Shown: positions 1 to 64,000 of the stretch, piece by piece
Position numbering within the stretch: position 1 is the first letter of the stretch
Layout of the letters: every line of letters begins with the position of its first letter
Program-made: the position numbers and the translations under genes
Notes under the pieces: model-generated
The model's database searches: none
The model's input: the letters and a program-made list of their open reading frames with translations, nothing else
What the model was told of the DNA's origin: nothing
IMG/VR virus record: IMGVR_UViG_3300037067_008087
Span: 18,397 to 82,396 of that record
Direction: 5' to 3' (one strand)
DNA from: a virus
Taxonomy: Duplodnaviria > Caudoviricetes
Length of the DNA: 64,000 nucleotides

Positions 1-882
1 TTAGAATCTAAACTTTTATCTATATCTATAACTGGTAAAAGCAAAGGCCCTTCCACTATAAATATAGGGCTTAAAAAAGCGGTTGTAGACATAGAGGGAT
101 ATAAAAAAGGCACACTAGCTGGGATTAGAAGTGGGTTTTATAGGTTAGACAAACTAACTGGTGGTTGGCAGAAAAGCGACCTCATAATAATAGGGGGCAG
201 GCCTTCGCAGGGTAAAAGCCTTTTGGCAATTAAACATATAATGGAGTGTGGAGTGCCATCCCTATTCTTTTCTATAGAGATGAACCAAACAGCCATATCT
301 ACGCGCATGATATGTATGGAGTCAGGGCTTGGGAGTGATGATATAAGAAGAGGCCTTACTGATGATGAATTGGGTCTTGTAGACAGGGCTATATCTAAAC
401 TTGAAAAACTGCCAATTCTTATTGATGACACTCCGGCTATTCACATAACAGAACTTATAGCCAAAGCGAGAAGGGCTAAGTTAAAGCATAATATAGGCCT
501 TGTTGCTGTTGATTATATACAAAGAGTGACGGCAGACAGGAAATATCGTGGTGATAGTAGGGCATCTGAAGTTGGTATAATTACGGGTGCGTTAAAATCA
601 TTAGCCAAAGAAATTGATGTCCCCGTTATAGCCCTTAGTCAATTAAATCGTTCTATAGAAAGAGGGGGCACACGTAAACCCATGTTATCTGATTTAAAGG
701 AGAGTGGCGATATAGAGCAAGATGCTGATCTAGTTATCTTTGTCCACCGTCCATCATATTATGGTGATGACTCTGTGCCTGAAGATTCAATAATACTTGA
801 TGTCGCAAAACACCGCAACGGCAGGCTAGGAGAAATAATGATAAAAAAGACAAATAATTTCTCAAATTTATTGGATTATTGA
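1..882 (+). CDS. dnaB: Replicative DNA helicase DnaB (5'-truncated at the window edge)
   Basis: Frame 1 is open from base 1 (LESKLLS...GWQKSDLIIIGGRPSQGKS = Walker A) and continues into the 223..882 ORF, which has VAVDYIQ, ALSQLNRSIE, SDLKESGDIEQDAD and KHRNG, all DnaB C-terminal motifs. Confidence 0.95.
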   Translation, partial: LESKLLSISITGKSKGPSTINIGLKKAVVDIEGYKKGTLAGIRSGFYRLDKLTGGWQKSDLIIIGGRPSQGKSLLAIKHIMECGVPSLFFSIEMNQTAISTRMICMESGLGSDDIRRGLTDDELGLVDRAISKLEKLPILIDDTPAIHITELIAKARRAKLKHNIGLVAVDYIQRVTADRKYRGDSRASEVGIITGALKSLAKEIDVPVIALSQLNRSIERGGTRKPMLSDLKESGDIEQDADLVIFVHRPSYYGDDSVPEDSIILDVAKHRNGRLGEIMIKKTNNFSNLLDY

Positions 883-918
883 TAAAATATTATTAACATT
901 GTAGTAAATTTTAACATT

Positions 919-1245
919 ATGGAAAAGGTAAAAATTGTAGGAGTCTTCCAGAAAACATCAAAAAATAACAAGACTTATTATGAAATACAACTACAGGATG
1001 GGCGGAAAGGCACATCTTGGGACGCTGAGTTTCAGAACAATGTAAATAAAGAGGTTGCTATTGATGTAACATCAAATAAAAAAGGCGACATTACCTACCT
1101 TAATTTCGCTTTGGTAAAAGAAAGTGCAAGCAGTGGAGGCAATACCGCATTAAGGTTAGAGTGTTTAAAACTTGCATTAGCTTATGTGAATGATGGAAAT
1201 CCATTTACTATGGCTGATTCATATTATGAATGGGTTATTAAATGA
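919..1245 (+). CDS. Hypothetical protein, possibly a small OB-fold/ssDNA-binding or recombination protein
   Basis: 108 aa ORF with a beta-rich N-terminus (KTSKNNKTYYEIQLQDG); lies between the helicase and the nuclease with an ATGA overlap. Function inferred from context only. Confidence 0.45.
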   Translation: MEKVKIVGVFQKTSKNNKTYYEIQLQDGRKGTSWDAEFQNNVNKEVAIDVTSNKKGDITYLNFALVKESASSGGNTALRLECLKLALAYVNDGNPFTMADSYYEWVIK

Positions 1246-2045
1246 TACCAATAAACCATGATTTACAAGGTAAGCAGATAAACTACCTTGATAATAGAGC
1301 TTATCTAAGCACTCGCGGAAGTTATTACCCAAGCGTCACAACCGTACTTAACATAATAGATAAGGGAGAGCAATACAGGGATTGGCTTATGTCTAATGGA
1401 TATAATGCTGATTATAAGATGATAAAAGCCCAAGAGATTGGCACTAAGGTACATGGCTTAGTTGAAAGGTTTAACTCTAACCCCGACGACACCATCTTAT
1501 GTATTGAATATGATGAGAATGGAAGGCCAAGAAACATGTATGACAAAAGAGTGTGGGAAATGTTCTCACGCTATGTTAATTTCTATGATAGATTTAAGCC
1601 TGAGTTATTAGCCGTTGAGCAGATTGTGGTTTCTGATAATTACCAATTAGGGGGCACTATAGACCTCGTTTTTAGGCTTAACGGGCTTATATACTTAGCC
1701 GACAATAAAACAGGGGAGAACTTGCATAACACCCAAAGACTACAACTTGCCGCTTATGCTGTTATGTGGAATGAAGCATTTCCTGACTATAAAATAGATA
1801 AAATAGCTATACTTCATCTTAACGCTAAAACAAGAAGCGATGGGAAGGCTGGTTCTATTCAGGGAAGAGGTTGGCAGTTAAAAGAGATAGGTGGCGAAAA
1901 TGAATACAATAAGTTATTCAAGGTATTCATGAACTCATACGATGTTTGGAGATTTGAAAATCCAAACTGGAGACCATTAGTTTTAGAATTACCGGATAGA
2001 TTTAAAAGAGGAGACTATGACACAGCAAGAGAAGAATCAAATTAA
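1242..2045 (+). CDS. PD-(D/E)XK superfamily exonuclease (Cas4/RecB-like phage nuclease)
   Basis: Motifs YPSVTTVL, GTKVHGLVE, AVEQ, GTIDLV, ADNKTG, QLAAYA. Confidence 0.85.
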   Translation: MIPINHDLQGKQINYLDNRAYLSTRGSYYPSVTTVLNIIDKGEQYRDWLMSNGYNADYKMIKAQEIGTKVHGLVERFNSNPDDTILCIEYDENGRPRNMYDKRVWEMFSRYVNFYDRFKPELLAVEQIVVSDNYQLGGTIDLVFRLNGLIYLADNKTGENLHNTQRLQLAAYAVMWNEAFPDYKIDKIAILHLNAKTRSDGKAGSIQGRGWQLKEIGGENEYNKLFKVFMNSYDVWRFENPNWRPLVLELPDRFKRGDYDTAREESN

Positions 2046-2184
2046 GGAAGCCAAAATGAAATATAAGTATGCCCTTAAACATAGAGATGTTTACAAAATC
2101 CAAAGAGACGAAATACTAAACGCAATAATTACATCCCCCACTCCTAATTGGGGGAGCCTGATAATCAAAGTGACATACATATGA
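2017..2184 (+). CDS. Small hypothetical protein (55 aa; not in the ORF track)
   Basis: Hand translation: ATG at 2017 after GAGGAG, MTQQEKNQIKEAK...IIKVTYI*. The TGA overlaps the ATG at 2181 (ATGA coupling). Confidence 0.55.
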   Translation: MTQQEKNQIKEAKMKYKYALKHRDVYKIQRDEILNAIITSPTPNWGSLIIKVTYI

Positions 2185-2981
2185 TCCATTTTTTTTGCCC
2201 CTTAGGTGGTAAAGCAGGATGGGATGATAATGAGTTAAGATATATGTTGAGAAGCCTTGAAAAGAACGTGGACGCGGAATTTGATATAACCGTGTATAGT
2301 GATCATAACGTCCCGTGGCTTAGGAATGTAAAGTTTAAAATTATAGACAGGCCAAGAGACGGCAACTATGAGAATTTCTGGGACACACTTAATAAGATTT
2401 ATTCTTATTCTGTAGCGCATCGGCACTCTAAAATGGACACATTCATTTATATTTATGATGATGTTGTATTATTAAAGAAATCTAGAGTAGGAGATTTATC
2501 TGAATTGTTTAATGTAGCATTACAGGAAGATATTATTGATAACCAAAAGAGAAATAAAACGAAGCACGGACGTACTATAAAAAAGGCATTAGAGTTAACT
2601 AATGGCAAATACAACTACGAAACACACATGCCTAGACTATATCACGCCAATATAGTATTAGAGGTGTTTAAATTATATAACGTATTTTCATGTGATATAC
2701 CGCCATCATTCGCCACGCTATACTATAATCACTTAGACACAGCCCCCACTTTATTGAAAAACACCAGAAACAAAAGGGTTTCATTTTGTTTTGAAGATGA
2801 AGATAGCACAGGATCAGTAACAGCCGTAAATGAAGGAGAAATAGATATATTTTGTAAGAATAAGATGTGGTTGCATTATAACGACAAAGGATTAAATTTT
2901 GCCCCAAATGGACAACAGATACTTAAGAATTATATAATGAAAATGCTTCCTAACCCGTCTAAATTTGAATTATATGTTTAG
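2181..2981 (+). CDS. Stealth-family-like sugar-1-phosphate transferase
   Basis: DDNELRYMLRSLEKN...VPWLRN resembles Stealth CR2 (ELRYSLRS..K...P.WL); also YDDVVL and ETHMP. Start moved from 2148 to the ATG at 2181 because of the ATGA overlap. Confidence 0.6.
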   Translation: MIHFFCPLGGKAGWDDNELRYMLRSLEKNVDAEFDITVYSDHNVPWLRNVKFKIIDRPRDGNYENFWDTLNKIYSYSVAHRHSKMDTFIYIYDDVVLLKKSRVGDLSELFNVALQEDIIDNQKRNKTKHGRTIKKALELTNGKYNYETHMPRLYHANIVLEVFKLYNVFSCDIPPSFATLYYNHLDTAPTLLKNTRNKRVSFCFEDEDSTGSVTAVNEGEIDIFCKNKMWLHYNDKGLNFAPNGQQILKNYIMKMLPNPSKFELYV

Positions 2982-3897
2982 CGCTGTAATTACAACCATT
3001 CAGGAGCCAACCAAGGAGACGAAAGAACTTGTAAAAAAATTAGAAAGGCCGTTGATAGTAATAGGGAATAAAAAGACACCAGAGTATAATCTTCCCGGAG
3101 CCAAGTTTTATTCTTTAGACGATCAAAAGAAATTAGGCTTTCAGGTAAATAATTATTTACCAGTTAACTCATATACAAGGAAGAATATAGGCTATCTGAT
3201 AGCTATGAAGAATAAATCCACGGCTATATTCGACGCAAATGATGATGCAGCCCCCTGTGATGGGTGGGTTAAGAGAGATATAATATCTAAAAGCGTTGAA
3301 GCTATTGAATATAAATGGACAAACGTTCTCAAGTGGTTTATGTATGACTTATGGCCGTCTAAGTTTAGGGTGGCGCGTATTAATATGTTGGATTTTGCCT
3401 TAGGAGACATCAAAGATGGCGTGTACCCAATACAATATGGGATGGTTGATGGTGATAATTGGGCTTTTAATGAATCTGTGCCATTAAGCGTTAGGGCGGG
3501 GAACTGGTGTTTGTTTAATGGCAGAAATACATGGTGGTTCCCTAAGGCGTATCCATTGATGTACCTGCCGTCATATTGCAGCTCAACGCTTGCTGAAATA
3601 TGGAGAAGCTTTGTAGCCCAAAGGTGTTTATGGGAAATGGGGCATCAAGTTTTGTTTTATACGGGGCACATGTTTAAATCAGGGAGACTCAGCAGCCCAG
3701 AAGATATTGAAGAAGAAATAGACGGATACTCTGTGGATGACAAAATACTCAGTATATTGAGCAATTTATCGCTGAATGGCGATAGTTGTGATAATATGAG
3801 GGCTTGTTACGAAGCGCTCATAAAGGAATATATAATACCAGACGAAGAAATGTATTTAATAGATGCATGGATAAATGATATAAATAATTTAATATGA
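2974..3897 (+). CDS. STELLO/DUF288-like glycosyltransferase
   Basis: VITTIQEPT, VIGNKKTP, SYTRKNIGYLIA, IFDANDD, FNGRNTWW, YPLMYLP, IWRSFVAQR follow the STELLO family pattern. Probable start is the ATG at 2974. Confidence 0.75.
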   Translation: MFSAVITTIQEPTKETKELVKKLERPLIVIGNKKTPEYNLPGAKFYSLDDQKKLGFQVNNYLPVNSYTRKNIGYLIAMKNKSTAIFDANDDAAPCDGWVKRDIISKSVEAIEYKWTNVLKWFMYDLWPSKFRVARINMLDFALGDIKDGVYPIQYGMVDGDNWAFNESVPLSVRAGNWCLFNGRNTWWFPKAYPLMYLPSYCSSTLAEIWRSFVAQRCLWEMGHQVLFYTGHMFKSGRLSSPEDIEEEIDGYSVDDKILSILSNLSLNGDSCDNMRACYEALIKEYIIPDEEMYLIDAWINDINNLI

Positions 3898-4610
3898 AAA
3901 ATATATCAACTGAATTTACGTATGATGATAAGATGCCTTTTGAAATGCGTATAGACCAAGATTCTAAATGCCCAATAATTTGCCATATAGATTGTGGGCA
4001 TGGCGGGATGGTTAATGGGGTTTATCAAACTAATGGCAAAATGTGTGATCATGGAGACTTTGTGTTTTACGAGGGGGTTTTTAATAGGGTAATAGGGAAG
4101 GCGCTTGCTGTTAAATTTTATCAGGGAAACATATCTTATAATTTTACAACTACATCTAATTACGACACCCCTCTTCCTGAAAGAATAGAAAAGGTGGGGC
4201 GATTGGTGAAGCATTACAAGAGCCATAAACACATATTGCTATCATTACACGCAAATGCATTTGGGGTTGAGTCTACGTCTGGTTTTGAATATTTTACAAC
4301 ACCCGGAGTGACAGAATCTGATTATGCCGCCAATTTCTACTATCCTTATATCCTTGACTTAGGGATGAAGATGAGAATAAGCGCTCCTAATCCCAATGAA
4401 TATGACAAAGAATCAAGATTTTATGTGATTTTAAAAGGAGAAGAGGTGGGTTGTGTGTCTTTATTGTTTGAGGCTGGATTTATGACTAACAAAGAAGAGG
4501 CGCTTAAAATGCTAACTCCAGAGTTCCAAAATGCCTATGTTAATGCATTATATTTAGGGACACAAGATATCATAACCCAAATAGATGTTTACGGTAGTAT
4601 AAAAAAATAA
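3894..4610 (+). CDS. N-acetylmuramoyl-L-alanine amidase (Amidase_3), probable endolysin
   Basis: Zn-ligand motifs DCGHGG, EGVFN, SLHANA and LFEAGFMTN. Confidence 0.9.
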   Translation: MKNISTEFTYDDKMPFEMRIDQDSKCPIICHIDCGHGGMVNGVYQTNGKMCDHGDFVFYEGVFNRVIGKALAVKFYQGNISYNFTTTSNYDTPLPERIEKVGRLVKHYKSHKHILLSLHANAFGVESTSGFEYFTTPGVTESDYAANFYYPYILDLGMKMRISAPNPNEYDKESRFYVILKGEEVGCVSLLFEAGFMTNKEEALKMLTPEFQNAYVNALYLGTQDIITQIDVYGSIKK

Positions 4611-4614
4611 GAAT

Positions 4615-5157
4615 ATGAATAATAGAGGAGTATGGGATGAGTCAGAAGCAAAGAGCAGGCATGTATTCGACTTAGGATTATGTTTTGGGATAGCAGATTA
4701 TATATCCCAAAATGATACTATAGTTGATATAGGGTGTGGGAACGGCGCCTACGTGAAAGCATTAAAAAAAGTGGGCTTTGATATAATTGGCTTTGATGGC
4801 TGCTTGATAACACCTGAAATAACTGAAGGGTTGTGTGAGGTTTGTGATTTTTCAGAAAGAGCTGATATAGGTGTATATGATGTTGTTTTGTGTTTAGAGG
4901 TTGGAGAGCATATACCAGCTGAGTATGAGAATATTTTTATTGATAATGTTTGCCGCGCTACCAAGAAGTTGTTAATATTAAGCTGGGCTATAGAAGGACA
5001 GGGAGGGGACGGGCACGTTAATTGCCGTAATAATGATTATATTATCAATAAGATAGAGCAGGAGGGACTTAAGTATGATAAATTAATGGGAGATAAATTA
5101 AGGGGGCTTGCTTTCCATGAGTGGTTTAAAAATACAATAATGTGTTTTAAGAAATGA
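4615..5157 (+). CDS. Class I SAM-dependent methyltransferase
   Basis: IVDIGCGNG motif I, GFDG, DVVLCLEVGEHI, GHVNC. Confidence 0.85.
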   Translation: MNNRGVWDESEAKSRHVFDLGLCFGIADYISQNDTIVDIGCGNGAYVKALKKVGFDIIGFDGCLITPEITEGLCEVCDFSERADIGVYDVVLCLEVGEHIPAEYENIFIDNVCRATKKLLILSWAIEGQGGDGHVNCRNNDYIINKIEQEGLKYDKLMGDKLRGLAFHEWFKNTIMCFKK

Positions 5158-5783
5158 TAACGGTGTTAATATGCGTCCACTCCCGTGATGACCTTCATGA
5201 TAAGCTATTCGGGGAGGCCCTTGATAGTTTACTCGCTCAAACCTATAAGGAATTTAAAACAGTTATTGTGTTTGATGAATGTTGGGATAACACCTATAAG
5301 GTAGCCGAAAAGTTGACTAACTACATACAGGTTATAAAGACCCCCAAAACCGGATTATCAGACGCTAAGAACGAGGGTATAAGATACATAAACACAGATT
5401 GGGTTGCGTTCCTTGATGCAGACGACATGTGGCTCCCTGAAAAATTAGAGAAACAGGTTAAACACCTACAGAATGCGGACATTATTTCTACTCATTATTG
5501 GTTTAGAAAGATAGGCGATAAAGAGGAAATAACTGAGTCTTGTTTTTCTACAAAAGATTATGTCACTCATGATCAAATAGCCGCAAGGCTCCCTGTAGAG
5601 AATTGCCTCTGTCATGGTTCTATTCTCATGAAGCGCAGTATCTTTGATAAGGTTAAATACGGTAATCACAAGGGCATAGAAGATTGGGTGTTATGGAAAG
5701 ACTGCCTTGCGCTCGGATATAGATTTTATCAGTTACCTGAAAGATTATATGTTTACACAACAAACACAAGCGTAGAAAGATGA
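5154..5783 (+). CDS. GT2-family glycosyltransferase
   Basis: GLSDAKNEGI, AFLDADDMWLPEKLEKQ (DXD), EDWVLW. Confidence 0.9.
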   Translation: MITVLICVHSRDDLHDKLFGEALDSLLAQTYKEFKTVIVFDECWDNTYKVAEKLTNYIQVIKTPKTGLSDAKNEGIRYINTDWVAFLDADDMWLPEKLEKQVKHLQNADIISTHYWFRKIGDKEEITESCFSTKDYVTHDQIAARLPVENCLCHGSILMKRSIFDKVKYGNHKGIEDWVLWKDCLALGYRFYQLPERLYVYTTNTSVER

Positions 5784-6865
5784 CGATACACGAACAAAAG
5801 GCTGAGACCATAATTAAGTACTCAAATAAGTACGGATTAGATACCATGATTGAGACCGGCACTTATTATGGAGACATGGTGGAGTCCCAACGAAACAATT
5901 TCAAAAAAATAATATCTATTGAACTTGGTGACGGGTTGGCAAAGAAAGCACAAGAACGGTTTGATGCTTATCCCCATATAAAGATACTTCAGGGCGACAG
6001 CGCTGAGGTTATTATGCAGCTATTACCAAGGGATCGTACATTGTTTTGGTTAGACGCCCATTGTTCCGGTAATGATACGGCGGGAAGTGATGAGGATAAC
6101 CCCCTTATTCACGAATTGGAGGCGCTTGTAAAAGATAAAAACCATGTTATATTAATAGATGACATTCATGATAAAAGGCAGGACTTAGAGGACATAGTGG
6201 AGGGGATGATTGTCTCTTATGAACCGGGGATTATGGTTTTAGAACCCCGTGAAATAAGTAATGTAAATTTTTCTATTACCACAGCGTGTAATAGAAGTTG
6301 TAGAAACTGTTCCTATAACGCCCCGAATAAGAGCGTGAAACATCTTACAGAGCAAGAAATACGCCATGCTGCCCCTTATTTTAGTGGTTGTTCTATTACT
6401 ATTACGGGAGGAGAGCCGACAATACACCCTAAATTCCTTGAATTAGTGCCCAAGTTTGAAGAAATATTCGGACGCAAGGTGTCTATCGAGACTAATGGGT
6501 ATATGTTAAAAAAACATCCTGACATATTCAGGCACTTTAAGAATATCCACATTGCTAACTATATAAAAGGAGATTACTTTACCGCCAAAGAAGATAATAC
6601 GGCGGTTATTAAGTGGTTTGTAAAGAATTACCCTGACATTAATGTATGTGTAGACGAGATGCGATCACACAGGGATAGAAATACTTGGGGCAAGAGGATT
6701 TGCCCTGCCGGGACTGCTATAACCATTGCGTATATGGGCGGGTTAGTATATCCATGCTGTATAGGAGATGGTCATATGGGCGCTATAGGTATAGGGCTGG
6801 ATGGATGGAGAGATAAAATACGTAATACGCCCCTTAATTGTCATAAATGCTTTTTCTCGCTATGA
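5780..6865 (+). CDS. Fusion of a methyltransferase-like domain and a radical SAM (SPASM/twitch-type) domain
   Basis: N-half ETGTYYG, SIEL, GDS, FWLDAH, ILIDD; C-half CNRSCRNC (CxxxCxxC), TGGEPT, ETNG, plus C-terminal cysteines CPAG, YPCC and CHKC. Confidence 0.8.
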   Translation: MTIHEQKAETIIKYSNKYGLDTMIETGTYYGDMVESQRNNFKKIISIELGDGLAKKAQERFDAYPHIKILQGDSAEVIMQLLPRDRTLFWLDAHCSGNDTAGSDEDNPLIHELEALVKDKNHVILIDDIHDKRQDLEDIVEGMIVSYEPGIMVLEPREISNVNFSITTACNRSCRNCSYNAPNKSVKHLTEQEIRHAAPYFSGCSITITGGEPTIHPKFLELVPKFEEIFGRKVSIETNGYMLKKHPDIFRHFKNIHIANYIKGDYFTAKEDNTAVIKWFVKNYPDINVCVDEMRSHRDRNTWGKRICPAGTAITIAYMGGLVYPCCIGDGHMGAIGIGLDGWRDKIRNTPLNCHKCFFSL

Positions 6866-7497
6866 AAGTAATAAGTTATTGTTTGTGGGGTAATAACCCT
6901 AAGTATATAGATGGGTTGTACCGCAATGTCTGTATTATAAAAGAGAAGCTCCCGGGATATAGGGTCTATTTATATGTAAATAAGAATTATTATATTGACA
7001 TTGATGGGTTTACGGTAATAAGAACCAATCATGACGGAAACTATCTAATGTTTGACAGATTCAGACCAGTCGGAGATATAACATATAGTAGAGATTTAGA
7101 CTCCCCTATATTAGACAGAGAGATAGAGGCGATGAAAGAATTTGAGGCTTCTGATAAAGGCATCCATGTAATGAGAGATCACCCGTATCATCGCGCGCGT
7201 ATTCTAGGAGGCACATTAGGGATAAAGAAGGGAGCCGTAAGGGGGATTAATAAACTAATAGATAATCATATTTATAAATACAATGATGAGTGGTTTAGCG
7301 ACCAGATATTCCTAAATGACATAATTTATCCTATGGTAAAGGATAATATGCTTATACACTCATCTATTAACTTCTACACCGATGAAAAACCAACTCCCTT
7401 TCCAACAGAGAGAGTGGGAGATGAGTTTGTGGGAATGATATTGCCGAGGGTTTATGAACATCATGCCGTATTAAGAAATGCTGAAAATATTATTTAA
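6862..7497 (+). CDS. Putative glycosyltransferase-like protein (GT-A-like, family uncertain)
   Basis: VISYCLWGNNPKY, RDLDS (DXD), HVMRDHPYH, ILGG, DQIFL; sits inside the glyco cluster. Start is the ATG at 6862 (ATGA overlap). Confidence 0.55.
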   Translation: MKVISYCLWGNNPKYIDGLYRNVCIIKEKLPGYRVYLYVNKNYYIDIDGFTVIRTNHDGNYLMFDRFRPVGDITYSRDLDSPILDREIEAMKEFEASDKGIHVMRDHPYHRARILGGTLGIKKGAVRGINKLIDNHIYKYNDEWFSDQIFLNDIIYPMVKDNMLIHSSINFYTDEKPTPFPTERVGDEFVGMILPRVYEHHAVLRNAENII

Positions 7498-10400
7498 TTT
7501 TCCAACAAGAGAGAGGCCTGATAGGTTTAAGAAGAGTCTTGATTCAATCCTTAATAATTGCGAGGGCGATTTTAGGGTGATTGTTAAATTAGATAGAGAT
7601 GACCCTACGATAAGCCGCTATTTAGCTCTAGTGGACGAATACCGTAATTATCCTATTATATGGAATATAGGAGATTCAAAAAATAAGGTTAATGCAATTA
7701 ATAGAGATATATCTAATCTTGAATGGGATGTTGTTTTTTGTTGGGCTGATGATATATTTGCCATATACAAAGGCTTTGATAATATTATACGGGGTTCTTT
7801 TACAGACATAAACTCTTGGCCGTGCTTTTGGGATGGATACAGGAAGGATGATCTTATTACCATGTGCATTGTAAGTAGGGTTAATTACGATAGGTTCGGG
7901 TATGTATATTATCCGGGCTATGAATCCCTGTACTGCGACAACGAAATGACTGAAATAGCGAGGATTATGGGCGGGTTGAATGTTATACGCCATCCGCAAA
8001 TAGTTAAGCATAATCACCCCGCGCTAAATACCAATGTGCGATTCGATGAACTAAACACTAAAAACGACAAAAGTTCTTCCGTTGACAAGAAGTTATTTGA
8101 AGAGCGTAAAAATAACAATTTTTACATAAACAATAACGATGAGTTGTTAGCCTTAAAATACCAGCAGGAGCCATTAGAGTACGAGGGTTTAATATACAAA
8201 TATTTTAACCCGAAAAAGAAATTAACCATTTTCGAGGTAGGAGCCTGCCAATGTGAGGATACCCTGAAATTACAGAAGTTATTCCCTAATTCTGATATTC
8301 ATGCGTTTGAGCCAATACCGGACAATTACAACAAAGGGCGCCAAAAGATAAGCGGCATCACTCTAAATAATATAGCTGTATCAGACCACAAGGGGGAAGA
8401 TGATATGTATGTAAGCTCTGGGGCTCCCTGTGGCAGCGGAGAGTTTTATGGTAACAAAAGCAGTTCTTTATTAGCCCCATATAAACACCTTGAGATATTT
8501 GAGTGGTGTAAGTTCAATAAGAAGGTACGAGTTAAAGTAGATACTATCGCCAACTACATAACCAAGAAAAACATAAAGCACATTAATTTCATCCATATGG
8601 ATGTTCAGGGGGCTGAGTTACAGGTACTAAAAGGATGCGGGGCGTTTATTTCTAATGTGGATATAGTGTTTTTAGAGGTGGCAAGAATAGAAATGTATAA
8701 GGATCAAGCCTTATTGCCGGACATAAACGACTTTTTTATTTCTAATGGCTTTGAATTGATATATCAGAATGTTAGCGATGTTGCAGGTAATCAATTATGG
8801 GCGAGGATTAAATCGGATTTGCTATTTACTTCCATGCCAAAATATTGTATTAATCTTGCAAAGGAAGTTGACCGAAGAGTTGGCGTGGCTGGTGAATTTG
8901 AAAAGTTAGGGCTATCTATAAATTTCTATAACGCCATAGATGGCAAGAAGCTGGAGCCAAGTAGAACCATGACGGCGAATGAGATTGCATGCTCTAGGTC
9001 TCATAGAAACATAATTAAAGAAGCAAAGAGGCAAGGCCTTGAGTATGTATATATATGCGAGGATGACATTAAGTTCTGTGATGATTTCTGGAAAAGAATA
9101 AGGCGCATAGAGTCTTGTGGGTTAGATTATGATATGTTATTTTTAGGAGGGCACTTTAGTGATAAAGAGGCTATGCCCATAGAATCATCCCCTACAATAC
9201 ATGATAATATATATAGGGTATATAGATTAGCAGGGGCATATTCTTATATTGTTAAAAGTACCGCTTATGATAAAATACTTAATGCGCCAGAGAAATTTGC
9301 TATAGATGCTTTATATTGTTATTTTATTCAGAAACAAGTTAAAGCCTATGCGTTCATCCCATTCTTAACAACTTGTGCGCCTTGTTTCTCTAATATAACC
9401 GGGGTATATATGGAGTACCCCCATGTAAAATGGTATTATTCAAAAAAAATAGAAATGATTACTTATACGAAGTTAGGTAAAAACGGCAGGCTTGGGAACC
9501 AGTTGTTTCAAGTAGCCGCAGCTATTGCGATAGCTAAAGATAATAAAACAACGGCTAAATTGCCCGTTAACTGGCAATACCGTAATTATTTCAATGTGCC
9601 AGACAAATATTTTGGAGATACGTCACCGGATTTATTGGTGAATGTATCAAATTATCATTATGACATAAGCAAACTGGAGAAGGTTGACTTTGAAAAATGC
9701 GTTGACCTATTTGGGTATTTCCAATCAGAGAAGTATTTTAAAAATATTAAAAAAGATATCATAAAATGGTTCACGCCCAAGGTGGCTAGGTTAGATGAGT
9801 GGTCTGTTGGTATGCATATACGCAGAGGAGATTTTGTGGGTAATAAGGCTCATATAAACCTAAAGCCAGAATATTATATTAGCGCTATTGATAAGTATTT
9901 TAATGACCCACGCTATAAGTTTTATATATGCACTGATGATCCAGACTATGCAAGATTCCATTTCAAGGGTGATCGGTTTATAATAGCAGATAGAACGGAA
10001 CTTGAGGACTTTGATGTTATGGTATCATGCCAAAATCACATCTTAGCCAATAGCTCATTTAGTTGGTGGGGGGCTTATTTAGCACAAAGCAAGAGGGTTA
10101 TTCGCCCCGCTAAATCTTTTAGGGGTGTGCTTGATCCTCTTAGTGAGAAAGACCTGTGGCAGCCTGAGTGGATAACCCATGAAGATCACCGGATAGACCT
10201 ATCTGATGTTACTTTTATCACTACATTTAAGTACGATCACCCAGATAGGATAGAGAACCTTGATATATTTATGGATCAGCTTGGGGCTTATAAAACTAAC
10301 ATCCTTATAGGGGAGATGGGAGGGCAAATTGTAAAAGAAAAGTATCCTAAAAACTACGTAGACTTAAATTTTATAAAAGTCTTCCATCATACCCGCAGTA

Positions 10401-11758
10401 ATAACATATTGGCAGCATTGGCTAAAACAGAAATAGTTATCAATATAGACTGTGATATTGTTGTCCCCCCCAATCAGATATATGAGGCGGTTAAGATGCT
10501 GAGAAACGGCTATGAGTTCGTTTTCCCGTATGAGGGGATATTTGTGAGGGTGGGGAATGGGTCTAATGACCGGAACCAAGATTATATAAAATTAATTAAA
10601 GAGGCTGGAGACATAGGGATATTAAAGGGAATAGAGTTTTTTGGCATGTCTTCCGACAATATAGAGAGCCATGGTGGTGTGTTTGGATTTAGGAAGGGTG
10701 TTTACTTTAAGTACGGAGGGGATAACGAAAATTATGTTTCCTACGCACCAGAGGACACTGATAGAGCCTATAGATTCAGAACGCTGAGTAAATACGGGAG
10801 GGTAAGCGGTTCCCTTTATCACTTAAATCATTTTTGTGGTGTGGACAGCACTAATATGAATCCATATTTTAACGCATCAGTCAAGGAGTGGGGAAAGGTA
10901 AGGGCTATGAATAAAAAACAGCTCCTTGCTTACATTAAAACATGGGAGTGGGATTATAGTAAAGTAAAAACACTTAAGGATATAGATAAGGGGTCATGCA
11001 TAAAAACAACTAAAAATAACATCACCGATGTTACATTTATCATACCTGTTAAATACGATCATCCAGACAGAAAAGAAAACCTTAATTTATGTATTAGTTT
11101 TTTACGATATTGGTTTGATACTAATATAATAATAGGGGAACAGGGTGGCGATAAGTTCTCTTACGTAAAGGATATCGGGTGTGAATATGTGAAGTTTGAC
11201 AGCATGCATGAATTTCACCGCACACAGATGATAAATAAACTTACATCTATAGCTAAAACACCAATAGTTTTTAATTGGGATGCCGATGTTGTGGCTCCCC
11301 CGAATCAGGTACTGGACGCGGTAAATTATTTAAGAAACGGGGGCGAGTTTGCTTATCCTTACAACGGAACATTTATTAAAATAGATAAGGACAAAGCGTC
11401 ACAGTTTGGTATATCACTGGATATATCAATGCTTTTTTCGGCAGAACACCAAAAAATAGTGTCAGATTCTGATGGTGGGGCTATAGGATATAAAAAGGAC
11501 GCCTTTTTTAGAATAGGGGGAGAAAATGAACATTACATGTCCCATAGCCCTGAAGACAGGGATAGAAAATACAGAATAGAGACCTTGGCTGAATACACAA
11601 GGATACCGGGGCCGTTGTTTCATATAAACCACTATAAAAGCAAAGACTCAATTCATGATAATCAATATAAGGTTATTAATAAAAGCGAATGGAGGAAGGT
11701 GGGACAAATGAGTAAGGCAGAATTAACTAAATATATAAAAACATGGAAATGGATTTAA
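7478..11758 (+). CDS. 1426 aa multidomain glycan-synthesis protein: GT-A + FkbM methyltransferase + GT25 + GT11 + two tandem GT2/GT7-like domains
   Basis: GT-A (WADD, SLYCDNE); FkbM (FEVGA, AFEP, HMDVQGAE); GT25 (YCINL, DRR, ACSRSH, ICEDD); GT11 (GRLGNQLFQ, GYFQSEKYF, HIRRGDF, NSSFSWWGAYL); two repeats of DVTFI..KYDHPDR.ENL...D.D...GG.NE.Y....PED.DR. Confidence 0.85.
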   Translation: MLKILFNFPTRERPDRFKKSLDSILNNCEGDFRVIVKLDRDDPTISRYLALVDEYRNYPIIWNIGDSKNKVNAINRDISNLEWDVVFCWADDIFAIYKGFDNIIRGSFTDINSWPCFWDGYRKDDLITMCIVSRVNYDRFGYVYYPGYESLYCDNEMTEIARIMGGLNVIRHPQIVKHNHPALNTNVRFDELNTKNDKSSSVDKKLFEERKNNNFYINNNDELLALKYQQEPLEYEGLIYKYFNPKKKLTIFEVGACQCEDTLKLQKLFPNSDIHAFEPIPDNYNKGRQKISGITLNNIAVSDHKGEDDMYVSSGAPCGSGEFYGNKSSSLLAPYKHLEIFEWCKFNKKVRVKVDTIANYITKKNIKHINFIHMDVQGAELQVLKGCGAFISNVDIVFLEVARIEMYKDQALLPDINDFFISNGFELIYQNVSDVAGNQLWARIKSDLLFTSMPKYCINLAKEVDRRVGVAGEFEKLGLSINFYNAIDGKKLEPSRTMTANEIACSRSHRNIIKEAKRQGLEYVYICEDDIKFCDDFWKRIRRIESCGLDYDMLFLGGHFSDKEAMPIESSPTIHDNIYRVYRLAGAYSYIVKSTAYDKILNAPEKFAIDALYCYFIQKQVKAYAFIPFLTTCAPCFSNITGVYMEYPHVKWYYSKKIEMITYTKLGKNGRLGNQLFQVAAAIAIAKDNKTTAKLPVNWQYRNYFNVPDKYFGDTSPDLLVNVSNYHYDISKLEKVDFEKCVDLFGYFQSEKYFKNIKKDIIKWFTPKVARLDEWSVGMHIRRGDFVGNKAHINLKPEYYISAIDKYFNDPRYKFYICTDDPDYARFHFKGDRFIIADRTELEDFDVMVSCQNHILANSSFSWWGAYLAQSKRVIRPAKSFRGVLDPLSEKDLWQPEWITHEDHRIDLSDVTFITTFKYDHPDRIENLDIFMDQLGAYKTNILIGEMGGQIVKEKYPKNYVDLNFIKVFHHTRSNNILAALAKTEIVINIDCDIVVPPNQIYEAVKMLRNGYEFVFPYEGIFVRVGNGSNDRNQDYIKLIKEAGDIGILKGIEFFGMSSDNIESHGGVFGFRKGVYFKYGGDNENYVSYAPEDTDRAYRFRTLSKYGRVSGSLYHLNHFCGVDSTNMNPYFNASVKEWGKVRAMNKKQLLAYIKTWEWDYSKVKTLKDIDKGSCIKTTKNNITDVTFIIPVKYDHPDRKENLNLCISFLRYWFDTNIIIGEQGGDKFSYVKDIGCEYVKFDSMHEFHRTQMINKLTSIAKTPIVFNWDADVVAPPNQVLDAVNYLRNGGEFAYPYNGTFIKIDKDKASQFGISLDISMLFSAEHQKIVSDSDGGAIGYKKDAFFRIGGENEHYMSHSPEDRDRKYRIETLAEYTRIPGPLFHINHYKSKDSIHDNQYKVINKSEWRKVGQMSKAELTKYIKTWKWI

Positions 11759-12318
11759 TACGAATATTAGTAGATGTGGATCATGATGTGGACGGTAATT
11801 TGAACGTGTCCCCGATAATAAGCGTCCCAGAACAGCCCTTTGATATTAATAAGTTATATGATTGTTTTAATAAATTAAAAATAACCATACAGGACAATAA
11901 TTTCATAGGGAAATATTGTGTGGTTTTAAAAATGGTTAATGGTAGTTATGAAATGAAGAATGTATTTTATCCGCGATCCATAAATATGGAAAGGATACAT
12001 AATGATGTGGCTATGCATTTTGGTCTTTCACCAGACGACCTATTATCAAAAACTAAAAAAAGAAAGATAGCAAAGCCAAGACAATTTTCAATGGCGCTCA
12101 TGAGTTATTTACTTAATTCACCCACTGTTGTTGTCGGGGGATTCTATGGGTTAGACCATGCGACAGTTATTTTTGCAAGAGACAAGGCAATACCGGCATA
12201 TTATTTATCCAGAGATAAAGAAATAACTGACGCCATATCTTATTTTAATACCGCATACGGGTTGGCTAAGACAATAAACGACCATATAAAGGAAATTTTA
12301 GGAAAGCCTGTAAATTAA
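11743..12318 (+). CDS. Protein with a DnaA domain IV (Bac_DnaA_C)-like HTH
   Basis: IHNDVAMHFGLSPDDLLSKTKKRKIAKPRQFSMAL...GGFYGLDHATVIFA matches the DnaA C-terminal consensus (VA..F......L.S..R...I...RQ..M...DH.TV..A). Confidence 0.75.
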   Translation: MEMDLIRILVDVDHDVDGNLNVSPIISVPEQPFDINKLYDCFNKLKITIQDNNFIGKYCVVLKMVNGSYEMKNVFYPRSINMERIHNDVAMHFGLSPDDLLSKTKKRKIAKPRQFSMALMSYLLNSPTVVVGGFYGLDHATVIFARDKAIPAYYLSRDKEITDAISYFNTAYGLAKTINDHIKEILGKPVN

Positions 12319-12370
12319 TATGTTACAAATTGTGTGTTTTTCATAGTGTTTAAGTATTAGGTTGTTAAGG

Positions 12371-12402
12371 AAAACCCCGGAAGTCATATCTGGGGTTTTT
12401 TT
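12371..12402 (+). terminator. Intrinsic terminator
   Basis: Stem AAAACCCCGGA / TCTGGGGTTTT (one G-U pair) followed by a T-run, downstream of the DnaA_C-like gene. Confidence 0.75.
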
Positions 12403-12409
12403 ATCTTTG
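12402..12409 (+). promoter_or_regulatory. Bacteroidetes -7 promoter box (TATCTTTG)
   Basis: Matches TAnnTTTG about 24 nt upstream of the ATG at 12433. Confidence 0.6.
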
Positions 12410-12432
12410 TACCTACATTAAATTCATATAAA

Positions 12433-12915
12433 ATGGCAGGTGCATCAATCGTAGGGACGGGTCTCATCACCGTAGATGTTACACACAAAGATGGTAGGGC
12501 TTATGCGAAGACTATTCTTTTAAGTTGTGGCAAAATAGGTGAGGCATGGGATAATTCTAGCAGCACTGCTGATTTTTACTATGACATTGAAGCGGGTCGT
12601 GGCCCGGCTGTGAGATTTACAGCAACAACACTTACTAAATCAACCCTTACTACTGCTATTGAAAATGCAGACACAGGGAATCCTCGTTTTCAGATTCATG
12701 TAATGACTGAGAATAGGGGTAGAAGCGGTGAGGTTGCTGTAGACAGGCTTGTTACTATCTATACAGAAGACATTCTGTGGGGGGTAGATATCAACACGAC
12801 TACTTCTTATTTGTATGTTAAACGTGGGTACGATAGGGTAAGACTGAAAACATCCCATATTTTAACTGACATAGTAAGTTCGGCAAGTACATCTAGATCG
12901 CTTAGCGCGTCCTAA
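12433..12915 (+). CDS. Hypothetical protein, possibly a virion accessory/decoration protein
   Basis: 160 aa, S/T-rich, monocistronic (own promoter and terminator), with two weakly similar halves. Confidence 0.5.
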   Translation: MAGASIVGTGLITVDVTHKDGRAYAKTILLSCGKIGEAWDNSSSTADFYYDIEAGRGPAVRFTATTLTKSTLTTAIENADTGNPRFQIHVMTENRGRSGEVAVDRLVTIYTEDILWGVDINTTTSYLYVKRGYDRVRLKTSHILTDIVSSASTSRSLSAS

Positions 12916-12917
12916 TT

Positions 12918-12944
12918 AAAAAGGGGGTAGTCAGCCCCCTTTTT
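12918..12944. terminator. Bidirectional intrinsic terminator
   Basis: AAAAAGGGGG-tagtcag-CCCCCTTTTT between convergent genes ending at 12915 (+) and 12961 (-). Confidence 0.85.
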
Positions 12945-12960
12945 TCTTTGTTTACTATGG

Positions 12961-13191
12961 TCACTCCTCAAAACTATCTAATACCGTCATTAGATCAGCC
13001 TCGTTATTTGGTTCCTTGAATTTCCTCCGCAATCCATCCATTATATTTGTGGATATCGCCTTTACTTTAGCTATGTATTTTATCATGTTTATAGCCTCTG
13101 GACTTATGTGTGGTACGCCCTCAGGCTTTTCTTCCTCAAGATAAGAAATGAAATCTGCGTCATCCTTAAATTCAGTTCTAATTACGGGCAT
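12961..13191 (-). CDS. Hypothetical protein (76 aa)
   Basis: ORF track; ends at the bidirectional terminator. Confidence 0.6.
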   Translation of the reverse strand: MPVIRTEFKDDADFISYLEEEKPEGVPHISPEAINMIKYIAKVKAISTNIMDGLRRKFKEPNNEADLMTVLDSFEE

Positions 13192-13280
13192 ATGTAATTT
13201 TTATGTAAAGTTAAAAACTATATTTGAAATTTCCAAATTTTTATTTGTATATTATTTAATAGTTTACTAACTTTGATAGC

Positions 13281-13583
13281 ATGTATTCTGATATAATAAT
13301 AAAAAGGATTGCGGCTGGGCAAACATTAACCATGCCAGAGTTTGAAAAGGCTATTAAAGATATTGAAAAGCAGGCTAAAGAAAAGGGAGCTGAAGAAACT
13401 AGGCTATTTCTGTCTGAAGTAAGAAGGGTGTCTAAGGTTTCTAAAGAAAAAGCTAGGGATAAGTATATCCAAATGATACTATCAGACATCAGTGATTTTT
13501 GTTACGACATGAGAAGATTAAAAAATGGGCAAGACATCTCAAAAAATCCTGCTTCTGGAACTGGAACAATACCTGAAGAGTAA
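13281..13583 (+). CDS. Hypothetical protein (100 aa)
   Basis: ORF track; TAACTTTG box at 13268..13275 just upstream. Confidence 0.6.
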   Translation: MYSDIIIKRIAAGQTLTMPEFEKAIKDIEKQAKEKGAEETRLFLSEVRRVSKVSKEKARDKYIQMILSDISDFCYDMRRLKNGQDISKNPASGTGTIPEE

Positions 13584-13845
13584 GTATCTGGTTATCGAAA
13601 AGGAGAAGATGATGAAAGACGTAATTAAAACCGACAGAAGATTCCGATATGACTACTTTATCCCATCAATATCAGTGGTTTGCGAAATTAATGGAGGATC
13701 ATACATTCCAAGGGGTAGACACACGTATGGCAAGGGATATGAGACTGACTTAACGAAAATGAACATGACACAATTTCATGGTATTAAATATTTTCAGTTT
13801 ACCTATGACATGTTGGCAAAACAGGACTATAAAAATTACTTATGA
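13525..13845 (+). CDS. DUF559/Vsr-like endonuclease
   Basis: RFRYDYF, CEINGG, GRHT, YETDLTKMN, G..YFQFT. Confidence 0.7.
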   Translation: MGKTSQKILLLELEQYLKSKYLVIEKEKMMKDVIKTDRRFRYDYFIPSISVVCEINGGSYIPRGRHTYGKGYETDLTKMNMTQFHGIKYFQFTYDMLAKQDYKNYL

Positions 13846-14111
13846 TTTTCAGGGTTCATTATAACTGGATTGCGACTCCTGCCGGGGAAATATACCAAGA
13901 CTACACCGTGGGTAGCTCTTACGAAGTGCCGGGGGAAACAGACGAAGATGGGCTCCCTAAATTTAGGAAAGTGGTGGGCATTGAATATGTGAAAAGAGGG
14001 AGAAACACAAGGTCTTTGGGTTATGTTATAGTTAAAATGGATGATGGATACCAGATAATACAAGATAATATACAATCTTTATATTCAAAAGATGGAAACA
14101 CCAAGGGTTAA
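13842..14111 (+). CDS. Hypothetical protein (89 aa)
   Basis: ORF track; overlaps the stop of the preceding gene. Confidence 0.6.
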   Translation: MIFRVHYNWIATPAGEIYQDYTVGSSYEVPGETDEDGLPKFRKVVGIEYVKRGRNTRSLGYVIVKMDDGYQIIQDNIQSLYSKDGNTKG

Positions 14112-14535
14112 AAGCGCTGAAACAGTACAGGCCTGTATAGATGAGTTATATAAGTTAAATGACTGGTATAAACATTCTTATAAATCATGCACTATAGAAA
14201 ACCTATCTCATGCAAGGGCTAAGATGGTAACATATAATGCCACCCTATCAACATTCGTAGCTGAAAGTAAGAATGAAGTTGTTGACACGGAACATGCACT
14301 GGAAATGTCCTTTAATAAATTAAACATAACAAACCTAGATAGCGGGGAGAGTATAGCTAGGGCTAAAAGCACAGCCATATTATCAACAGAAAAAGAAAGA
14401 GAGGCTTTTAACCTTGCTAAAAAATATTTCACTTATATTTCCATCTTTCATGCTAATATGAATAATGTTATTGATGCCATGAGTCAGGATATAGCTACCA
14501 TGAAAAAAGAAGAAAGGCAATCTCGGATATTATAA
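14092..14535 (+). CDS. Hypothetical helical protein (147 aa)
   Basis: ORF track; coiled-coil-like composition. Confidence 0.6.
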   Translation: METPRVKSAETVQACIDELYKLNDWYKHSYKSCTIENLSHARAKMVTYNATLSTFVAESKNEVVDTEHALEMSFNKLNITNLDSGESIARAKSTAILSTEKEREAFNLAKKYFTYISIFHANMNNVIDAMSQDIATMKKEERQSRIL

Positions 14536-14580
14536 CCCATTGCATTATATATGATTCATTAGTTTACAAAATAAGCCATA

Positions 14581-14748
14581 ATGTATGATATATTTTACAA
14601 ATACACCCATTTTGCAAATTTCATAGAGCTCCGCCGAGGTAACGATCCCCGTTATCTTATTTACAGGATAAGCACATCACCATTAATGTTTGCGGAGCGT
14701 AATGAAAAGCCCCACCATATAGACGGGGCCTTTGACTTCTTAACTTAA
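14581..14748 (+). CDS. Possible small ORF (55 aa; not in the ORF track)
   Basis: Hand translation MYDIFYKY...GAFDFLT*; fills an otherwise empty 244 bp gap. Confidence 0.3.
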   Translation: MYDIFYKYTHFANFIELRRGNDPRYLIYRISTSPLMFAERNEKPHHIDGAFDFLT

Positions 14749-14778
14749 ACTTAAAACCAACACAAATATAATAAAAAT

Positions 14779-15468
14779 TTAATTAGATAATCCTAATATT
14801 GCTAATATTGTTGCAATCCCCCCAAATATTACAGCAACAGTCGCATTCCTATTAACATTCTTCTTAAGAAGTTTAATCTGGTAATCTTTATCTCCTATGA
14901 CTTTATTTTTCTGGTTATCTTGTTTTACATATAACTCTATCTGATTTTCATAAGTGGCATTAAGCAACTCACACTCCTCATAATTCATTAAAATAACATC
15001 CGTATAAGCTTCGTATTGTACTATCTCATCCCGCAACATCCATGATTCGGAATAAATATTAAATAAGCCGTCTAATTGAGGCTCAGAGAAAGGATAGTCT
15101 TTAGGGGTATCGTCTGTACCAACTACAGTAATAAGGCTGTCATATTTAACGCTAGGGGGTATATTAGCATTACTAACCTTAAGCTCCGCTATTTGTTTAT
15201 CTAAAGCTGATATTGATCTCTGATAAGCTTTAATTTCTTTATTGCCATCAATTATCCTTTGCTGTATCTCAATAACATCAGCCTTTAAAAGCTTTAGCGA
15301 ATCAGATAAAACCCTTATAGTATCTTGTCTTAGGGAGATATCCGACTTTAACGCCTTAATTTCTTTTGAATATTTAACTCCACGGTGGCTAGCATAGCCG
15401 GCTACAAACAATAACACAGCTATCATAACCACCGTTAGGATGTTAAATTTAATTTTAGCCTCAGCCAT
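14779..15468 (-). CDS. Membrane-anchored coiled-coil protein, spanin (Rz)-like
   Basis: N-terminal TM (ILTVVMIAVLLFVAGY), a long heptad region and a C-terminal TM (ATVAVIFGGIATILAILGL). Confidence 0.5.
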   Translation of the reverse strand: MAEAKIKFNILTVVMIAVLLFVAGYASHRGVKYSKEIKALKSDISLRQDTIRVLSDSLKLLKADVIEIQQRIIDGNKEIKAYQRSISALDKQIAELKVSNANIPPSVKYDSLITVVGTDDTPKDYPFSEPQLDGLFNIYSESWMLRDEIVQYEAYTDVILMNYEECELLNATYENQIELYVKQDNQKNKVIGDKDYQIKLLKKNVNRNATVAVIFGGIATILAILGLSN

Positions 15469-15470
15469 TA

Positions 15471-15812
15471 TTATTCTTTTTTAAGTGCAGCTTTTACTCT
15501 CAACCCGAAATCTGCTGCCTCTTTTAAGAGGTCAAGGGCGTCTTCAATAAGGGACTCAAGTTCATCATCAATAATATCAAACTCTACTTTTATGTGTTCC
15601 TTAAGTTCATCCATTTCAAACATGTCCAAATCATCTAATTCCTCCTTGATCTCAGCCGCATTTTTTATAAGGGTGGGGATTTCAATGAGGTTAGGGAGAA
15701 GAGCTGTGGTATCTGGCAGCCACTGCCATCCGTCTTGGGTAATGTTATCCACCTTATTAAACACATGAATTACAAAACCCACTGCTTGTTTTAGTTTATC
15801 TATATCAGCCAT
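15471..15812 (-). CDS. Hypothetical acidic protein (113 aa)
   Basis: ORF track; TAACTTTG box at 15838..15845 on the minus strand upstream. Confidence 0.6.
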   Translation of the reverse strand: MADIDKLKQAVGFVIHVFNKVDNITQDGWQWLPDTTALLPNLIEIPTLIKNAAEIKEELDDLDMFEMDELKEHIKVEFDIIDDELESLIEDALDLLKEAADFGLRVKAALKKE

Positions 15813-15906
15813 AATTAAATAAGATTAAATTAGACAACAAAGTTACGAAAAGGGAATAACTAACTTCCACCTATCTCTGTCTGGTGTGTTGTGTAGATTA
15901 ATTGCA

Positions 15907-18900
15907 TTATTTATACTGATTTACTAAGTCATATAACTGTTTATATGTTACCACCCTTATTTCATCCCCGGCAACCTGTTTAGTTCTAATATAGTCCAAT
16001 ATGTTTTCAAGTATTGTGTAATATTCATATTCCTCCAAATCCCACGTTCCCGGATGGCCATATATACCGAGTGTCGTCCTCTTGGTTGTTATAATTGCAT
16101 CTATATGACCTTCAATAGTTGTTTGATTAGGAATATCAAATCCTTGTGCATAAAACAAATCCCACCTATTAATAGGTATTTTTAGCCTGTTGTTTGTAAC
16201 TAATGTTGCACTTACTGAACGTCCAATATTAAAATAATCTAATACCGCAGAAAAAGTTACATCATCAGCAGCTCCTCCGGGATATGCTTTAGATACAATC
16301 CTGTAATCAATAGCTGTATCGTAATAATTTACTGCCTTTTCATAATAGGTAGCTAATTGTTCAGTAGTATAATTTGCTGATGTTTCATGAAATTCTATTC
16401 TTTCTGGCGGATATTCTCCATTTATTGATAGAGTATGTAATCCTATTTCGTTATCGTTTTTAATTAATGATTTGATCTGTGTGTTTGTAAGATAATGACC
16501 GTAATTAATAAAAAATGTTTGCGGCACACTATGAGGCACAAATACAGTGTCTAATAACGGAATTTCCGTTGGCGTTGTATGATCCCAACTAAATACCACA
16601 AGCGGAAAATCAACATTTTGAATTAACACATAATCGGTATTGTATTGAGCATGATCGCTGTCGCTTACATATACATCATCTTTGAAAATTATTAAATCCT
16701 TGATATATCCTGTCGTTCTATAATTATAGCCTCCATCATAATAATTGGAATCCATCTTATTATAGTATAGATGTGGCCTCCAATTATCAAAATCCGTGAA
16801 TTTTAACGGATCACCAACGAAAATCGTATCTAAAACCTCTCTGACAGAATTTGCTTCACTTAGTGATTCATCGCCTGTTGCAGTGAATATTTGATTTTCC
16901 GTATATTCGCCAAAATATCCTTCCGTTGTGTTTTCGATAAAATAATTTTTATCAGCCACACAATATCCGCTTAATAATAAAGTACTTAATTTAGGCTTTT
17001 CAAGGGTGAAAGGGAAGTCAATATCACAAGCATATCTTAACCATGTTGATCCATCCTGAACATTCCTTAATGGCTTGCCTAAAACATCGTTAGTCCCCGC
17101 CAATAATCCCGGTATTATATAATATTCCTCTACCAATACCGAATTAATCTCAAATGATGATCTTGCACTCCCATTAAAATATAAATATAACGTGGTTTCT
17201 CCGGCGGTGAAATTTGCAACATGGCTTCTGTTTACCAAATCCCACGGAGCTACTGTAATTAATCCACCTCCTGCATTATATCCTGCATATAGAGCAGTAC
17301 CTATAATTGTTAATCTTGTATATATTCCTGACGTGATCGTATTGTTTCTTTGCAAATACGGGCGTGTCGTTGCGGATGCTGTTGGTTGTTTAGTTACCTC
17401 TGCCGTTAAGTTATTATTTGAAAAGGATAGAGTACCAGTGCCACTCGTCCCCCAAACTGCCGACCATCCACTTGTAGATGTTGAAAAATCTGATTGGTAT
17501 TTAACTTTTGTATCATTATAACCATATTGAGCCAGATAGAAATAATTATTCTGAGTTGCAACATTCGCCTCTGCCAAACCACTACACAAAGCATGATGAC
17601 TATTACCAGACACGTCATAAGAAGTCGTTGGTATATTAGTTTCAATTATTGGCTCACAGAATGGAATTATTGCCCATATAACATCTTCCCTCCAAATACT
17701 AATACCATATACAGTATCCCCTTCTGCTATCCTTAATGTCCCGTCAACCGGAATAGTCGGCAAATCACTGCCATCAACAACAGATATAGAATCAGTAGTT
17801 AAAACTCCTGTAATTGTATAATCTAAATTACCAGTTATTGATGTTCTTGCTGAAGCGTTCTTTAAAGCCGCATTATTCTCGTAAAATGTGGCGTCTATCC
17901 ATTCATTTGTTGTAAAATTAAAAGTATCTGCAACAAAAACATATATATTAACAGCAACCGTAATAATATTTGAACTCGCACTCACTCCCGCTGAATTTAC
18001 CGCCCTCACCCTGTAATAGTAAGTTGTGTTCTCGGTTAGTCCGGTAACTGATTGAGAAGTCCCGCTTACCGTCAGATTGTTATACCCAGTTACAAAGGTT
18101 GCAAAGTTACTTGCCGTTGATACGTCCAGCCTGTAACTCGATGCCCCCGATACTGCAGTCCAATTAGCAGTAAAACTTGTGTCGGTTACGGAGGTGGCTG
18201 CCGTTGCTACGGGGGCAGACATATACACCATAAACGAATTACCACCCTTCATAAACTTACCCTCTGACTTCATAAACTGTCCACCGCTACCCATGAATCC
18301 ACCAGTAGGTGTTTCCGGTGCTGCTGCGACTGTTACCGTTACCGTCCACTCCTGAGTTGATTCGTCCAGTGCTGTGACTGTATAAACAACCAGAGAAGTA
18401 AAGTCTGTTGCTGTTCCGCTTGTAGGTGAAATTGTCGCTCCTTCACTTACTGTTATTGTAGGCTGTAAAGCTGTTACTGATGTGCCGTATTCGACTTCTA
18501 TACTTACAGTATGAGCAGTTGAGTTTATTGTGGCTGATCCGGTTTGGGCTGAGAGGGTGAAGGTTAGGATGTTAGTGGCGGTGCTGTCGGCTGAGCCGTA
18601 TTCGGAATAACCGAGGTCAGGGGCAAGCCCGTTGTAAGGCAATCCCACGTCAACACCAGCGTCTATTAAAACAGAACCTTCTTTTAACGTTAGGAACGTT
18701 ATGTCTGGAAGTGAACCATCCGCTTTTCTGGAGGCTGTTAGTTCCGCAAACATAGAAGCTGAATCTAATATATTAAAGTTATCATTCAGCCCCGAATATG
18801 CCCAACTAAGCGTATCATTGTATTCCCAATAAGGTATTTCACCGTTCGTAAATAACCATGTGTTATGATCTCCTCTCGCATAGCTGGGTGGGCCATCACA

Positions 18901-19953
18901 CGCTGATAAATACAGTTCCCAATACCAAAGCCCCCATGAATTATAAACTACATTATTTTGATACAACACTTCGGCATCATGTATATCACAGTCAAAACCA
19001 GTCCCCGGATCAGTCGTAAAACCTTGTTTGCACTTGTAAGCAATGTTGTTATAGTAGTGCATTATTGGCCCATACGGGTAATTTAGATTTTGTTCTACAA
19101 AACCAGACGCTTTATTAAATGCCGCAATATTATTATATGCTTTTCTCGTTTCTAATGATTGTTTATATCCATGTGAATATTTAAAACCAACTCCGGCACC
19201 GTATTCAAGTAGCCCATTACTAAAAGCCCAATTATTATATACATGAGATTGACAAGCCGGGCTAACTTCAAATCCATCATCTGAATTATTCCATGATCTA
19301 CACCCGGAAACTATAAATAAATTAGTAGAATCAGGCTCTGCCGTCCCAGAACCAAAAGTAAATCCATCAGCCCTATTGCCGGGCTCGGGATCATTTTCAC
19401 TTATATTATTATAGCTATCGCAGTTTGTAACATACAAAGTGTCGAAACCTATTATCCATGTCCCATACCCCTCAATATCATGTGATACCATCTGGTCAAA
19501 CCAAATAACCCCTACCTGATATAATGATATACCTGAAATCCATTGACCCAACACAATCTGTTCGCAATTCCGAACTGTTAATCCCCTGAATTTAATATAG
19601 GTAACGTTTTTGACATCTAATGCAACCTTAGTTTCTTCTGAAGTATAATTACTACAATCTAATATTGGGGTTTCATTCGGATAATTAAAAAAACAGATAG
19701 GATCAGTGTACGTGCCGTTATTACCATGACTTGCCGAAGGGTTTAATATAGGTTCTGACGTAGGTTGCCAAATCCCATTACGGAAATATACAGTGTCCCC
19801 CGCTTCGGCTGTGTCAAATCCTTTCTGCCATGTTGCAAAAGGCTGTGCTATCGTTCCGGGATTACTATCACTTCCCCCTGAAGGAGCAACATAATAAGTG
19901 GCTGCATTTAACACACTATTACTAAACAATAGTATAATTATTATTTTTTTCAT
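15907..19953 (-). CDS. Signal-peptide-bearing multidomain depolymerase: PL9-like beta-helix + Ig-like + FN3 + NodB/CE4-like deacetylase
   Basis: Real start MKKIIIILLFSNSVLNA-ATYYV at 19953 (ATGA overlap). Beta-helix motifs GDTVYFRNG, NRADGF, NSDDGF, GVGFK; FN3 (FTANWTAVSGASSY...YYYRVRAVN); C-terminal EIGLHT, AYPGG, YGHP. Confidence 0.75.
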   Translation of the reverse strand: MKKIIIILLFSNSVLNAATYYVAPSGGSDSNPGTIAQPFATWQKGFDTAEAGDTVYFRNGIWQPTSEPILNPSASHGNNGTYTDPICFFNYPNETPILDCSNYTSEETKVALDVKNVTYIKFRGLTVRNCEQIVLGQWISGISLYQVGVIWFDQMVSHDIEGYGTWIIGFDTLYVTNCDSYNNISENDPEPGNRADGFTFGSGTAEPDSTNLFIVSGCRSWNNSDDGFEVSPACQSHVYNNWAFSNGLLEYGAGVGFKYSHGYKQSLETRKAYNNIAAFNKASGFVEQNLNYPYGPIMHYYNNIAYKCKQGFTTDPGTGFDCDIHDAEVLYQNNVVYNSWGLWYWELYLSACDGPPSYARGDHNTWLFTNGEIPYWEYNDTLSWAYSGLNDNFNILDSASMFAELTASRKADGSLPDITFLTLKEGSVLIDAGVDVGLPYNGLAPDLGYSEYGSADSTATNILTFTLSAQTGSATINSTAHTVSIEVEYGTSVTALQPTITVSEGATISPTSGTATDFTSLVVYTVTALDESTQEWTVTVTVAAAPETPTGGFMGSGGQFMKSEGKFMKGGNSFMVYMSAPVATAATSVTDTSFTANWTAVSGASSYRLDVSTASNFATFVTGYNNLTVSGTSQSVTGLTENTTYYYRVRAVNSAGVSASSNIITVAVNIYVFVADTFNFTTNEWIDATFYENNAALKNASARTSITGNLDYTITGVLTTDSISVVDGSDLPTIPVDGTLRIAEGDTVYGISIWREDVIWAIIPFCEPIIETNIPTTSYDVSGNSHHALCSGLAEANVATQNNYFYLAQYGYNDTKVKYQSDFSTSTSGWSAVWGTSGTGTLSFSNNNLTAEVTKQPTASATTRPYLQRNNTITSGIYTRLTIIGTALYAGYNAGGGLITVAPWDLVNRSHVANFTAGETTLYLYFNGSARSSFEINSVLVEEYYIIPGLLAGTNDVLGKPLRNVQDGSTWLRYACDIDFPFTLEKPKLSTLLLSGYCVADKNYFIENTTEGYFGEYTENQIFTATGDESLSEANSVREVLDTIFVGDPLKFTDFDNWRPHLYYNKMDSNYYDGGYNYRTTGYIKDLIIFKDDVYVSDSDHAQYNTDYVLIQNVDFPLVVFSWDHTTPTEIPLLDTVFVPHSVPQTFFINYGHYLTNTQIKSLIKNDNEIGLHTLSINGEYPPERIEFHETSANYTTEQLATYYEKAVNYYDTAIDYRIVSKAYPGGAADDVTFSAVLDYFNIGRSVSATLVTNNRLKIPINRWDLFYAQGFDIPNQTTIEGHIDAIITTKRTTLGIYGHPGTWDLEEYEYYTILENILDYIRTKQVAGDEIRVVTYKQLYDLVNQYK

Positions 19954-20717
19954 AGATACTTTTCTTCTAACCAATCATATATTGTAGATTGTGTAGTCCC
20001 GTCATCAACAACACTTCTGATAATAACTGCTTTTACCTCTATATTTGAATTATACGAGCCACCGCCATTACTCCCAAGATAAAAACCAGCCATATCATTA
20101 CTCCCAGCATTTCCCGTTACGGCGGTATTTTTATTAATCTGCAAAGAGGAGCTTTCGCCATTTAAAATTACACGAACAATGCCGTATGTATCTAAAGCTA
20201 AATCACCATCATCTTGCAATACAGTCCCAGCATATAATCTTAAATATCCTGAATTATCAGTTGATCCTTGTTGTAAAGAACCGTATTCGCTGGCATTATT
20301 ACCATCAAACACAAAATCCCACCGAGACCAAGTAACTTGTTTAAAGACAATATAAATGGTTATTGGTTGATTTAAAGTATATACCCCACCAAGAAAAGCG
20401 CCTTCTCCATTAAACAATATTCCATTTGCGTTTAAAACAGGACGTTCAACCCAAACTACAGGTACAAGGTCTAAGTCGTTACCAGATTCAAAATAGTCTC
20501 TCCATTCTTCAACATAAGTAGGATGGTCAACGGTCATGGTAAACGTACTTGATTCATCGTACAAATACATCGCTACCGTATTATTATCAAGTTCCTCTGG
20601 ATACTCCCCTCCTTCTTCCCCAGCACTCTGCACCCCCCTATAAAACGGATACCTCCCTATCTGCCCGTTAACTGAAACAAGCAGAAATAATAAGGGTATT
20701 ATTATTAACTTTTTCAT
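19950..20717 (-). CDS. Signal-peptide-bearing concanavalin A/LamG-like lectin-domain protein
   Basis: MKKLIIIPLLFLLVSVNG-Q; beta-sandwich pattern (P.L...G..F.G, TIYIVFK, SSLQIN, IKAVII-like strand, YDWL..KY). Confidence 0.6.
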   Translation of the reverse strand: MKKLIIIPLLFLLVSVNGQIGRYPFYRGVQSAGEEGGEYPEELDNNTVAMYLYDESSTFTMTVDHPTYVEEWRDYFESGNDLDLVPVVWVERPVLNANGILFNGEGAFLGGVYTLNQPITIYIVFKQVTWSRWDFVFDGNNASEYGSLQQGSTDNSGYLRLYAGTVLQDDGDLALDTYGIVRVILNGESSSLQINKNTAVTGNAGSNDMAGFYLGSNGGGSYNSNIEVKAVIIRSVVDDGTTQSTIYDWLEEKYL

Positions 20718-20720
20718 GGC

Positions 20721-22007
20721 TTAGTAAGTTGACGTTTTGTAGCCTGAAAGTTGCAAGATTAACAATGACGGTTTATTCCCGGCACTTGTGGCACTTATCG
20801 TACACCATACAAACACCCCCGGCGGGATAACTGCATTTGCAAATGAAGTATCTACATCTCCGGTAGTCGTGCTTGTTATTGTCAATGCTTCTGTGTTTAA
20901 GTTAGTCGCTGAACCTGATTTAAAGGTTGCGTGCCAGCTTACCTGTACCCCCACTGTTTCAGTCCCGCTACCTTCTGCCAATACCCCTCGTAAAGACGTT
21001 ACGTGTATCGTATCGCTTCCCGCATTGAAGAATGAACCCGCTATTGCATTATCATTAAAAGCTGCTGTGTCTGCCGCCAAGCCACCTCCCAGACCGAAAG
21101 TGAATATCGGTATTGTGTCGGCTAACATAACAACATCCTCCGTTGCTGGCTTTCCTGCAAGTCCGGTTGTAAAATCATAGCCCGTCACATAACTCCCTGC
21201 TGCTGTGCCGGAACTGTCTGCTAAAGCCACACCGTCAACGGCATTGTTAAGTAAAGCTGCATTAGAATCGGCAATCATACCTGCTGCCTGTGCTATAACA
21301 AAAGCCGTAGATGCTGCTTGAGTTGTGTTCGTCCCTGTTACTGCTGTCGGAACAGTAGGAGTGCCTGTTAATGCCGGGCTTGAAGATAATACAGTCGAAC
21401 CAGTACCAGTTGACGTGGTTACTCCCGTTCCCCCATTTGCCACTGCTAAAGTTCCCCCCTGTGTTATAGTACCAGATGTCGTTATTGGCCCTCCCGAAGT
21501 CGTTAATCCTGTTGTACCTCCTGAGACGGCTACACTGGTAACAGAACCAGTCCCTCCCCCTATCTCAATGGCATTTATCCTTGCATCCAAAGAAAGAGTG
21601 TCATCACCAGTAAGAAACCCAGTTAAAGCAGATAACTTAGCATAATTAAGCAGGCTATCTGCAATTTCACTCTGTACATCCCCAATAGTTATAAATTCAC
21701 TTATGGCAGAACTCTTTACATAGTTAAGTAAACTATCCGCTATCTCCCCCTGAGCATCACTAAGGGTTATTAAATCAATAATATCATCATGTGTAGCTAT
21801 TTTTGTAAGGGTATCTCCCCATTCGACATAGCCAGTTAGGTCAAGTTCCCCAGCCACAATATCATTTGCTACACTATCTACATAGTGTATTGTTGCAATC
21901 TTGTTTATAGTGTCTACGGTTGCTGTGGCATCAATCTTTTTCGCTTGCCCAAATGCCGATAAGCTTGTTATTACTAAAAGCGATATGATTGCAATTTTTG
22001 TTTTCAT
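20721..22007 (-). CDS. Tail-fibre-like protein with an N-terminal signal peptide
   Basis: MKTKIAIISLLVITSLSAFG-Q; contains GTLAVANGGTG and SPALTGTPTVPTAVTGTNTTQAASTAFV, a typical phage tail-fibre repeat motif. Confidence 0.75.
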   Translation of the reverse strand: MKTKIAIISLLVITSLSAFGQAKKIDATATVDTINKIATIHYVDSVANDIVAGELDLTGYVEWGDTLTKIATHDDIIDLITLSDAQGEIADSLLNYVKSSAISEFITIGDVQSEIADSLLNYAKLSALTGFLTGDDTLSLDARINAIEIGGGTGSVTSVAVSGGTTGLTTSGGPITTSGTITQGGTLAVANGGTGVTTSTGTGSTVLSSSPALTGTPTVPTAVTGTNTTQAASTAFVIAQAAGMIADSNAALLNNAVDGVALADSSGTAAGSYVTGYDFTTGLAGKPATEDVVMLADTIPIFTFGLGGGLAADTAAFNDNAIAGSFFNAGSDTIHVTSLRGVLAEGSGTETVGVQVSWHATFKSGSATNLNTEALTITSTTTGDVDTSFANAVIPPGVFVWCTISATSAGNKPSLLILQLSGYKTSTY

Positions 22008-22023
22008 GTTTTTATGTGTTGTT

Positions 22024-22380
22024 TTAATTCTTCAACCATTGTATGAACATTATAATATATGGTATAATGGTTATGCCCAATCCTATTATCCATTTGGTGT
22101 CCCTACTAGACTCTTTCTTTTTTGCATAAGCCCTTTCCTTTTCTGTCGTTGTAACTTCTATTTCTTTCTTGAAATCTGAAATGGATGATATCTTTTCTGA
22201 CAGGGCGCTCATTGTATGGCATAGCTCTTCAGACCTATCTTCGTTTATCTTCAGCCGCACATTTAATTCAGTAACAGCAGAAATAACTCCCTTTTGGCCA
22301 TTACCCTCCAGCACTTTTTTATGCCTGTCGAGGGTTTCCTTCATTGCCCCTATTTCTTGTTCAAACTTGCAAACTTCCAT
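22024..22380 (-). CDS. Putative holin-like protein (coiled coil plus C-terminal TM)
   Basis: C-terminal WIIGLGITIIPYIIMFIQW preceded by a charged helical region. Confidence 0.45.
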   Translation of the reverse strand: MEVCKFEQEIGAMKETLDRHKKVLEGNGQKGVISAVTELNVRLKINEDRSEELCHTMSALSEKISSISDFKKEIEVTTTEKERAYAKKKESSRDTKWIIGLGITIIPYIIMFIQWLKN

Positions 22381-22812
22381 TTACCACCATATTTCAAGGT
22401 TACCATCTGTTACGCTATTCCACACTATTGTTATAGCTAGAATATCCCCTCGCCACTGTATGTCTGTTAACACTATCGCATTAGTGGTATATGCCACTGT
22501 AGCATAGTTAGCGGTATATGTTAATGTTGCATCCGCAGTATTTAAAGTGTATGGATTCCCGGATACATCAATCTTATAATTAGCATGATGATCATCCCTG
22601 CCATACCCGATAGTGGCGACAGCATCATTAGCATTAAAACTAGTGAAGTCCATTATCACAAGGCTCACATCTTGCTTGCTACCCATGTTTATAAAAAATG
22701 TGGTAGTATCTTGTGAATAATAATCTGCGGCATCATAAGTCCTTCTTAGGCGTTGGGCACTGATATCTACCGCAAGTAGCGACAACAGTAGGAAAAATAT
22801 TGTTTTTTTCAT
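22381..22812 (-). CDS. Small secreted beta-rich protein
   Basis: MKKTIFFLLLSLLAVDISA-Q signal peptide; TAACTTTG box at 22830..22837. Confidence 0.65.
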   Translation of the reverse strand: MKKTIFFLLLSLLAVDISAQRLRRTYDAADYYSQDTTTFFINMGSKQDVSLVIMDFTSFNANDAVATIGYGRDDHHANYKIDVSGNPYTLNTADATLTYTANYATVAYTTNAIVLTDIQWRGDILAITIVWNSVTDGNLEIWW

Positions 22813-22855
22813 TGAAATAAAATTTTAACAAAGTTACTAAAATCACATATATACC

Positions 22856-25800
22856 TTATTCTACACGATCCCCTAGGATGATCTGCCCCTTATCATTAAG
22901 CTTTACTTTTCTATTGGAAAATATAGCCTCTCTGATATCCGCGTCAAACCTTGCGTTTTTAAGCGCCGCGCTCACATCCGCTGGCTTATTGCCCAGCCTT
23001 ATTGCCTCATAATAATCTTCACGTATTGAATTTATGACATTATTCAAAGACTCTTCTGCCTCGAATTTTGCGTTAGCTAACTGATCCTTTTCCATGTTAT
23101 TGGGGGCTATATATCTATTATACCCCCTTAATACTTCAGAATAAATATCACGGGCACTCTCTATTCTTTTTTTATAATTCGGGAATATATAACTCTGCAT
23201 CGACCTCACTGGGTCAATTTTACGGGACTGGGCTCCCTTACCCATAGCCAATAGTGCGTGGCCCCAATCACCCCCTTCTTTTCTTGTTTCATTAACTTTC
23301 ATAAGGTCAGTGATTGTGGCAGGGAGATACAGATTTTCAGCTAAATACCAAGTTATATCCTTAAATTTATTAGACCAAGTATCTTCTTCGTTATAAATAG
23401 CGTAGCCATTATCATTACTATTCTTAATTAAATCAACATAAGCCTTAAATGTCATCTCATATCCCACAAACTTCCCAACAAATTCTTTAGCGGCATTTAT
23501 CAGGTCTTCTGTCTGAAGAGTGCCAAGGGCAGCTTTTCGGCCTACCATTAATAGCGGTGTGGTTATAGAGCCATAATAATCCATGTAAGAATTATTTACA
23601 TAGGTAGCGGTTCCATTTCCATGATCCTCGGTGATTGTTATTATATCATTCTTCCAGTAATCAGGGAGATATCGTTTCCACCCCTCTACATCTTCCGCGC
23701 TTTGCCCGTTTTTTCTATTCCTGTATGCAGATACAGCACTCAATGCAACAATAGACGCTAAATGACCAGACAGCCTCTGCATGCCTATATTTCTAGTATA
23801 TGGGTCTTTTATTTCTTTCCACCCTAATTCTGTCCCCTTAAGAAAATTAACCATTGTAGAATATGGGAACGATATAAACGTTTGGCTCCATGGTGTTTTC
23901 CTTGCTAACTGTATAATTCTTGGCAGTTCTGAATAATAAGTAGATGTATCATGTAGAATATCAGACGCTTTTGTTTTTGCCATTTCTATAGCATCCACAT
24001 CATTCATCCCCATCTTCTTATATACATCCCCGTATCTTAGATATTCAGACACATATCTATAAACTTTCCATACATCATCGGCCCAAGCGTAGGTTTTTAA
24101 TGCTGGCATTACTGTTTTCCTTTTAATTTTTTCACCCAAGGTTTCATCACCAACACGGAAGATGCTGTTTTTACTGGACATATCTTCAATGTTGCGCATT
24201 ATATCGCCTACATTAGTGCTATCACCAATAATACCTCGACTTATCAACTCCCTTGTAAACCCATTTCTATCTTTAAGTTGGTTAGCTATCTCTTTCGCCG
24301 TTGATATTGTATTAAAGTTCCCATTAGCTACCACATTCATTAGGTTAGATTTAAAATTCCTAACAGTTCCTTTCACCGATAAGGCTGTTTTAGAAATCTT
24401 TGCGGCAGACATAGACCCCAGCCATAACTTCATGGCAAGGCTAGACTCACTCTTGGGCTGCAATAAATCATTGAAGTTTTTGGCTATTTCTGGGGTTGTA
24501 TAATATTCTGATAAAGCCTTCGTCCCGGGTTTGCCAGAAAACTGGTAATTAAGTTTAATTTGTGCAATATGATTTTTACTAGCACTCTGGTGTTCGGATA
24601 TTAAACCTTGAGCTAATAAATCATCTTTTATCGCCTCATACATCTTACCCTTAGCAAGTAGTTCTGTCTGCCTGAATAGCGTTGTGGCTATATTATAGAA
24701 TGGGTCTGTATTTTCACCAAGTAGTTCTCTAACTTCTGGATTATCGGTCAAAAACTCAGACCTTCTTTTTAATGACCTAACATCAGCGTCAAGCATGCGA
24801 GGGCCAGATCGTAAGACAAAATCAGCAATATCCCCAACCTCAACCATCTGTTTCATCATACCCGTTGCTATATCTGCATGCTCAGCTTGCTCTTTGATCC
24901 TTTTATTATATACTTCTTCCGGTATACCAAAATTCCCCTTGTTGGCCTTCTCTGCTGAAACAACAAGGTCTATAAAGTCGCTGGCGGTAATTCTGCCATC
25001 ATTTACAGCGTCTAATAATCTACCGTCTTTATAGGCCTCTACAATAGCATCCTGCTTATTTTTCTTCATCCATTCTTCCTTTGGATTTTTAAGCAAATCT
25101 GATGATTGATTAAATATACTCTTATAAGGATTATATTCCATAAATATCGGCAGGGCCGCATCCTTAACTGCCGCCGGAATATTCTCCCAAGTATATCTCC
25201 TATCTGTATGAACCTTATATGTTCTTGTCATATAGAAACCCTGTCTTGCGGTAATGGCTTCAGCAAGGGGGGTGTTTATCATCTGTAATTGAGCAATACG
25301 CCTTGAGTGGCTATCCATCAACGCTCTTGCCTGTAATAAGTCCTCTTTAAACGAATCAGATAATAATGTTTCAAACCTATCTATCATTTCCCCAATAACA
25401 CGGGTATCTCCAATATCAGCAAATTGCTTCATTGCGCTATTTATCATTTTCTTATCCTGATCAGAAAGCCTACCCTCTAATTCTTTTGTCATGTTTTTAA
25501 GTAGGTTCACGGTATCGTATTTAACTGCCTCAATAGCGTTTTTTGTGCTCCTTATTATTCTAGCGGAGCTTTTAGGAATCCCCCCATATGATTTCCACCA
25601 ATATTTTAATCCTTCCGATATGTTTTTTTCTTTAAACTTTTCTTTACCAGTCCTAAATGCATTAAATGCATTATCCCAAAAACCAGCACCAGCGGGTTTA
25701 GACCTCTGCTTATCCTCTTCTTCTTTAAACCTATCTTTCATCCACTCCGCAGCCGTCTTATTTCTTCCCTCTGGAGTTTTCTGTGCTTCTTTCCATTGTC

Positions 25801-28800
25801 GGTATTGTTCTCCACTCATACCCGGAGGTAAGGCAGTGCCTCCTTTGGGCGATGGAGGTATAACAGTTTTCTCTGCTGTCTTCTTCTCTACTGCCTCTAC
25901 ATCAATACCAGTAGCCTTCCTTATAAGATAAGCCTTTGCAGCCTTTTCCCCTTCAGCTCCCTTACCAAACGGCTTACCTGCGCTTATTGTCTTAGGGTCG
26001 CTTGGATTGACCGCATACCAAGTACCGCGACTTTCAACAACCCTATAAGTTTTATCTCCGGCTTCAATATAATGTTCAACACCAACTACATCACCCTTAG
26101 CGTTCATACGTGGGCGTGTACTAAGTTTAATATCCCTATCGACTACTTTTCTTTTCTCTTGAACATTTCCACTTGTCTCAGTCTTTTTTGAGCTTGTTGT
26201 TTTGTCAGGTTTGGTTTGCTTAAGTTTTTCCCCGACTCGCTTTTCACTTGGTATCCCTGTTTTGTTTTTGTTATCATTTACTTTAAGTTTAGTAAGGTCA
26301 GTAATACCCCCTTGTTTTATTTTCTCTGTCGGCTTAATTTTATTCTTAGGGGCTTCAGTCTTCACCCCTTGTTTTATCTTGGGTTTTTCAGCCACGCCAA
26401 GATCGGTTAAATCAGTATAGGTTTGTTTAACCTTTTCTACTGGTTTAATTTTGTTCTTAGGTTTTTCTGTCCCCTTATTCTTTTCACGGCTAATATCAGT
26501 TAAATCAGTATAGCCCTTGGCTTTTTTAATCGGCTCAGCTTTAGGTGTTTTTAATTTAGCCGATACAGTATGTGTTCGGGCTCCGCCATAATCCATGGCT
26601 TCATATTTCCATGAGTATTCAGGGTTGGTAGTCTGTAGTTTCCTGCGGGCTTGCTCTGCCGCACCGCGCCCTTCAAAATATTCATCTACTACATACTCAC
26701 CAGCTTTATTCCCCTCGATTAATTCATACTGACGTTCCCCGTCACTAACCTTAGGATTTGTTGATGTTTCCTTTGGTTCTTCCTTAATTGGTTCAGCAGC
26801 CTGTTTGATCTTCTCTTTTGGCTTCTCGATTGCTTTAGGCTTTGGCTCCGCTTTCTTTTCAATAGGTTTAATTTTATTTTTAGGGGGTTCTTTTTTAGTA
26901 ACCTCTTTCTTTTCTGGCATAACTGGCTTAGGTTTTTCTGCCACGGGCTCAGTTTTAGCCTTAACCTCAGCAACCCCATCTCTGACTAAGTCTCTTTTAC
27001 TTAATTCTAGAGAAGAAGATGTATCTTTATATTGAGCAATAACACCCTCATTTGACCTAACTACTAAATCTCCATTAGGATTTACCTCTTGCACAACACC
27101 ACTAAAACCACGTTCTTTATCCTTTACTTTGTCACCAACAGCAAAATCAGCCCGTTCTGTTTTAGGGGTGGGCTCAGCTTTTGGGGGCTCAACCTTAGGG
27201 GTCTCTTCTTTAGGTTTAGCGGCCTCCACTTTGGGAGTTGCTTCTTTGGCAGCTTCCGCCTTAGGAGCCTTTGCTTCCCTTTTTATTGGTCGCGCTACTT
27301 TAGCTTCAGGTTGCACCTCTACTGCGGCACTGACTTCTTCTTTAACTGGCTCTGGTTTCGCTTTAAAATTAGCAGATGGTTTCATCCTATAAGAGCCATC
27401 TTCCATTTTCTCGGCTTCTTCAGACCTAACCAAAGAATCCCACATATTACGAGCCTTAGAACTTATCTTGTCCGGGCGATCAGATTTTATCACATCCCCT
27501 TGCTGCCCAGCCTCTTCATTAAGTGATCTATATACCTGCTTACCAAAGCCCCTGCCCTCTTCATTTACATCTACCCTTTTAACTTCCCATCCTTCGGGTT
27601 TTTCTTCTATGGTTATTTCACCAAACTCTTCGCCGTCTTTTGTTATCTTACGAGTGAACGTATTCTCGCCCGCCTTAAGTATTTTCTTAATGGAGTTAGT
27701 TGATGGGGTTTTCTCTGATACTCCTATAACGGGCTTAGCCGTGACATCACTTCTCTTTTTAAACATATCAGACTTGGCTTGTTCTTGCCATAAATTTTCA
27801 AGATCGCTTATTTCTTTTTCTAAAAACTTTTGCGCTGTCTCTATTTCCTCAATGGTATTTTTTCGGGTCTGTGATAATTTAGAACTTTCAAGCCTCTTGT
27901 ATTCTTCATATAAATTATCACTAGCCTTCCTTATTCTGTCATTAATAACAGGGAGTTCCCCGTCTATATCATTTATAGTCCTGCGTGTTTCTTCGTTTAT
28001 AAATAACTCGGGTTCCTGAAATTCTTTTCTATTGTCTAATATCCTAACATCTACATCATCTTGGATTTTCTTATTGTTCTCTATTATCTTATCTATCTTA
28101 TCAAGCTGTGTTTTTTTAGTGGCGTCTGGAAGATCAGATTCCTGTATAGATTTTCTGTATAGGTCAGGATTAACTATAACGTCTTTAGATATAGCATTGA
28201 TATCTATTATATTGTCTATTAAGGTTTTTGACGAAAGAAGTTCATTCTTCCTTTGTATGTTAGTTTCTTGGGCAGCTTGATCACCTAACTCTATTGATCT
28301 CTCTCTTAGTTTAGATGGCTCAATATCCATTGACTGCACTAAATCAATAGCCTTAGGAGATGCGCTCATGAAGTTTTTGGCGGCTTTATTATAGGCGTTT
28401 CTTATAACCGCCCTCTTTACATCTGTCCCTATTAACCTAGGTACACCGGGTAAGCCAAGTCCGATACCAACACCAAGCGATTCCGCTGCTGTGCCCCAAT
28501 CAACTTCTCCATTTTGGGTATATTGATTATAAACATCATACCCCATAAACCCAATACCATTGGCAAGTGATGCCGCAGAACCAGATAAAACAGCTGATTT
28601 TGTTGCTTGCCCAACTAAATTGCCTAACATGCCAGAACCAACACCCAGTGAATGTAACACACTACCAGCAGTAAACCCTTCTACTGCACCAACTAAACCA
28701 GATTTTAATCTATCTTTAGTGTTGTCTCCGGTTTTAGTGCCGCGATATAAACCCTTCATCCCCTCAAGCGTGGCTAATTTGGGAATATTAACAGCCTTAC

Positions 28801-29635
28801 CAACAACACCCGGAGCCGTGCTCGCGAACCTAGCAACCCTTACCTCTGGGGTTACAGACAATTCAAGAACCAACGGCACTACACCCATCAATCCATCAAG
28901 GGTAGCCCCAACAAAAGTGTCTGGCATTTCCCTGAAATCATCTGCCGCAGTCTCATACCAATCAGCTAAACCATAAAGCGGATTAGACGTCCCTTCAAGA
29001 CCCTGTATTAAAAGGCCTAATTCCTTTTTCTTGTTTTCGTCTTTCTCCCTGATATAGTTTTCCTGAAGACCTGATTTTAATTTATGTATAGGGCTATATG
29101 CGCTGAATAGCTTACTGACTAAATATCCCGGGACACCACCCAATGCGGCATCTGCATCCTCTAAAACATTACCAGCCCCACGGAATGTATTGGCGAAGTG
29201 TTTATATAAACTATTAACAGTCCCACCAGTATGAGTGAGAAAACTCTTATCCTCTATTGGCTTAGATGCCTCTATTTTGGATGTTAAATCCAATATATCA
29301 AAATCCAGCTTATCTGATACGGCATTATAACCAACAGGTTTCGGCCTTGTTATCTGAAGATTAGTAAGGTCGTTCTTGTATTGTGTCTGTAAATCATTCT
29401 TGCGCTGTGCAAACTGATCTAATGTTAGTGCCGGTACTGTAGGAGTTTCACGAGATGGTGATACAGACGTTCCACCCATCCCTTGATATGGATAAGCGCT
29501 TGTTGAAGATACGGATTCCCCTTCTTCTTTTTTTTTTAAGTATTCATCTACAGCAGATGTGCTTAATTTTTTAGTCGCTTGTTTCTGCCCAAGATATTCG
29601 TCAACGAATGATGTTTTTATTATTGGATTAGGCAT
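22856..29635 (-). CDS. 2259 aa virion cargo/ejection protein (large polyvalent protein-like)
   Basis: Position after the muzzle and cargo genes; Gly/Ala amphipathic N-region, a GNAT-like segment, K/E/P-rich repeats and a helical C-terminal region. Confidence 0.65.
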   Translation of the reverse strand: MPNPIIKTSFVDEYLGQKQATKKLSTSAVDEYLKKKEEGESVSSTSAYPYQGMGGTSVSPSRETPTVPALTLDQFAQRKNDLQTQYKNDLTNLQITRPKPVGYNAVSDKLDFDILDLTSKIEASKPIEDKSFLTHTGGTVNSLYKHFANTFRGAGNVLEDADAALGGVPGYLVSKLFSAYSPIHKLKSGLQENYIREKDENKKKELGLLIQGLEGTSNPLYGLADWYETAADDFREMPDTFVGATLDGLMGVVPLVLELSVTPEVRVARFASTAPGVVGKAVNIPKLATLEGMKGLYRGTKTGDNTKDRLKSGLVGAVEGFTAGSVLHSLGVGSGMLGNLVGQATKSAVLSGSAASLANGIGFMGYDVYNQYTQNGEVDWGTAAESLGVGIGLGLPGVPRLIGTDVKRAVIRNAYNKAAKNFMSASPKAIDLVQSMDIEPSKLRERSIELGDQAAQETNIQRKNELLSSKTLIDNIIDINAISKDVIVNPDLYRKSIQESDLPDATKKTQLDKIDKIIENNKKIQDDVDVRILDNRKEFQEPELFINEETRRTINDIDGELPVINDRIRKASDNLYEEYKRLESSKLSQTRKNTIEEIETAQKFLEKEISDLENLWQEQAKSDMFKKRSDVTAKPVIGVSEKTPSTNSIKKILKAGENTFTRKITKDGEEFGEITIEEKPEGWEVKRVDVNEEGRGFGKQVYRSLNEEAGQQGDVIKSDRPDKISSKARNMWDSLVRSEEAEKMEDGSYRMKPSANFKAKPEPVKEEVSAAVEVQPEAKVARPIKREAKAPKAEAAKEATPKVEAAKPKEETPKVEPPKAEPTPKTERADFAVGDKVKDKERGFSGVVQEVNPNGDLVVRSNEGVIAQYKDTSSSLELSKRDLVRDGVAEVKAKTEPVAEKPKPVMPEKKEVTKKEPPKNKIKPIEKKAEPKPKAIEKPKEKIKQAAEPIKEEPKETSTNPKVSDGERQYELIEGNKAGEYVVDEYFEGRGAAEQARRKLQTTNPEYSWKYEAMDYGGARTHTVSAKLKTPKAEPIKKAKGYTDLTDISREKNKGTEKPKNKIKPVEKVKQTYTDLTDLGVAEKPKIKQGVKTEAPKNKIKPTEKIKQGGITDLTKLKVNDNKNKTGIPSEKRVGEKLKQTKPDKTTSSKKTETSGNVQEKRKVVDRDIKLSTRPRMNAKGDVVGVEHYIEAGDKTYRVVESRGTWYAVNPSDPKTISAGKPFGKGAEGEKAAKAYLIRKATGIDVEAVEKKTAEKTVIPPSPKGGTALPPGMSGEQYRQWKEAQKTPEGRNKTAAEWMKDRFKEEEDKQRSKPAGAGFWDNAFNAFRTGKEKFKEKNISEGLKYWWKSYGGIPKSSARIIRSTKNAIEAVKYDTVNLLKNMTKELEGRLSDQDKKMINSAMKQFADIGDTRVIGEMIDRFETLLSDSFKEDLLQARALMDSHSRRIAQLQMINTPLAEAITARQGFYMTRTYKVHTDRRYTWENIPAAVKDAALPIFMEYNPYKSIFNQSSDLLKNPKEEWMKKNKQDAIVEAYKDGRLLDAVNDGRITASDFIDLVVSAEKANKGNFGIPEEVYNKRIKEQAEHADIATGMMKQMVEVGDIADFVLRSGPRMLDADVRSLKRRSEFLTDNPEVRELLGENTDPFYNIATTLFRQTELLAKGKMYEAIKDDLLAQGLISEHQSASKNHIAQIKLNYQFSGKPGTKALSEYYTTPEIAKNFNDLLQPKSESSLAMKLWLGSMSAAKISKTALSVKGTVRNFKSNLMNVVANGNFNTISTAKEIANQLKDRNGFTRELISRGIIGDSTNVGDIMRNIEDMSSKNSIFRVGDETLGEKIKRKTVMPALKTYAWADDVWKVYRYVSEYLRYGDVYKKMGMNDVDAIEMAKTKASDILHDTSTYYSELPRIIQLARKTPWSQTFISFPYSTMVNFLKGTELGWKEIKDPYTRNIGMQRLSGHLASIVALSAVSAYRNRKNGQSAEDVEGWKRYLPDYWKNDIITITEDHGNGTATYVNNSYMDYYGSITTPLLMVGRKAALGTLQTEDLINAAKEFVGKFVGYEMTFKAYVDLIKNSNDNGYAIYNEEDTWSNKFKDITWYLAENLYLPATITDLMKVNETRKEGGDWGHALLAMGKGAQSRKIDPVRSMQSYIFPNYKKRIESARDIYSEVLRGYNRYIAPNNMEKDQLANAKFEAEESLNNVINSIREDYYEAIRLGNKPADVSAALKNARFDADIREAIFSNRKVKLNDKGQIILGDRVE

Positions 29636-29637
29636 AA

Positions 29638-31155
29638 TTAAAACTCCTCTCCTTTATCTTTGAAATATTTTTTTAAATATTCAACAACCTCTTCTTCTGT
29701 CACTCCCGGATTTTCCTCCATTGTTTTATTTATAAGAGTCCGTTGTGTTGAAGTATAAGTTGGTGTGTTTTTAGTCACTAAAGTTCCTTCTGTCGTTGGC
29801 GCTATATTATAATCAAGCGGCAACCCTTCATATTTAGACAATAATTCGTTTTTATATTTAGCAACAGGAACCTTAACTTTTATAACCTTTTCAGTTTCTA
29901 TTTCCCCCTTATATTTCCCGTCTGGCTGTAAACTAAACTCACCATAAAGCTGTGTTGGACTATTATCATCTATTTTCTTCTCTGCTGCTGTTATCGTCTT
30001 GACTTCCTTAACCGGAGCCTTGATAGTTCCATAAATATAACCGTCTTTTATGTCTGAGAATCTTAAAGTCCCTTGCCCCGTATCCGGTAATTTACCCCCA
30101 CCAATAGGAGTTAATGTGCCGTCAAAATCTACCGGAAGAGTTTGCTCTTTATTGAAATGCACAACGTTTTCGGCGTTCTGCCCATCTAAAAGAGTCTTGT
30201 TTGTAACCCTCCAAGCCTGATCTTCGGCTCCGCTCTCCGCTGGCTTATATGGGGTCTCTTTTATGATTCTTGATGGAAATAAAGATGGCATAACATTTTG
30301 TTCACCCCACTGTGCTGCTATCTGTTGCATGATAGGATTATCCTCTAAGTCCCTAGTAAACACATCTAATCCACCTATTTGCGACTGTTGATAAACCCTA
30401 GCTAATCCTTCTGTTAAAACTAGAGATTCCTCTGGTGTGGCTATTTGTTCTATATTCCTCACTATCTCTTCAGGGTCTCCGAATAAAATCATATTATGCG
30501 TTATAGCTTTTACGTTACGTTCATCCTGTAATAAATTACCATATTCATTAATATACACTTCTGGAGGAACCACATACTCACTTGATACAATAGTTTTGTT
30601 CCCCACATTTCTTTCTACTTGCTTAATATTATCCTTATACTTATTTTGAATGGCATTAATAGATGTGTTCAAGTCTCCCCTTGTTGTCCTTAATAACCCT
30701 CCTTCTGGGAGAAGCCCAGTTTCCTCCGCTATCTTCCACCTCTCACTAAAAACATTAGGGTCATATATATCTGGGTTTTTCTGATACTTATCATATTGAT
30801 CTATAATAGCTCCCTCGTTTTGTTTAATGGTGTTATATTCTTTCATTATCTGCCCAGCTACACTCTGAATATTAAGAAGGTCTTCCGATGAGAACATCCC
30901 CCTATTAAACCCCTTCTTACCCATACTCATTGTGGTAAGCCCATTAACAAAACTATTATACATCTCCAACATTTTATCCTGATTCTTTTTAACCACGGCA
31001 TCAGGCATGTTGGTTCTTATGTTGTTGATAATAGAATTTATCTGCGTGCGGGTGCGAGTGTCTTCCGCCTGCTTTTGTTCCATGTAGGAATTAAAGCCTT
31101 GGTTTATCCCTTGTAGCAAGCCCGCTACTGCGTATTTAGTTGATATCCCTCCCAT
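29638..31155 (-). CDS. Putative virion cargo protein (505 aa)
   Basis: Synteny with the crAss-like cargo genes downstream of the muzzle; N-terminus GLLQGINQGF. Confidence 0.55.
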   Translation of the reverse strand: MGGISTKYAVAGLLQGINQGFNSYMEQKQAEDTRTRTQINSIINNIRTNMPDAVVKKNQDKMLEMYNSFVNGLTTMSMGKKGFNRGMFSSEDLLNIQSVAGQIMKEYNTIKQNEGAIIDQYDKYQKNPDIYDPNVFSERWKIAEETGLLPEGGLLRTTRGDLNTSINAIQNKYKDNIKQVERNVGNKTIVSSEYVVPPEVYINEYGNLLQDERNVKAITHNMILFGDPEEIVRNIEQIATPEESLVLTEGLARVYQQSQIGGLDVFTRDLEDNPIMQQIAAQWGEQNVMPSLFPSRIIKETPYKPAESGAEDQAWRVTNKTLLDGQNAENVVHFNKEQTLPVDFDGTLTPIGGGKLPDTGQGTLRFSDIKDGYIYGTIKAPVKEVKTITAAEKKIDDNSPTQLYGEFSLQPDGKYKGEIETEKVIKVKVPVAKYKNELLSKYEGLPLDYNIAPTTEGTLVTKNTPTYTSTQRTLINKTMEENPGVTEEEVVEYLKKYFKDKGEEF

Positions 31156-31157
31156 AG

Positions 31158-32408
31158 TTAGTAACTTATAGATGGAGTTGTTATAGGTTGAAATTGAGCC
31201 TGTTGCATTGGTATGTATGGCGTTGCTGCTGAATTATTCCCCGGTCTGTTCATGAACCATTGGGATGCCACATTACCAACCAAATTTGCCCCAGCGCCCC
31301 ATAATTGGGCGTTAGCGTTCTGGTTATTAGCCCATTGGTTATATGCCATATTACTCATATTATTCAAAGCATTTTGGGTATCTCCAGTATTAACATTTTG
31401 GGTTGCATATTGATTGTAATAATTCATATAGTTCTGATATGGATTATACTGGTTCATCTGCCATGCCTGATCCTGATATTGTGCTTGGTTTTGCAGCCCC
31501 TGTCCCATTAGGCTTGCGGCATTTAAGATAGACCGGTTTCTTAAGTCAGCCTGCTGCTGTTCCGCTGCTAGTCTCTGCTGTTGTAGCATAGTTAGTATAT
31601 TAACCGTTTGTGGAGCTAGCTGTGAATAAAAATTAGCCATATTAGCACTTGCCCCCGACTGTGCTTGTGTTAAGGCCTCCTGTCCTGTTGACCTCAATTG
31701 ACCAGCCGCCGTTGCAATCCCCTGTTGTGCGGCAAGATTCCTTTCTTGTGCCGACTGAGCCATGTTAGTCGCAGCTTCCTGTGCTGTTGCCATTCGGTTA
31801 TATACATCACCATATCTCTGCCCGAACCTTTCTTGAGCCCCCATATAGTTCTGTTGATTCTGATCCCTGTATTGTGCGTTAGTTAACGCCTGTTCCCTTA
31901 ACTGCTGTTGCTGCCCTCCATAAATATTAGATACTGCTCCAAGCACACCCTGACTAGAACCACCAAATTCCCTTATTCGATTAAGGGCTTGATTTGTATT
32001 TGCCCCTAAAGATTGTTCAAGTATTTTCTGCCCCGGCATATCCTGATTAGCTGCCCTTCTATACATACCGAGCATACCAGTCATGTTCTGTAATTCCATG
32101 CCAGCGCCCTTATTAACTAATCCCTGAGCAGCAGCGGCTCCTTGCGCATATTGATTTGCGATATTATTATAACCGGGGATCATTCCCTCTAGTTGCCCGG
32201 CGGTTCTTCCAAGGATATCATTAAATCTTTGATATCCATAAACACCAGCGTCTCCAGCTGCCTGAGTATAACCGCGAGCGTTATTTACGTTTTCATCATA
32301 TGAACCAAGTGCGGCATTAGTGAAACCCTGAGATATATCATCTACATAAATATCAGAAGGATTTAATTGGTTTATTGCCCCCATTAGTGTATCTATATAA
32401 CTAGGCAT
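31158..32408 (-). CDS. Putative virion cargo/ejection protein (416 aa, Q/N/A/G-rich)
   Basis: Low-complexity Q/N/A-rich helical sequence typical of podophage internal virion proteins. Confidence 0.6.
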   Translation of the reverse strand: MPSYIDTLMGAINQLNPSDIYVDDISQGFTNAALGSYDENVNNARGYTQAAGDAGVYGYQRFNDILGRTAGQLEGMIPGYNNIANQYAQGAAAAQGLVNKGAGMELQNMTGMLGMYRRAANQDMPGQKILEQSLGANTNQALNRIREFGGSSQGVLGAVSNIYGGQQQQLREQALTNAQYRDQNQQNYMGAQERFGQRYGDVYNRMATAQEAATNMAQSAQERNLAAQQGIATAAGQLRSTGQEALTQAQSGASANMANFYSQLAPQTVNILTMLQQQRLAAEQQQADLRNRSILNAASLMGQGLQNQAQYQDQAWQMNQYNPYQNYMNYYNQYATQNVNTGDTQNALNNMSNMAYNQWANNQNANAQLWGAGANLVGNVASQWFMNRPGNNSAATPYIPMQQAQFQPITTPSISY

Positions 32409-32410
32409 GG

Positions 32411-33118
32411 TTATTTACTTTTTCTTTTATTTAAAATCTGATTTATCATATCCATTAAGCCAGATGATCTTCTTTCATTATTCTTACCCAAGCCCTCATA
32501 AGCTTTATGACTATACCGAGCTAACGCCCCCGGGGGTGCATCGTCCCATGAAAATTCCTTAGGGATATTAGAGTTGCGCTGTGTTGTGTTTGCTGGACTT
32601 TCTTGTATTAGGGATTGTGTACCGGATGGCCGCCATACATCAGGAGCTACAGCACTAGATGAGAATTGTGACATGTCTGGCAATACAATACCGCCGGACT
32701 TGTCTTGATTGTTTAACGCCATTCCCCCAAGTGCGGTCATTAAATTAGTGTACTTATTAGCTGCATCAGGGATTTCATATTTCGGGGATTGACCAAGAAG
32801 AGTTTCAAGATTAGTCATTGCAGACCTTCTCTCTATTTCCCTTTGTTCCTGAAATTTCTTTGCGTCAGCATATTGTCTGTTAGCCAAACTAGTAGCCTCA
32901 TACTCTTCTCCGGTACTAGCTCCCTGCCCTTGTTTTTGTATTCGCTGTATTTCTCTTATGTCCGGTTCTATGCCTTTTGCCTCAGACTCTCTTATATATT
33001 CATTCACTTCATCATTTGCAGCCTCCTGTGCGCGACCCTTATCTTTCTTATCTTTTACTGACTTTCCAATCCCGCCAGCTAAGCCACCTAAAAATGCTAA
33101 TATACCACCTAGTGCCAT
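32411..33118 (-). CDS. Putative virion cargo protein (235 aa)
   Basis: Hydrophobic Gly-rich N-terminus (MALGGILAFLGGLAGGIG); first gene after the muzzle. Confidence 0.55.
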   Translation of the reverse strand: MALGGILAFLGGLAGGIGKSVKDKKDKGRAQEAANDEVNEYIRESEAKGIEPDIREIQRIQKQGQGASTGEEYEATSLANRQYADAKKFQEQREIERRSAMTNLETLLGQSPKYEIPDAANKYTNLMTALGGMALNNQDKSGGIVLPDMSQFSSSAVAPDVWRPSGTQSLIQESPANTTQRNSNIPKEFSWDDAPPGALARYSHKAYEGLGKNNERRSSGLMDMINQILNKRKSK

Positions 33119-33141
33119 TGTTATATTTTTTACAAAGTTAC
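33113..33141 (-). promoter_or_regulatory. Late promoter/leader, identical 29 bp copy 1
   Basis: GTAACTTTGTAAAAAATATAACAATGGCA on the minus strand, identical to 46222..46250. Confidence 0.75.
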
Positions 33142-33161
33142 TAATTACTATCCTATGCCTT

Positions 33162-36100
33162 TTATGGACTTGGGGTTGACACTATTGTTACATTTCTTAT
33201 GTGAGCTGCAACATTATCATCATTCTCAAGTTTACAGACTATCGTATTGCCCCTTAATTTTCTTCCCTGAAATAAGTCTATATGCCTTGTTATCCCAGTT
33301 GTTGTTGTTATGTCATACAGGAACTTAGCATGGAACTCCCCTTTTCTGCGCCTGAATCTTCGAGCCTTAAGCCTTGAATACATACGCATATATCTTCTTG
33401 TATAATCCTTGGTGCTGATAAATTCTATATCATCATCATTAACTACTATGGAATCATTGTCTGGCATATCCCAGATAACATTAGAGTTCTCATAAATAGC
33501 AAGGAACATTTTTTCATCTGATGGGTATTCGTTTCCCACAACCCAAATCTCTGATCCGTAATCAGTCCCGTAGAAGTTACCATAATCAGCGGCCGTACTA
33601 TCGTGATAATACAGATAACCATCCTTTATGGATATAAAACGAATATCCTCTATACTAGCATACATTTCAGGAATAAAAGAATAGAAACTCAGCCACCTGT
33701 TTGACGGCTCATGGAATCCTATTGTTTCACTATTGGCAGATGTAAGGTTATCTATAAAGGTTAGATAGTACATTTTCTTGTACGAATCAAAACCAGCTCT
33801 TACTAATATATTTTCTTTACCACTACCGAGAAGTGTTTCTGCTTTAGGTCTGAAATAATTCTTCATCTTATACCGGCTTATATCTTCCGTGCCATTGTAT
33901 GCTGTTCTCCATACAATACCAGATTGCATGTCAAACCCATAAATATAATTACCGTTAAAGACTATTGATTTCTTATCACTAGACCCATATGGTTCACTTC
34001 TTGGGCGGATAGAGCCTATTACACTATCTGTGTATGAAACAGTTGATTGCCCATCAGCGCCCATAGCCATCTCAGCCCCAAGATATGCAGAACTTATCTT
34101 GCTTTCCTGTATTATATTAAGCACATCTCCAGTTAATCCTATTCTTGTTATTCTACCGTAAATATCAGGAACGCTTATTTCATTATCAAAGTCTATAGTA
34201 CTTAATCCATTAACTCTTGTGTTTGGTAAAAAAACATTACTCCATAGTATATTATTTAACCTAATCTGCCTTGCATCTGGATTTGCAATGTGTGGACGCC
34301 CAATATTCTTAATCTTAGAATCGAAATAATTTGAATGGCTTTCTGATTCCATATAACAAACTATAGGTTTATCCGCATCAAATGTAAAATGTTGGCATAT
34401 CGTAAACTCCATCTCGTCTATGTAACATATAGCAGACTGTAATGCGCTTTGGCTTCTTACAGGCACTCCATACTCAGAAGATTGTGTAACTGAATGATAT
34501 GGGCTATCGGAACCCGGATTTGATATGGGGAATTTATACGGGGTTTCATAATAAATACCGGGCTTGTCTTGCTTTATTGGAGTATATAATTCAATTAAAA
34601 CATAGTCAGCCGCATCTATATTGGTAGCCGAAGTGTTGCCGCTATAATCTGGGACTACTAAATATTCATTATAATCCCCACCAAGGCCTTGTATTTCATA
34701 ATCAAGATAATCACTTAAAAGAGTTACTTGAGGCCTAACCTCACTCCCGTCAACAACAGCAGAGCCAAGTGTACCTATCCATCTTATCCTATCGCCCTTA
34801 GTGAATTGATAGGTCATATTAAAATTAGGATTATTGTCCTTTGCTTGAAACATTAAATCATCATGTTTAATATACAAAAGGCCATCTTCCCTTTTAAAAT
34901 CACTTACCTTAACAAGTGTTTTAGTATATGATTGAATATTAGTAAGTCCATAAAACACTCCCCAGTAGTGAGCCCACTTGGGCGGATCATTAGATATTTC
35001 TAGTTGTACTATATCAAAATATTCATTTGTAGTATGGGTTGACTGCTCACAATAATGACTAAGATAGACGCCGTCTGTTTCATTTACAAACCCCATTCTT
35101 CCAAACTGGTCATAATATACAATACCGAGCCAATGTTTAGCCCCGTTTTTCATTGTGCCTAACTTGACATAAAAACTATAATTAACAGAATACCCACCTA
35201 TCCAAGTACCTGCTTGATGTACTATATCTACATACCCACTAACATTATATGTCGCAGATACTATATTACCATCAATTGGAATTATTTTATTTGTGATATA
35301 ATCAGCTAATGTTGTTATTTCCGAAAGATTTATAATATGCTTCTGTAGTGATGTCTCTATAACAAAATAGTTAGTAGTCCCAGAAATAAAATATAGTCGT
35401 TTTGTTGTTGCGTTAACTGTTGCAGCCGGGTAGTATGAACACCCATCCCAAGCGGCTGATGCATAATCAGACCGAGGAGAAGAAGATGTGATATGTGTTA
35501 ATGTTACATCTACATCCACATTAGGATAACCCATGGTATTGTCGGCAAGTAATATTCTATTATCTGGCAAACATAGTATATCCCCGGATTTTACCGGCAC
35601 ATTATCATATAGTTTATTTACAATAGAATCATCCAACACCTCAACAATAGTGCTCCCATCAAACCTACAATATTCATCAGCCACATCAATGGTCGCATAT
35701 AATTTCCAATGGTCAAGAATAGAGTTCCTATATGCAAACTCCACTTTACTTACCGTATTTAAGCCGACATCATCAAGTTTGGGTAGGTGTCCGAATTTAT
35801 TTATTCCTGTATATAGTGATCCGTCCGGGCTTTCGTTATATGAATCCCCAATCCGGCTAATAGTTGACCATGCTGATTTTTCGTTATCATCAAAAATATA
35901 TCGAGCGATAAAATGACAAGGCCTTTTTATTATATCTACATTAGATTCATTTTCAGAAGACAGACCTGATATGGTATTTTCAATAATATCTGGTTGTGGT
36001 TTAATATAGCTTAATGTAAAGTTTCTATGTGTGTCCGAAGAATGGACGCTATACTGATCGCCGTAATAATCATAAGCCGTGTTGATTGCCTTATTAACAT

Positions 36101-36944
36101 TCAGTTTCATTATCGGATTAATACCATCAGTCCAATACAACATCTTGTCATCGCCATCCCCGATTACAGTAGCCATGACGGGATTATATTTATTCCATTT
36201 AGCAATAGTGGATGGGATACTAAGACTTGTGCTATTCAAAACCTCCGATAATCCCTCATTATATTTATAAACAGTTATAATATTATCAGACCATGGGGAT
36301 ACGCTACCATTAGAATCATAAGACCAAAAACAATAAAGCTCATTATCTTTAGCATAATAATATTCACCAACAATATCTTTATATGTGAAATAATTATTAT
36401 AAGTACCGTGATCACCATAAATAAATCCTAACCTTTGAGCCCCGTTTGTTTCAGATGTGTCCAGAATAGATACAATAATTTCACTTGTTAATGCTGATTG
36501 TGTTGATGTAACTGAATATATAAAATTATCCCCAAGCCCAGTTATTTTACCTGTTATACTAGATAGCGCACTAACCAAAGTGGTAAAATCAGAATGTTTA
36601 TGATATATTTTGTGCCTTCCATTATCAGTCTCTATATTTATAATAACCCCGGCAGTGTCGTAAGTCCCTTCGTTATATAAACAATAATTAGCTATATTCA
36701 AGCTATATATTTTCCTAGCCGGGGAAGTCCCGTTCGTTGGTGTTGGTTCGTATTGTCCACCTAAGGGGTCTATAATATTTTTAATTAATGAATTACCTAA
36801 TGTCTTAGTGTAGATACCACCCCTTTCACTTTTATCCAAAGAAATATTTAAACGATACTTCCCATCGCCCTTAGGCATAACAGAAAGATCATCATCCCAG
36901 TTTAATCCAGTACCAGTAACAAGTGGTATTCTATCAATTATCAT
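33162..36944 (-). CDS. Tail muzzle/stabilisation protein (crAss-like; P22 gp10-like role)
   Basis: 1260 aa, beta-rich; N-terminal GLNWDDD...KGDGKYRLN and C-terminal WLSFYSFIPEMY...YYHD, as I recall for tail stabilisation proteins; follows the ring-protein genes. Confidence 0.7.
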   Translation of the reverse strand: MIIDRIPLVTGTGLNWDDDLSVMPKGDGKYRLNISLDKSERGGIYTKTLGNSLIKNIIDPLGGQYEPTPTNGTSPARKIYSLNIANYCLYNEGTYDTAGVIINIETDNGRHKIYHKHSDFTTLVSALSSITGKITGLGDNFIYSVTSTQSALTSEIIVSILDTSETNGAQRLGFIYGDHGTYNNYFTYKDIVGEYYYAKDNELYCFWSYDSNGSVSPWSDNIITVYKYNEGLSEVLNSTSLSIPSTIAKWNKYNPVMATVIGDGDDKMLYWTDGINPIMKLNVNKAINTAYDYYGDQYSVHSSDTHRNFTLSYIKPQPDIIENTISGLSSENESNVDIIKRPCHFIARYIFDDNEKSAWSTISRIGDSYNESPDGSLYTGINKFGHLPKLDDVGLNTVSKVEFAYRNSILDHWKLYATIDVADEYCRFDGSTIVEVLDDSIVNKLYDNVPVKSGDILCLPDNRILLADNTMGYPNVDVDVTLTHITSSSPRSDYASAAWDGCSYYPAATVNATTKRLYFISGTTNYFVIETSLQKHIINLSEITTLADYITNKIIPIDGNIVSATYNVSGYVDIVHQAGTWIGGYSVNYSFYVKLGTMKNGAKHWLGIVYYDQFGRMGFVNETDGVYLSHYCEQSTHTTNEYFDIVQLEISNDPPKWAHYWGVFYGLTNIQSYTKTLVKVSDFKREDGLLYIKHDDLMFQAKDNNPNFNMTYQFTKGDRIRWIGTLGSAVVDGSEVRPQVTLLSDYLDYEIQGLGGDYNEYLVVPDYSGNTSATNIDAADYVLIELYTPIKQDKPGIYYETPYKFPISNPGSDSPYHSVTQSSEYGVPVRSQSALQSAICYIDEMEFTICQHFTFDADKPIVCYMESESHSNYFDSKIKNIGRPHIANPDARQIRLNNILWSNVFLPNTRVNGLSTIDFDNEISVPDIYGRITRIGLTGDVLNIIQESKISSAYLGAEMAMGADGQSTVSYTDSVIGSIRPRSEPYGSSDKKSIVFNGNYIYGFDMQSGIVWRTAYNGTEDISRYKMKNYFRPKAETLLGSGKENILVRAGFDSYKKMYYLTFIDNLTSANSETIGFHEPSNRWLSFYSFIPEMYASIEDIRFISIKDGYLYYHDSTAADYGNFYGTDYGSEIWVVGNEYPSDEKMFLAIYENSNVIWDMPDNDSIVVNDDDIEFISTKDYTRRYMRMYSRLKARRFRRRKGEFHAKFLYDITTTTGITRHIDLFQGRKLRGNTIVCKLENDDNVAAHIRNVTIVSTPSP

Positions 36945-37672
36945 CTCTTAGGCGTTAAATAAAACGTGCTTCTTATCATATCCATGAACTCATCATGAGA
37001 CGGAGCTTCTAAACTAACGAGCTCTGTGAGCGCTGCGCTATATACATTAAGCAACTCCTGTCTCCTACTCATCGGATAGTTATCATCAAACTTATAAAAC
37101 TCATAAAGAATATGAGCAATAAGGGCTGGTATATATTTATTAGGGATATAATTCTCTGTAGATATGTTAGTGCCTGATGTTTTATAAACAAGAACAAGTG
37201 TGGTTGATGTTGTGTTGCGTACATGTATCTTTTCTGCATCCCAATCTACAACATAATATCCATCTGTGTTAACTCCGCCCGGGGCATAATACCCGGGGCT
37301 TACTGGACTATTAACATCTTCACCTTCCTCATAATCTGTGTCTAAAGACTCAACACCACCTGTTTCTGTGATTGTATGAGTAATACTATCCCTGCGGGTT
37401 AGTGGAACTAACTCACCTGCTGCGGGCTGGTACAATCCTATAAAATCCTCCATTTCTTCGGGGAATGATATGTAATCAAGGCTGTTTAAAGTAACTTTCC
37501 TCCACATCTTCCCTTCCCATACATAGTTGAGTCTTAGTTTCCTATACCCATCAATAGCCATTTCCAGAAATGGGAAATAATAACTTCTTGGTTTCTTAGC
37601 CTGCCATAAAGCCTTCTTAACTACTTCATGTAAGGTTTGTACGCGATCCGTATGTTGTTGTACATCACTCAT
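36941..37672 (-). CDS. Tail ring/tubular protein
   Basis: 243 aa; one of four similar-sized genes between the MCP and the muzzle. Confidence 0.55.
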   Translation of the reverse strand: MSDVQQHTDRVQTLHEVVKKALWQAKKPRSYYFPFLEMAIDGYRKLRLNYVWEGKMWRKVTLNSLDYISFPEEMEDFIGLYQPAAGELVPLTRRDSITHTITETGGVESLDTDYEEGEDVNSPVSPGYYAPGGVNTDGYYVVDWDAEKIHVRNTTSTTLVLVYKTSGTNISTENYIPNKYIPALIAHILYEFYKFDDNYPMSRRQELLNVYSAALTELVSLEAPSHDEFMDMIRSTFYLTPKR

Positions 37673-38262
37673 TTAATGTCTGTTTTTAATTGAGGCATTT
37701 GTACTCCTTGTAAAATTTGCAATACCATAGAGATAACATCAACATCCCCAGTTGGCATTGTTACCGTATCATCATCGTCAAAGGATGAAAATGGTATAGC
37801 CAGAACCAACCTAAGCCCAGCTGTGGCTATATCACTTGTCATGTTTTCAGTGAACCATATCTTATCCTGACGCGGGATATAGCCAATCACCGTCGCTACA
37901 TCATGACTGAATAATCCATTAGCAAGTTCCCAGTCTGTTTCTCTTAATGGAACAAAATCTAAATCTGTTCCCTCCGCCGTGTTTACATGCCTAACAGCTT
38001 CTGCTGGGACAGAAAAAGCGACAAGTGGGGCGGGTAAGTCTACATAGTATCTACCAGTAGTTGAATCTTCCGTTGCTGCCTGACCTGTGTATTCTTTGGT
38101 TATAAAGTCGAAATCCTCCCATCGGTGTTCTGGTATAGTCCTTACCGCCTGTGCATACACCTTATCAATAGTCCACTCTATCACTTCTGGGCGACACCTA
38201 GGGGACTTTCCGGTTGGGTCTACGATAAGTCGCACATAATCAATCCACTGCTTCTTGGTCAT
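37669..38262 (-). CDS. Tail ring/tubular protein
   Basis: 197 aa; synteny; YYVDLP...VRHV pattern. Confidence 0.55.
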   Translation of the reverse strand: MTKKQWIDYVRLIVDPTGKSPRCRPEVIEWTIDKVYAQAVRTIPEHRWEDFDFITKEYTGQAATEDSTTGRYYVDLPAPLVAFSVPAEAVRHVNTAEGTDLDFVPLRETDWELANGLFSHDVATVIGYIPRQDKIWFTENMTSDIATAGLRLVLAIPFSSFDDDDTVTMPTGDVDVISMVLQILQGVQMPQLKTDIK

Positions 38263-39011
38263 TTCGCTTCAGTTTTTTGTAAATCAAGTTCGCCCTTTTG
38301 CATTACTATCTGGTCTCTTAATGGGAGCCCTAATTTAGCCACAAGCCCCTGTACAAATTCTGGATGGAAATCTACCGGGTATTCAAGCTCAACCGACAAT
38401 GAATTAACAGTAACAGAAGTTTGCCCTAAGCTTCCAGTCTCCCCGACTCCTAATGCGCGGGATGTTGATGGGGCTAAATACTGTTCTACATCATAAGCGT
38501 CTATGTAGTAATCAAATATAGGGGTCGCAGGATATTTAAGATAAGCAACGTTTACGCTTGTAATATTTGTGGGATATATCTTAATATTAGCCCCCTCTAT
38601 AACAGCCGCCGGTTTCTCTGTTAATGGTGGTTCAAGCAAGTTATCTATCCGCCTGTATAGTTCGTCATGTGATATGAGGTCTATCTTTCTTACTTGTCCA
38701 TTATAAGCGCCATTTGTAACTATCTTTACAATATAAGCAAATGAAGAAAGGCTTGATATTGCGACAACCCCAGTTAAGGGTGTTTGTGTTGACGATGTAA
38801 TGAATGGCCTTAGTACCTTACTAGAGTAAACGAGATCGGGATTTAGAGCTCCAGCTCTTTGATTAACATAAAGTTCCTCTACATTCTTTTTAAAGAACTC
38901 CATGTTGTAATCTGATATTAAAAGATTAAACTCCAATAAATTTAAGGCTCCACCAAAATCATCGGTAGATATAAGGGAGTTTACATAATCATATATTTGC
39001 TTTAGTGTCAT
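38259..39011 (-). CDS. Tail ring/tubular protein
   Basis: 250 aa; shares motifs with the next gene (IKIYPTNITSVNVAYLKYP vs VRVWPTTISSINLVYLKRP), indicating paralogy. Confidence 0.65.
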   Translation of the reverse strand: MTLKQIYDYVNSLISTDDFGGALNLLEFNLLISDYNMEFFKKNVEELYVNQRAGALNPDLVYSSKVLRPFITSSTQTPLTGVVAISSLSSFAYIVKIVTNGAYNGQVRKIDLISHDELYRRIDNLLEPPLTEKPAAVIEGANIKIYPTNITSVNVAYLKYPATPIFDYYIDAYDVEQYLAPSTSRALGVGETGSLGQTSVTVNSLSVELEYPVDFHPEFVQGLVAKLGLPLRDQIVMQKGELDLQKTEAK

Positions 39012-39014
39012 ATC

Positions 39015-39668
39015 TTAGTTCTCCTTTGCCTTTTCTTGATCTAAATAAGCTACTATCTGCCCATTACCCACTTCAAGCCCTACATATTTAAGCATTATAC
39101 GGATAATATCAATATGCTTTTCAGCCCCCCATTGTGGTTGTGTGCTGCTTGCACTATCATATATCTGCGCACCATTCTCCCACTTAACGGCATATACGGC
39201 TGGGGTTGGTCTTTTTAAGTAGACTAGGTTAATGGATGATATTGTCGTAGGCCAAACCCTAACCTGAGTTGCGAATATCTCAGCCATAGGTCTATCTGCT
39301 GTAGGGGCTATAATGGAATTTTCCCTTCTCATTACAGACTCCTGTGATGTTTCAAGTTTAACCTGTTTTGTTTCAGTGCTTAAAACATAGTAGGCGTCTA
39401 TCCAGTGTAGGTAATCAGCTGGCAGGCTCCCTACCCCCGTGGTTAAGGCTACTGTTGTAGGATCAGATTTAAAAGGCCTTAAATATTCAGACAGTTGCCA
39501 TTGGGTTTCAAACCCGGTTGGCTGGTCTGGATGTCCCCATAATTCAGAGATTAAATCATAGTCAACAATCTTAAGTAAACTGTTAACTTGTTTTATATCT
39601 ATCTCGGTAATTTTAGCTGCTTGCTTAGCAAGAAAAGCAAACACCCTAACTATTTCATCAAGCGTCAT
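39015..39668 (-). CDS. Tail ring/tubular protein
   Basis: 217 aa; paralogue of 38259..39011. Confidence 0.65.
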   Translation of the reverse strand: MTLDEIVRVFAFLAKQAAKITEIDIKQVNSLLKIVDYDLISELWGHPDQPTGFETQWQLSEYLRPFKSDPTTVALTTGVGSLPADYLHWIDAYYVLSTETKQVKLETSQESVMRRENSIIAPTADRPMAEIFATQVRVWPTTISSINLVYLKRPTPAVYAVKWENGAQIYDSASSTQPQWGAEKHIDIIRIMLKYVGLEVGNGQIVAYLDQEKAKEN

Positions 39669-39681
39669 ATGAAAGTTTTTA

Positions 39682-39712
39682 CAAATTTACACATTCTGTA
39701 GATAATGGTTTT
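39682..39712 (-). promoter_or_regulatory. Promoter with an extended conserved upstream element
   Basis: AAAACCATTATC-nn-CAGA-nnnn-GTAAATTTG; 26/31 identical to 56209..56239. Confidence 0.6.
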
Positions 39713-39716
39713 AAAT

Positions 39717-39749
39717 AAAAAACCCCCCGCTTACACGAAACGAGGGGTG
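39717..39749 (-). terminator. Intrinsic terminator
   Basis: CACCCCTCG...CGGGGGGTTTTTTATTT on the minus strand after the 343 aa gene. Confidence 0.65.
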
Positions 39750-39771
39750 ACCATAGTAAACCAAAAACAAA

Positions 39772-40803
39772 CTATGAAGACAAAAATTTAACGATTCTTT
39801 CTTTTGCTATAGCCTCTGAGTCTTTGGGGCTTAACCCTACTTTAAGGTCTCTTGCGGCTTTACGAATTTCCTTCATGTCTTGCAGTCCATCAATGTCTGC
39901 TATGGAATATTTCTTTATCCTGTCAACCCCTACATCAAGACCGAGGTTTTCAAGTTCGGTTTCATGGTTAGCAAAATAAGTCATTAAGATTTCAAATTTC
40001 TTTTCAACCTGCCGTTTGTCAACCCTGCACACTACTTCGTTATTGCCAGCGTATAACCATGCCGACTGATTGGAATCAAACCTGATAATACCATCATGTA
40101 TTGCTTTCTGTGCTATAGCCCTGCGCTGCACTTTTGTTCCCATTTCTGTGGCATCATTGATAAACTGCCTGAACCCACGTAGCCCTTTCTCACTCTGCCT
40201 CTGCCCTCTCTCAACCTCATCCCAAAGGCGGGATTTAAGTATATCCATTTGTAGGGTTTCTGCTTTCTGTATCCCCCATGCAGTAGCCAGCATGATTCTA
40301 TCAGCGTCAGTAAGATTGCGGTCTTTAAAGATTAAATACTGGACATCAAGCTGATCGCCTCCGCCAAGTTTAGCTATCTTTTCCTTTGCCTCATCAACCG
40401 GGTTATAAACATAACAACCACATTTACCAACATCAACAACATGCATTAAGAAAAATGCCTTTTCTGTGTCGTTGTTAGGGTCTATCGCTAAGTCATAGTT
40501 AACAAACCAATGTTTAGGTTGATAGTTCCATAGGTCATTGCCGCGTGGAGTGCGTGATTCCGCATACCTCCATTGCTCTACTCCTCTTTCACTCTTAAGA
40601 GTCCACCTACATGGTATAGTGGTGAATGATGGTCTTAGCTTTACGCCTTTATCATCTTTAAGTAATGGGCTGTCTGTGTTGTATTTTTTTACAACAACAT
40701 AATCTGTGAGCCCTCTGATTTCTTTCGCTTTTTCTTGATAAAACTTAACCGCCGGGTTAGTATTATCATTTAGATTCAATAATTGATCGTTAATGTATAA
40801 CAT
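39772..40803 (-). CDS. Conserved post-MCP protein of unknown function (343 aa)
   Basis: Directly downstream of the MCP, as in crAss-like capsid modules; TATCTTTG box at 40829..40836. Confidence 0.6.
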   Translation of the reverse strand: MLYINDQLLNLNDNTNPAVKFYQEKAKEIRGLTDYVVVKKYNTDSPLLKDDKGVKLRPSFTTIPCRWTLKSERGVEQWRYAESRTPRGNDLWNYQPKHWFVNYDLAIDPNNDTEKAFFLMHVVDVGKCGCYVYNPVDEAKEKIAKLGGGDQLDVQYLIFKDRNLTDADRIMLATAWGIQKAETLQMDILKSRLWDEVERGQRQSEKGLRGFRQFINDATEMGTKVQRRAIAQKAIHDGIIRFDSNQSAWLYAGNNEVVCRVDKRQVEKKFEILMTYFANHETELENLGLDVGVDRIKKYSIADIDGLQDMKEIRKAARDLKVGLSPKDSEAIAKERIVKFLSS

Positions 40804-40939
40804 CTAGATATTTTTTGGTTTACTGATGCAAAGATAAGAAATATTTAAATACAATTTCCTGAACCCTATAATATATTTAATGCATGATTTTTCATTCTTA
40901 ATATGGCATAATGCTGTTTAGCGTATGATTTTTCATTCA

Positions 40940-40992
40940 AAAAATAAAAGACCGCAAGTTTCGGGGGTGCAGCCCCTACTCCTTGTGGTCTT
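40940..40992 (-). terminator. Branched hairpin terminator downstream of the MCP
   Basis: Outer stem AAGACCACAAG / CTTGCGGTCTT enclosing the hairpin GGGGCTGCACCCC, followed by TTATTTTTT. Confidence 0.65.
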
Positions 40993-41046
40993 AAATTAGA
41001 TATTATAATATTAACTTTGTGTAGAAAGTTAAAGTATTACTTTAAG

Positions 41047-42528
41047 TTATTTCGCCGACCTCATTAATACCCACTGGTTCACTCCGCCACATATGATCAT
41101 GTACTGTGAAAGCATCCAGTAGTAGAAGCCATGGCTGTCGATAAAGGCATCCTGTCCGGGTATAGCACCGCTAACTCCCTTATTGATTTTCAGCACTTTA
41201 CGATTATTTTCACCGTTGTGGTTAGTATATGCAAGAGTAACATTCGGTATTGATTTAGGAGCGCTGTCGCGGCTAGTCCCGAAAGATTCATACATAACAT
41301 TTTCCTGAGGAATACCAATAGCAAGTCTTGGGAACTCATAAAGATATTCACCAGCTGTCATTACACCAGCTCCGCCTGCTTTAGAGAATAGAGGGATAGG
41401 ATAGAATACGTTGTCAAGTCCACCGACTGTAACGGCACGTACAACTATTCCCAGACGATTCTTTACATTGTCATAAAGATCAGTTCCGCCTGAAAATTCC
41501 TTAGTCCAACTAAGGCCTGCTTCTTCAAGGTCTCTCATGAACTGATCACCGGCATACCACATCATAGTCCCATTTGCAACGTCCTGTGAAGATGCAAGCT
41601 GAGCTGCGGTGTAAAGGTCATCAAACGATACTGCTGTATCATAGTTATGAGTCTGTGCAAGCTGATCTGCCCACTGATAGATACCGAAACCCGAAGCCCT
41701 TGAATTACTTCCACCGAAGTCAGAAGTTTCAACAAGGTTAGTATTATCATTCAACTCACCGAACATAATAGCATTTTCTATTACTTCGTTAAGTTTAAAT
41801 TCAGCTTCGATAAGTTTGGCATTTGTGAACTTGCCAGTTCCTTCAAGGCCTGTAACATCTTCGTAAGAACGAGCGATAATGTCACCCTCAAATCCAACAG
41901 TCCATTTTGAAAGGAATGAAGTATGAGTGCGAGTAGTAAAGCTGTCAGTTACTCCTGAAGGCTGCCCAGTACCGCGGGCGAATGTGTTATAAGCTACAAA
42001 CAGATAACTATTAACAGGAACCTCTACTGAAATCTGTGATTTAGTAACGGTTGATCCATTAGAAAGAGGATAGCAGAGCAGTGTGTCATCTTCAAGAACT
42101 GTAGTGCTCATAGAGTGAACCACATAACCCCTTGATGCCAATACTGCTGTGGGTTGGTATTTGGCAGGAATCATAATAACATCACCGACCTTAACCTGAT
42201 GGTTACCGTTAGTGTTGAAGTTATCAGCATGAAGCTGAGCGCTTATTGATCCCCCTGCATCACCAGTAGTTATTGCAGCCCCTAATTTGATTGGATGCTG
42301 CGGCCATGTTTGTTCCACACTTGTAATTGTGGCGTCAGGAACGTCGATAACGCTCCCGAGAATGTTTAAAAGTTCAAGAGCCATAGCGCGGCTGCCGAAC
42401 TGTTTGAAAAGTTTGTTGTAAAACTGAGCTTGTAATACAGCGGTATTACTTGTAATGGATAGCCATTCGGCTCCGTAATTGCCAGCTGCAAATTTGCTCG
42501 TTACACCATTAACGCTAGAAAGTGCCAT
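41047..42528 (-). CDS. Major capsid protein (HK97-fold, crAss-like)
   Basis: 493 aa after the portal and scaffold; E...IENAIMFGE, SGFGIYQ; strongly biased codon usage and its own terminator. Confidence 0.8.
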   Translation of the reverse strand: MALSSVNGVTSKFAAGNYGAEWLSITSNTAVLQAQFYNKLFKQFGSRAMALELLNILGSVIDVPDATITSVEQTWPQHPIKLGAAITTGDAGGSISAQLHADNFNTNGNHQVKVGDVIMIPAKYQPTAVLASRGYVVHSMSTTVLEDDTLLCYPLSNGSTVTKSQISVEVPVNSYLFVAYNTFARGTGQPSGVTDSFTTRTHTSFLSKWTVGFEGDIIARSYEDVTGLEGTGKFTNAKLIEAEFKLNEVIENAIMFGELNDNTNLVETSDFGGSNSRASGFGIYQWADQLAQTHNYDTAVSFDDLYTAAQLASSQDVANGTMMWYAGDQFMRDLEEAGLSWTKEFSGGTDLYDNVKNRLGIVVRAVTVGGLDNVFYPIPLFSKAGGAGVMTAGEYLYEFPRLAIGIPQENVMYESFGTSRDSAPKSIPNVTLAYTNHNGENNRKVLKINKGVSGAIPGQDAFIDSHGFYYWMLSQYMIICGGVNQWVLMRSAK

Positions 42529-42541
42529 AGTAATTTAATTT

Positions 42542-43777
42542 TTATTTTATTCCTAAAAAGTTTTTAACCGCAATGTTGGCTAAATCTGCTTCTGTTGGTT
42601 TACGGTCTGGTGGAGCTTCCTGTGTATTTATTGGGCGTCCATTATATTGATCTTTTCCAACCTGTTCTCTTATTTTAGATAAGACCTCTTTTTTGTATGC
42701 CCTAAAAATCTTCTCCCTATTTTGTAGTTGATAAATTCCACCAACCAGTTCTGCTATAGCCTTAGCGTTCTCTTGCGTAGGTTCTATATTGTTCTGGAGA
42801 GCATAATCTACAACCATTTTAGGGATTCCTTTTTTAAACTCGGAATCTACCTCAAACGTAAAATCAACAATTTCTTCACCTTTTTCGTCCTTATCTGTTA
42901 TCTGAATAGTTTTAACTAAGTCAGCAATTCTATTAGCTTCCGTAGTCCAACCAGTCTTTAGAGATTCTAGACGCTCTTGTGCGGCCTTTAATTGATCGTT
43001 TCGTTGATTGATTATATTATTAAAATCATTTTGAGCCGGTATCTCTACCTTGCTTTTTACAGTATTAAACCTATCTTTTTCGTTTACCGCCAGACGGGAA
43101 AGTTTAAGTTCCTGTTCTGGGGTGAGTTCTATGTCTTCAGCTCTACCAGCTTCCATGAGAATGTCATCATCTACACCTAACTCCTTAAGGATAGACTTCT
43201 TAACTATATCATCCTTACCAGCAAACTTAGGCGAATCATACTGCCATCCAAGTGATACAACATCAAGGTTTTCCATTGTATTGAGATCACTTCTGGCTAT
43301 CCTGTTTGCGGCATATACAACACCCTCATTGGTACTGCCCTTCGCTAAAGCTTTAGCGGTGAGTTCTGCCTTGTAAGCATCAGCGCTGCCAAATTGCTTT
43401 ATCGGATCATTAGCCTCGACAAACTTTTTAAACTCATCAACAATAACATTATATGAGTTTTGTAGCTCGTCATGCTGTTTCTTTACCGACTCAAATTCTT
43501 TCAAAGAACTAAATGCGTTTTTCAGGTCTTCTTCACCCTGAATCTCGTATTCTATATTCTGCGACGCCAACCACCCCTTTACTTCATCTACACTCAAGCC
43601 CGTTGGCTGTTGTATAACTGGAGGCGTTTCTACAGGAGCCTGTTCTGTTACAGGAGCTTGATCTGTTGTGGGCGCCGTCTCCGTCACCTGTTCTTCCGTC
43701 ACCGGGGGATTCTCTGGAGTTATCTGTTGTAATAGACTCTTGTCAGCTATCCCCTCAGCTAAGTTTATTATGCTCAT
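42542..43777 (-). CDS. Putative capsid scaffolding protein
   Basis: Acidic, helical, P/E/Q/T-rich N-terminus; lies between the portal and the MCP; TAATTTTG box at 43803..43810. Confidence 0.6.
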   Translation of the reverse strand: MSIINLAEGIADKSLLQQITPENPPVTEEQVTETAPTTDQAPVTEQAPVETPPVIQQPTGLSVDEVKGWLASQNIEYEIQGEEDLKNAFSSLKEFESVKKQHDELQNSYNVIVDEFKKFVEANDPIKQFGSADAYKAELTAKALAKGSTNEGVVYAANRIARSDLNTMENLDVVSLGWQYDSPKFAGKDDIVKKSILKELGVDDDILMEAGRAEDIELTPEQELKLSRLAVNEKDRFNTVKSKVEIPAQNDFNNIINQRNDQLKAAQERLESLKTGWTTEANRIADLVKTIQITDKDEKGEEIVDFTFEVDSEFKKGIPKMVVDYALQNNIEPTQENAKAIAELVGGIYQLQNREKIFRAYKKEVLSKIREQVGKDQYNGRPINTQEAPPDRKPTEADLANIAVKNFLGIK

Positions 43778-43833
43778 ATGTCTTGTTTTGGTTTACTGGG
43801 TACAAAATTACAAATATTCTAAATATATGTTTT

Positions 43834-46227
43834 TTATGACATCTGCGGCTGTGCTTCTCCTCCCTGAATTGAGTTCTCTGCCTGTAGCATACTAACATCC
43901 GCGCCACTCTGCGCCATTACTTTAGCTATTATCTCATCTATCGTGTTTTTTGATTTATTATTATCTATCAGCATTTGCGATCTAGTCTTAAGATCATATT
44001 CTACAGCCATACCTTGTTGCTTCATCTGCTCAATCTGTTTAGCAGTCTGATTCTGTAGCTGAACGGTCTGTTGGTTAATCTGCCCCTGTCTGTCAATGGC
44101 TTCCATCTTTTCTTTATGCAACCTCTGTCTGTCTTTCTCTACCATCTTCTTAAGAACAGACCTTATCTCACTGATATTACAACCTGCAAATATCTGTTCC
44201 TTGACATACATAGCCTGATCAGGAGTTAGTCCCGGCTGCCCATTTCTTCCATTCTCTAAAGCCAAGTCAACCATCTGTGAAAGAGTTTGTCTTTCCGCCA
44301 TGCTCGGTCTAGCCCTTAATGTTATACCCATTTGTATAGGAAGGAGGGTGGAATCTGCTATAACTGATATATTAGCCTTGCCTATAACCTTTTCATATTC
44401 AGCTTTGCCTATGTCATCATATTTAATTATGCACTGTACCATTGTAGAACTTACCTCAGCCAGCTGTTCTTTTAGCTTCTTAGAACAATCTAATACAGGG
44501 CGTAGTGAAGCCTGAGCGCTTTGTAATGACATCTCGCTAACGCCTACAGCCGTATCTGTCTTGGGAGTGGCGCCTATCATGAGAAGGGGTATGCCGGTTA
44601 GGTTCTCGGCGAACTGAACACACCACTGGAGCCATTGCATATAAGGCTCAACCAACTCCCTGATATTACCCGGGACATACTGAATAGGGACTGGGTTCCC
44701 GGCAACGCCCATACCATTTATCCCTGTTGTCTTATAGAAAAAGAAATTACCCTCTATAAAGCCTTTTATTACATTAAGTGGATTAAATTTCTTTGGGTCA
44801 TTCATCATCAATCTGGTCACGTCTACGGCATAACCACCTTCAGTAGCCTTGCCTATGCCATTCATTAAACGCACCCATGAAATGTGGAACACGTCAGCTA
44901 CCATCTTTAACCTATGAACAATAGCCTTTGTATCCCCTATTAACTTAACGCCTTGCACTGGGAATATAGGGTCTTTACCCACAATACCCTGATTAGGATA
45001 TAAGCCATAATTATATACCCATTTAGAGCCCACTAACCAACTGCACCTGTAAAGCCTTCTTCTCCTTATATTCCTTACCTGTTCTCTATCACCTAACTTC
45101 TCTATGCCTTCTTCTGGCATATCATATATTCTTGTTTTACCGTTTTTCTTAGTGTAAACTATTTCTTTTTTATTATCTACATCCCGCCAATACCCATGGA
45201 GTTCCAAAACTTTATAACTGCCGTAATCAATATTCTGTCTTTTGGCATCACTGAATGAGGACGGCAACTCCGGATTGCCGAACATCCCCTTGTAATCCTT
45301 GGCTAGTTCATATATTTCTTCTTCTGTTATACCCGTTTTCTCGCCATCGCTCATCATGTGTGATTTAGCCCTAAGCTCTGTAAGTGTAGTCCATTTCAGA
45401 TAACCCCCAAAATCCACATCTGAAAAATCTTCTTCATTTGAATACTGCATTATAACATTCTTAGGGTCTATGTACTCCCATTTAACTTTATGTGTTGCGT
45501 CATCATATTTAACATGAGAAAATGCATATCCAAATGTTAATAAATCCCTCTTGGCTTTGGGGTGTATGTTGTTATCCCATTTCGAAAACGCTTCTGTGTG
45601 TGATAATAATTGTTCGTGGCTTCTTATGTATGGCTCTTTAAATAACCCATCTTTTTTGAATTGTTCTAGTTCCTCAAAGTCAGTAGATAAAACAGGTGCC
45701 TCCTCCATGGGTATTCCCGCCTGTTGAGCCATGGCGGCCAATAATGGGGCAAACTTATTTTTAACATAAGTCTGGTGCATTAATTTGTCTTCCTCATATC
45801 CAGAATCATAATCAATGGGGTCTGCCTTTATCTCGTAGTCATTGTCAGATATAGTCCCCTCTATGGCAGATAAGAGTGTCGGGATAAAAGACACAACATC
45901 ACCAACATCAAGATTAAGCCACCCTTTTTTATGGTAGTCTTTAGCTGTCATGGTGTTATCAGTGTCCCCAGTGCTTGATGCACTTACTGATGCAAAATAA
46001 GTTTTATATTTATCGGTATTCTGTTTGCCGGCGGCATACGCCCTTAACTCATCAATAACATCCACAAACTCAGCTGTTATCTCAGTACGCTCTCTAACAT
46101 ACATTGAATATAGCCACTCTACGATTTGCCTGTTATAGCTTGCTGATTGCTTTTCTTTTTCTGTTTTGCTCTCCATTTCAGGTAATGAAACGGAGTTATA
46201 TTTACTAGCAAATGGGGTTACTGCCAT
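43834..46227 (-). CDS. Portal protein (crAss-like)
   Basis: About 797 aa after TerL with a Q/M-rich C-terminal barrel region. Start moved to the ATG at 46227, which follows the 29 bp promoter/leader shared with 33113..33141. Confidence 0.8.
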   Translation of the reverse strand: MAVTPFASKYNSVSLPEMESKTEKEKQSASYNRQIVEWLYSMYVRERTEITAEFVDVIDELRAYAAGKQNTDKYKTYFASVSASSTGDTDNTMTAKDYHKKGWLNLDVGDVVSFIPTLLSAIEGTISDNDYEIKADPIDYDSGYEEDKLMHQTYVKNKFAPLLAAMAQQAGIPMEEAPVLSTDFEELEQFKKDGLFKEPYIRSHEQLLSHTEAFSKWDNNIHPKAKRDLLTFGYAFSHVKYDDATHKVKWEYIDPKNVIMQYSNEEDFSDVDFGGYLKWTTLTELRAKSHMMSDGEKTGITEEEIYELAKDYKGMFGNPELPSSFSDAKRQNIDYGSYKVLELHGYWRDVDNKKEIVYTKKNGKTRIYDMPEEGIEKLGDREQVRNIRRRRLYRCSWLVGSKWVYNYGLYPNQGIVGKDPIFPVQGVKLIGDTKAIVHRLKMVADVFHISWVRLMNGIGKATEGGYAVDVTRLMMNDPKKFNPLNVIKGFIEGNFFFYKTTGINGMGVAGNPVPIQYVPGNIRELVEPYMQWLQWCVQFAENLTGIPLLMIGATPKTDTAVGVSEMSLQSAQASLRPVLDCSKKLKEQLAEVSSTMVQCIIKYDDIGKAEYEKVIGKANISVIADSTLLPIQMGITLRARPSMAERQTLSQMVDLALENGRNGQPGLTPDQAMYVKEQIFAGCNISEIRSVLKKMVEKDRQRLHKEKMEAIDRQGQINQQTVQLQNQTAKQIEQMKQQGMAVEYDLKTRSQMLIDNNKSKNTIDEIIAKVMAQSGADVSMLQAENSIQGGEAQPQMS

Positions 46228-46250
46228 TGTTATATTTTTTACAAAGTTAC
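46222..46250 (-). promoter_or_regulatory. Late promoter/leader, identical 29 bp copy 2
   Basis: Exact match to 33113..33141, including TAACTTTG and ATGGCA. Confidence 0.75.
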
Positions 46251-46273
46251 ATAGAGTTGACAATATGGTTCTA

Positions 46274-47560
46274 GTGAACTACCCACCCACGCCAAAGGCG
46301 ATGGGATGGGCTTCATGGGTCAAAGCTCCTTCCAACGAAGGCAACGTACCATGATTTTTAAGTGTATGTTCCGTACACAATTTATTTAATGCGAAATTTT
46401 TAATATTTATGGAAGCGTTTAAATCTCTAGATAGAACAGAACCGCACTCAGGGCAAGCCCATTCACGGTCTTTGAGTGTAAGTTCTTTGTTGATATATCC
46501 GCACTCCGAACATGTTTTAGAGCTGGGTTCAAATCTGCCTATACGAAGGATGTTTACTCCATTACACTTTGCCTTATATTCTAACATGGTAACAAACATT
46601 CCCCAGCTTGCATCTGAAATTGAGCCAGCTAAACAATGGTTTTTTACCATGCCTTTAATGTTCAAGTCTTCCAAAGCAATAGATTGGTTATCTCTTATTA
46701 ACTCTGTACTGACTTTATGTAAAAAGTCTTTTCTTTGGTTGGCTACTTTTTCATGTAGCAAAGCAACCTTATATTTACGCTTCGTTCCTTTATGTTTGGA
46801 ATATTGGCGTTGGTTATATTTTAGTTTATTTTGTGCTTTACGCAAATACTTTGGATTATCATATTCCTTACCGTTAGAAGCAACTAAGTATGATTTAATC
46901 CCCAAGTCTACGCCAACAGTCGTTTCTTCTTTTATTGGTTGTAGTTGTTTTTCGGTTTCACCCGTTTCACAAAGAATAGAAACGAAGTATTTACAAGTTG
47001 GTGTTCTGCTGATTGTTGCTTGTTTAATATCTCCCTTAATGGGTCTGTGTAATACAATATCAATTCCTTTCTTAAACTTAGGCATAATCAGTTTATTGGT
47101 ATCAATCTTAACACTTTGTGGAATATTGAAAGACTGCTTGCCATTACCTTTTTTCTTAAACCTAGGGAAATCAGCGCGGCCTTTAAAAAAGTTTTCAAAG
47201 GCAGTATTCATATTTACAATAGACTGTTGTAAGGATTGGCTGTTAACTTCTTTCAGCCATTCATTTTCTTTCTTTAAATCAGGAAGTCGCTTAACAAGAC
47301 TTACCCACGAATGGTTTGTTTTGTCTTTAGCGTATTCAGATTGTTTAAAAGCCAAAGCATTATTATACACAAAACGAGCGCAACCAATATGCTTATTGAT
47401 TAACTCGGCTTGGGGCGCCGTTGGATATATTCTATATCGAAACGCTTTTAACATATTGCAAATATACAAAATTTATTTATATTGGTTTTTCTGTATAAGA
47501 TTATTTAACCAGCCTTACATCCAACCGACTAAAGATCGGGTTGGTTTTACGGCACTAAGA
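46274..47560 (-). mobile_element. Non-autonomous IS200/IS605-family (IS1341-like, tnpB-only) element
   Basis: Left end: TTAT|TCTTAGTGCCGT-AAAA-CCAACCCGATCTTTAGTCGGTTGG hairpin. Right end: GAAG-CCCATCCCATCGCCTTTGGCGTGGGTGGG-TAGT-TCAC|. The guide/cleavage pairs AAAA/TTAT and GAAG/TCAC follow the IS608 rule (AAAG/TTAC, GAAT/TCAA). No tnpA in the window. Confidence 0.85.
46279..47454 (-). CDS. tnpB: RNA-guided endonuclease TnpB
   Basis: HTH_OrfB N-terminus (MLKAFRYRIYP...GCARFVYN), RuvC-I GVDLG, RuvC-II ALEDL, Zn finger CSECG/CPECG, RuvC-III RDLNAS. All three catalytic residues are present. Confidence 0.95.
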   Translation of the reverse strand: MLKAFRYRIYPTAPQAELINKHIGCARFVYNNALAFKQSEYAKDKTNHSWVSLVKRLPDLKKENEWLKEVNSQSLQQSIVNMNTAFENFFKGRADFPRFKKKGNGKQSFNIPQSVKIDTNKLIMPKFKKGIDIVLHRPIKGDIKQATISRTPTCKYFVSILCETGETEKQLQPIKEETTVGVDLGIKSYLVASNGKEYDNPKYLRKAQNKLKYNQRQYSKHKGTKRKYKVALLHEKVANQRKDFLHKVSTELIRDNQSIALEDLNIKGMVKNHCLAGSISDASWGMFVTMLEYKAKCNGVNILRIGRFEPSSKTCSECGYINKELTLKDREWACPECGSVLSRDLNASINIKNFALNKLCTEHTLKNHGTLPSLEGALTHEAHPIAFGVGG

Positions 47561-49915
47561 ATAAGCATATGATGGATTAGAGTAAAACTTATCCCAATTA
47601 AATTCGTGGTTTTGTATTGCTGTTTCGGTTGTCCCGAATGCACTTTTAGCGCCTAATAAAGCCCACCCACACGCAGCGAACCTATCGTGGTTTGTCATAT
47701 CATCAAGGCCTTTTATTATCCTAACATCCTGAAGGAACTCTATATGTTTTTCTTTCTCGGCTCTTCTTGATACATAATCTCTAACCTCAAGGAACAGCCT
47801 CTCTTTATTCTTCTCCCCGGCATAAAATCCGGGTTTCTTATTGAATGTCCCGTCTGGGTTTTGTTGATATTTAAGATAACCCCCATATCCATTATCCACG
47901 AAATACTGCCAAAGGTCGTCTTTATTACGCTCAAACGCCAACATAGCACCATACAAATGGCACATCTTTAGCATATCAGAGCAGTATTCATCAAGACTTG
48001 GTGTACGGTTAAGATACGTACACACAAACCTACCAGAATCAGCATCCCTTATATCCTGACTACTTTCTATTGATGGATCATAATTCCAATAAACAGCCCC
48101 ACCACCATCTGAAAGTTTAGACCGATAAATCCTTTTACCCGTTTCACCTATCCCTCCGTAAGCAAATGAGTCGGCTCCTGCGGTAAAAGTTAATAAGTTA
48201 AGTGGCATACGTTGATTCTCAAACTGTTGTTTCTTTTCATTCCATATACTTGCACCATAAGTCCATAGATTATATTGAGACTCAAATCTTTCTATATCAC
48301 TCATCATAAATCTACCCGAATCCCTTCTTATAATAACAACCCTTGAAAACGGAACCCCATTCTCCCAGTCTAAATCACAGGCTTCAACCATTGGGTCTAC
48401 TTGTTGCCTGCGTTTTAATATAGCTATACACTTATCTAATAATGGATAATCAAACCCTAAATCCCCAGACCTACCAGCCCACATATCGGCTGACTTAAGG
48501 GGGTTTTTCTTTATTTTTAAATAGTACAGTTTCTGATCCTCAGGACGCCCGCTTGCAAGTAATGGTAATATATCCCTTTCTAAATATTCCTTAGCCCCTA
48601 TACCTAGTCTATTGTAAACAGCATGCGGTGGGGCAAACTGCATCTGTCTCTTGTTTGGTTTCTCAATAACACTCTGCCCCCAAGCATCTACAAACCCGTC
48701 ATGCCCATCCCATGAGTGAATCCATAGCCGCCTAACCCCACTCTTGGTTTGTCCATTTACCGGATTCCTAACATAGTAATTAGAGCTCCACCATTCAGAC
48801 TCGTATTCTGCCCCATTCTCTATGTCTTCTACTGTGGATGGGTGTTCTGAATATCCATGGATGATAGGGCCTTGGGATAATGTTAGTTTATTAACCTCCC
48901 ATCTATTTGTAATATCACTTCTTACGGCTCCCTTCCCCTTCTCATCCTCAAGAAGCCCATACAGCTGCCTAGAGTCATTTGCCCTTTCAGATGATGAGTC
49001 GGTGAACCCTATTACGCTATCAAGGAAATCATCATAATAAACATTCCCCGGGGGGCGTAACATTATACGCAATGTGTCAAAGCTTCCCTCCCATAACGGC
49101 ATTAACCATACGGGATATTCCCGTATAGCGGGGATTAACTTTTCAGTGAACATCTTTTTTGAGTGGTCTCCGGTGTCTGAAACTATAGTGCTATTAGCTC
49201 CACGCCTATAAAAAGAAATGTCTATGAGTTTATTTAAAGCCCTATTAGTATCCCCCCTTCTTCTTCTTTTGGGGTTCTGCACTCCATAAGAAGTCCTTAT
49301 ACCTATATCCTTGGGGATGAAATTACCATCTTTATCAACAATAGCGTTCCAGTTTTCATCCACCTCGAAAGTACCTGTATCTGTATAATTATGCAGCCCC
49401 CACAACTCTATCCTTCTATCAACATCCCTATATTCAGGACGTTCACCCGTGGGGAATATCCAGAAATTAAGATACCTGAAATGCCATGGGGTTATGTAAG
49501 TTGGCTTACCATCATTATAAAACCAATATCCATACCGTAAATGCCAATGCACTTTCTTAATGAACTTAATCTCTTCCTGATAAGAGTCAAATTCCTGTTC
49601 AAGAACCCTCCAGAACTCTTTCTGCCACCTATAGCCGTTAGGCTTCTCCCTGTTATTCCCGGTGTAGTCATTAATCAACACCTCTAAACACCTGCGTTCT
49701 AATGCTTTTAATCTTGGGGGGATAACCATCCTTCTGAACTTCTGGTCAGCCGGGAGCATACCATAGCCATCTATGTACTCAAGGGCGGGAGGGTCTGGCA
49801 GTCTTAATACTACAGGAATGAGGTCTTTATCTCCATCATTGAATACAACGTATTTATCATGAGGTTTATATTCTAACCCGGTTCTTTTAGACATCGGGTG
49901 TGGAGTGCCCAACAT
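47555..49915 (-). CDS. terL: Terminase large subunit
   Basis: Walker A-like PKRRRRGDT, Walker B LLEDEKG, nuclease motifs AGADSF, FERN and HDRF; directly upstream of the portal once the IS is ignored. Confidence 0.85.
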   Translation of the reverse strand: MLGTPHPMSKRTGLEYKPHDKYVVFNDGDKDLIPVVLRLPDPPALEYIDGYGMLPADQKFRRMVIPPRLKALERRCLEVLINDYTGNNREKPNGYRWQKEFWRVLEQEFDSYQEEIKFIKKVHWHLRYGYWFYNDGKPTYITPWHFRYLNFWIFPTGERPEYRDVDRRIELWGLHNYTDTGTFEVDENWNAIVDKDGNFIPKDIGIRTSYGVQNPKRRRRGDTNRALNKLIDISFYRRGANSTIVSDTGDHSKKMFTEKLIPAIREYPVWLMPLWEGSFDTLRIMLRPPGNVYYDDFLDSVIGFTDSSSERANDSRQLYGLLEDEKGKGAVRSDITNRWEVNKLTLSQGPIIHGYSEHPSTVEDIENGAEYESEWWSSNYYVRNPVNGQTKSGVRRLWIHSWDGHDGFVDAWGQSVIEKPNKRQMQFAPPHAVYNRLGIGAKEYLERDILPLLASGRPEDQKLYYLKIKKNPLKSADMWAGRSGDLGFDYPLLDKCIAILKRRQQVDPMVEACDLDWENGVPFSRVVIIRRDSGRFMMSDIERFESQYNLWTYGASIWNEKKQQFENQRMPLNLLTFTAGADSFAYGGIGETGKRIYRSKLSDGGGAVYWNYDPSIESSQDIRDADSGRFVCTYLNRTPSLDEYCSDMLKMCHLYGAMLAFERNKDDLWQYFVDNGYGGYLKYQQNPDGTFNKKPGFYAGEKNKERLFLEVRDYVSRRAEKEKHIEFLQDVRIIKGLDDMTNHDRFAACGWALLGAKSAFGTTETAIQNHEFNWDKFYSNPSYAYS

Positions 49916-50570
49916 AAGTTAATTTATTAGGAACATAGTCGTTGGGGTATGGATTCCAGTCATTTAAATCCCCACCCTCTTCAATAGCCCTTACTATAGC
50001 TTCTGGTATAAAATCAAGCTCTACTTTTTTTGTGGCGGCATATAAAGCCTTACGCATATTATTAACCTCTTCTCCTCCGAACATAAGTTTCTCGTGGTTG
50101 AGAAGTTTGGTTTGTAGGTCATCAATCATCTTTGCGGTATCCTTATCAGACTCCCTAAAGGATTTCTCCAATACCTTGTAATACATGTGGGTGTAAGCGG
50201 CATGCGCTACAACAAATATATTATTAGCCAAAAAACAATATTGAACTATAGCCGCGTTAACAGAATCAACCTGTCCGACGATCATATCCTCTATCTCATC
50301 ACTAAACCTATTGCTTTTATTTAATTTAAAACCAGCTATCTGCGCAGCCACCCTCTTACGCATGGGATAAAACTCCACTTTACTTCTTAATTCACTTACG
50401 GGGTCATACAATACCGCTATATAAGTCAAAACCTGCTCAGCAGGTATTTGGCATTTAAGATCAAAAGCTTGGTGCTTCTTGATCAACTCTTTCACGAATC
50501 CTTTGTTTTTGGGATTAGCATAGAATCCCGAAGTGTCTATATCCTCTAGCGTTACCTCATCGTAATTCAT
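49887..50570 (-). CDS. Hypothetical protein, candidate terminase small subunit
   Basis: 227 aa, helical, overlaps the terL start. Inferred from position only. Confidence 0.4.
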   Translation of the reverse strand: MNYDEVTLEDIDTSGFYANPKNKGFVKELIKKHQAFDLKCQIPAEQVLTYIAVLYDPVSELRSKVEFYPMRKRVAAQIAGFKLNKSNRFSDEIEDMIVGQVDSVNAAIVQYCFLANNIFVVAHAAYTHMYYKVLEKSFRESDKDTAKMIDDLQTKLLNHEKLMFGGEEVNNMRKALYAATKKVELDFIPEAIVRAIEEGGDLNDWNPYPNDYVPNKLTYVGHSTPDV

Positions 50571-50582
50571 TTATGATTATAT

Positions 50583-50825
50583 TTATTTCTTCATTTTAAG
50601 GAAACCAAAAGTAATGCCCTCTATTACAGAATCCTTTACTAATATCAAGCCGTATCCTAAAAGGAACATAGGGATAATTTCAGTACCCACCTTAAACTGT
50701 ATTGGTGTTTTATGTATAACATCCACTATGTTGGCATAAATCATAAACAAAGTAAATGCCATTATCGGCACACCCAATGCTGTTGTTACGACATTTTTCC
50801 ATATTCTATCTTTTGTGTCGCCCAT
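50583..50825 (-). CDS. Two-TM membrane protein, holin-like
   Basis: 80 aa with two hydrophobic segments and a basic C-terminus (FLKMKK). Confidence 0.5.
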   Translation of the reverse strand: MGDTKDRIWKNVVTTALGVPIMAFTLFMIYANIVDVIHKTPIQFKVGTEIIPMFLLGYGLILVKDSVIEGITFGFLKMKK

Positions 50826-50831
50826 AATATT

Positions 50832-53800
50832 TTAGTTAAACGTTACCGTCATCTGAAACCCTGTCCCCACCTGTCCATTTCGGTCGCTCTCGAATATCAC
50901 GTACATATACCTACCGGTTGAACTACATGAATTACCAACCGTTGGGAAGTTGGTTGTCAGTGCGCTTCCGTGCCGTCCTATAAGAGTTGATCCCGCCACG
51001 TTGCCGTCATAAATCTTTACTATGTCGTATTGCACGGTTGTACTGTTATCCAAGTCCATTGCATTGACGGTAAGGGTGACTGTATTCCCTGCACCGGCAT
51101 CAATTAACCATGCTTCGGTAACTTGTTCACTGTAATTACTGCCATATTCGCTGTTAGTAAAAGTCTGTTCAGTGGTAATGAGTGTCTGGTATTGGTATGT
51201 CTCTCCCGTGATCGGATAGGGCACGTCAAGTGTGCCTTCAACTAACCCCACAATTGGTGTTTCCGGTGTCCATAAAACAATGTTATCCCAATATACGTGG
51301 GTATCTTCATCTTGGCGATATTCGTCAGAGGCGCCCCCTTGAAAGTATGTAAATTCAAGAATATCTATAAGGTTATTCATGAGGGTAGCGTCCTCATAAA
51401 AGCGGTAATTGCTATATTGATAAATTGGTATGTCGTTATAAAATATCTCTATTATGCCGTCTGAGTTGGCTGCCGATGAATTCATTTCAGCATGAATCGT
51501 AAGTTTATACCACACCCCCGGTAGGAAGTAATTTGTATTAGTTCCGAAACTCGGATAATTGATATTATTGCCGTAGCCAGTTGGCCAATGGTTATAATAG
51601 TAGTGCGAAAGCTGTCCGCCCATGAGAAATTGAGGCACAACATAAAATCCTTCATCTTCGCCGGGCTCCTCAAGCAAAAAATTCCAAGGAGTTCCTTTAA
51701 TCCCGAAATTCTTGCCCCCTCCGGAAGACGACCAGTTGGTTAAATCGTCATCCCCATACTTTATGTCCATTGATATCCATATATCGCTGTACCCTGATCC
51801 GTTATTAAGAGGATAATCCCAGAAATATAACTGGCTATATGTTTCTGCTGGATATGTTAACTGTAGTGCCTTGTTCGAAACATCACCATTCATTGATTCA
51901 GTAACGATATTTAGCTTATCCTCATGCCCGGAGTCAATATAAGCTGTTGAACCCGAAAAATAACTCTCTATTTCCGCTTCGGTAAATTGACCTAAAGTCT
52001 GATCTTCAAAGTTCCAATACTCCAATATTTCAAAGTCAGCAAGTGGGTCAACTATTGTTAATTCCTCCCATGTTACGTTAGATATATAAAATGTAGAACT
52101 TGATCCCCCTATGTCAAACGTTATCTTTGCACTATAATGGTCTACATCTGAATAGTATTGAGAATAAACTCTTGTTGTGCCACTATTGTCTACATTATAT
52201 TCTTCTCTATAAAACATACGGGTTCCCGCCTTAGCTAACAAATAATTTCTATTGCTAGCAGATCGTATTGTATAACTTAAACGATATATTTTGCCCTGCA
52301 CCAAATCCACAGTATGTCCAATTCTAATATCTGTAGTGCTTGATCCGGGTGTGTTAACCGTTACCACTAACTCACCACCAGAATAACTTAATGATGCCTC
52401 TGCCGTGGGAGTTGTGCCATCGCTATCAAAACACCCCCAGTTATCTGTAGAACTAGCAAAGTTAGATTGGTAAATAACAGTTGAATCAAATGCCACCGGG
52501 GTTGGATATGGATCAACGAACAGCGCTTGCTCAACCTCCTCCATATAATCCCCATCTGTAAAAACACCAAAGTCCGCATCAAAATCCCATATACACCAAG
52601 ACCACCCCTTCGACTCAAACCAACGGGACAGGAAATTAAAATAAGGGGCACGGGCCGTTGTGTCGTCTGCTAACGTATATACACCAAACTCACCTATATG
52701 TATCGGTACATTATTGTTAGCAGCCCTAAATTCATCCACATAAGCAAAATCTCCAATTATAACATCCATAAAAGGTTGAATAGCATACCACGGAGTACCA
52801 CACCATGTTTCAGATAAATACCCCCCACCCGGCAACTCTAATCCCCATGCTGCACATTGATGTGTTAGTGTGCGGGGATCATAATAATGTAAAGAAACTA
52901 TAAGCCTATCGTCATCCGGTAATACGAGATATGGCAAACCCTTTACGCCCGCCCAATAGCCGGGAGATAACATTATATATTTATCGGTATCATAAGCCCT
53001 TATGGAATCTACCGCACGAGCAGCAAGGTCGTTCCATTGAGTTAGTGTTAGATCATAATGTGGTTCATTGACTAGTTCATATACAACTTCCGTTGTGTCA
53101 TAAGAGCTTAACGTGCTTGCTATCTGTGTCCAATGGGAAAGATATTCATTTATATTATCTGATGTATAACTTACCGTCCATGCTGGTGAATGATAGTCAA
53201 TAAGAGCCACCATGCCTCTTGACACACAACTATCAACCATATCAGTTAAATACCCCAATACAGATTCATTTATAACATTACCAGCCCCGTTATCAGCAAA
53301 TCCATATAAAACCAACCTAACATGATTAAAATGTTCAGCAAGACCATCCCATTCTGTCTTTGTGTAGTTAGGGACAAGATTAGAATTACTTACAACCCCG
53401 TATGCGTTAGCCCCACGCCCCAACATTTGTACCACTGTTGTGTCGTCATACTCTGGAGTTGGAGCTACATATGAGTAGGTAGGATCATAAGCAGCTCCAT
53501 TATAATAAGGGATATATTGCACCCCACCCCTATTTAAAACATATTGAGTAGGGTTGTATCCGACAGGAGGAGTACCTTCATCATATAAAATAAAATTAGT
53601 AGCCCCATTGTCATATAATGAATCAATCTGAGAATCACTAAGGGCATAATCATAATATTGAAAATTATCAATATTCCCCCCAAACGAACTATAACTTGTT
53701 GGTGTAAAATTACCCATAGTTAAAGTACCAGTAAGACTAATAGGGTCTGACATTACTGAATCAGATGTCTGATCTGTCCCGTTTATAAATATTCTTCCAT

Positions 53801-54263
53801 AACCCAAGTCTTCATTATACTTAATAAAAACAACATGAGTCCACTCCCCATAAGTGTAAACAGCATTACCCGTCAAGGCATCATTATCTCCATAAGCATC
53901 CCTAAAGTGTATATTACGATTAGCACAGTCCATATATGCCTTTAACTCATTAATCCCAAATGTAAAAAGATAAGGATATCCTGATGTTTTGCTTGTTTTA
54001 AACCACATGGAAATAGCATAGCCGCTTCCTGTATTAAGATTTGTGGTTGATGTGGCTGTTACATGATGCTGTAATCCATCACCAAAAACAACAGAATGTG
54101 TTGGTTCCTCGTATGTTGCACTACTGTATGTTATCCCTGACGACGTAAAGGTATAATTACCCATACTATCGGTAGCAGCATTATTGAAAAATACCGCCAT
54201 CCGTGGTTGTTGTCCTAAAACAGTTGCGCTTAATATAGATAATACAATGATTAAATATCTCAT
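50832..54263 (-). CDS. Signal-peptide-bearing multidomain CAZyme: LamG + GH5 + CBM-like + PL14-like + CUB
   Basis: MRYLIIVLSILSATVLG-Q; LamG (ISMWFK, WTHVV, IDNFQYYDYALS); GH5 (NHVRL, IDYH, ELVNEPH, LHYY, IGEFG, WCIWD); GGGKNFG; CUB (YDIVKIYDG...STGRYMYVIFESD...GF). Confidence 0.8.
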   Translation of the reverse strand: MRYLIIVLSILSATVLGQQPRMAVFFNNAATDSMGNYTFTSSGITYSSATYEEPTHSVVFGDGLQHHVTATSTTNLNTGSGYAISMWFKTSKTSGYPYLFTFGINELKAYMDCANRNIHFRDAYGDNDALTGNAVYTYGEWTHVVFIKYNEDLGYGRIFINGTDQTSDSVMSDPISLTGTLTMGNFTPTSYSSFGGNIDNFQYYDYALSDSQIDSLYDNGATNFILYDEGTPPVGYNPTQYVLNRGGVQYIPYYNGAAYDPTYSYVAPTPEYDDTTVVQMLGRGANAYGVVSNSNLVPNYTKTEWDGLAEHFNHVRLVLYGFADNGAGNVINESVLGYLTDMVDSCVSRGMVALIDYHSPAWTVSYTSDNINEYLSHWTQIASTLSSYDTTEVVYELVNEPHYDLTLTQWNDLAARAVDSIRAYDTDKYIMLSPGYWAGVKGLPYLVLPDDDRLIVSLHYYDPRTLTHQCAAWGLELPGGGYLSETWCGTPWYAIQPFMDVIIGDFAYVDEFRAANNNVPIHIGEFGVYTLADDTTARAPYFNFLSRWFESKGWSWCIWDFDADFGVFTDGDYMEEVEQALFVDPYPTPVAFDSTVIYQSNFASSTDNWGCFDSDGTTPTAEASLSYSGGELVVTVNTPGSSTTDIRIGHTVDLVQGKIYRLSYTIRSASNRNYLLAKAGTRMFYREEYNVDNSGTTRVYSQYYSDVDHYSAKITFDIGGSSSTFYISNVTWEELTIVDPLADFEILEYWNFEDQTLGQFTEAEIESYFSGSTAYIDSGHEDKLNIVTESMNGDVSNKALQLTYPAETYSQLYFWDYPLNNGSGYSDIWISMDIKYGDDDLTNWSSSGGGKNFGIKGTPWNFLLEEPGEDEGFYVVPQFLMGGQLSHYYYNHWPTGYGNNINYPSFGTNTNYFLPGVWYKLTIHAEMNSSAANSDGIIEIFYNDIPIYQYSNYRFYEDATLMNNLIDILEFTYFQGGASDEYRQDEDTHVYWDNIVLWTPETPIVGLVEGTLDVPYPITGETYQYQTLITTEQTFTNSEYGSNYSEQVTEAWLIDAGAGNTVTLTVNAMDLDNSTTVQYDIVKIYDGNVAGSTLIGRHGSALTTNFPTVGNSCSSTGRYMYVIFESDRNGQVGTGFQMTVTFN

Positions 54264-55720
54264 TCCCTTCTTTTTGTTTTCTTCTCTAATTTATCTATCC
54301 GCTTCTCAAGTTCCTCCTGCTTCCTCTCAACTGCTGCTATGTTTCTAAGATTTAATTCTATAGCAGCCTGTAGTGCTTGTAAATATTCCATTGGATTAAG
54401 TGATGTGGGTACAAATGTTGATTTTACATTCCCGTCTTTATCGGTATAAAACCATTCTACCTCCCCTTTCTTTTGGTCTTTTAGCCTTTCCTGAGCTGTT
54501 TTAAGATTCAATTTTAAAGCAAATGCTGCTGCCGCTAATGATCCACTATCAATACCACCCCTATATCCAGTGCCAACAAGCCAAAACAAGTCATCCCCAC
54601 CAGACAGATAACCTAATACTAATGTATCAGCTACGTGTAATTCATCACCTACATCTAAGGAATCGTCTATAACCATATTACCTACAAACCTTGATGTATC
54701 TGCTGCATATACACCACCTGCTGCTGTTGTGCTGAACCCCGTACTTGAGAATGCAGTTCCCCACAAAGTGCCATCGTAATTAAGCCTTGTGGTATTTGTG
54801 GGGGCTGTTGTACCTGTGTAGAAATAACCAGATGTCTTTGTTGTTCCACTTGTATTTAACACACTAGACCTGATATCAGATGATAAATAAATATTAGTAG
54901 AGTAAAGGCTTCCATTATAATTTAATCTTGTAGTAGATGAAGGGTTTGTTGTTCCATTATCAAAATACCCGGCAGTTGATGTTGTCCCGCTTGTATTTAA
55001 GACGGAACTATTAATATCGGTAATTGACGTAAGTTTGTATGCATGCAGATTCCCACCAAAATTCATCCTATTAGTGGAGTTTGGGTCTGTGGTTCCAGTA
55101 TAGAACGCCCCAGATGTTCGTGTTGATCCTGTAAACTGGAAATCAGAAGTCCCTTCTATTGCAGAAGAACTAGTCCATACTGCCACATAGCCATCTGCCG
55201 GAGTTCCCGTTACGGTAACATCACCAGTTCCACTCCCTCCCTCTAGTGCTATAATTCTTGTGTTATGGGATTGCAAGGTGTCTGTATGCAGGTCTATTGA
55301 ATCCTGTAAAGAAACCAACCCAGCTGCATTTGTATTTATCCTTGTGTTGTGTAATTGCAGTGTATCTGTGTGAATATCAATAGAGTCTTGTTTTGATTCA
55401 ATGCTAGTTAGGTTTGTGTTTATCCTAGTGTTATGCAACTGTAATGTATCTGTATGGGCATCAATGGAGTCCTGCAAACTTCCTATCCCACTTGGGACAG
55501 AACTGTCTACATATTTCTTAACAGCATATTCTGTTGGTATAGCACTAGAATCAGTGTCTGTTAGCGTGGTGTCATTAGACAGGCTTTTAACCCACAACGT
55601 CCAGTCATCGCTTTTAAACGACAGGCTGTCAGCCCGAGCCCCTCCTATCTTGGGCTGTACTTGGCACATTGCAAACAGGGGTATGATAACAAGGATTGAT
55701 AAAATAATATATCTTTTCAT
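54260..55720 (-). CDS. Trimeric tail-fibre-like protein with an N-terminal signal peptide
   Basis: Real start MKRYIILSILVIIPLFAMC-Q at 55720. Three QDSIDxHTDTLQxHNTRI coiled-coil repeats, three GTTxP..T.RxNxxG repeats, and a C-terminal coiled coil like those ending fibre chaperone domains. Confidence 0.7.
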   Translation of the reverse strand: MKRYIILSILVIIPLFAMCQVQPKIGGARADSLSFKSDDWTLWVKSLSNDTTLTDTDSSAIPTEYAVKKYVDSSVPSGIGSLQDSIDAHTDTLQLHNTRINTNLTSIESKQDSIDIHTDTLQLHNTRINTNAAGLVSLQDSIDLHTDTLQSHNTRIIALEGGSGTGDVTVTGTPADGYVAVWTSSSAIEGTSDFQFTGSTRTSGAFYTGTTDPNSTNRMNFGGNLHAYKLTSITDINSSVLNTSGTTSTAGYFDNGTTNPSSTTRLNYNGSLYSTNIYLSSDIRSSVLNTSGTTKTSGYFYTGTTAPTNTTRLNYDGTLWGTAFSSTGFSTTAAGGVYAADTSRFVGNMVIDDSLDVGDELHVADTLVLGYLSGGDDLFWLVGTGYRGGIDSGSLAAAAFALKLNLKTAQERLKDQKKGEVEWFYTDKDGNVKSTFVPTSLNPMEYLQALQAAIELNLRNIAAVERKQEELEKRIDKLEKKTKRRE

Positions 55721-55730
55721 AATAATAAAT

Positions 55731-56195
55731 TTATACAAGGAGTGCGCGATAATCAATAAATCCATCATCCGCAACCTCGATTGTGAAACCTGCCGTTGTT
55801 TTGTCATAGAATTTATAACTTAAGAAATCCCCATTTGCATCATAAGAAGTTATAAATAATGCGTAATCAGCTGAGGATAATGATATTGGGAATGTAATGG
55901 TGTTTTCGCCAGCTGTTACAGCGACAGCCTTTGCGCTAGCAGCTTCAGATTCAAGCCCGGAAATAATTAAAGTGGGGGCTGTAAGTGTTGTTTCATAGAG
56001 TTCTTCAAGTGCATCAAGTGCTGTAGTCATATTAGCAGAGCTATTTTCCATAGCCCCCAAACAATAAAGAGCTATCAGCTTAGCACTTTTTGTTTCTATT
56101 ATAGCCTTTTGAGCCACTGTCCTGTATATCTTGCTTGAAAGAGCATCTAGGTATTCTTCATAAGATGCGTAGGCTGTTGAATGAACTGTTGCCAT
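55731..56195 (-). CDS. Putative tail-fibre adaptor/structural protein (no signal peptide)
   Basis: 154 aa; helical N-half and a beta C-half (NTITFPISLSSADY...KTTAGFTI) resembling fibre C-terminal modules; heads the fibre operon. Confidence 0.45.
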   Translation of the reverse strand: MATVHSTAYASYEEYLDALSSKIYRTVAQKAIIETKSAKLIALYCLGAMENSSANMTTALDALEELYETTLTAPTLIISGLESEAASAKAVAVTAGENTITFPISLSSADYALFITSYDANGDFLSYKFYDKTTAGFTIEVADDGFIDYRALLV

Positions 56196-56208
56196 AATTT
56201 CTTTTTTG

Positions 56209-56239
56209 CAAATTTACGGAATCTGCTGATAATGGTTTT
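56209..56239 (-). promoter_or_regulatory. Promoter with an extended conserved upstream element
   Basis: 26/31 identical to 39682..39712 with the same spacing. Confidence 0.6.
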
Positions 56240-56265
56240 TATATAGATGTTGTATAAAACAACAT

Positions 56266-56760
56266 TTAAGCAATAAACCATTTTCGTAATTGCTTTTTGA
56301 AAAAATCAAAATCATTTCTTATTATGTCGTTTGATACGCGGCGAACCCTATAACCCAATGCCTCAATCTTTGCGTCTCGTATTTTGTCTTTTAATAAACC
56401 ATCATCTGTGTAATGTTGGCATCCGTCAACTTCTAAAATAATTCTACTGTCTGGAAAATAAAAGTCTGCAATGTAAAATTTCCTTGGGTTGATAAATATA
56501 GACTTTTGAAATTTGTGTTTAACACCAATAGATGAAAGGTATTGTTCTACCATAATTTCTTCCGGTATCGCCCCCATCCTTAAATCTTCTTCATATTGCT
56601 TAGCTATATTTTGTTTTTTATTAACTTTCTTTTTGCGCCTCTTTTTATGTTTGGTTACTTTATAGCAACCCATTCTCTTTCGCATTTCGGCATCCTCAAC
56701 CTCCATACGTTTTTTTAACCAATTAGTTTTACCCCTCCACTCTAAAGTCATAAAATACAA
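56266..56760 (-). CDS. DUF559 (Vsr-like) endonuclease
   Basis: FYIADFYF, LEVDGCQH, RDAKIEALGYRVRRVSN. Confidence 0.85.
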   Translation of the reverse strand: MYFMTLEWRGKTNWLKKRMEVEDAEMRKRMGCYKVTKHKKRRKKKVNKKQNIAKQYEEDLRMGAIPEEIMVEQYLSSIGVKHKFQKSIFINPRKFYIADFYFPDSRIILEVDGCQHYTDDGLLKDKIRDAKIEALGYRVRRVSNDIIRNDFDFFKKQLRKWFIA

Positions 56761-56864
56761 ATATTAGGGTTAAAAAAATAACCCCTATAAAAAACTAACA
56801 TACTCTTTAATCAGCAACCTGACTCCGGGATAGATTTAATATATATCTATATTATATATATATA

Positions 56865-57674
56865 TTATCCTATACATTTAGTTATATTAACAGATGTTGG
56901 ATAGTGCCTAATTAAACATCCGTTGTTCCAATAAACCATGGCAAGGTTTTTTCTGTAAAAACCATATAGATAGTCCCAATAATTATATGGTTCAACTTCC
57001 CTAATCCATGAGTTCCACGACCAACCCAAAGTATGTTTTGTGAAATTTTTAAATCTCTTAAAATCTGATTGGTTTATCCCAAACTTAGATTTAGCCTTAC
57101 GAGATGACAGAAACGTCAGCACCTTAAACTCTTCTCCGGTTTTATTCACAACCTTATTGATTTTCCTTAATTTTTTAGGATCAATTCCTTCATTGGGGTT
57201 GTCTCTTAAAAATTGTTTGACGGTCTTACAGTAGATAACGTATTTCTGTTGAGCTATATACTCACTTACGGCTATTGCTTTTAACTTAAAGCATGTTGTT
57301 TTGAGTGAATCATCCTTATATACTTTTATTTGATGTTTTCTATAATCTTTATATTTTATCTTTAGTTCTCTTATAGATAAGAGCCTTAGCGTCTTTATTG
57401 TTTTTCTATTGTATGCATCATATTGATCCTCAACCCAAGCAATACCCATATCATGTAATAATGGCACATACTTAGATATAAGATAACTTGAAACCTTGCC
57501 GCATGTTGGCATTTTATTATATAGTTTTTGTGGAGAGTAGTCGTAAATACGACTGTTGGGAAATAATCTTTTGAGTTTGTAATAAAATGCAACAGCTTTC
57601 ATGTTTACGTCTTTGGTGGCGTAACATGAAACGAACTTATTGCAAACGTTAAACAAACTTCTTGACATAGGCAT
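56865..57674 (-). CDS. Basic hypothetical protein, possibly a DNA-binding/replication initiator
   Basis: Lys-rich, about 269 aa; preceded by a TATATTTG box (57774..57781) and a hairpin leader. Start is ATG 57674 or 57668. Confidence 0.5.
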   Translation of the reverse strand: MPMSRSLFNVCNKFVSCYATKDVNMKAVAFYYKLKRLFPNSRIYDYSPQKLYNKMPTCGKVSSYLISKYVPLLHDMGIAWVEDQYDAYNRKTIKTLRLLSIRELKIKYKDYRKHQIKVYKDDSLKTTCFKLKAIAVSEYIAQQKYVIYCKTVKQFLRDNPNEGIDPKKLRKINKVVNKTGEEFKVLTFLSSRKAKSKFGINQSDFKRFKNFTKHTLGWSWNSWIREVEPYNYWDYLYGFYRKNLAMVYWNNGCLIRHYPTSVNITKCIG

Positions 57675-57794
57675 AAAAAATAACCCCAAGCGAGAATTTT
57701 GAGTATGGTGGAAAGGATGGTTCGCTTGAGGTTATCAATATCATTTTACCTTTCCACCCATCAAAATTCAATACAAATATACAAATTTTTTTTA

Positions 57795-59009
57795 TTAATC
57801 CAAATATATCGGAAAACTATTTACCAGCCCGTCATGTTTATGCCACACATAACACTCTGCGGCTCTTATCTTATTAACAAATCCATGTTGATAATGCCAA
57901 GCATCTGTTTTAGTTAATGATGGTATCCTTCTATAAATTATTGATCCCACGGTGTCTATGGATGTAAATATCATTTCCTGTTTCTTATGTAAATGACCAA
58001 CATGCCACTCCCTAAACCTAGTCCTAGCCCATGCCTCAGGCCATTCATCAGCCATTAATAATGGTAATCTTTCTGGCTTAACCTCTCCGTGTTCAAACCC
58101 CAAAAGAACATTCCCCCACTCATACATTTTCCTACTCTTTGGGGATATATCTATTGTTATATTCTTATTATTAGTATAGTATGCTGCTATCGCCCTGCAT
58201 AAAAAATAAGAAAGCCAGCCGTCATGATTGGACTTTACCCATTCTATATCAACCGGGGCTACTGTTAAGAATTTTTCTATTGCGGATAGAATTGAATTAT
58301 AGGCAACGTCAAATATTTTTGGGAGTCTCCCATCTACATCAAGAGGAGTTCCCTTCTCTGTTGTTCCTAATTCATTAACAATATGCAAGAAATCATTACC
58401 TATTGGGAATAATATCCTTTCTGGCTTTAATACGGATGCATACATAAAGAACTTGTCTATAGCCTTACTAAAATCTTTCTCCGCTATTTTTAAATCATAA
58501 TCACTTCCTGTCTCTGGCTTCCAACATAACTTACCAAAATGAAGATCGTAAAGGCATACCTCATATAACAAATCAGTTGTAATTGAGTTTACCTCTATAA
58601 CTGGCTTCATTTGTTGGCGTTTTTCAAGCCCCCTTATAAATGACTCTAAAGATGCGACCAATGCCGTTTTTCTCTTTAACCAAACCTTAATCTGATAGTT
58701 GGTCTTTGTTTTGGTTAGGTCATTTCCTTTGTCTACAGACTCAAACTTCATGGTAACATCCCATGCGTTAAGGACATATCTATCAACTTCCCACTCCGAA
58801 AGATCAACCCTGCACTCCAACAAAAAATCATCCAGTATCTTTACCCTATCAGTTTCGGTTGTTGATATAGTTCCTTCAACGGTAGAACTATTACTACTCT
58901 CCTCGATCTTTACTTTCTTTGTTTCTGGCGGTGGAACTTCTTCTCCTCCCCTGTGTTTAAGTATTAAATTATATTCGTCTGGTGTGAGCCTTGGTCGTAT
59001 TTCCTTCAT
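57795..59009 (-). CDS. Calcineurin-like metallophosphoesterase/nuclease
   Basis: DLHFGK, GNDFLH, SNHD, FEHG, GHLH. Confidence 0.85.
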   Translation of the reverse strand: MKEIRPRLTPDEYNLILKHRGGEEVPPPETKKVKIEESSNSSTVEGTISTTETDRVKILDDFLLECRVDLSEWEVDRYVLNAWDVTMKFESVDKGNDLTKTKTNYQIKVWLKRKTALVASLESFIRGLEKRQQMKPVIEVNSITTDLLYEVCLYDLHFGKLCWKPETGSDYDLKIAEKDFSKAIDKFFMYASVLKPERILFPIGNDFLHIVNELGTTEKGTPLDVDGRLPKIFDVAYNSILSAIEKFLTVAPVDIEWVKSNHDGWLSYFLCRAIAAYYTNNKNITIDISPKSRKMYEWGNVLLGFEHGEVKPERLPLLMADEWPEAWARTRFREWHVGHLHKKQEMIFTSIDTVGSIIYRRIPSLTKTDAWHYQHGFVNKIRAAECYVWHKHDGLVNSFPIYLD

Positions 59010-59305
59010 GCTTGTTTAGTTTTCCATCCGTAATTAGCTACAAAAAATAATGCACATTCTTTATGTTTATTTTTAAATGGTGTACTAAAAAGCTTTTTAG
59101 CCTCCTTATTTGTTTTTATGTAATTAGTAAGCCAGTTTATAAAATCATGTTCTTGTTCCGGTGTCCATTCATACAGCAAATACCAGTTTTCTTTTTGTGT
59201 ATTCACATCTTCTCGTCTTATACCAACGTAAGAAAACATCTTATCTAATATTATGTTAAGTTGTTCTTGTTGGGGATTATTGGTTTTATGATCTCTGATT
59301 TCCAT
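59006..59305 (-). CDS. Hypothetical protein (99 aa)
   Basis: ORF track; coupled overlaps with its neighbours. Confidence 0.6.
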   Translation of the reverse strand: MEIRDHKTNNPQQEQLNIILDKMFSYVGIRREDVNTQKENWYLLYEWTPEQEHDFINWLTNYIKTNKEAKKLFSTPFKNKHKECALFFVANYGWKTKQA

Positions 59306-59487
59306 TTTCTACAACATTCATCTTCATACATTATATCTTCATCCTTGGTTCGCATACACTTACCTGTTGATTTAGCCGTTCTTTGCCAATACATACATGT
59401 GCCACATTTGATATACCCCCTTTGATGAGCTATATTAAATGTTAAAATCTTACCTTCTATTTCAAATCTCCTATCTGCTTTACCCAT
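59251..59487 (-). CDS. Small Cys-rich hypothetical protein
   Basis: CGTC..W...C...CC pattern. Confidence 0.5.
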   Translation of the reverse strand: MGKADRRFEIEGKILTFNIAHQRGYIKCGTCMYWQRTAKSTGKCMRTKDEDIMYEDECCRKWKSEIIKPIIPNKNNLT

Positions 59488-60253
59488 TAATATAAGATGT
59501 TACAAACCTTCTGTCTATAGCAAACAACCTGTTTTCTTTATTAAAATCATGAAAATATTCACCCTCTATAGGAATATAATACTGCCCGGGTTTCCCTTTA
59601 TTATCTGGCATTTCAGTATATATATAATCCCCGGTTTTTATGGGGCTGTTATCTCCTTCTAACACCCTAAATCCACTTTTCGTAATAGTACAATAAAATT
59701 TATTAGGAGTACCTATATATTTTACTTTCAATATATTAGGCTTTTTACGTAATTTATATAATACATCTAATTGCCCTCGCTGTTCATCATTTAATGTTTC
59801 ACATATGATATACCCATTTATAGGAATCACATCCCACATTTTACCATCTCTGTTTATGGTGTTTTCTGTTTTCTTATCTGTAAGACGTTGTGCTACAAAT
59901 ATATGTGTATAATTAACTATTAGGTATTCTTCACCGTCTATTTCTATTCTTGGGGTAGAGTTAGCCACCCTAAGTACTACCCATACCATATCACCAGCCA
60001 TGAGCTCCATGGTAGTCCCCCATGTTACCGTGCCCTTAAATGACTTAAACCTATTGGCTGTGTCTGGATTGGTGAATTTCTCTGGTGTTTTAATAACCCA
60101 AAAATGTCTTTGCGAATAGTTCTTTAAATATTGGTCTTTAGTGTGAGATGGCACTCCAATAATAATCCCGCTTGGCGTAACCCGCTCCATCTTATTAAAA
60201 ACCGGCTTAAGCAATACATTGTTATTTAATAGTTTTATGTCCTCTATCTTCAT
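59480..60253 (-). CDS. Tandem GroES-like co-chaperonin
   Basis: Repeat 1: LLNNNVLLKP...TPSGIII...GDMV...EIDGEEYLIV. Repeat 2: PINGYIICE...VKYIG...GDYIY...IEGE. Confidence 0.7.
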   Translation of the reverse strand: MKIEDIKLLNNNVLLKPVFNKMERVTPSGIIIGVPSHTKDQYLKNYSQRHFWVIKTPEKFTNPDTANRFKSFKGTVTWGTTMELMAGDMVWVVLRVANSTPRIEIDGEEYLIVNYTHIFVAQRLTDKKTENTINRDGKMWDVIPINGYIICETLNDEQRGQLDVLYKLRKKPNILKVKYIGTPNKFYCTITKSGFRVLEGDNSPIKTGDYIYTEMPDNKGKPGQYYIPIEGEYFHDFNKENRLFAIDRRFVTSYING

Positions 60254-60657
60254 ATTTTAGCGAAGTTTAATGACTGGATAGTTGGGTAAGACGGCGTTCC
60301 CCAATCCACCTCCCACCTTCTTTGGTTAATATAAACACTAAGCGTAGGCCATTCAGGGACAAATTTACCTTGGTTTTTCATTTTAGCTTTCGCCTTTATC
60401 TCTGCGTCTAATAAAGCAGTTAATTGCGGCAACACATCTTTCCAGTCGTTATGGCGCTTGCGGAAATTATCAAACTCAGTATCATTTCCCCTCTTCCTCC
60501 CCGGGTATAGCCACCTAAATTGATTAAACATGGATAAGTGTTCATCTAAGAACTTCTTACCACTTAACCCCTTTTTAACCTCAAGGCTATACTCATCACC
60601 ATCCTCGATGTCTGCATCAAAGACAGCAATCTTATTAATTACAAGTTGTAAGTGCAT
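60250..60657 (-). CDS. Phage replisome-organiser/helicase-loader C-terminal-like protein
   Basis: F..F..LYP...G and P..P.LSVYINQRRWE pattern. Confidence 0.45.
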   Translation of the reverse strand: MHLQLVINKIAVFDADIEDGDEYSLEVKKGLSGKKFLDEHLSMFNQFRWLYPGRKRGNDTEFDNFRKRHNDWKDVLPQLTALLDAEIKAKAKMKNQGKFVPEWPTLSVYINQRRWEVDWGTPSYPTIQSLNFAKI

Positions 60658-60701
60658 GATTAATAATATTATTTATAAAATTAACATGTTTTCTCCATAA
60701 T

Positions 60702-61088
60702 TTAAAACATAAAGGCAGTCAACCCGGCGCCGATTATTGGAAGTATAAGGGTGAACGGGAGGTCATCTGGAAAGTCTTCTTTCTCTACCATGTTAGGGGT
60801 TGATTCCGGCACTTCATTCCTGTAGGTTTGATTATCTTCTATAAGAAATTTAACATCAGTAACCTTATATTCATAGAAATCATATTTATTCTTTACTGAA
60901 TAAAGATTAAAAGTTACTTCGACATCAGTATCTTCTTTAAGATTAGGGAACGCCTCAGCTTCTCTATCCCAAAGGGAGAAAACCAAATAACCACCAGATG
61001 ATTTAAGTTTAATGTCTCTTACTCTTTTACCTGTTTTTGTGGTTCTTAATTCTCCCACGTTGTTTATGGTTCCTTTTATTGTTAACAT
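60702..61088 (-). CDS. Single-stranded DNA-binding protein (DUF3127-like) with a hydrophobic C-terminal extension
   Basis: MLTIKGTI...FSLW...VEVTFNL OB fold; acidic DDLPF followed by TLILPIIGAGLTAFMF. Confidence 0.7.
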   Translation of the reverse strand: MLTIKGTINNVGELRTTKTGKRVRDIKLKSSGGYLVFSLWDREAEAFPNLKEDTDVEVTFNLYSVKNKYDFYEYKVTDVKFLIEDNQTYRNEVPESTPNMVEKEDFPDDLPFTLILPIIGAGLTAFMF

Positions 61089-61113
61089 ATTTAAAAGTTT
61101 AAGTTTTCGGTAA

Positions 61114-61146
61114 AAAATCAGGGCTACTGTACTTCACCCTGATTTT
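61114..61146 (-). terminator. Hairpin with a U-tract in the SSB leader
   Basis: Perfect 10 bp inverted repeat AAAATCAGGG / CCCTGATTTT with a 13 nt loop. Confidence 0.55.
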
Positions 61147-61281
61147 ATTGGATTAAGACGAAAGATTAGTGAAAAGCAAAGTAAAATTAAATATAATGAA
61201 TTTAAAATCAAAATAAAGTTATTAACTTCTGTTAATTATTATAATTATGTGATATTTTAAATTTCATTAATTTTGTACTTT

Positions 61282-61905
61282 ATGAGATCGAAACAAATAC
61301 CATTTGCGGGATTAAGGCGTTTCACGGTATTCGAGGACGGGTTGGTATGGGACAGCTCATTGGGGCGGTATCTATCACAGGAACCGAAACCCCAATATAC
61401 TTTACGCGGAGCCCATGGCAAAAAAGTTACATACAATACTAAATGTATGGTTTATTGTTTCTTCGTGAGCAGGATACCGCTTGGCATGTACCCTGATTTT
61501 AAAAAAGAGCTGGACAATTACAAGCCTGAGAACTTAGAACTTAAAAGGTATAAGAGACCAACCAAGTTGTGGTTAAATACAGACAATAGTATTTTTTATG
61601 CACAGAGGGCTGTAAGAAAACACCTTGAGGAATCATTGGAAAAAATGAGGGCAGCCAAGCGTAAAAGGGTGGTTGTTACTAATATATGGACTGGGGAGCA
61701 GGTCAGGTTTGATTCTATCGCGGACGTGTGCAAGCAGACAAAAATAACACGCCGCACATTTAACAGGAGGCTGATATCACAGAAGCCCTTAAATGGATGG
61801 ATATTTAAAACATTTTCTCCAGAGCGCGTTAAAGAAGAGACTTATGATCCACGTCCTTTTGGTGAATTAATAAAAGAAGAACATGACGTTTTTTTATCAA
61901 GGTGA
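61282..61905 (+). CDS. Degenerate HNH homing-endonuclease-like protein with a NUMOD1 DNA-binding domain
   Basis: NUMOD4-like N-terminus (F.V.EDG.V); the HNH segment is eroded (ELDNYKPENLE); C-terminal NUMOD1 (VVVTNIWTGEQVRFDSIADVC). TAATTTTG box at 61268..61275. Confidence 0.6.
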   Translation: MRSKQIPFAGLRRFTVFEDGLVWDSSLGRYLSQEPKPQYTLRGAHGKKVTYNTKCMVYCFFVSRIPLGMYPDFKKELDNYKPENLELKRYKRPTKLWLNTDNSIFYAQRAVRKHLEESLEKMRAAKRKRVVVTNIWTGEQVRFDSIADVCKQTKITRRTFNRRLISQKPLNGWIFKTFSPERVKEETYDPRPFGELIKEEHDVFLSR

Positions 61906-62377
61906 AATTAATGATGGGGTTATAGACCTTATAAAGCTGATAGAGGAAAGCGATGATGATGAAGTTATTTTGTATTTCAGCAGCCCCGGTGGTGATTTGG
62001 CTTTAGCTTATGTTATGTCTGATTATCTTAATAGGCTTGGAGACCGCATAACTGTTATAGCATATTGGAATATTGGGTCTGCTGCTGTTGAGGTATTGAG
62101 ACAATATAAAGGCAAGCTTAATATGCTTAATGATGTGTGGGGGCTCATTCACTGTGCGACCAGACCCATAGACTCAAGGGGGATAAAAGAAAAGGAGAGT
62201 GTTGATAACTACCTAATAAAAGAGATTGATAAGTGGAATATGAATATTGTCGTTAACATATATGGGGAACATTTGTCTCAATCTGAGCTAAGGAGGATAA
62301 AAAAGGGCGGCGATGTTTGTATAGAACACGATAGGTTTGTTGATTTTATAAATAAAATTCGTGAAGAAGCATACTGA
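61883..62377 (+). CDS. ClpP-like serine protease-fold protein
   Basis: LYFSSPGGD, IGSAA and GLIH motifs. Confidence 0.7.
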   Translation: MTFFYQGEINDGVIDLIKLIEESDDDEVILYFSSPGGDLALAYVMSDYLNRLGDRITVIAYWNIGSAAVEVLRQYKGKLNMLNDVWGLIHCATRPIDSRGIKEKESVDNYLIKEIDKWNMNIVVNIYGEHLSQSELRRIKKGGDVCIEHDRFVDFINKIREEAY

Positions 62378-62654
62378 GGTATATATGCAATTTTTCGATT
62401 ATAGCGAAGGTGACTTCATTCCATCTGAACTGTCTGGATTACAAGCTGTTGATATTCACCATATTAGATGCAAGGGTATGGGTGGCAGTAAAGAAATGGA
62501 CTACATAGAAAACCTTATGGCATTAACCCGTGCAGAACATGAGAAATACGGAGATAAAAAACAATACATAGATTTCCTTAAACAAGCCCATTATAATTTT
62601 ATAAAACTACACCGAAGTGACTACGAAATTCCTGAAATACCAGAGGACGCCTAA
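62361..62654 (+). CDS. Small HNH nuclease
   Basis: VDIHHI..KGMGGS...ENLMALTRAEH. Confidence 0.75.
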   Translation: MKKHTEVYMQFFDYSEGDFIPSELSGLQAVDIHHIRCKGMGGSKEMDYIENLMALTRAEHEKYGDKKQYIDFLKQAHYNFIKLHRSDYEIPEIPEDA

Positions 62655-62744
62655 CGGCTATTATAATGTAATAGAAGAAGACTTCGGTGTAATATACACT
62701 TATGTTGTCGGTCAAATATATCTCGGTGGATTTCACTCCCTTGT

Positions 62745-63041
62745 TTATGAATTTTCCCTTAACTGATCCTTAAGTGTGACATATGGCTCGCCCTTATATT
62801 TCTTAAGGCTTTCTAATACCACCTCTAACCCCTTAATTACATAGTCTATGTCTTCATAGGCTATCTTGAACATTATCCCGGATTCTGTTCCAAAATTACC
62901 TATATGCCTTTTTAATACACCATTTACCATCCTAAGGCTCATAAACTTTTTATTGGTGTCATCAGACGCAACAATACAATGAACCTTTAATCCTTCTTTC
63001 CCTCTTCCGTCAAATGCACAAAAAACATCAGGTCTTTCCAT
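62745..63041 (-). CDS. Hypothetical protein (98 aa)
   Basis: ORF track. Confidence 0.55.
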   Translation of the reverse strand: MERPDVFCAFDGRGKEGLKVHCIVASDDTNKKFMSLRMVNGVLKRHIGNFGTESGIMFKIAYEDIDYVIKGLEVVLESLKKYKGEPYVTLKDQLRENS

Positions 63042-63143
63042 TTTTATAAAATTTTAAATCATTTTGAAACTTTATTAACTCCGGGAACTCATTTATTATT
63101 ATGTTATCGCCCCCACACGGGCATTGCAGCTATTATTTTCATG

Positions 63144-63347
63144 CTAATCTTCGTATTCGTGTATATCTTGTATATCAGTACAAGTAAACCATAGAATTAC
63201 ACATATAACAAAAATGGCAATGGGCATTAAAGGAATGAATGGCACAATATAAGATACTTCAATAACTTTGAATATTCTCAAAGCTATCAATATTATTGAG
63301 GACACAGCTAATATAACTAAAGTTGCCCTTGAAAATAAGTAATACAT
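63144..63347 (-). CDS. Small two-TM membrane protein
   Basis: 67 aa with two hydrophobic segments. Confidence 0.5.
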   Translation of the reverse strand: MYYLFSRATLVILAVSSIILIALRIFKVIEVSYIVPFIPLMPIAIFVICVILWFTCTDIQDIHEYED

Positions 63348-63433
63348 AATTATATTTTTAAATTAATAATAAAATGAATACCAATAACATTAAAGCAATA
63401 AATATCAATGCGAACCTTACACAGCCTTTCATT

Positions 63434-63760
63434 TCATTTATTTATATTGTTACTCTCTTTCCATTTGTTAAGCATCCATAAAGCACCTTGAATAAAGGAT
63501 TCAGATTCATCTTCACTTAATCTTGGCATACATACATTCATCTTATCAACTTCATCATAAAAGATGTCTGACTTTTCAGCTTCATCCCTTATCTCCTCCT
63601 CGCTCGGATACTGAGGTTGTTTCTCTAACTTGGAGATAAGGGTGTCAATAGCTTCAGTTGTTAAAGGCAAAACTTCCTTGTTTGAGTTACTGAACTCCCT
63701 TGCTATTTTTATGGCTTCTTGTGGTGTCATTTGGTCACTCCCATTTATTTGGTTCGCCAT
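63434..63760 (-). CDS. Hypothetical protein (108 aa)
   Basis: ORF track; PSEEEI...FIQGALW. Confidence 0.55.
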   Translation of the reverse strand: MANQINGSDQMTPQEAIKIAREFSNSNKEVLPLTTEAIDTLISKLEKQPQYPSEEEIRDEAEKSDIFYDEVDKMNVCMPRLSEDESESFIQGALWMLNKWKESNNINK

Positions 63761-63974
63761 TCAAAAACTTCTCTATTTCCTTTTGTTGCAAGTCAAGCAA
63801 AGGCACTATTTCACTATTATCACATACGCCAATTATAATAGTGCCGATATGTATTTCACACCCAAAATCATTGTTTGTGGCAAGTATCTTGGCTGCCTCA
63901 ATTTCTAACAAGGTTCTTTTGGCTTCATCCTTGTCTATTTCCTTTTTCACTTTTTCCCAATTTTGATCTTCCAT
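63735..63974 (-). CDS. Hypothetical protein (79 aa)
   Basis: ORF track. Confidence 0.55.
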   Translation of the reverse strand: MEDQNWEKVKKEIDKDEAKRTLLEIEAAKILATNNDFGCEIHIGTIIIGVCDNSEIVPLLDLQQKEIEKFLNGEPNKWE

Positions 63975-64000
63975 TTCTTATTTATTTAATTGTTAGTATA

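Follow-up and report, generated by a model that had tools for sequence, protein, structure and literature searches.

A Predicted Exported, Sequon-Rich, Fibre-Like Protein in a Phage of Bacteroidota

Results

The Fibre-Like Gene, Its Neighbours and Its Homologues

We analysed a stretch of 64,000 nucleotides (the window; positions 18,397 to 82,396 of IMG/VR record IMGVR_UViG_3300037067_008087) from a phage with a host among the Bacteroidota. TerL and portal genes are present, together with a match to the SU10 adaptor and a weak crAss-muzzle-like match. On the minus strand, positions 54260..55720 (stop codon included) encode a protein of 486 amino acids, which we call P0001. A longer reading frame, starting from 55807, runs into the upstream gene; the start Met adopted here is the one at which every full-length homologue begins, within the signal-peptide MK(K/R). 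Translation bore out what the original prediction had observed in this gene. The product consists, in order, of a signal peptide, an N-domain, coiled-coil units, repeats of about 45 residues and a C-domain with a long helix at its end. The protein belongs to no PHROGs, NCBIfam or Pfam family, the searches returning only sub-threshold coiled-coil noise. The other "fibre" of this phage (20721-22007) is not homologous to P0001 beyond a short ALE-GGxGTGxVT junction.

Upstream lies a partner gene (55731..56195, minus strand), whose 154-aa product has no signal peptide and would therefore sit in a different compartment from P0001. It bears a weak resemblance to Gp53-like_C (PF21882, E = 0.015, below the cut-off). 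At two metagenome loci, L002 and L003, the gene pair is kept as a partner ORF followed by a signal-peptide fibre. A Bacteroidota-type -7 promoter box, TAAATTTG (56209..56216, minus strand), stands 21 nt before the ATG of the partner gene and is likely to mark the start of the transcription unit. Of 59 genes, 13 have the TAnnTTTG pattern in the 60 nt upstream, compared with 1.9 expected by area; it is not found directly before the fibre gene. Downstream, stop and start codons overlap (ATGA) between the fibre gene and the next one, which is translationally coupled to it. That gene (50832..54263, minus strand) encodes 1143 amino acids, with a signal peptide ending VLG/QQ and Laminin_G_3, GH5 cellulase, PL14 and CUB domains.

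The original prediction had named host surface proteins as the homologues that would speak against it; those that we found lie instead on contigs that look phage-like and belong to the same lineage, where a related TerL and the conserved partner gene also occur (loci L002 and L003), and a pattern scan of 185,579 bacterial species genomes yielded no homologue. Searching 50,697 deposited phage records by tblastn with the whole of P0001, the C-domain or the repeat region likewise returned nothing, and pattern scans of IMG/VR recovered no relatives, whether run with P0001, with either of two sub-family alignments or with TerL. Because no cultured phage has a homologue, virion proteomes cannot help in placing the protein.

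An Export Signal of the Bacteroidota Type

Residues 1-19, MKRYIILSILVIIPLFAMC (55664..55720, minus strand), form a predicted signal peptide, with signal peptidase I (SPI) cleavage predicted before Q20. The basic n-region (MKR) is followed by a 12-residue h-region (YIILSILVIIPLF) and a c-region (AMC) that has small residues at both critical positions, A at -3 and C at -1. The 29 relatives that could be aligned share this layout. In all of them (29/29) the Gln at +1 is invariant, whereas the -1 column is mostly S, A or T instead of Cys. A Gln at +1 after cleavage is the mark of Sec/SPI substrates under the Bacteroidetes Q-rule (PMC5837995), and P0001 is accordingly predicted, from sequence, to be exported by this route. 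Thus the signal peptide ending in AMC/Q that was originally proposed is real and conserved among relatives. The same alignment makes lipidation, which had been left as an option, unlikely: the Cys is not conserved and the Gln is. Indeed, no lipobox was found in P0001, FAM/C having Met at -1 in a family whose Cys column reads S/A/T/C.

No NCBIfam or Pfam model of a T9SS C-terminal sorting domain matches P0001, whose C-terminus is a helix. Lacking such a domain, a conserved lipobox and a membrane helix, the mature protein should be soluble in the periplasm. Five further proteins of the phage, fibre-like, depolymerase-type or small, also begin with signal peptides, judging from hydrophobicity screening and visual inspection.

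Sequons Enriched in Exported Members of the Family

The general O-glycosylation system of Bacteroidota recognizes a three-residue motif, D-(S/T)-(A/I/L/V/M/T) (PMC8550257). P0001 contains exactly 10 such sequons, at residues 31, 50, 84, 91, 112, 119, 140, 147, 353 and 365, the number counted in the original prediction; composition shuffles predict 3.7 +/- 1.8 (P = 0.0014). Six of the ten sit in the three coiled-coil units, and the remaining four are roughly at chance level. N-x-S/T is not enriched in P0001 (9 observed, 6.8 expected).

We then find the same signal across the family. The 29 relatives hold 310 sequons where 69 are expected, and, position by position, the only enriched residues are D (first), S/T (second) and I/L/V/T (third). 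Among 162 relatives the ratio of observed to expected sequons is 4.08 in the 64 with a signal peptide versus 1.30 in the 98 without one, these being counts from mutually homologous proteins and so not independent. Individual sites are also retained: the D31-S32 sequon is invariant, D365-[ST]366 is kept in 39 of 42 sequences, and altogether a sequon is conserved in three unrelated modules of the family. We conclude that sequon enrichment is genuine, specific to the motif and coupled to export.

By its sequence features, P0001 thus combines periplasmic export with sequons, as expected of a general O-glycoprotein of Bacteroidota. A secretion signal together with dense sequons implies that its maturation probably takes place in the periplasm and not in the cytoplasm, the site of particle assembly, and that it is probably, if putatively, O-glycosylated there by the host's general system. 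Against glycosylation, D-S/T-hydrophobic could be a structural motif of the coiled-coil helix and not a modification site.

A Modular Shaft behind a Conserved N-Domain

The N-domain (residues 20-78; 55487..55663, minus strand) contains the motif IPTEYAVKKYVD and the invariant residues D31-S32, forming a sequon, and W43. It is common to 48 of 161 relatives, and it directly follows the signal peptide in 32 full-length or near-full-length proteins among the relatives listed. The AF2 monomer model builds it from beta-strands and one helix, with block means of pLDDT between 45 and 77.

Next comes the coiled-coil shaft (residues 79-161; 55238..55486, minus strand). As originally reported, it holds three copies of QDSIDxHTDTLQxHNTRI, each with a DSI and a DTL sequon; they begin at residues 83, 111 and 139, follow an exact 28-residue period and are 73-91% identical as protein. 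AF2 models the monomer as one helix from 79 to 161 (pLDDT 82-92 over 81-150, 73 in the last block), and the heptad core read from the sequence has Q/T/N/L at position a and I/L/I/I at d, so that model and sequence agree on a long, uninterrupted heptad helix. Relatives carry 1-12 units at a spacing of 28 or 21 residues, both of which are multiples of a heptad. The suggestion that repeat amplification had multiplied the sites does not hold in any recent sense: where different units have the same residue, the codon also agrees in no more than 25-50% of instances, and at the DNA level Tandem Repeats Finder detects nothing for these units, which implies that they are old and not recent duplications. 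Weak profile matches of the coiled coil to EibD and reovirus sigma-1 (E 0.02-0.06) were treated as non-significant.

A junction (residues 162-195, GSGTGDVTVTGTPADGYVAVWTSSSAIEGTSDFQ; 55136..55237, minus strand) leads into the second part of the shaft. The stretch 158-212 that spans it is common to 51 relatives, among which giant proteins often carry several copies. A match to the MS2 coat protein over the GTGDVTV junction in a PDB sequence search (E = 0.034) was treated as non-significant.

The three GTTxP..T.RxNxxG repeats of the original prediction are present, each about 45 residues long, in residues 196-334 (54719..55135, minus strand). They occupy 196-240, 243-287 and 290-334, with the cores GAFYTGTTDPNSTNRMNFGGNL, GYFDNGTTNPSSTTRLNYNGSL and GYFYTGTTAPTNTTRLNYDGTL and the consensus G(Y/A)F(Y/D)xGTTxPxxTxRLNYxGxL. 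Their motif is nearly invariant in 40 relatives, and it recurs in proteins with Peptidase_S74, Gp34_trimer, Mtd_N, BppL_N, collagen or C1q domains; in the AF2 monomer model these repeats are unconfident (pLDDT 33-46).

The family as a whole keeps its N-terminus and swaps its distal modules. This is the pattern of receptor-binding fibres, and it supports a fibre nature for P0001. So do modules that recur in fibre-type proteins and the continuous 83-residue helix with its heptad core; the earlier reading of P0001 as a modular, fibre-like protein is therefore supported, and the predicted fibre is probably trimeric.

A C-Domain Family of Its Own

Residues 345-486 (54263..54688, minus strand) make up the C-domain: beta-hairpins, two short helices and a 43-residue C-terminal helix (443-485), closing with KKTKRRE. 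An AF2 model from 34 sequences has a mean pLDDT of 82.9 and a pTM of 0.66, and renders 443-485 as a single helix (10-residue block means of pLDDT 93-98). The family numbers 43 proteins, and its conserved residues are E455 (42/42), E420 (40/42), D365 and [ST]366 (39/42 each) and R459 (36/42). In place of the coiled coil, 14 of the 43 finish with a hydrophobic, presumptive membrane helix followed by basic residues. One of them, P0116 (159 aa), consists only of a signal peptide, the C-domain and this helix.

The original prediction had described a C-terminus like those of fibre chaperones. The long helix stands; membership of Peptidase_S74 could not be demonstrated, and what speaks for it are weak hints. 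The S74 model PF13884 does not match P0001 at E <= 0.1, any member of a set of 34 C-domain proteins searched at E <= 0.01, or the six-frame translation of the 82-kb phage record at E <= 10; two proteins that share the shaft repeat, P0016 and P0024, do match and served as positive controls. Nor does any other Pfam family cover the C-domain, in P0001 or among the 34 members. The S74 chaperone fold places beta-hairpins about a three-helix coiled coil at the C-terminus, and the catalytic dyad of S74 is a motif of the S-D-x-R-x-K type at the start of the domain. No conserved Ser-Lys dyad is present here, since Ser and Lys each stay below 50% in every column of the 42 aligned C-domains. Among solved structures, VIA-align gave no match for the C-domain, Foldseek against the PDB nothing at E <= 0.001, and a PDB profile search only generic coiled coils. 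We conclude that the C-domain is a new, unnamed domain family, worth defining, with alternative coiled-coil or membrane-helix endings.

Discussion

That P0001 is exported, sequon-rich and fibre-like is a description in which we have good confidence. What the protein does is less certain, and the reading that we prefer, to which as a whole we assign a probability of roughly 45%, is that it is an SPI-exported, O-glycosylated trimeric fibre that joins the virion after export. The signal peptide would be cleaved, exposing Gln-20, and the mature protein would be O-glycosylated in the periplasm by the general host system. The C-domain would nucleate the trimer and set its register from the C-terminal end, adjoining the inner membrane; in about a third of relatives a C-terminal membrane helix would tether it there. 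P0001 would be a host-recognition fibre, attaching through its conserved N-domain, and would meet the particles built in the cytoplasm only once holin opens the inner membrane. A broader possibility, which we put forward tentatively, is that receptor-binding fibres throughout this podophage lineage are Sec substrates that are O-glycosylated by the host, with the glycan possibly edited by a glycosyltransferase cluster of the phage, and that they dock onto completed but fibreless particles after holin action.

Tailed-phage particles, fibres included, are taken to assemble in the cytoplasm, and we know of no two-compartment fibre assembly in a tailed phage. In the literature searched we found no paper on a Sec-exported fibre, or on an export signal on a tail fibre, of a tailed phage, which sets a low prior for P0001 as an exported virion fibre. 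A further difficulty lies with the relatives that end in a membrane helix: they would need cleavage to join virions, and no cleavage chemistry is visible, the dyad being absent.

Alternatively, P0001 may be an exported accessory protein that never enters the virion, an account that we consider rather less probable than a virion fibre. Such a protein might block superinfection from the periplasm or from a tether in the inner membrane, mask receptors or debris after lysis, or contribute to envelope breakdown, in the last case acting with the co-transcribed GH5/PL14 enzyme and a small membrane protein. Sec export does place it in another compartment than virion assembly, and 14 of 43 C-domain relatives retain a membrane helix, among them P0116 with little else. 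The same transcription unit also encodes a glycoside hydrolase that is secreted and a membrane protein of 80 aa with two helices, and P0001 has neither a PHROG structural family nor a cultured-phage homologue. Nevertheless, its modules are of the receptor-binding fibre type, the N-terminus being conserved and the distal parts exchanged, and the phage devotes about 11 kb (the sum of ORF lengths) to fibre- or depolymerase-type proteins with signal peptides, six in all. No fibre gene lacking such a signal was recognized in the window. By position the genes are late or structural, and the subset of ORFs scanned contains no integrase.

We regard as unlikely, though deserving consideration, a conventional tail fibre whose C-terminal Peptidase_S74-type chaperone trimerizes the shaft and then cleaves itself off; the relatives with membrane helices would on this account release the trimer from the membrane in the manner of MYRF. 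The hints come from several directions. In BLASTP the C-domain aligns, colinearly, to the part of P0024 that holds S74, and hhalign arrives at the identical register with E = 0.033, yet gives it a probability of 1.5%. Among the 50 top weak BFVD matches, 13 belong to S74 or to the "endosialidase chaperone" proteins, with E = 0.09 at best, and S74 clusters are also the neighbours by ESM-Atlas features, with values of 0.87-0.88 that fall under the 0.9 line. The succession of shaft, alpha/beta domain, long helix and optional membrane helix also parallels MYRF (PMC3742443, PMC8326128). The profile and structure searches described above, with PF13884 unmatched throughout, argue against this reading, as does conservation of D365, E420, E455 and R459 in place of any Ser or Lys.

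Very improbable is a lipoprotein, or a spanin-like protein spanning the envelope, that is lipidated by SPII on Cys-19 and whose fibre links the outer to the inner membrane during lysis. A Cys does stand immediately before Gln-20, the coiled coil would be periplasmic, and a holin-like small membrane protein shares the transcription unit. Two relatives, P0136 (...FSC/TPEE) and P0118 (...FSC/VEDRD), have lipoprotein-type signals, and P0136 ends in a clear membrane helix, giving the topology of a unimolecular spanin (the helix of P0118 is borderline). However, P0001 itself has Met at -1 and hence no lipobox, a Cys that is mostly S/A/T in 29 relatives beside an invariant Gln, no C-terminal membrane helix, and a length of 486 aa that far exceeds known spanins; moreover, a separate candidate of the i-spanin type, with an N-terminal membrane helix and a coiled coil, lies at 14779-15468. 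A trimeric autotransporter adhesin was rejected for want of a C-terminal beta-barrel.

An export signal adapted to the host, and sequons selected only when the protein is exported, point either to a new assembly route, in which fibres are matured and glycosylated in the periplasm, or to new fibre-like effectors secreted by phages. Either option, if true, changes how the receptor-binding proteins of Bacteroidota phages are to be predicted and expressed, and would provide the first phage structural-type protein that uses the host's general O-glycosylation system.

How, then, does P0001 compare with known systems? Like the endosialidase-type fibres that carry an S74 intramolecular chaperone (ICA), it is modular and has a C-terminal alpha/beta domain ending in a long helix, and its GTTxP..TxRLNYxG repeat also occurs in the true S74 proteins P0016 and P0024; unlike them, it has no PF13884 match, Ser-Lys dyad or solved-structure match. 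The S74-bearing relatives for their part lack its Sec signal and sequons (P0024 has no signal peptide and 0 sequons). Some relatives of P0001 add a membrane helix after the C-domain, as MYRF does. The unimolecular spanins of the phage T1 gp11 type are approached by P0136, through its lipoprotein signal and clear C-terminal membrane helix, and by P0118, which has the signal and only a borderline helix, whereas P0001 has neither anchor and is several times larger. Trimeric autotransporters also begin with a signal peptide, but possess the C-terminal beta-barrel anchor that P0001 lacks. With the stalks of reovirus sigma-1 and EibD, to which profile matches were non-significant, it shares a long heptad coiled coil with a polar a-layer (Q/T/N).

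The closest parallels on the side of the host are the Q-rule substrates of Bacteroidota, whose Gln at +1 the P0001 signal peptide reproduces (PMC5837995), and the O-glycoproteins of the same phylum, whose published residue preferences the sequon enrichment of the P0001 family matches exactly (PMC8550257); P0001 differs from the latter in being encoded by a phage, in carrying tail-fibre modules and in that its glycosylation is inferred. On the side of the phage, the comparison is with the tail fibres of crAss-like and SU10-like podophages of Bacteroidota. The tail module shares with these phages the SU10-adaptor match and the weak crAss-muzzle-like match, and fibre-type genes flank the structural block of this phage, whereas P0001 itself stands apart in having no sequence match to any deposited phage.

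Architecture and kinship of the fibre-like protein

P0001, a protein of 486 aa, is encoded on the minus strand at 54260-55720; a longer reading frame, from 55807, runs into the upstream gene, and the full-length homologues all begin at the signal-peptide MK(K/R). The original prediction described a second fibre-like protein, and every sequence feature that it listed is present. Three QDSIDxHTDTLQxHNTRI units begin at residues 83, 111 and 139, with a period of exactly 28 residues; three repeats of about 45 residues share the core G(Y/A)FxxGTTxPxxTxRLNYxGxL; the sequon D-[ST]-[AILVMT] occurs exactly ten times; and the C-terminal helix (443-485) has a block-mean pLDDT above 93 in AlphaFold2. Residues 79-161 are modelled as one unbroken helix (pLDDT 82-92 for residues 81-150). 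In the sequence, the heptads have Q/T/N/L at core position a and I/L/I/I at d, with the sequon Ser/Thr of the units at the exposed c position. The repeat region has low confidence in the monomer model, which gives no proof of a trimeric shaft; such low monomer confidence is usual for interdigitated trimeric shafts.

The proposal that repeat amplification had multiplied these sites holds as far as the presence of several units, but not as a recent event. The units are 73-91% identical as protein but use the same codon at just 25-50% of identical residues, and Tandem Repeats Finder reported nothing at the DNA level. The coiled-coil units are thus old, and their amplification is an ancient, selected state. 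Relatives carry from 1 to 12 units, spaced at 28 or 21 residues, each a heptad multiple.

At E <= 1e-3, an exhaustive search with HMMER returned 245 proteins, the nearest being P0002, with 62% identity across the full length; no relative exists in culture. P0001 is a five-module mosaic: among 161 other proteins, 48 have the N-domain, 43 the coiled-coil units, 51 the junction, 61 the repeats and 38 the C-domain. Proteins with the repeat module also bear Peptidase_S74, Gp34_trimer, Mtd_N, BppL_N, collagen, BclA_C or C1q domains, the set of domains on which phage fibres and receptor-binding proteins draw. A relative of 3644 aa, P0028, has 18 copies of a segment resembling N-domain residues 26-74 (W..S.D.TL...SD..IPTE.AVK.YVD), and this segment also appears in a dozen other multi-repeat proteins with no Pfam family.

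The gene pair of a 154-aa ORF followed by a signal-peptide fibre recurs on two metagenome contigs, L002 and L003, the former with a related large terminase (TerL), and no relative turned up when 185,579 species genomes were scanned by pattern. The homologues are thus phage-borne rather than host surface proteins. A third contig, L005, encodes five signal-peptide proteins in a row (649-5773), including a homologue of the 22381-22812 product of our phage, an 804-aa protein that resembles a beta-helix and a relative of P0001 whose C-terminal knob is different and rich in beta structure; its 1111-1566 product is a tail-anchored coiled-coil protein.

A conserved export signal and a motif-specific sequon excess

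All 29 aligned relatives begin with a textbook signal peptide, and four columns of the alignment are invariant: Q20, D31, S32 and W43. Lipidation at AMC|Q had been considered possible. However, the relatives have S, A, T or C in front of the Gln, which means that the P0001 Cys is no conserved site of lipidation. The -3/-1 rule is satisfied by AMC|Q, but in FAM|C position -1 would fall on Met. Gln at +1 follows the Bacteroidetes Q-rule, which applies to substrates of signal peptidase I (PMC5837995). P0001 matched neither a T9SS C-terminal domain nor any other model of envelope sorting, and its predicted location is the periplasm. In the literature searched, we found no paper that describes a tailed phage with Sec-exported fibres.

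The sequon is the published Bacteroidota O-glycosylation site (PMC8550257). The ten in P0001 compare with 3.7 +/- 1.8 in shuffles (P = 0.0014), an excess that stems from the coiled-coil units; N-x-S/T is not enriched. The 29 relatives together have 310 sequons against 69 expected, with enrichment in every member, although the members are related and their counts not independent. The enrichment is specific to the motif. In X-[ST]-[AILVMT], D alone clearly stands out (4.5-fold; the runner-up, C, reaches 1.8-fold on four occurrences); in D-X-[AILVMT], S (6.3) and T (3.1) alone are enriched; and in D-[ST]-Z, enrichment is confined to I, L, V and T. It also follows export: across 162 related proteins, whose counts are not independent, observed/expected is 4.08 with a signal peptide (n=64) versus 1.30 without (n=98), and the high-ratio proteins in the latter group are mostly family members truncated at the N-terminus. 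The S74 protein P0024 and other typical fibres of cytoplasmic type have no sequons. Sequons are conserved in three modules unrelated to one another, at D31-S32 (29/29), in the coiled-coil units and at D365-[ST]366 (39/42).

The C-terminal domain

The C-terminus had been likened to that of trimeric fibre chaperones; an identity as an S74 chaperone is not demonstrable. PF13884 matched none of 34 C-domain members and nothing in the phage record; the conserved residues (D365, E420, E455 in 42/42, and R459) lack a Ser-Lys dyad; and in the PDB, Foldseek, VIA-align and a sequence-profile search picked up nothing but long helices. The AlphaFold2 model from 34 sequences is confident (pLDDT 82.9) and shows beta-hairpins, a pair of short helices and a helix of 43 residues. 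There are weak signs of kinship with S74: BLASTP and hhalign place the domain and the S74 region of P0024 in the same register (E = 0.033; probability 1.5%), S74 proteins are prominent among its non-significant BFVD matches, and its ESM-Atlas neighbours are S74 clusters (0.87-0.88). We class the domain as an unnamed family, which may derive very distantly from S74.

Operon and phage

A TAAATTTG promoter box lies 21 nt ahead of the 154-aa upstream gene (minus strand), and none directly precedes the fibre gene. Between this box and a DUF559 endonuclease-like gene immediately upstream of the operon (56266-56760, minus) is a hairpin, ATGTTGT...ACAACAT (56235-56260). The fibre stop overlaps, as ATGA, the start of a 1143-aa protein gene (50832-54263, minus). 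With a signal peptide (VLG|QQ) and Laminin_G_3, GH5 cellulase, PL14 and CUB domains, this product is a phage-encoded secreted multi-domain glycan-degrading enzyme, translationally coupled to the fibre gene. The unit ends with the gene for an 80-aa membrane protein (50583-50825, minus); it has two hydrophobic helices and no family match, and is a holin-like candidate.

On the basis of a hydrophobicity screen and visual inspection, the phage encodes five further signal-peptide proteins of fibre, depolymerase or small type: that of 50832-54263 and four others on the minus strand between 15907 and 22812 (15907-19974, 19950-20717, 20721-22007 and 22381-22812; 1355, 255, 428 and 143 aa). The 1355-aa product has Pel9A beta-helix, fn3 and polysaccharide deacetylase domains; the 428-aa protein has 2.1 sequons per 100 aa and no homology to P0001 past a short junction motif.

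The window belongs to an 82.4-kb IMG/VR virus record and includes portal (43834-46263) and TerL (47555-49915) genes, between which sits a TnpB/IS200-605-type transposase gene (46279-47469, minus; phrog_506, E = 1e-124). The tail module matches SU10-adaptor and, weakly, crAss muzzle. Because a 1260-aa protein (33162-37672, minus) weakly matches the crAss muzzle C-terminus and the next gene is the SU10-adaptor homologue, the tail looks crAss/SU10-like, although TerL is closest to Cellulophaga phages. TerL is distantly (~23%) related to terminases of Cellulophaga and Flavobacterium phages. Of 59 genes, 13 have a TAnnTTTG promoter box in the 60 nt before them, versus 1.9 expected, which, added to the Gln at +1, points to a Bacteroidota host. 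A single 1426-aa ORF (7478-11758, plus) matches five glycosyltransferase/methyltransferase PHROGs and one of unknown function; its product could edit the glycan on exported proteins. A 229-aa protein (14779-15468, minus) has one N-terminal membrane helix and then a coiled coil, an i-spanin-like topology; its FtsL-like match is weak and below cut-off (E = 3e-5).

A model for P0001 and its parallels

The family has fibre-type modules, an export signal that is conserved, and a sequon enrichment that goes with export. We propose that P0001 would be O-glycosylated in the periplasm, that its trimer would nucleate at the C-terminal end, beside the inner membrane, and that it would dock to particles once holin opens that membrane, a step to which we give a probability of roughly 0.45. 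In 14/43 C-domain members, a new observation here, a hydrophobic helix and, after it, basic residues replace the terminal coiled coil, and the minimal form, P0116 (159 aa), is signal peptide, C-domain and membrane helix, with nothing else; P0001 itself has no membrane helix. The alternative to docking, a non-virion role in the periplasm, seems to us somewhat less likely.

P0001 and its relatives can be set beside several known systems. P0001 has weak profile matches to two trimeric coiled coils, those of EibD and reovirus sigma-1 (E 0.02-0.06). Two C-domain relatives, P0136 and P0118, have lipoprotein-type signals, with a C-terminal membrane helix that is clear in P0136 and borderline in P0118; P0136 thus matches the topology of unimolecular spanins. 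Finally, the C-domain relatives in which a shaft leads to an alpha/beta domain and a membrane helix recall MYRF, whose ICA domain trimerises and severs the protein from the membrane (PMC3742443, PMC8326128), a likeness of functional analogy rather than of membership.
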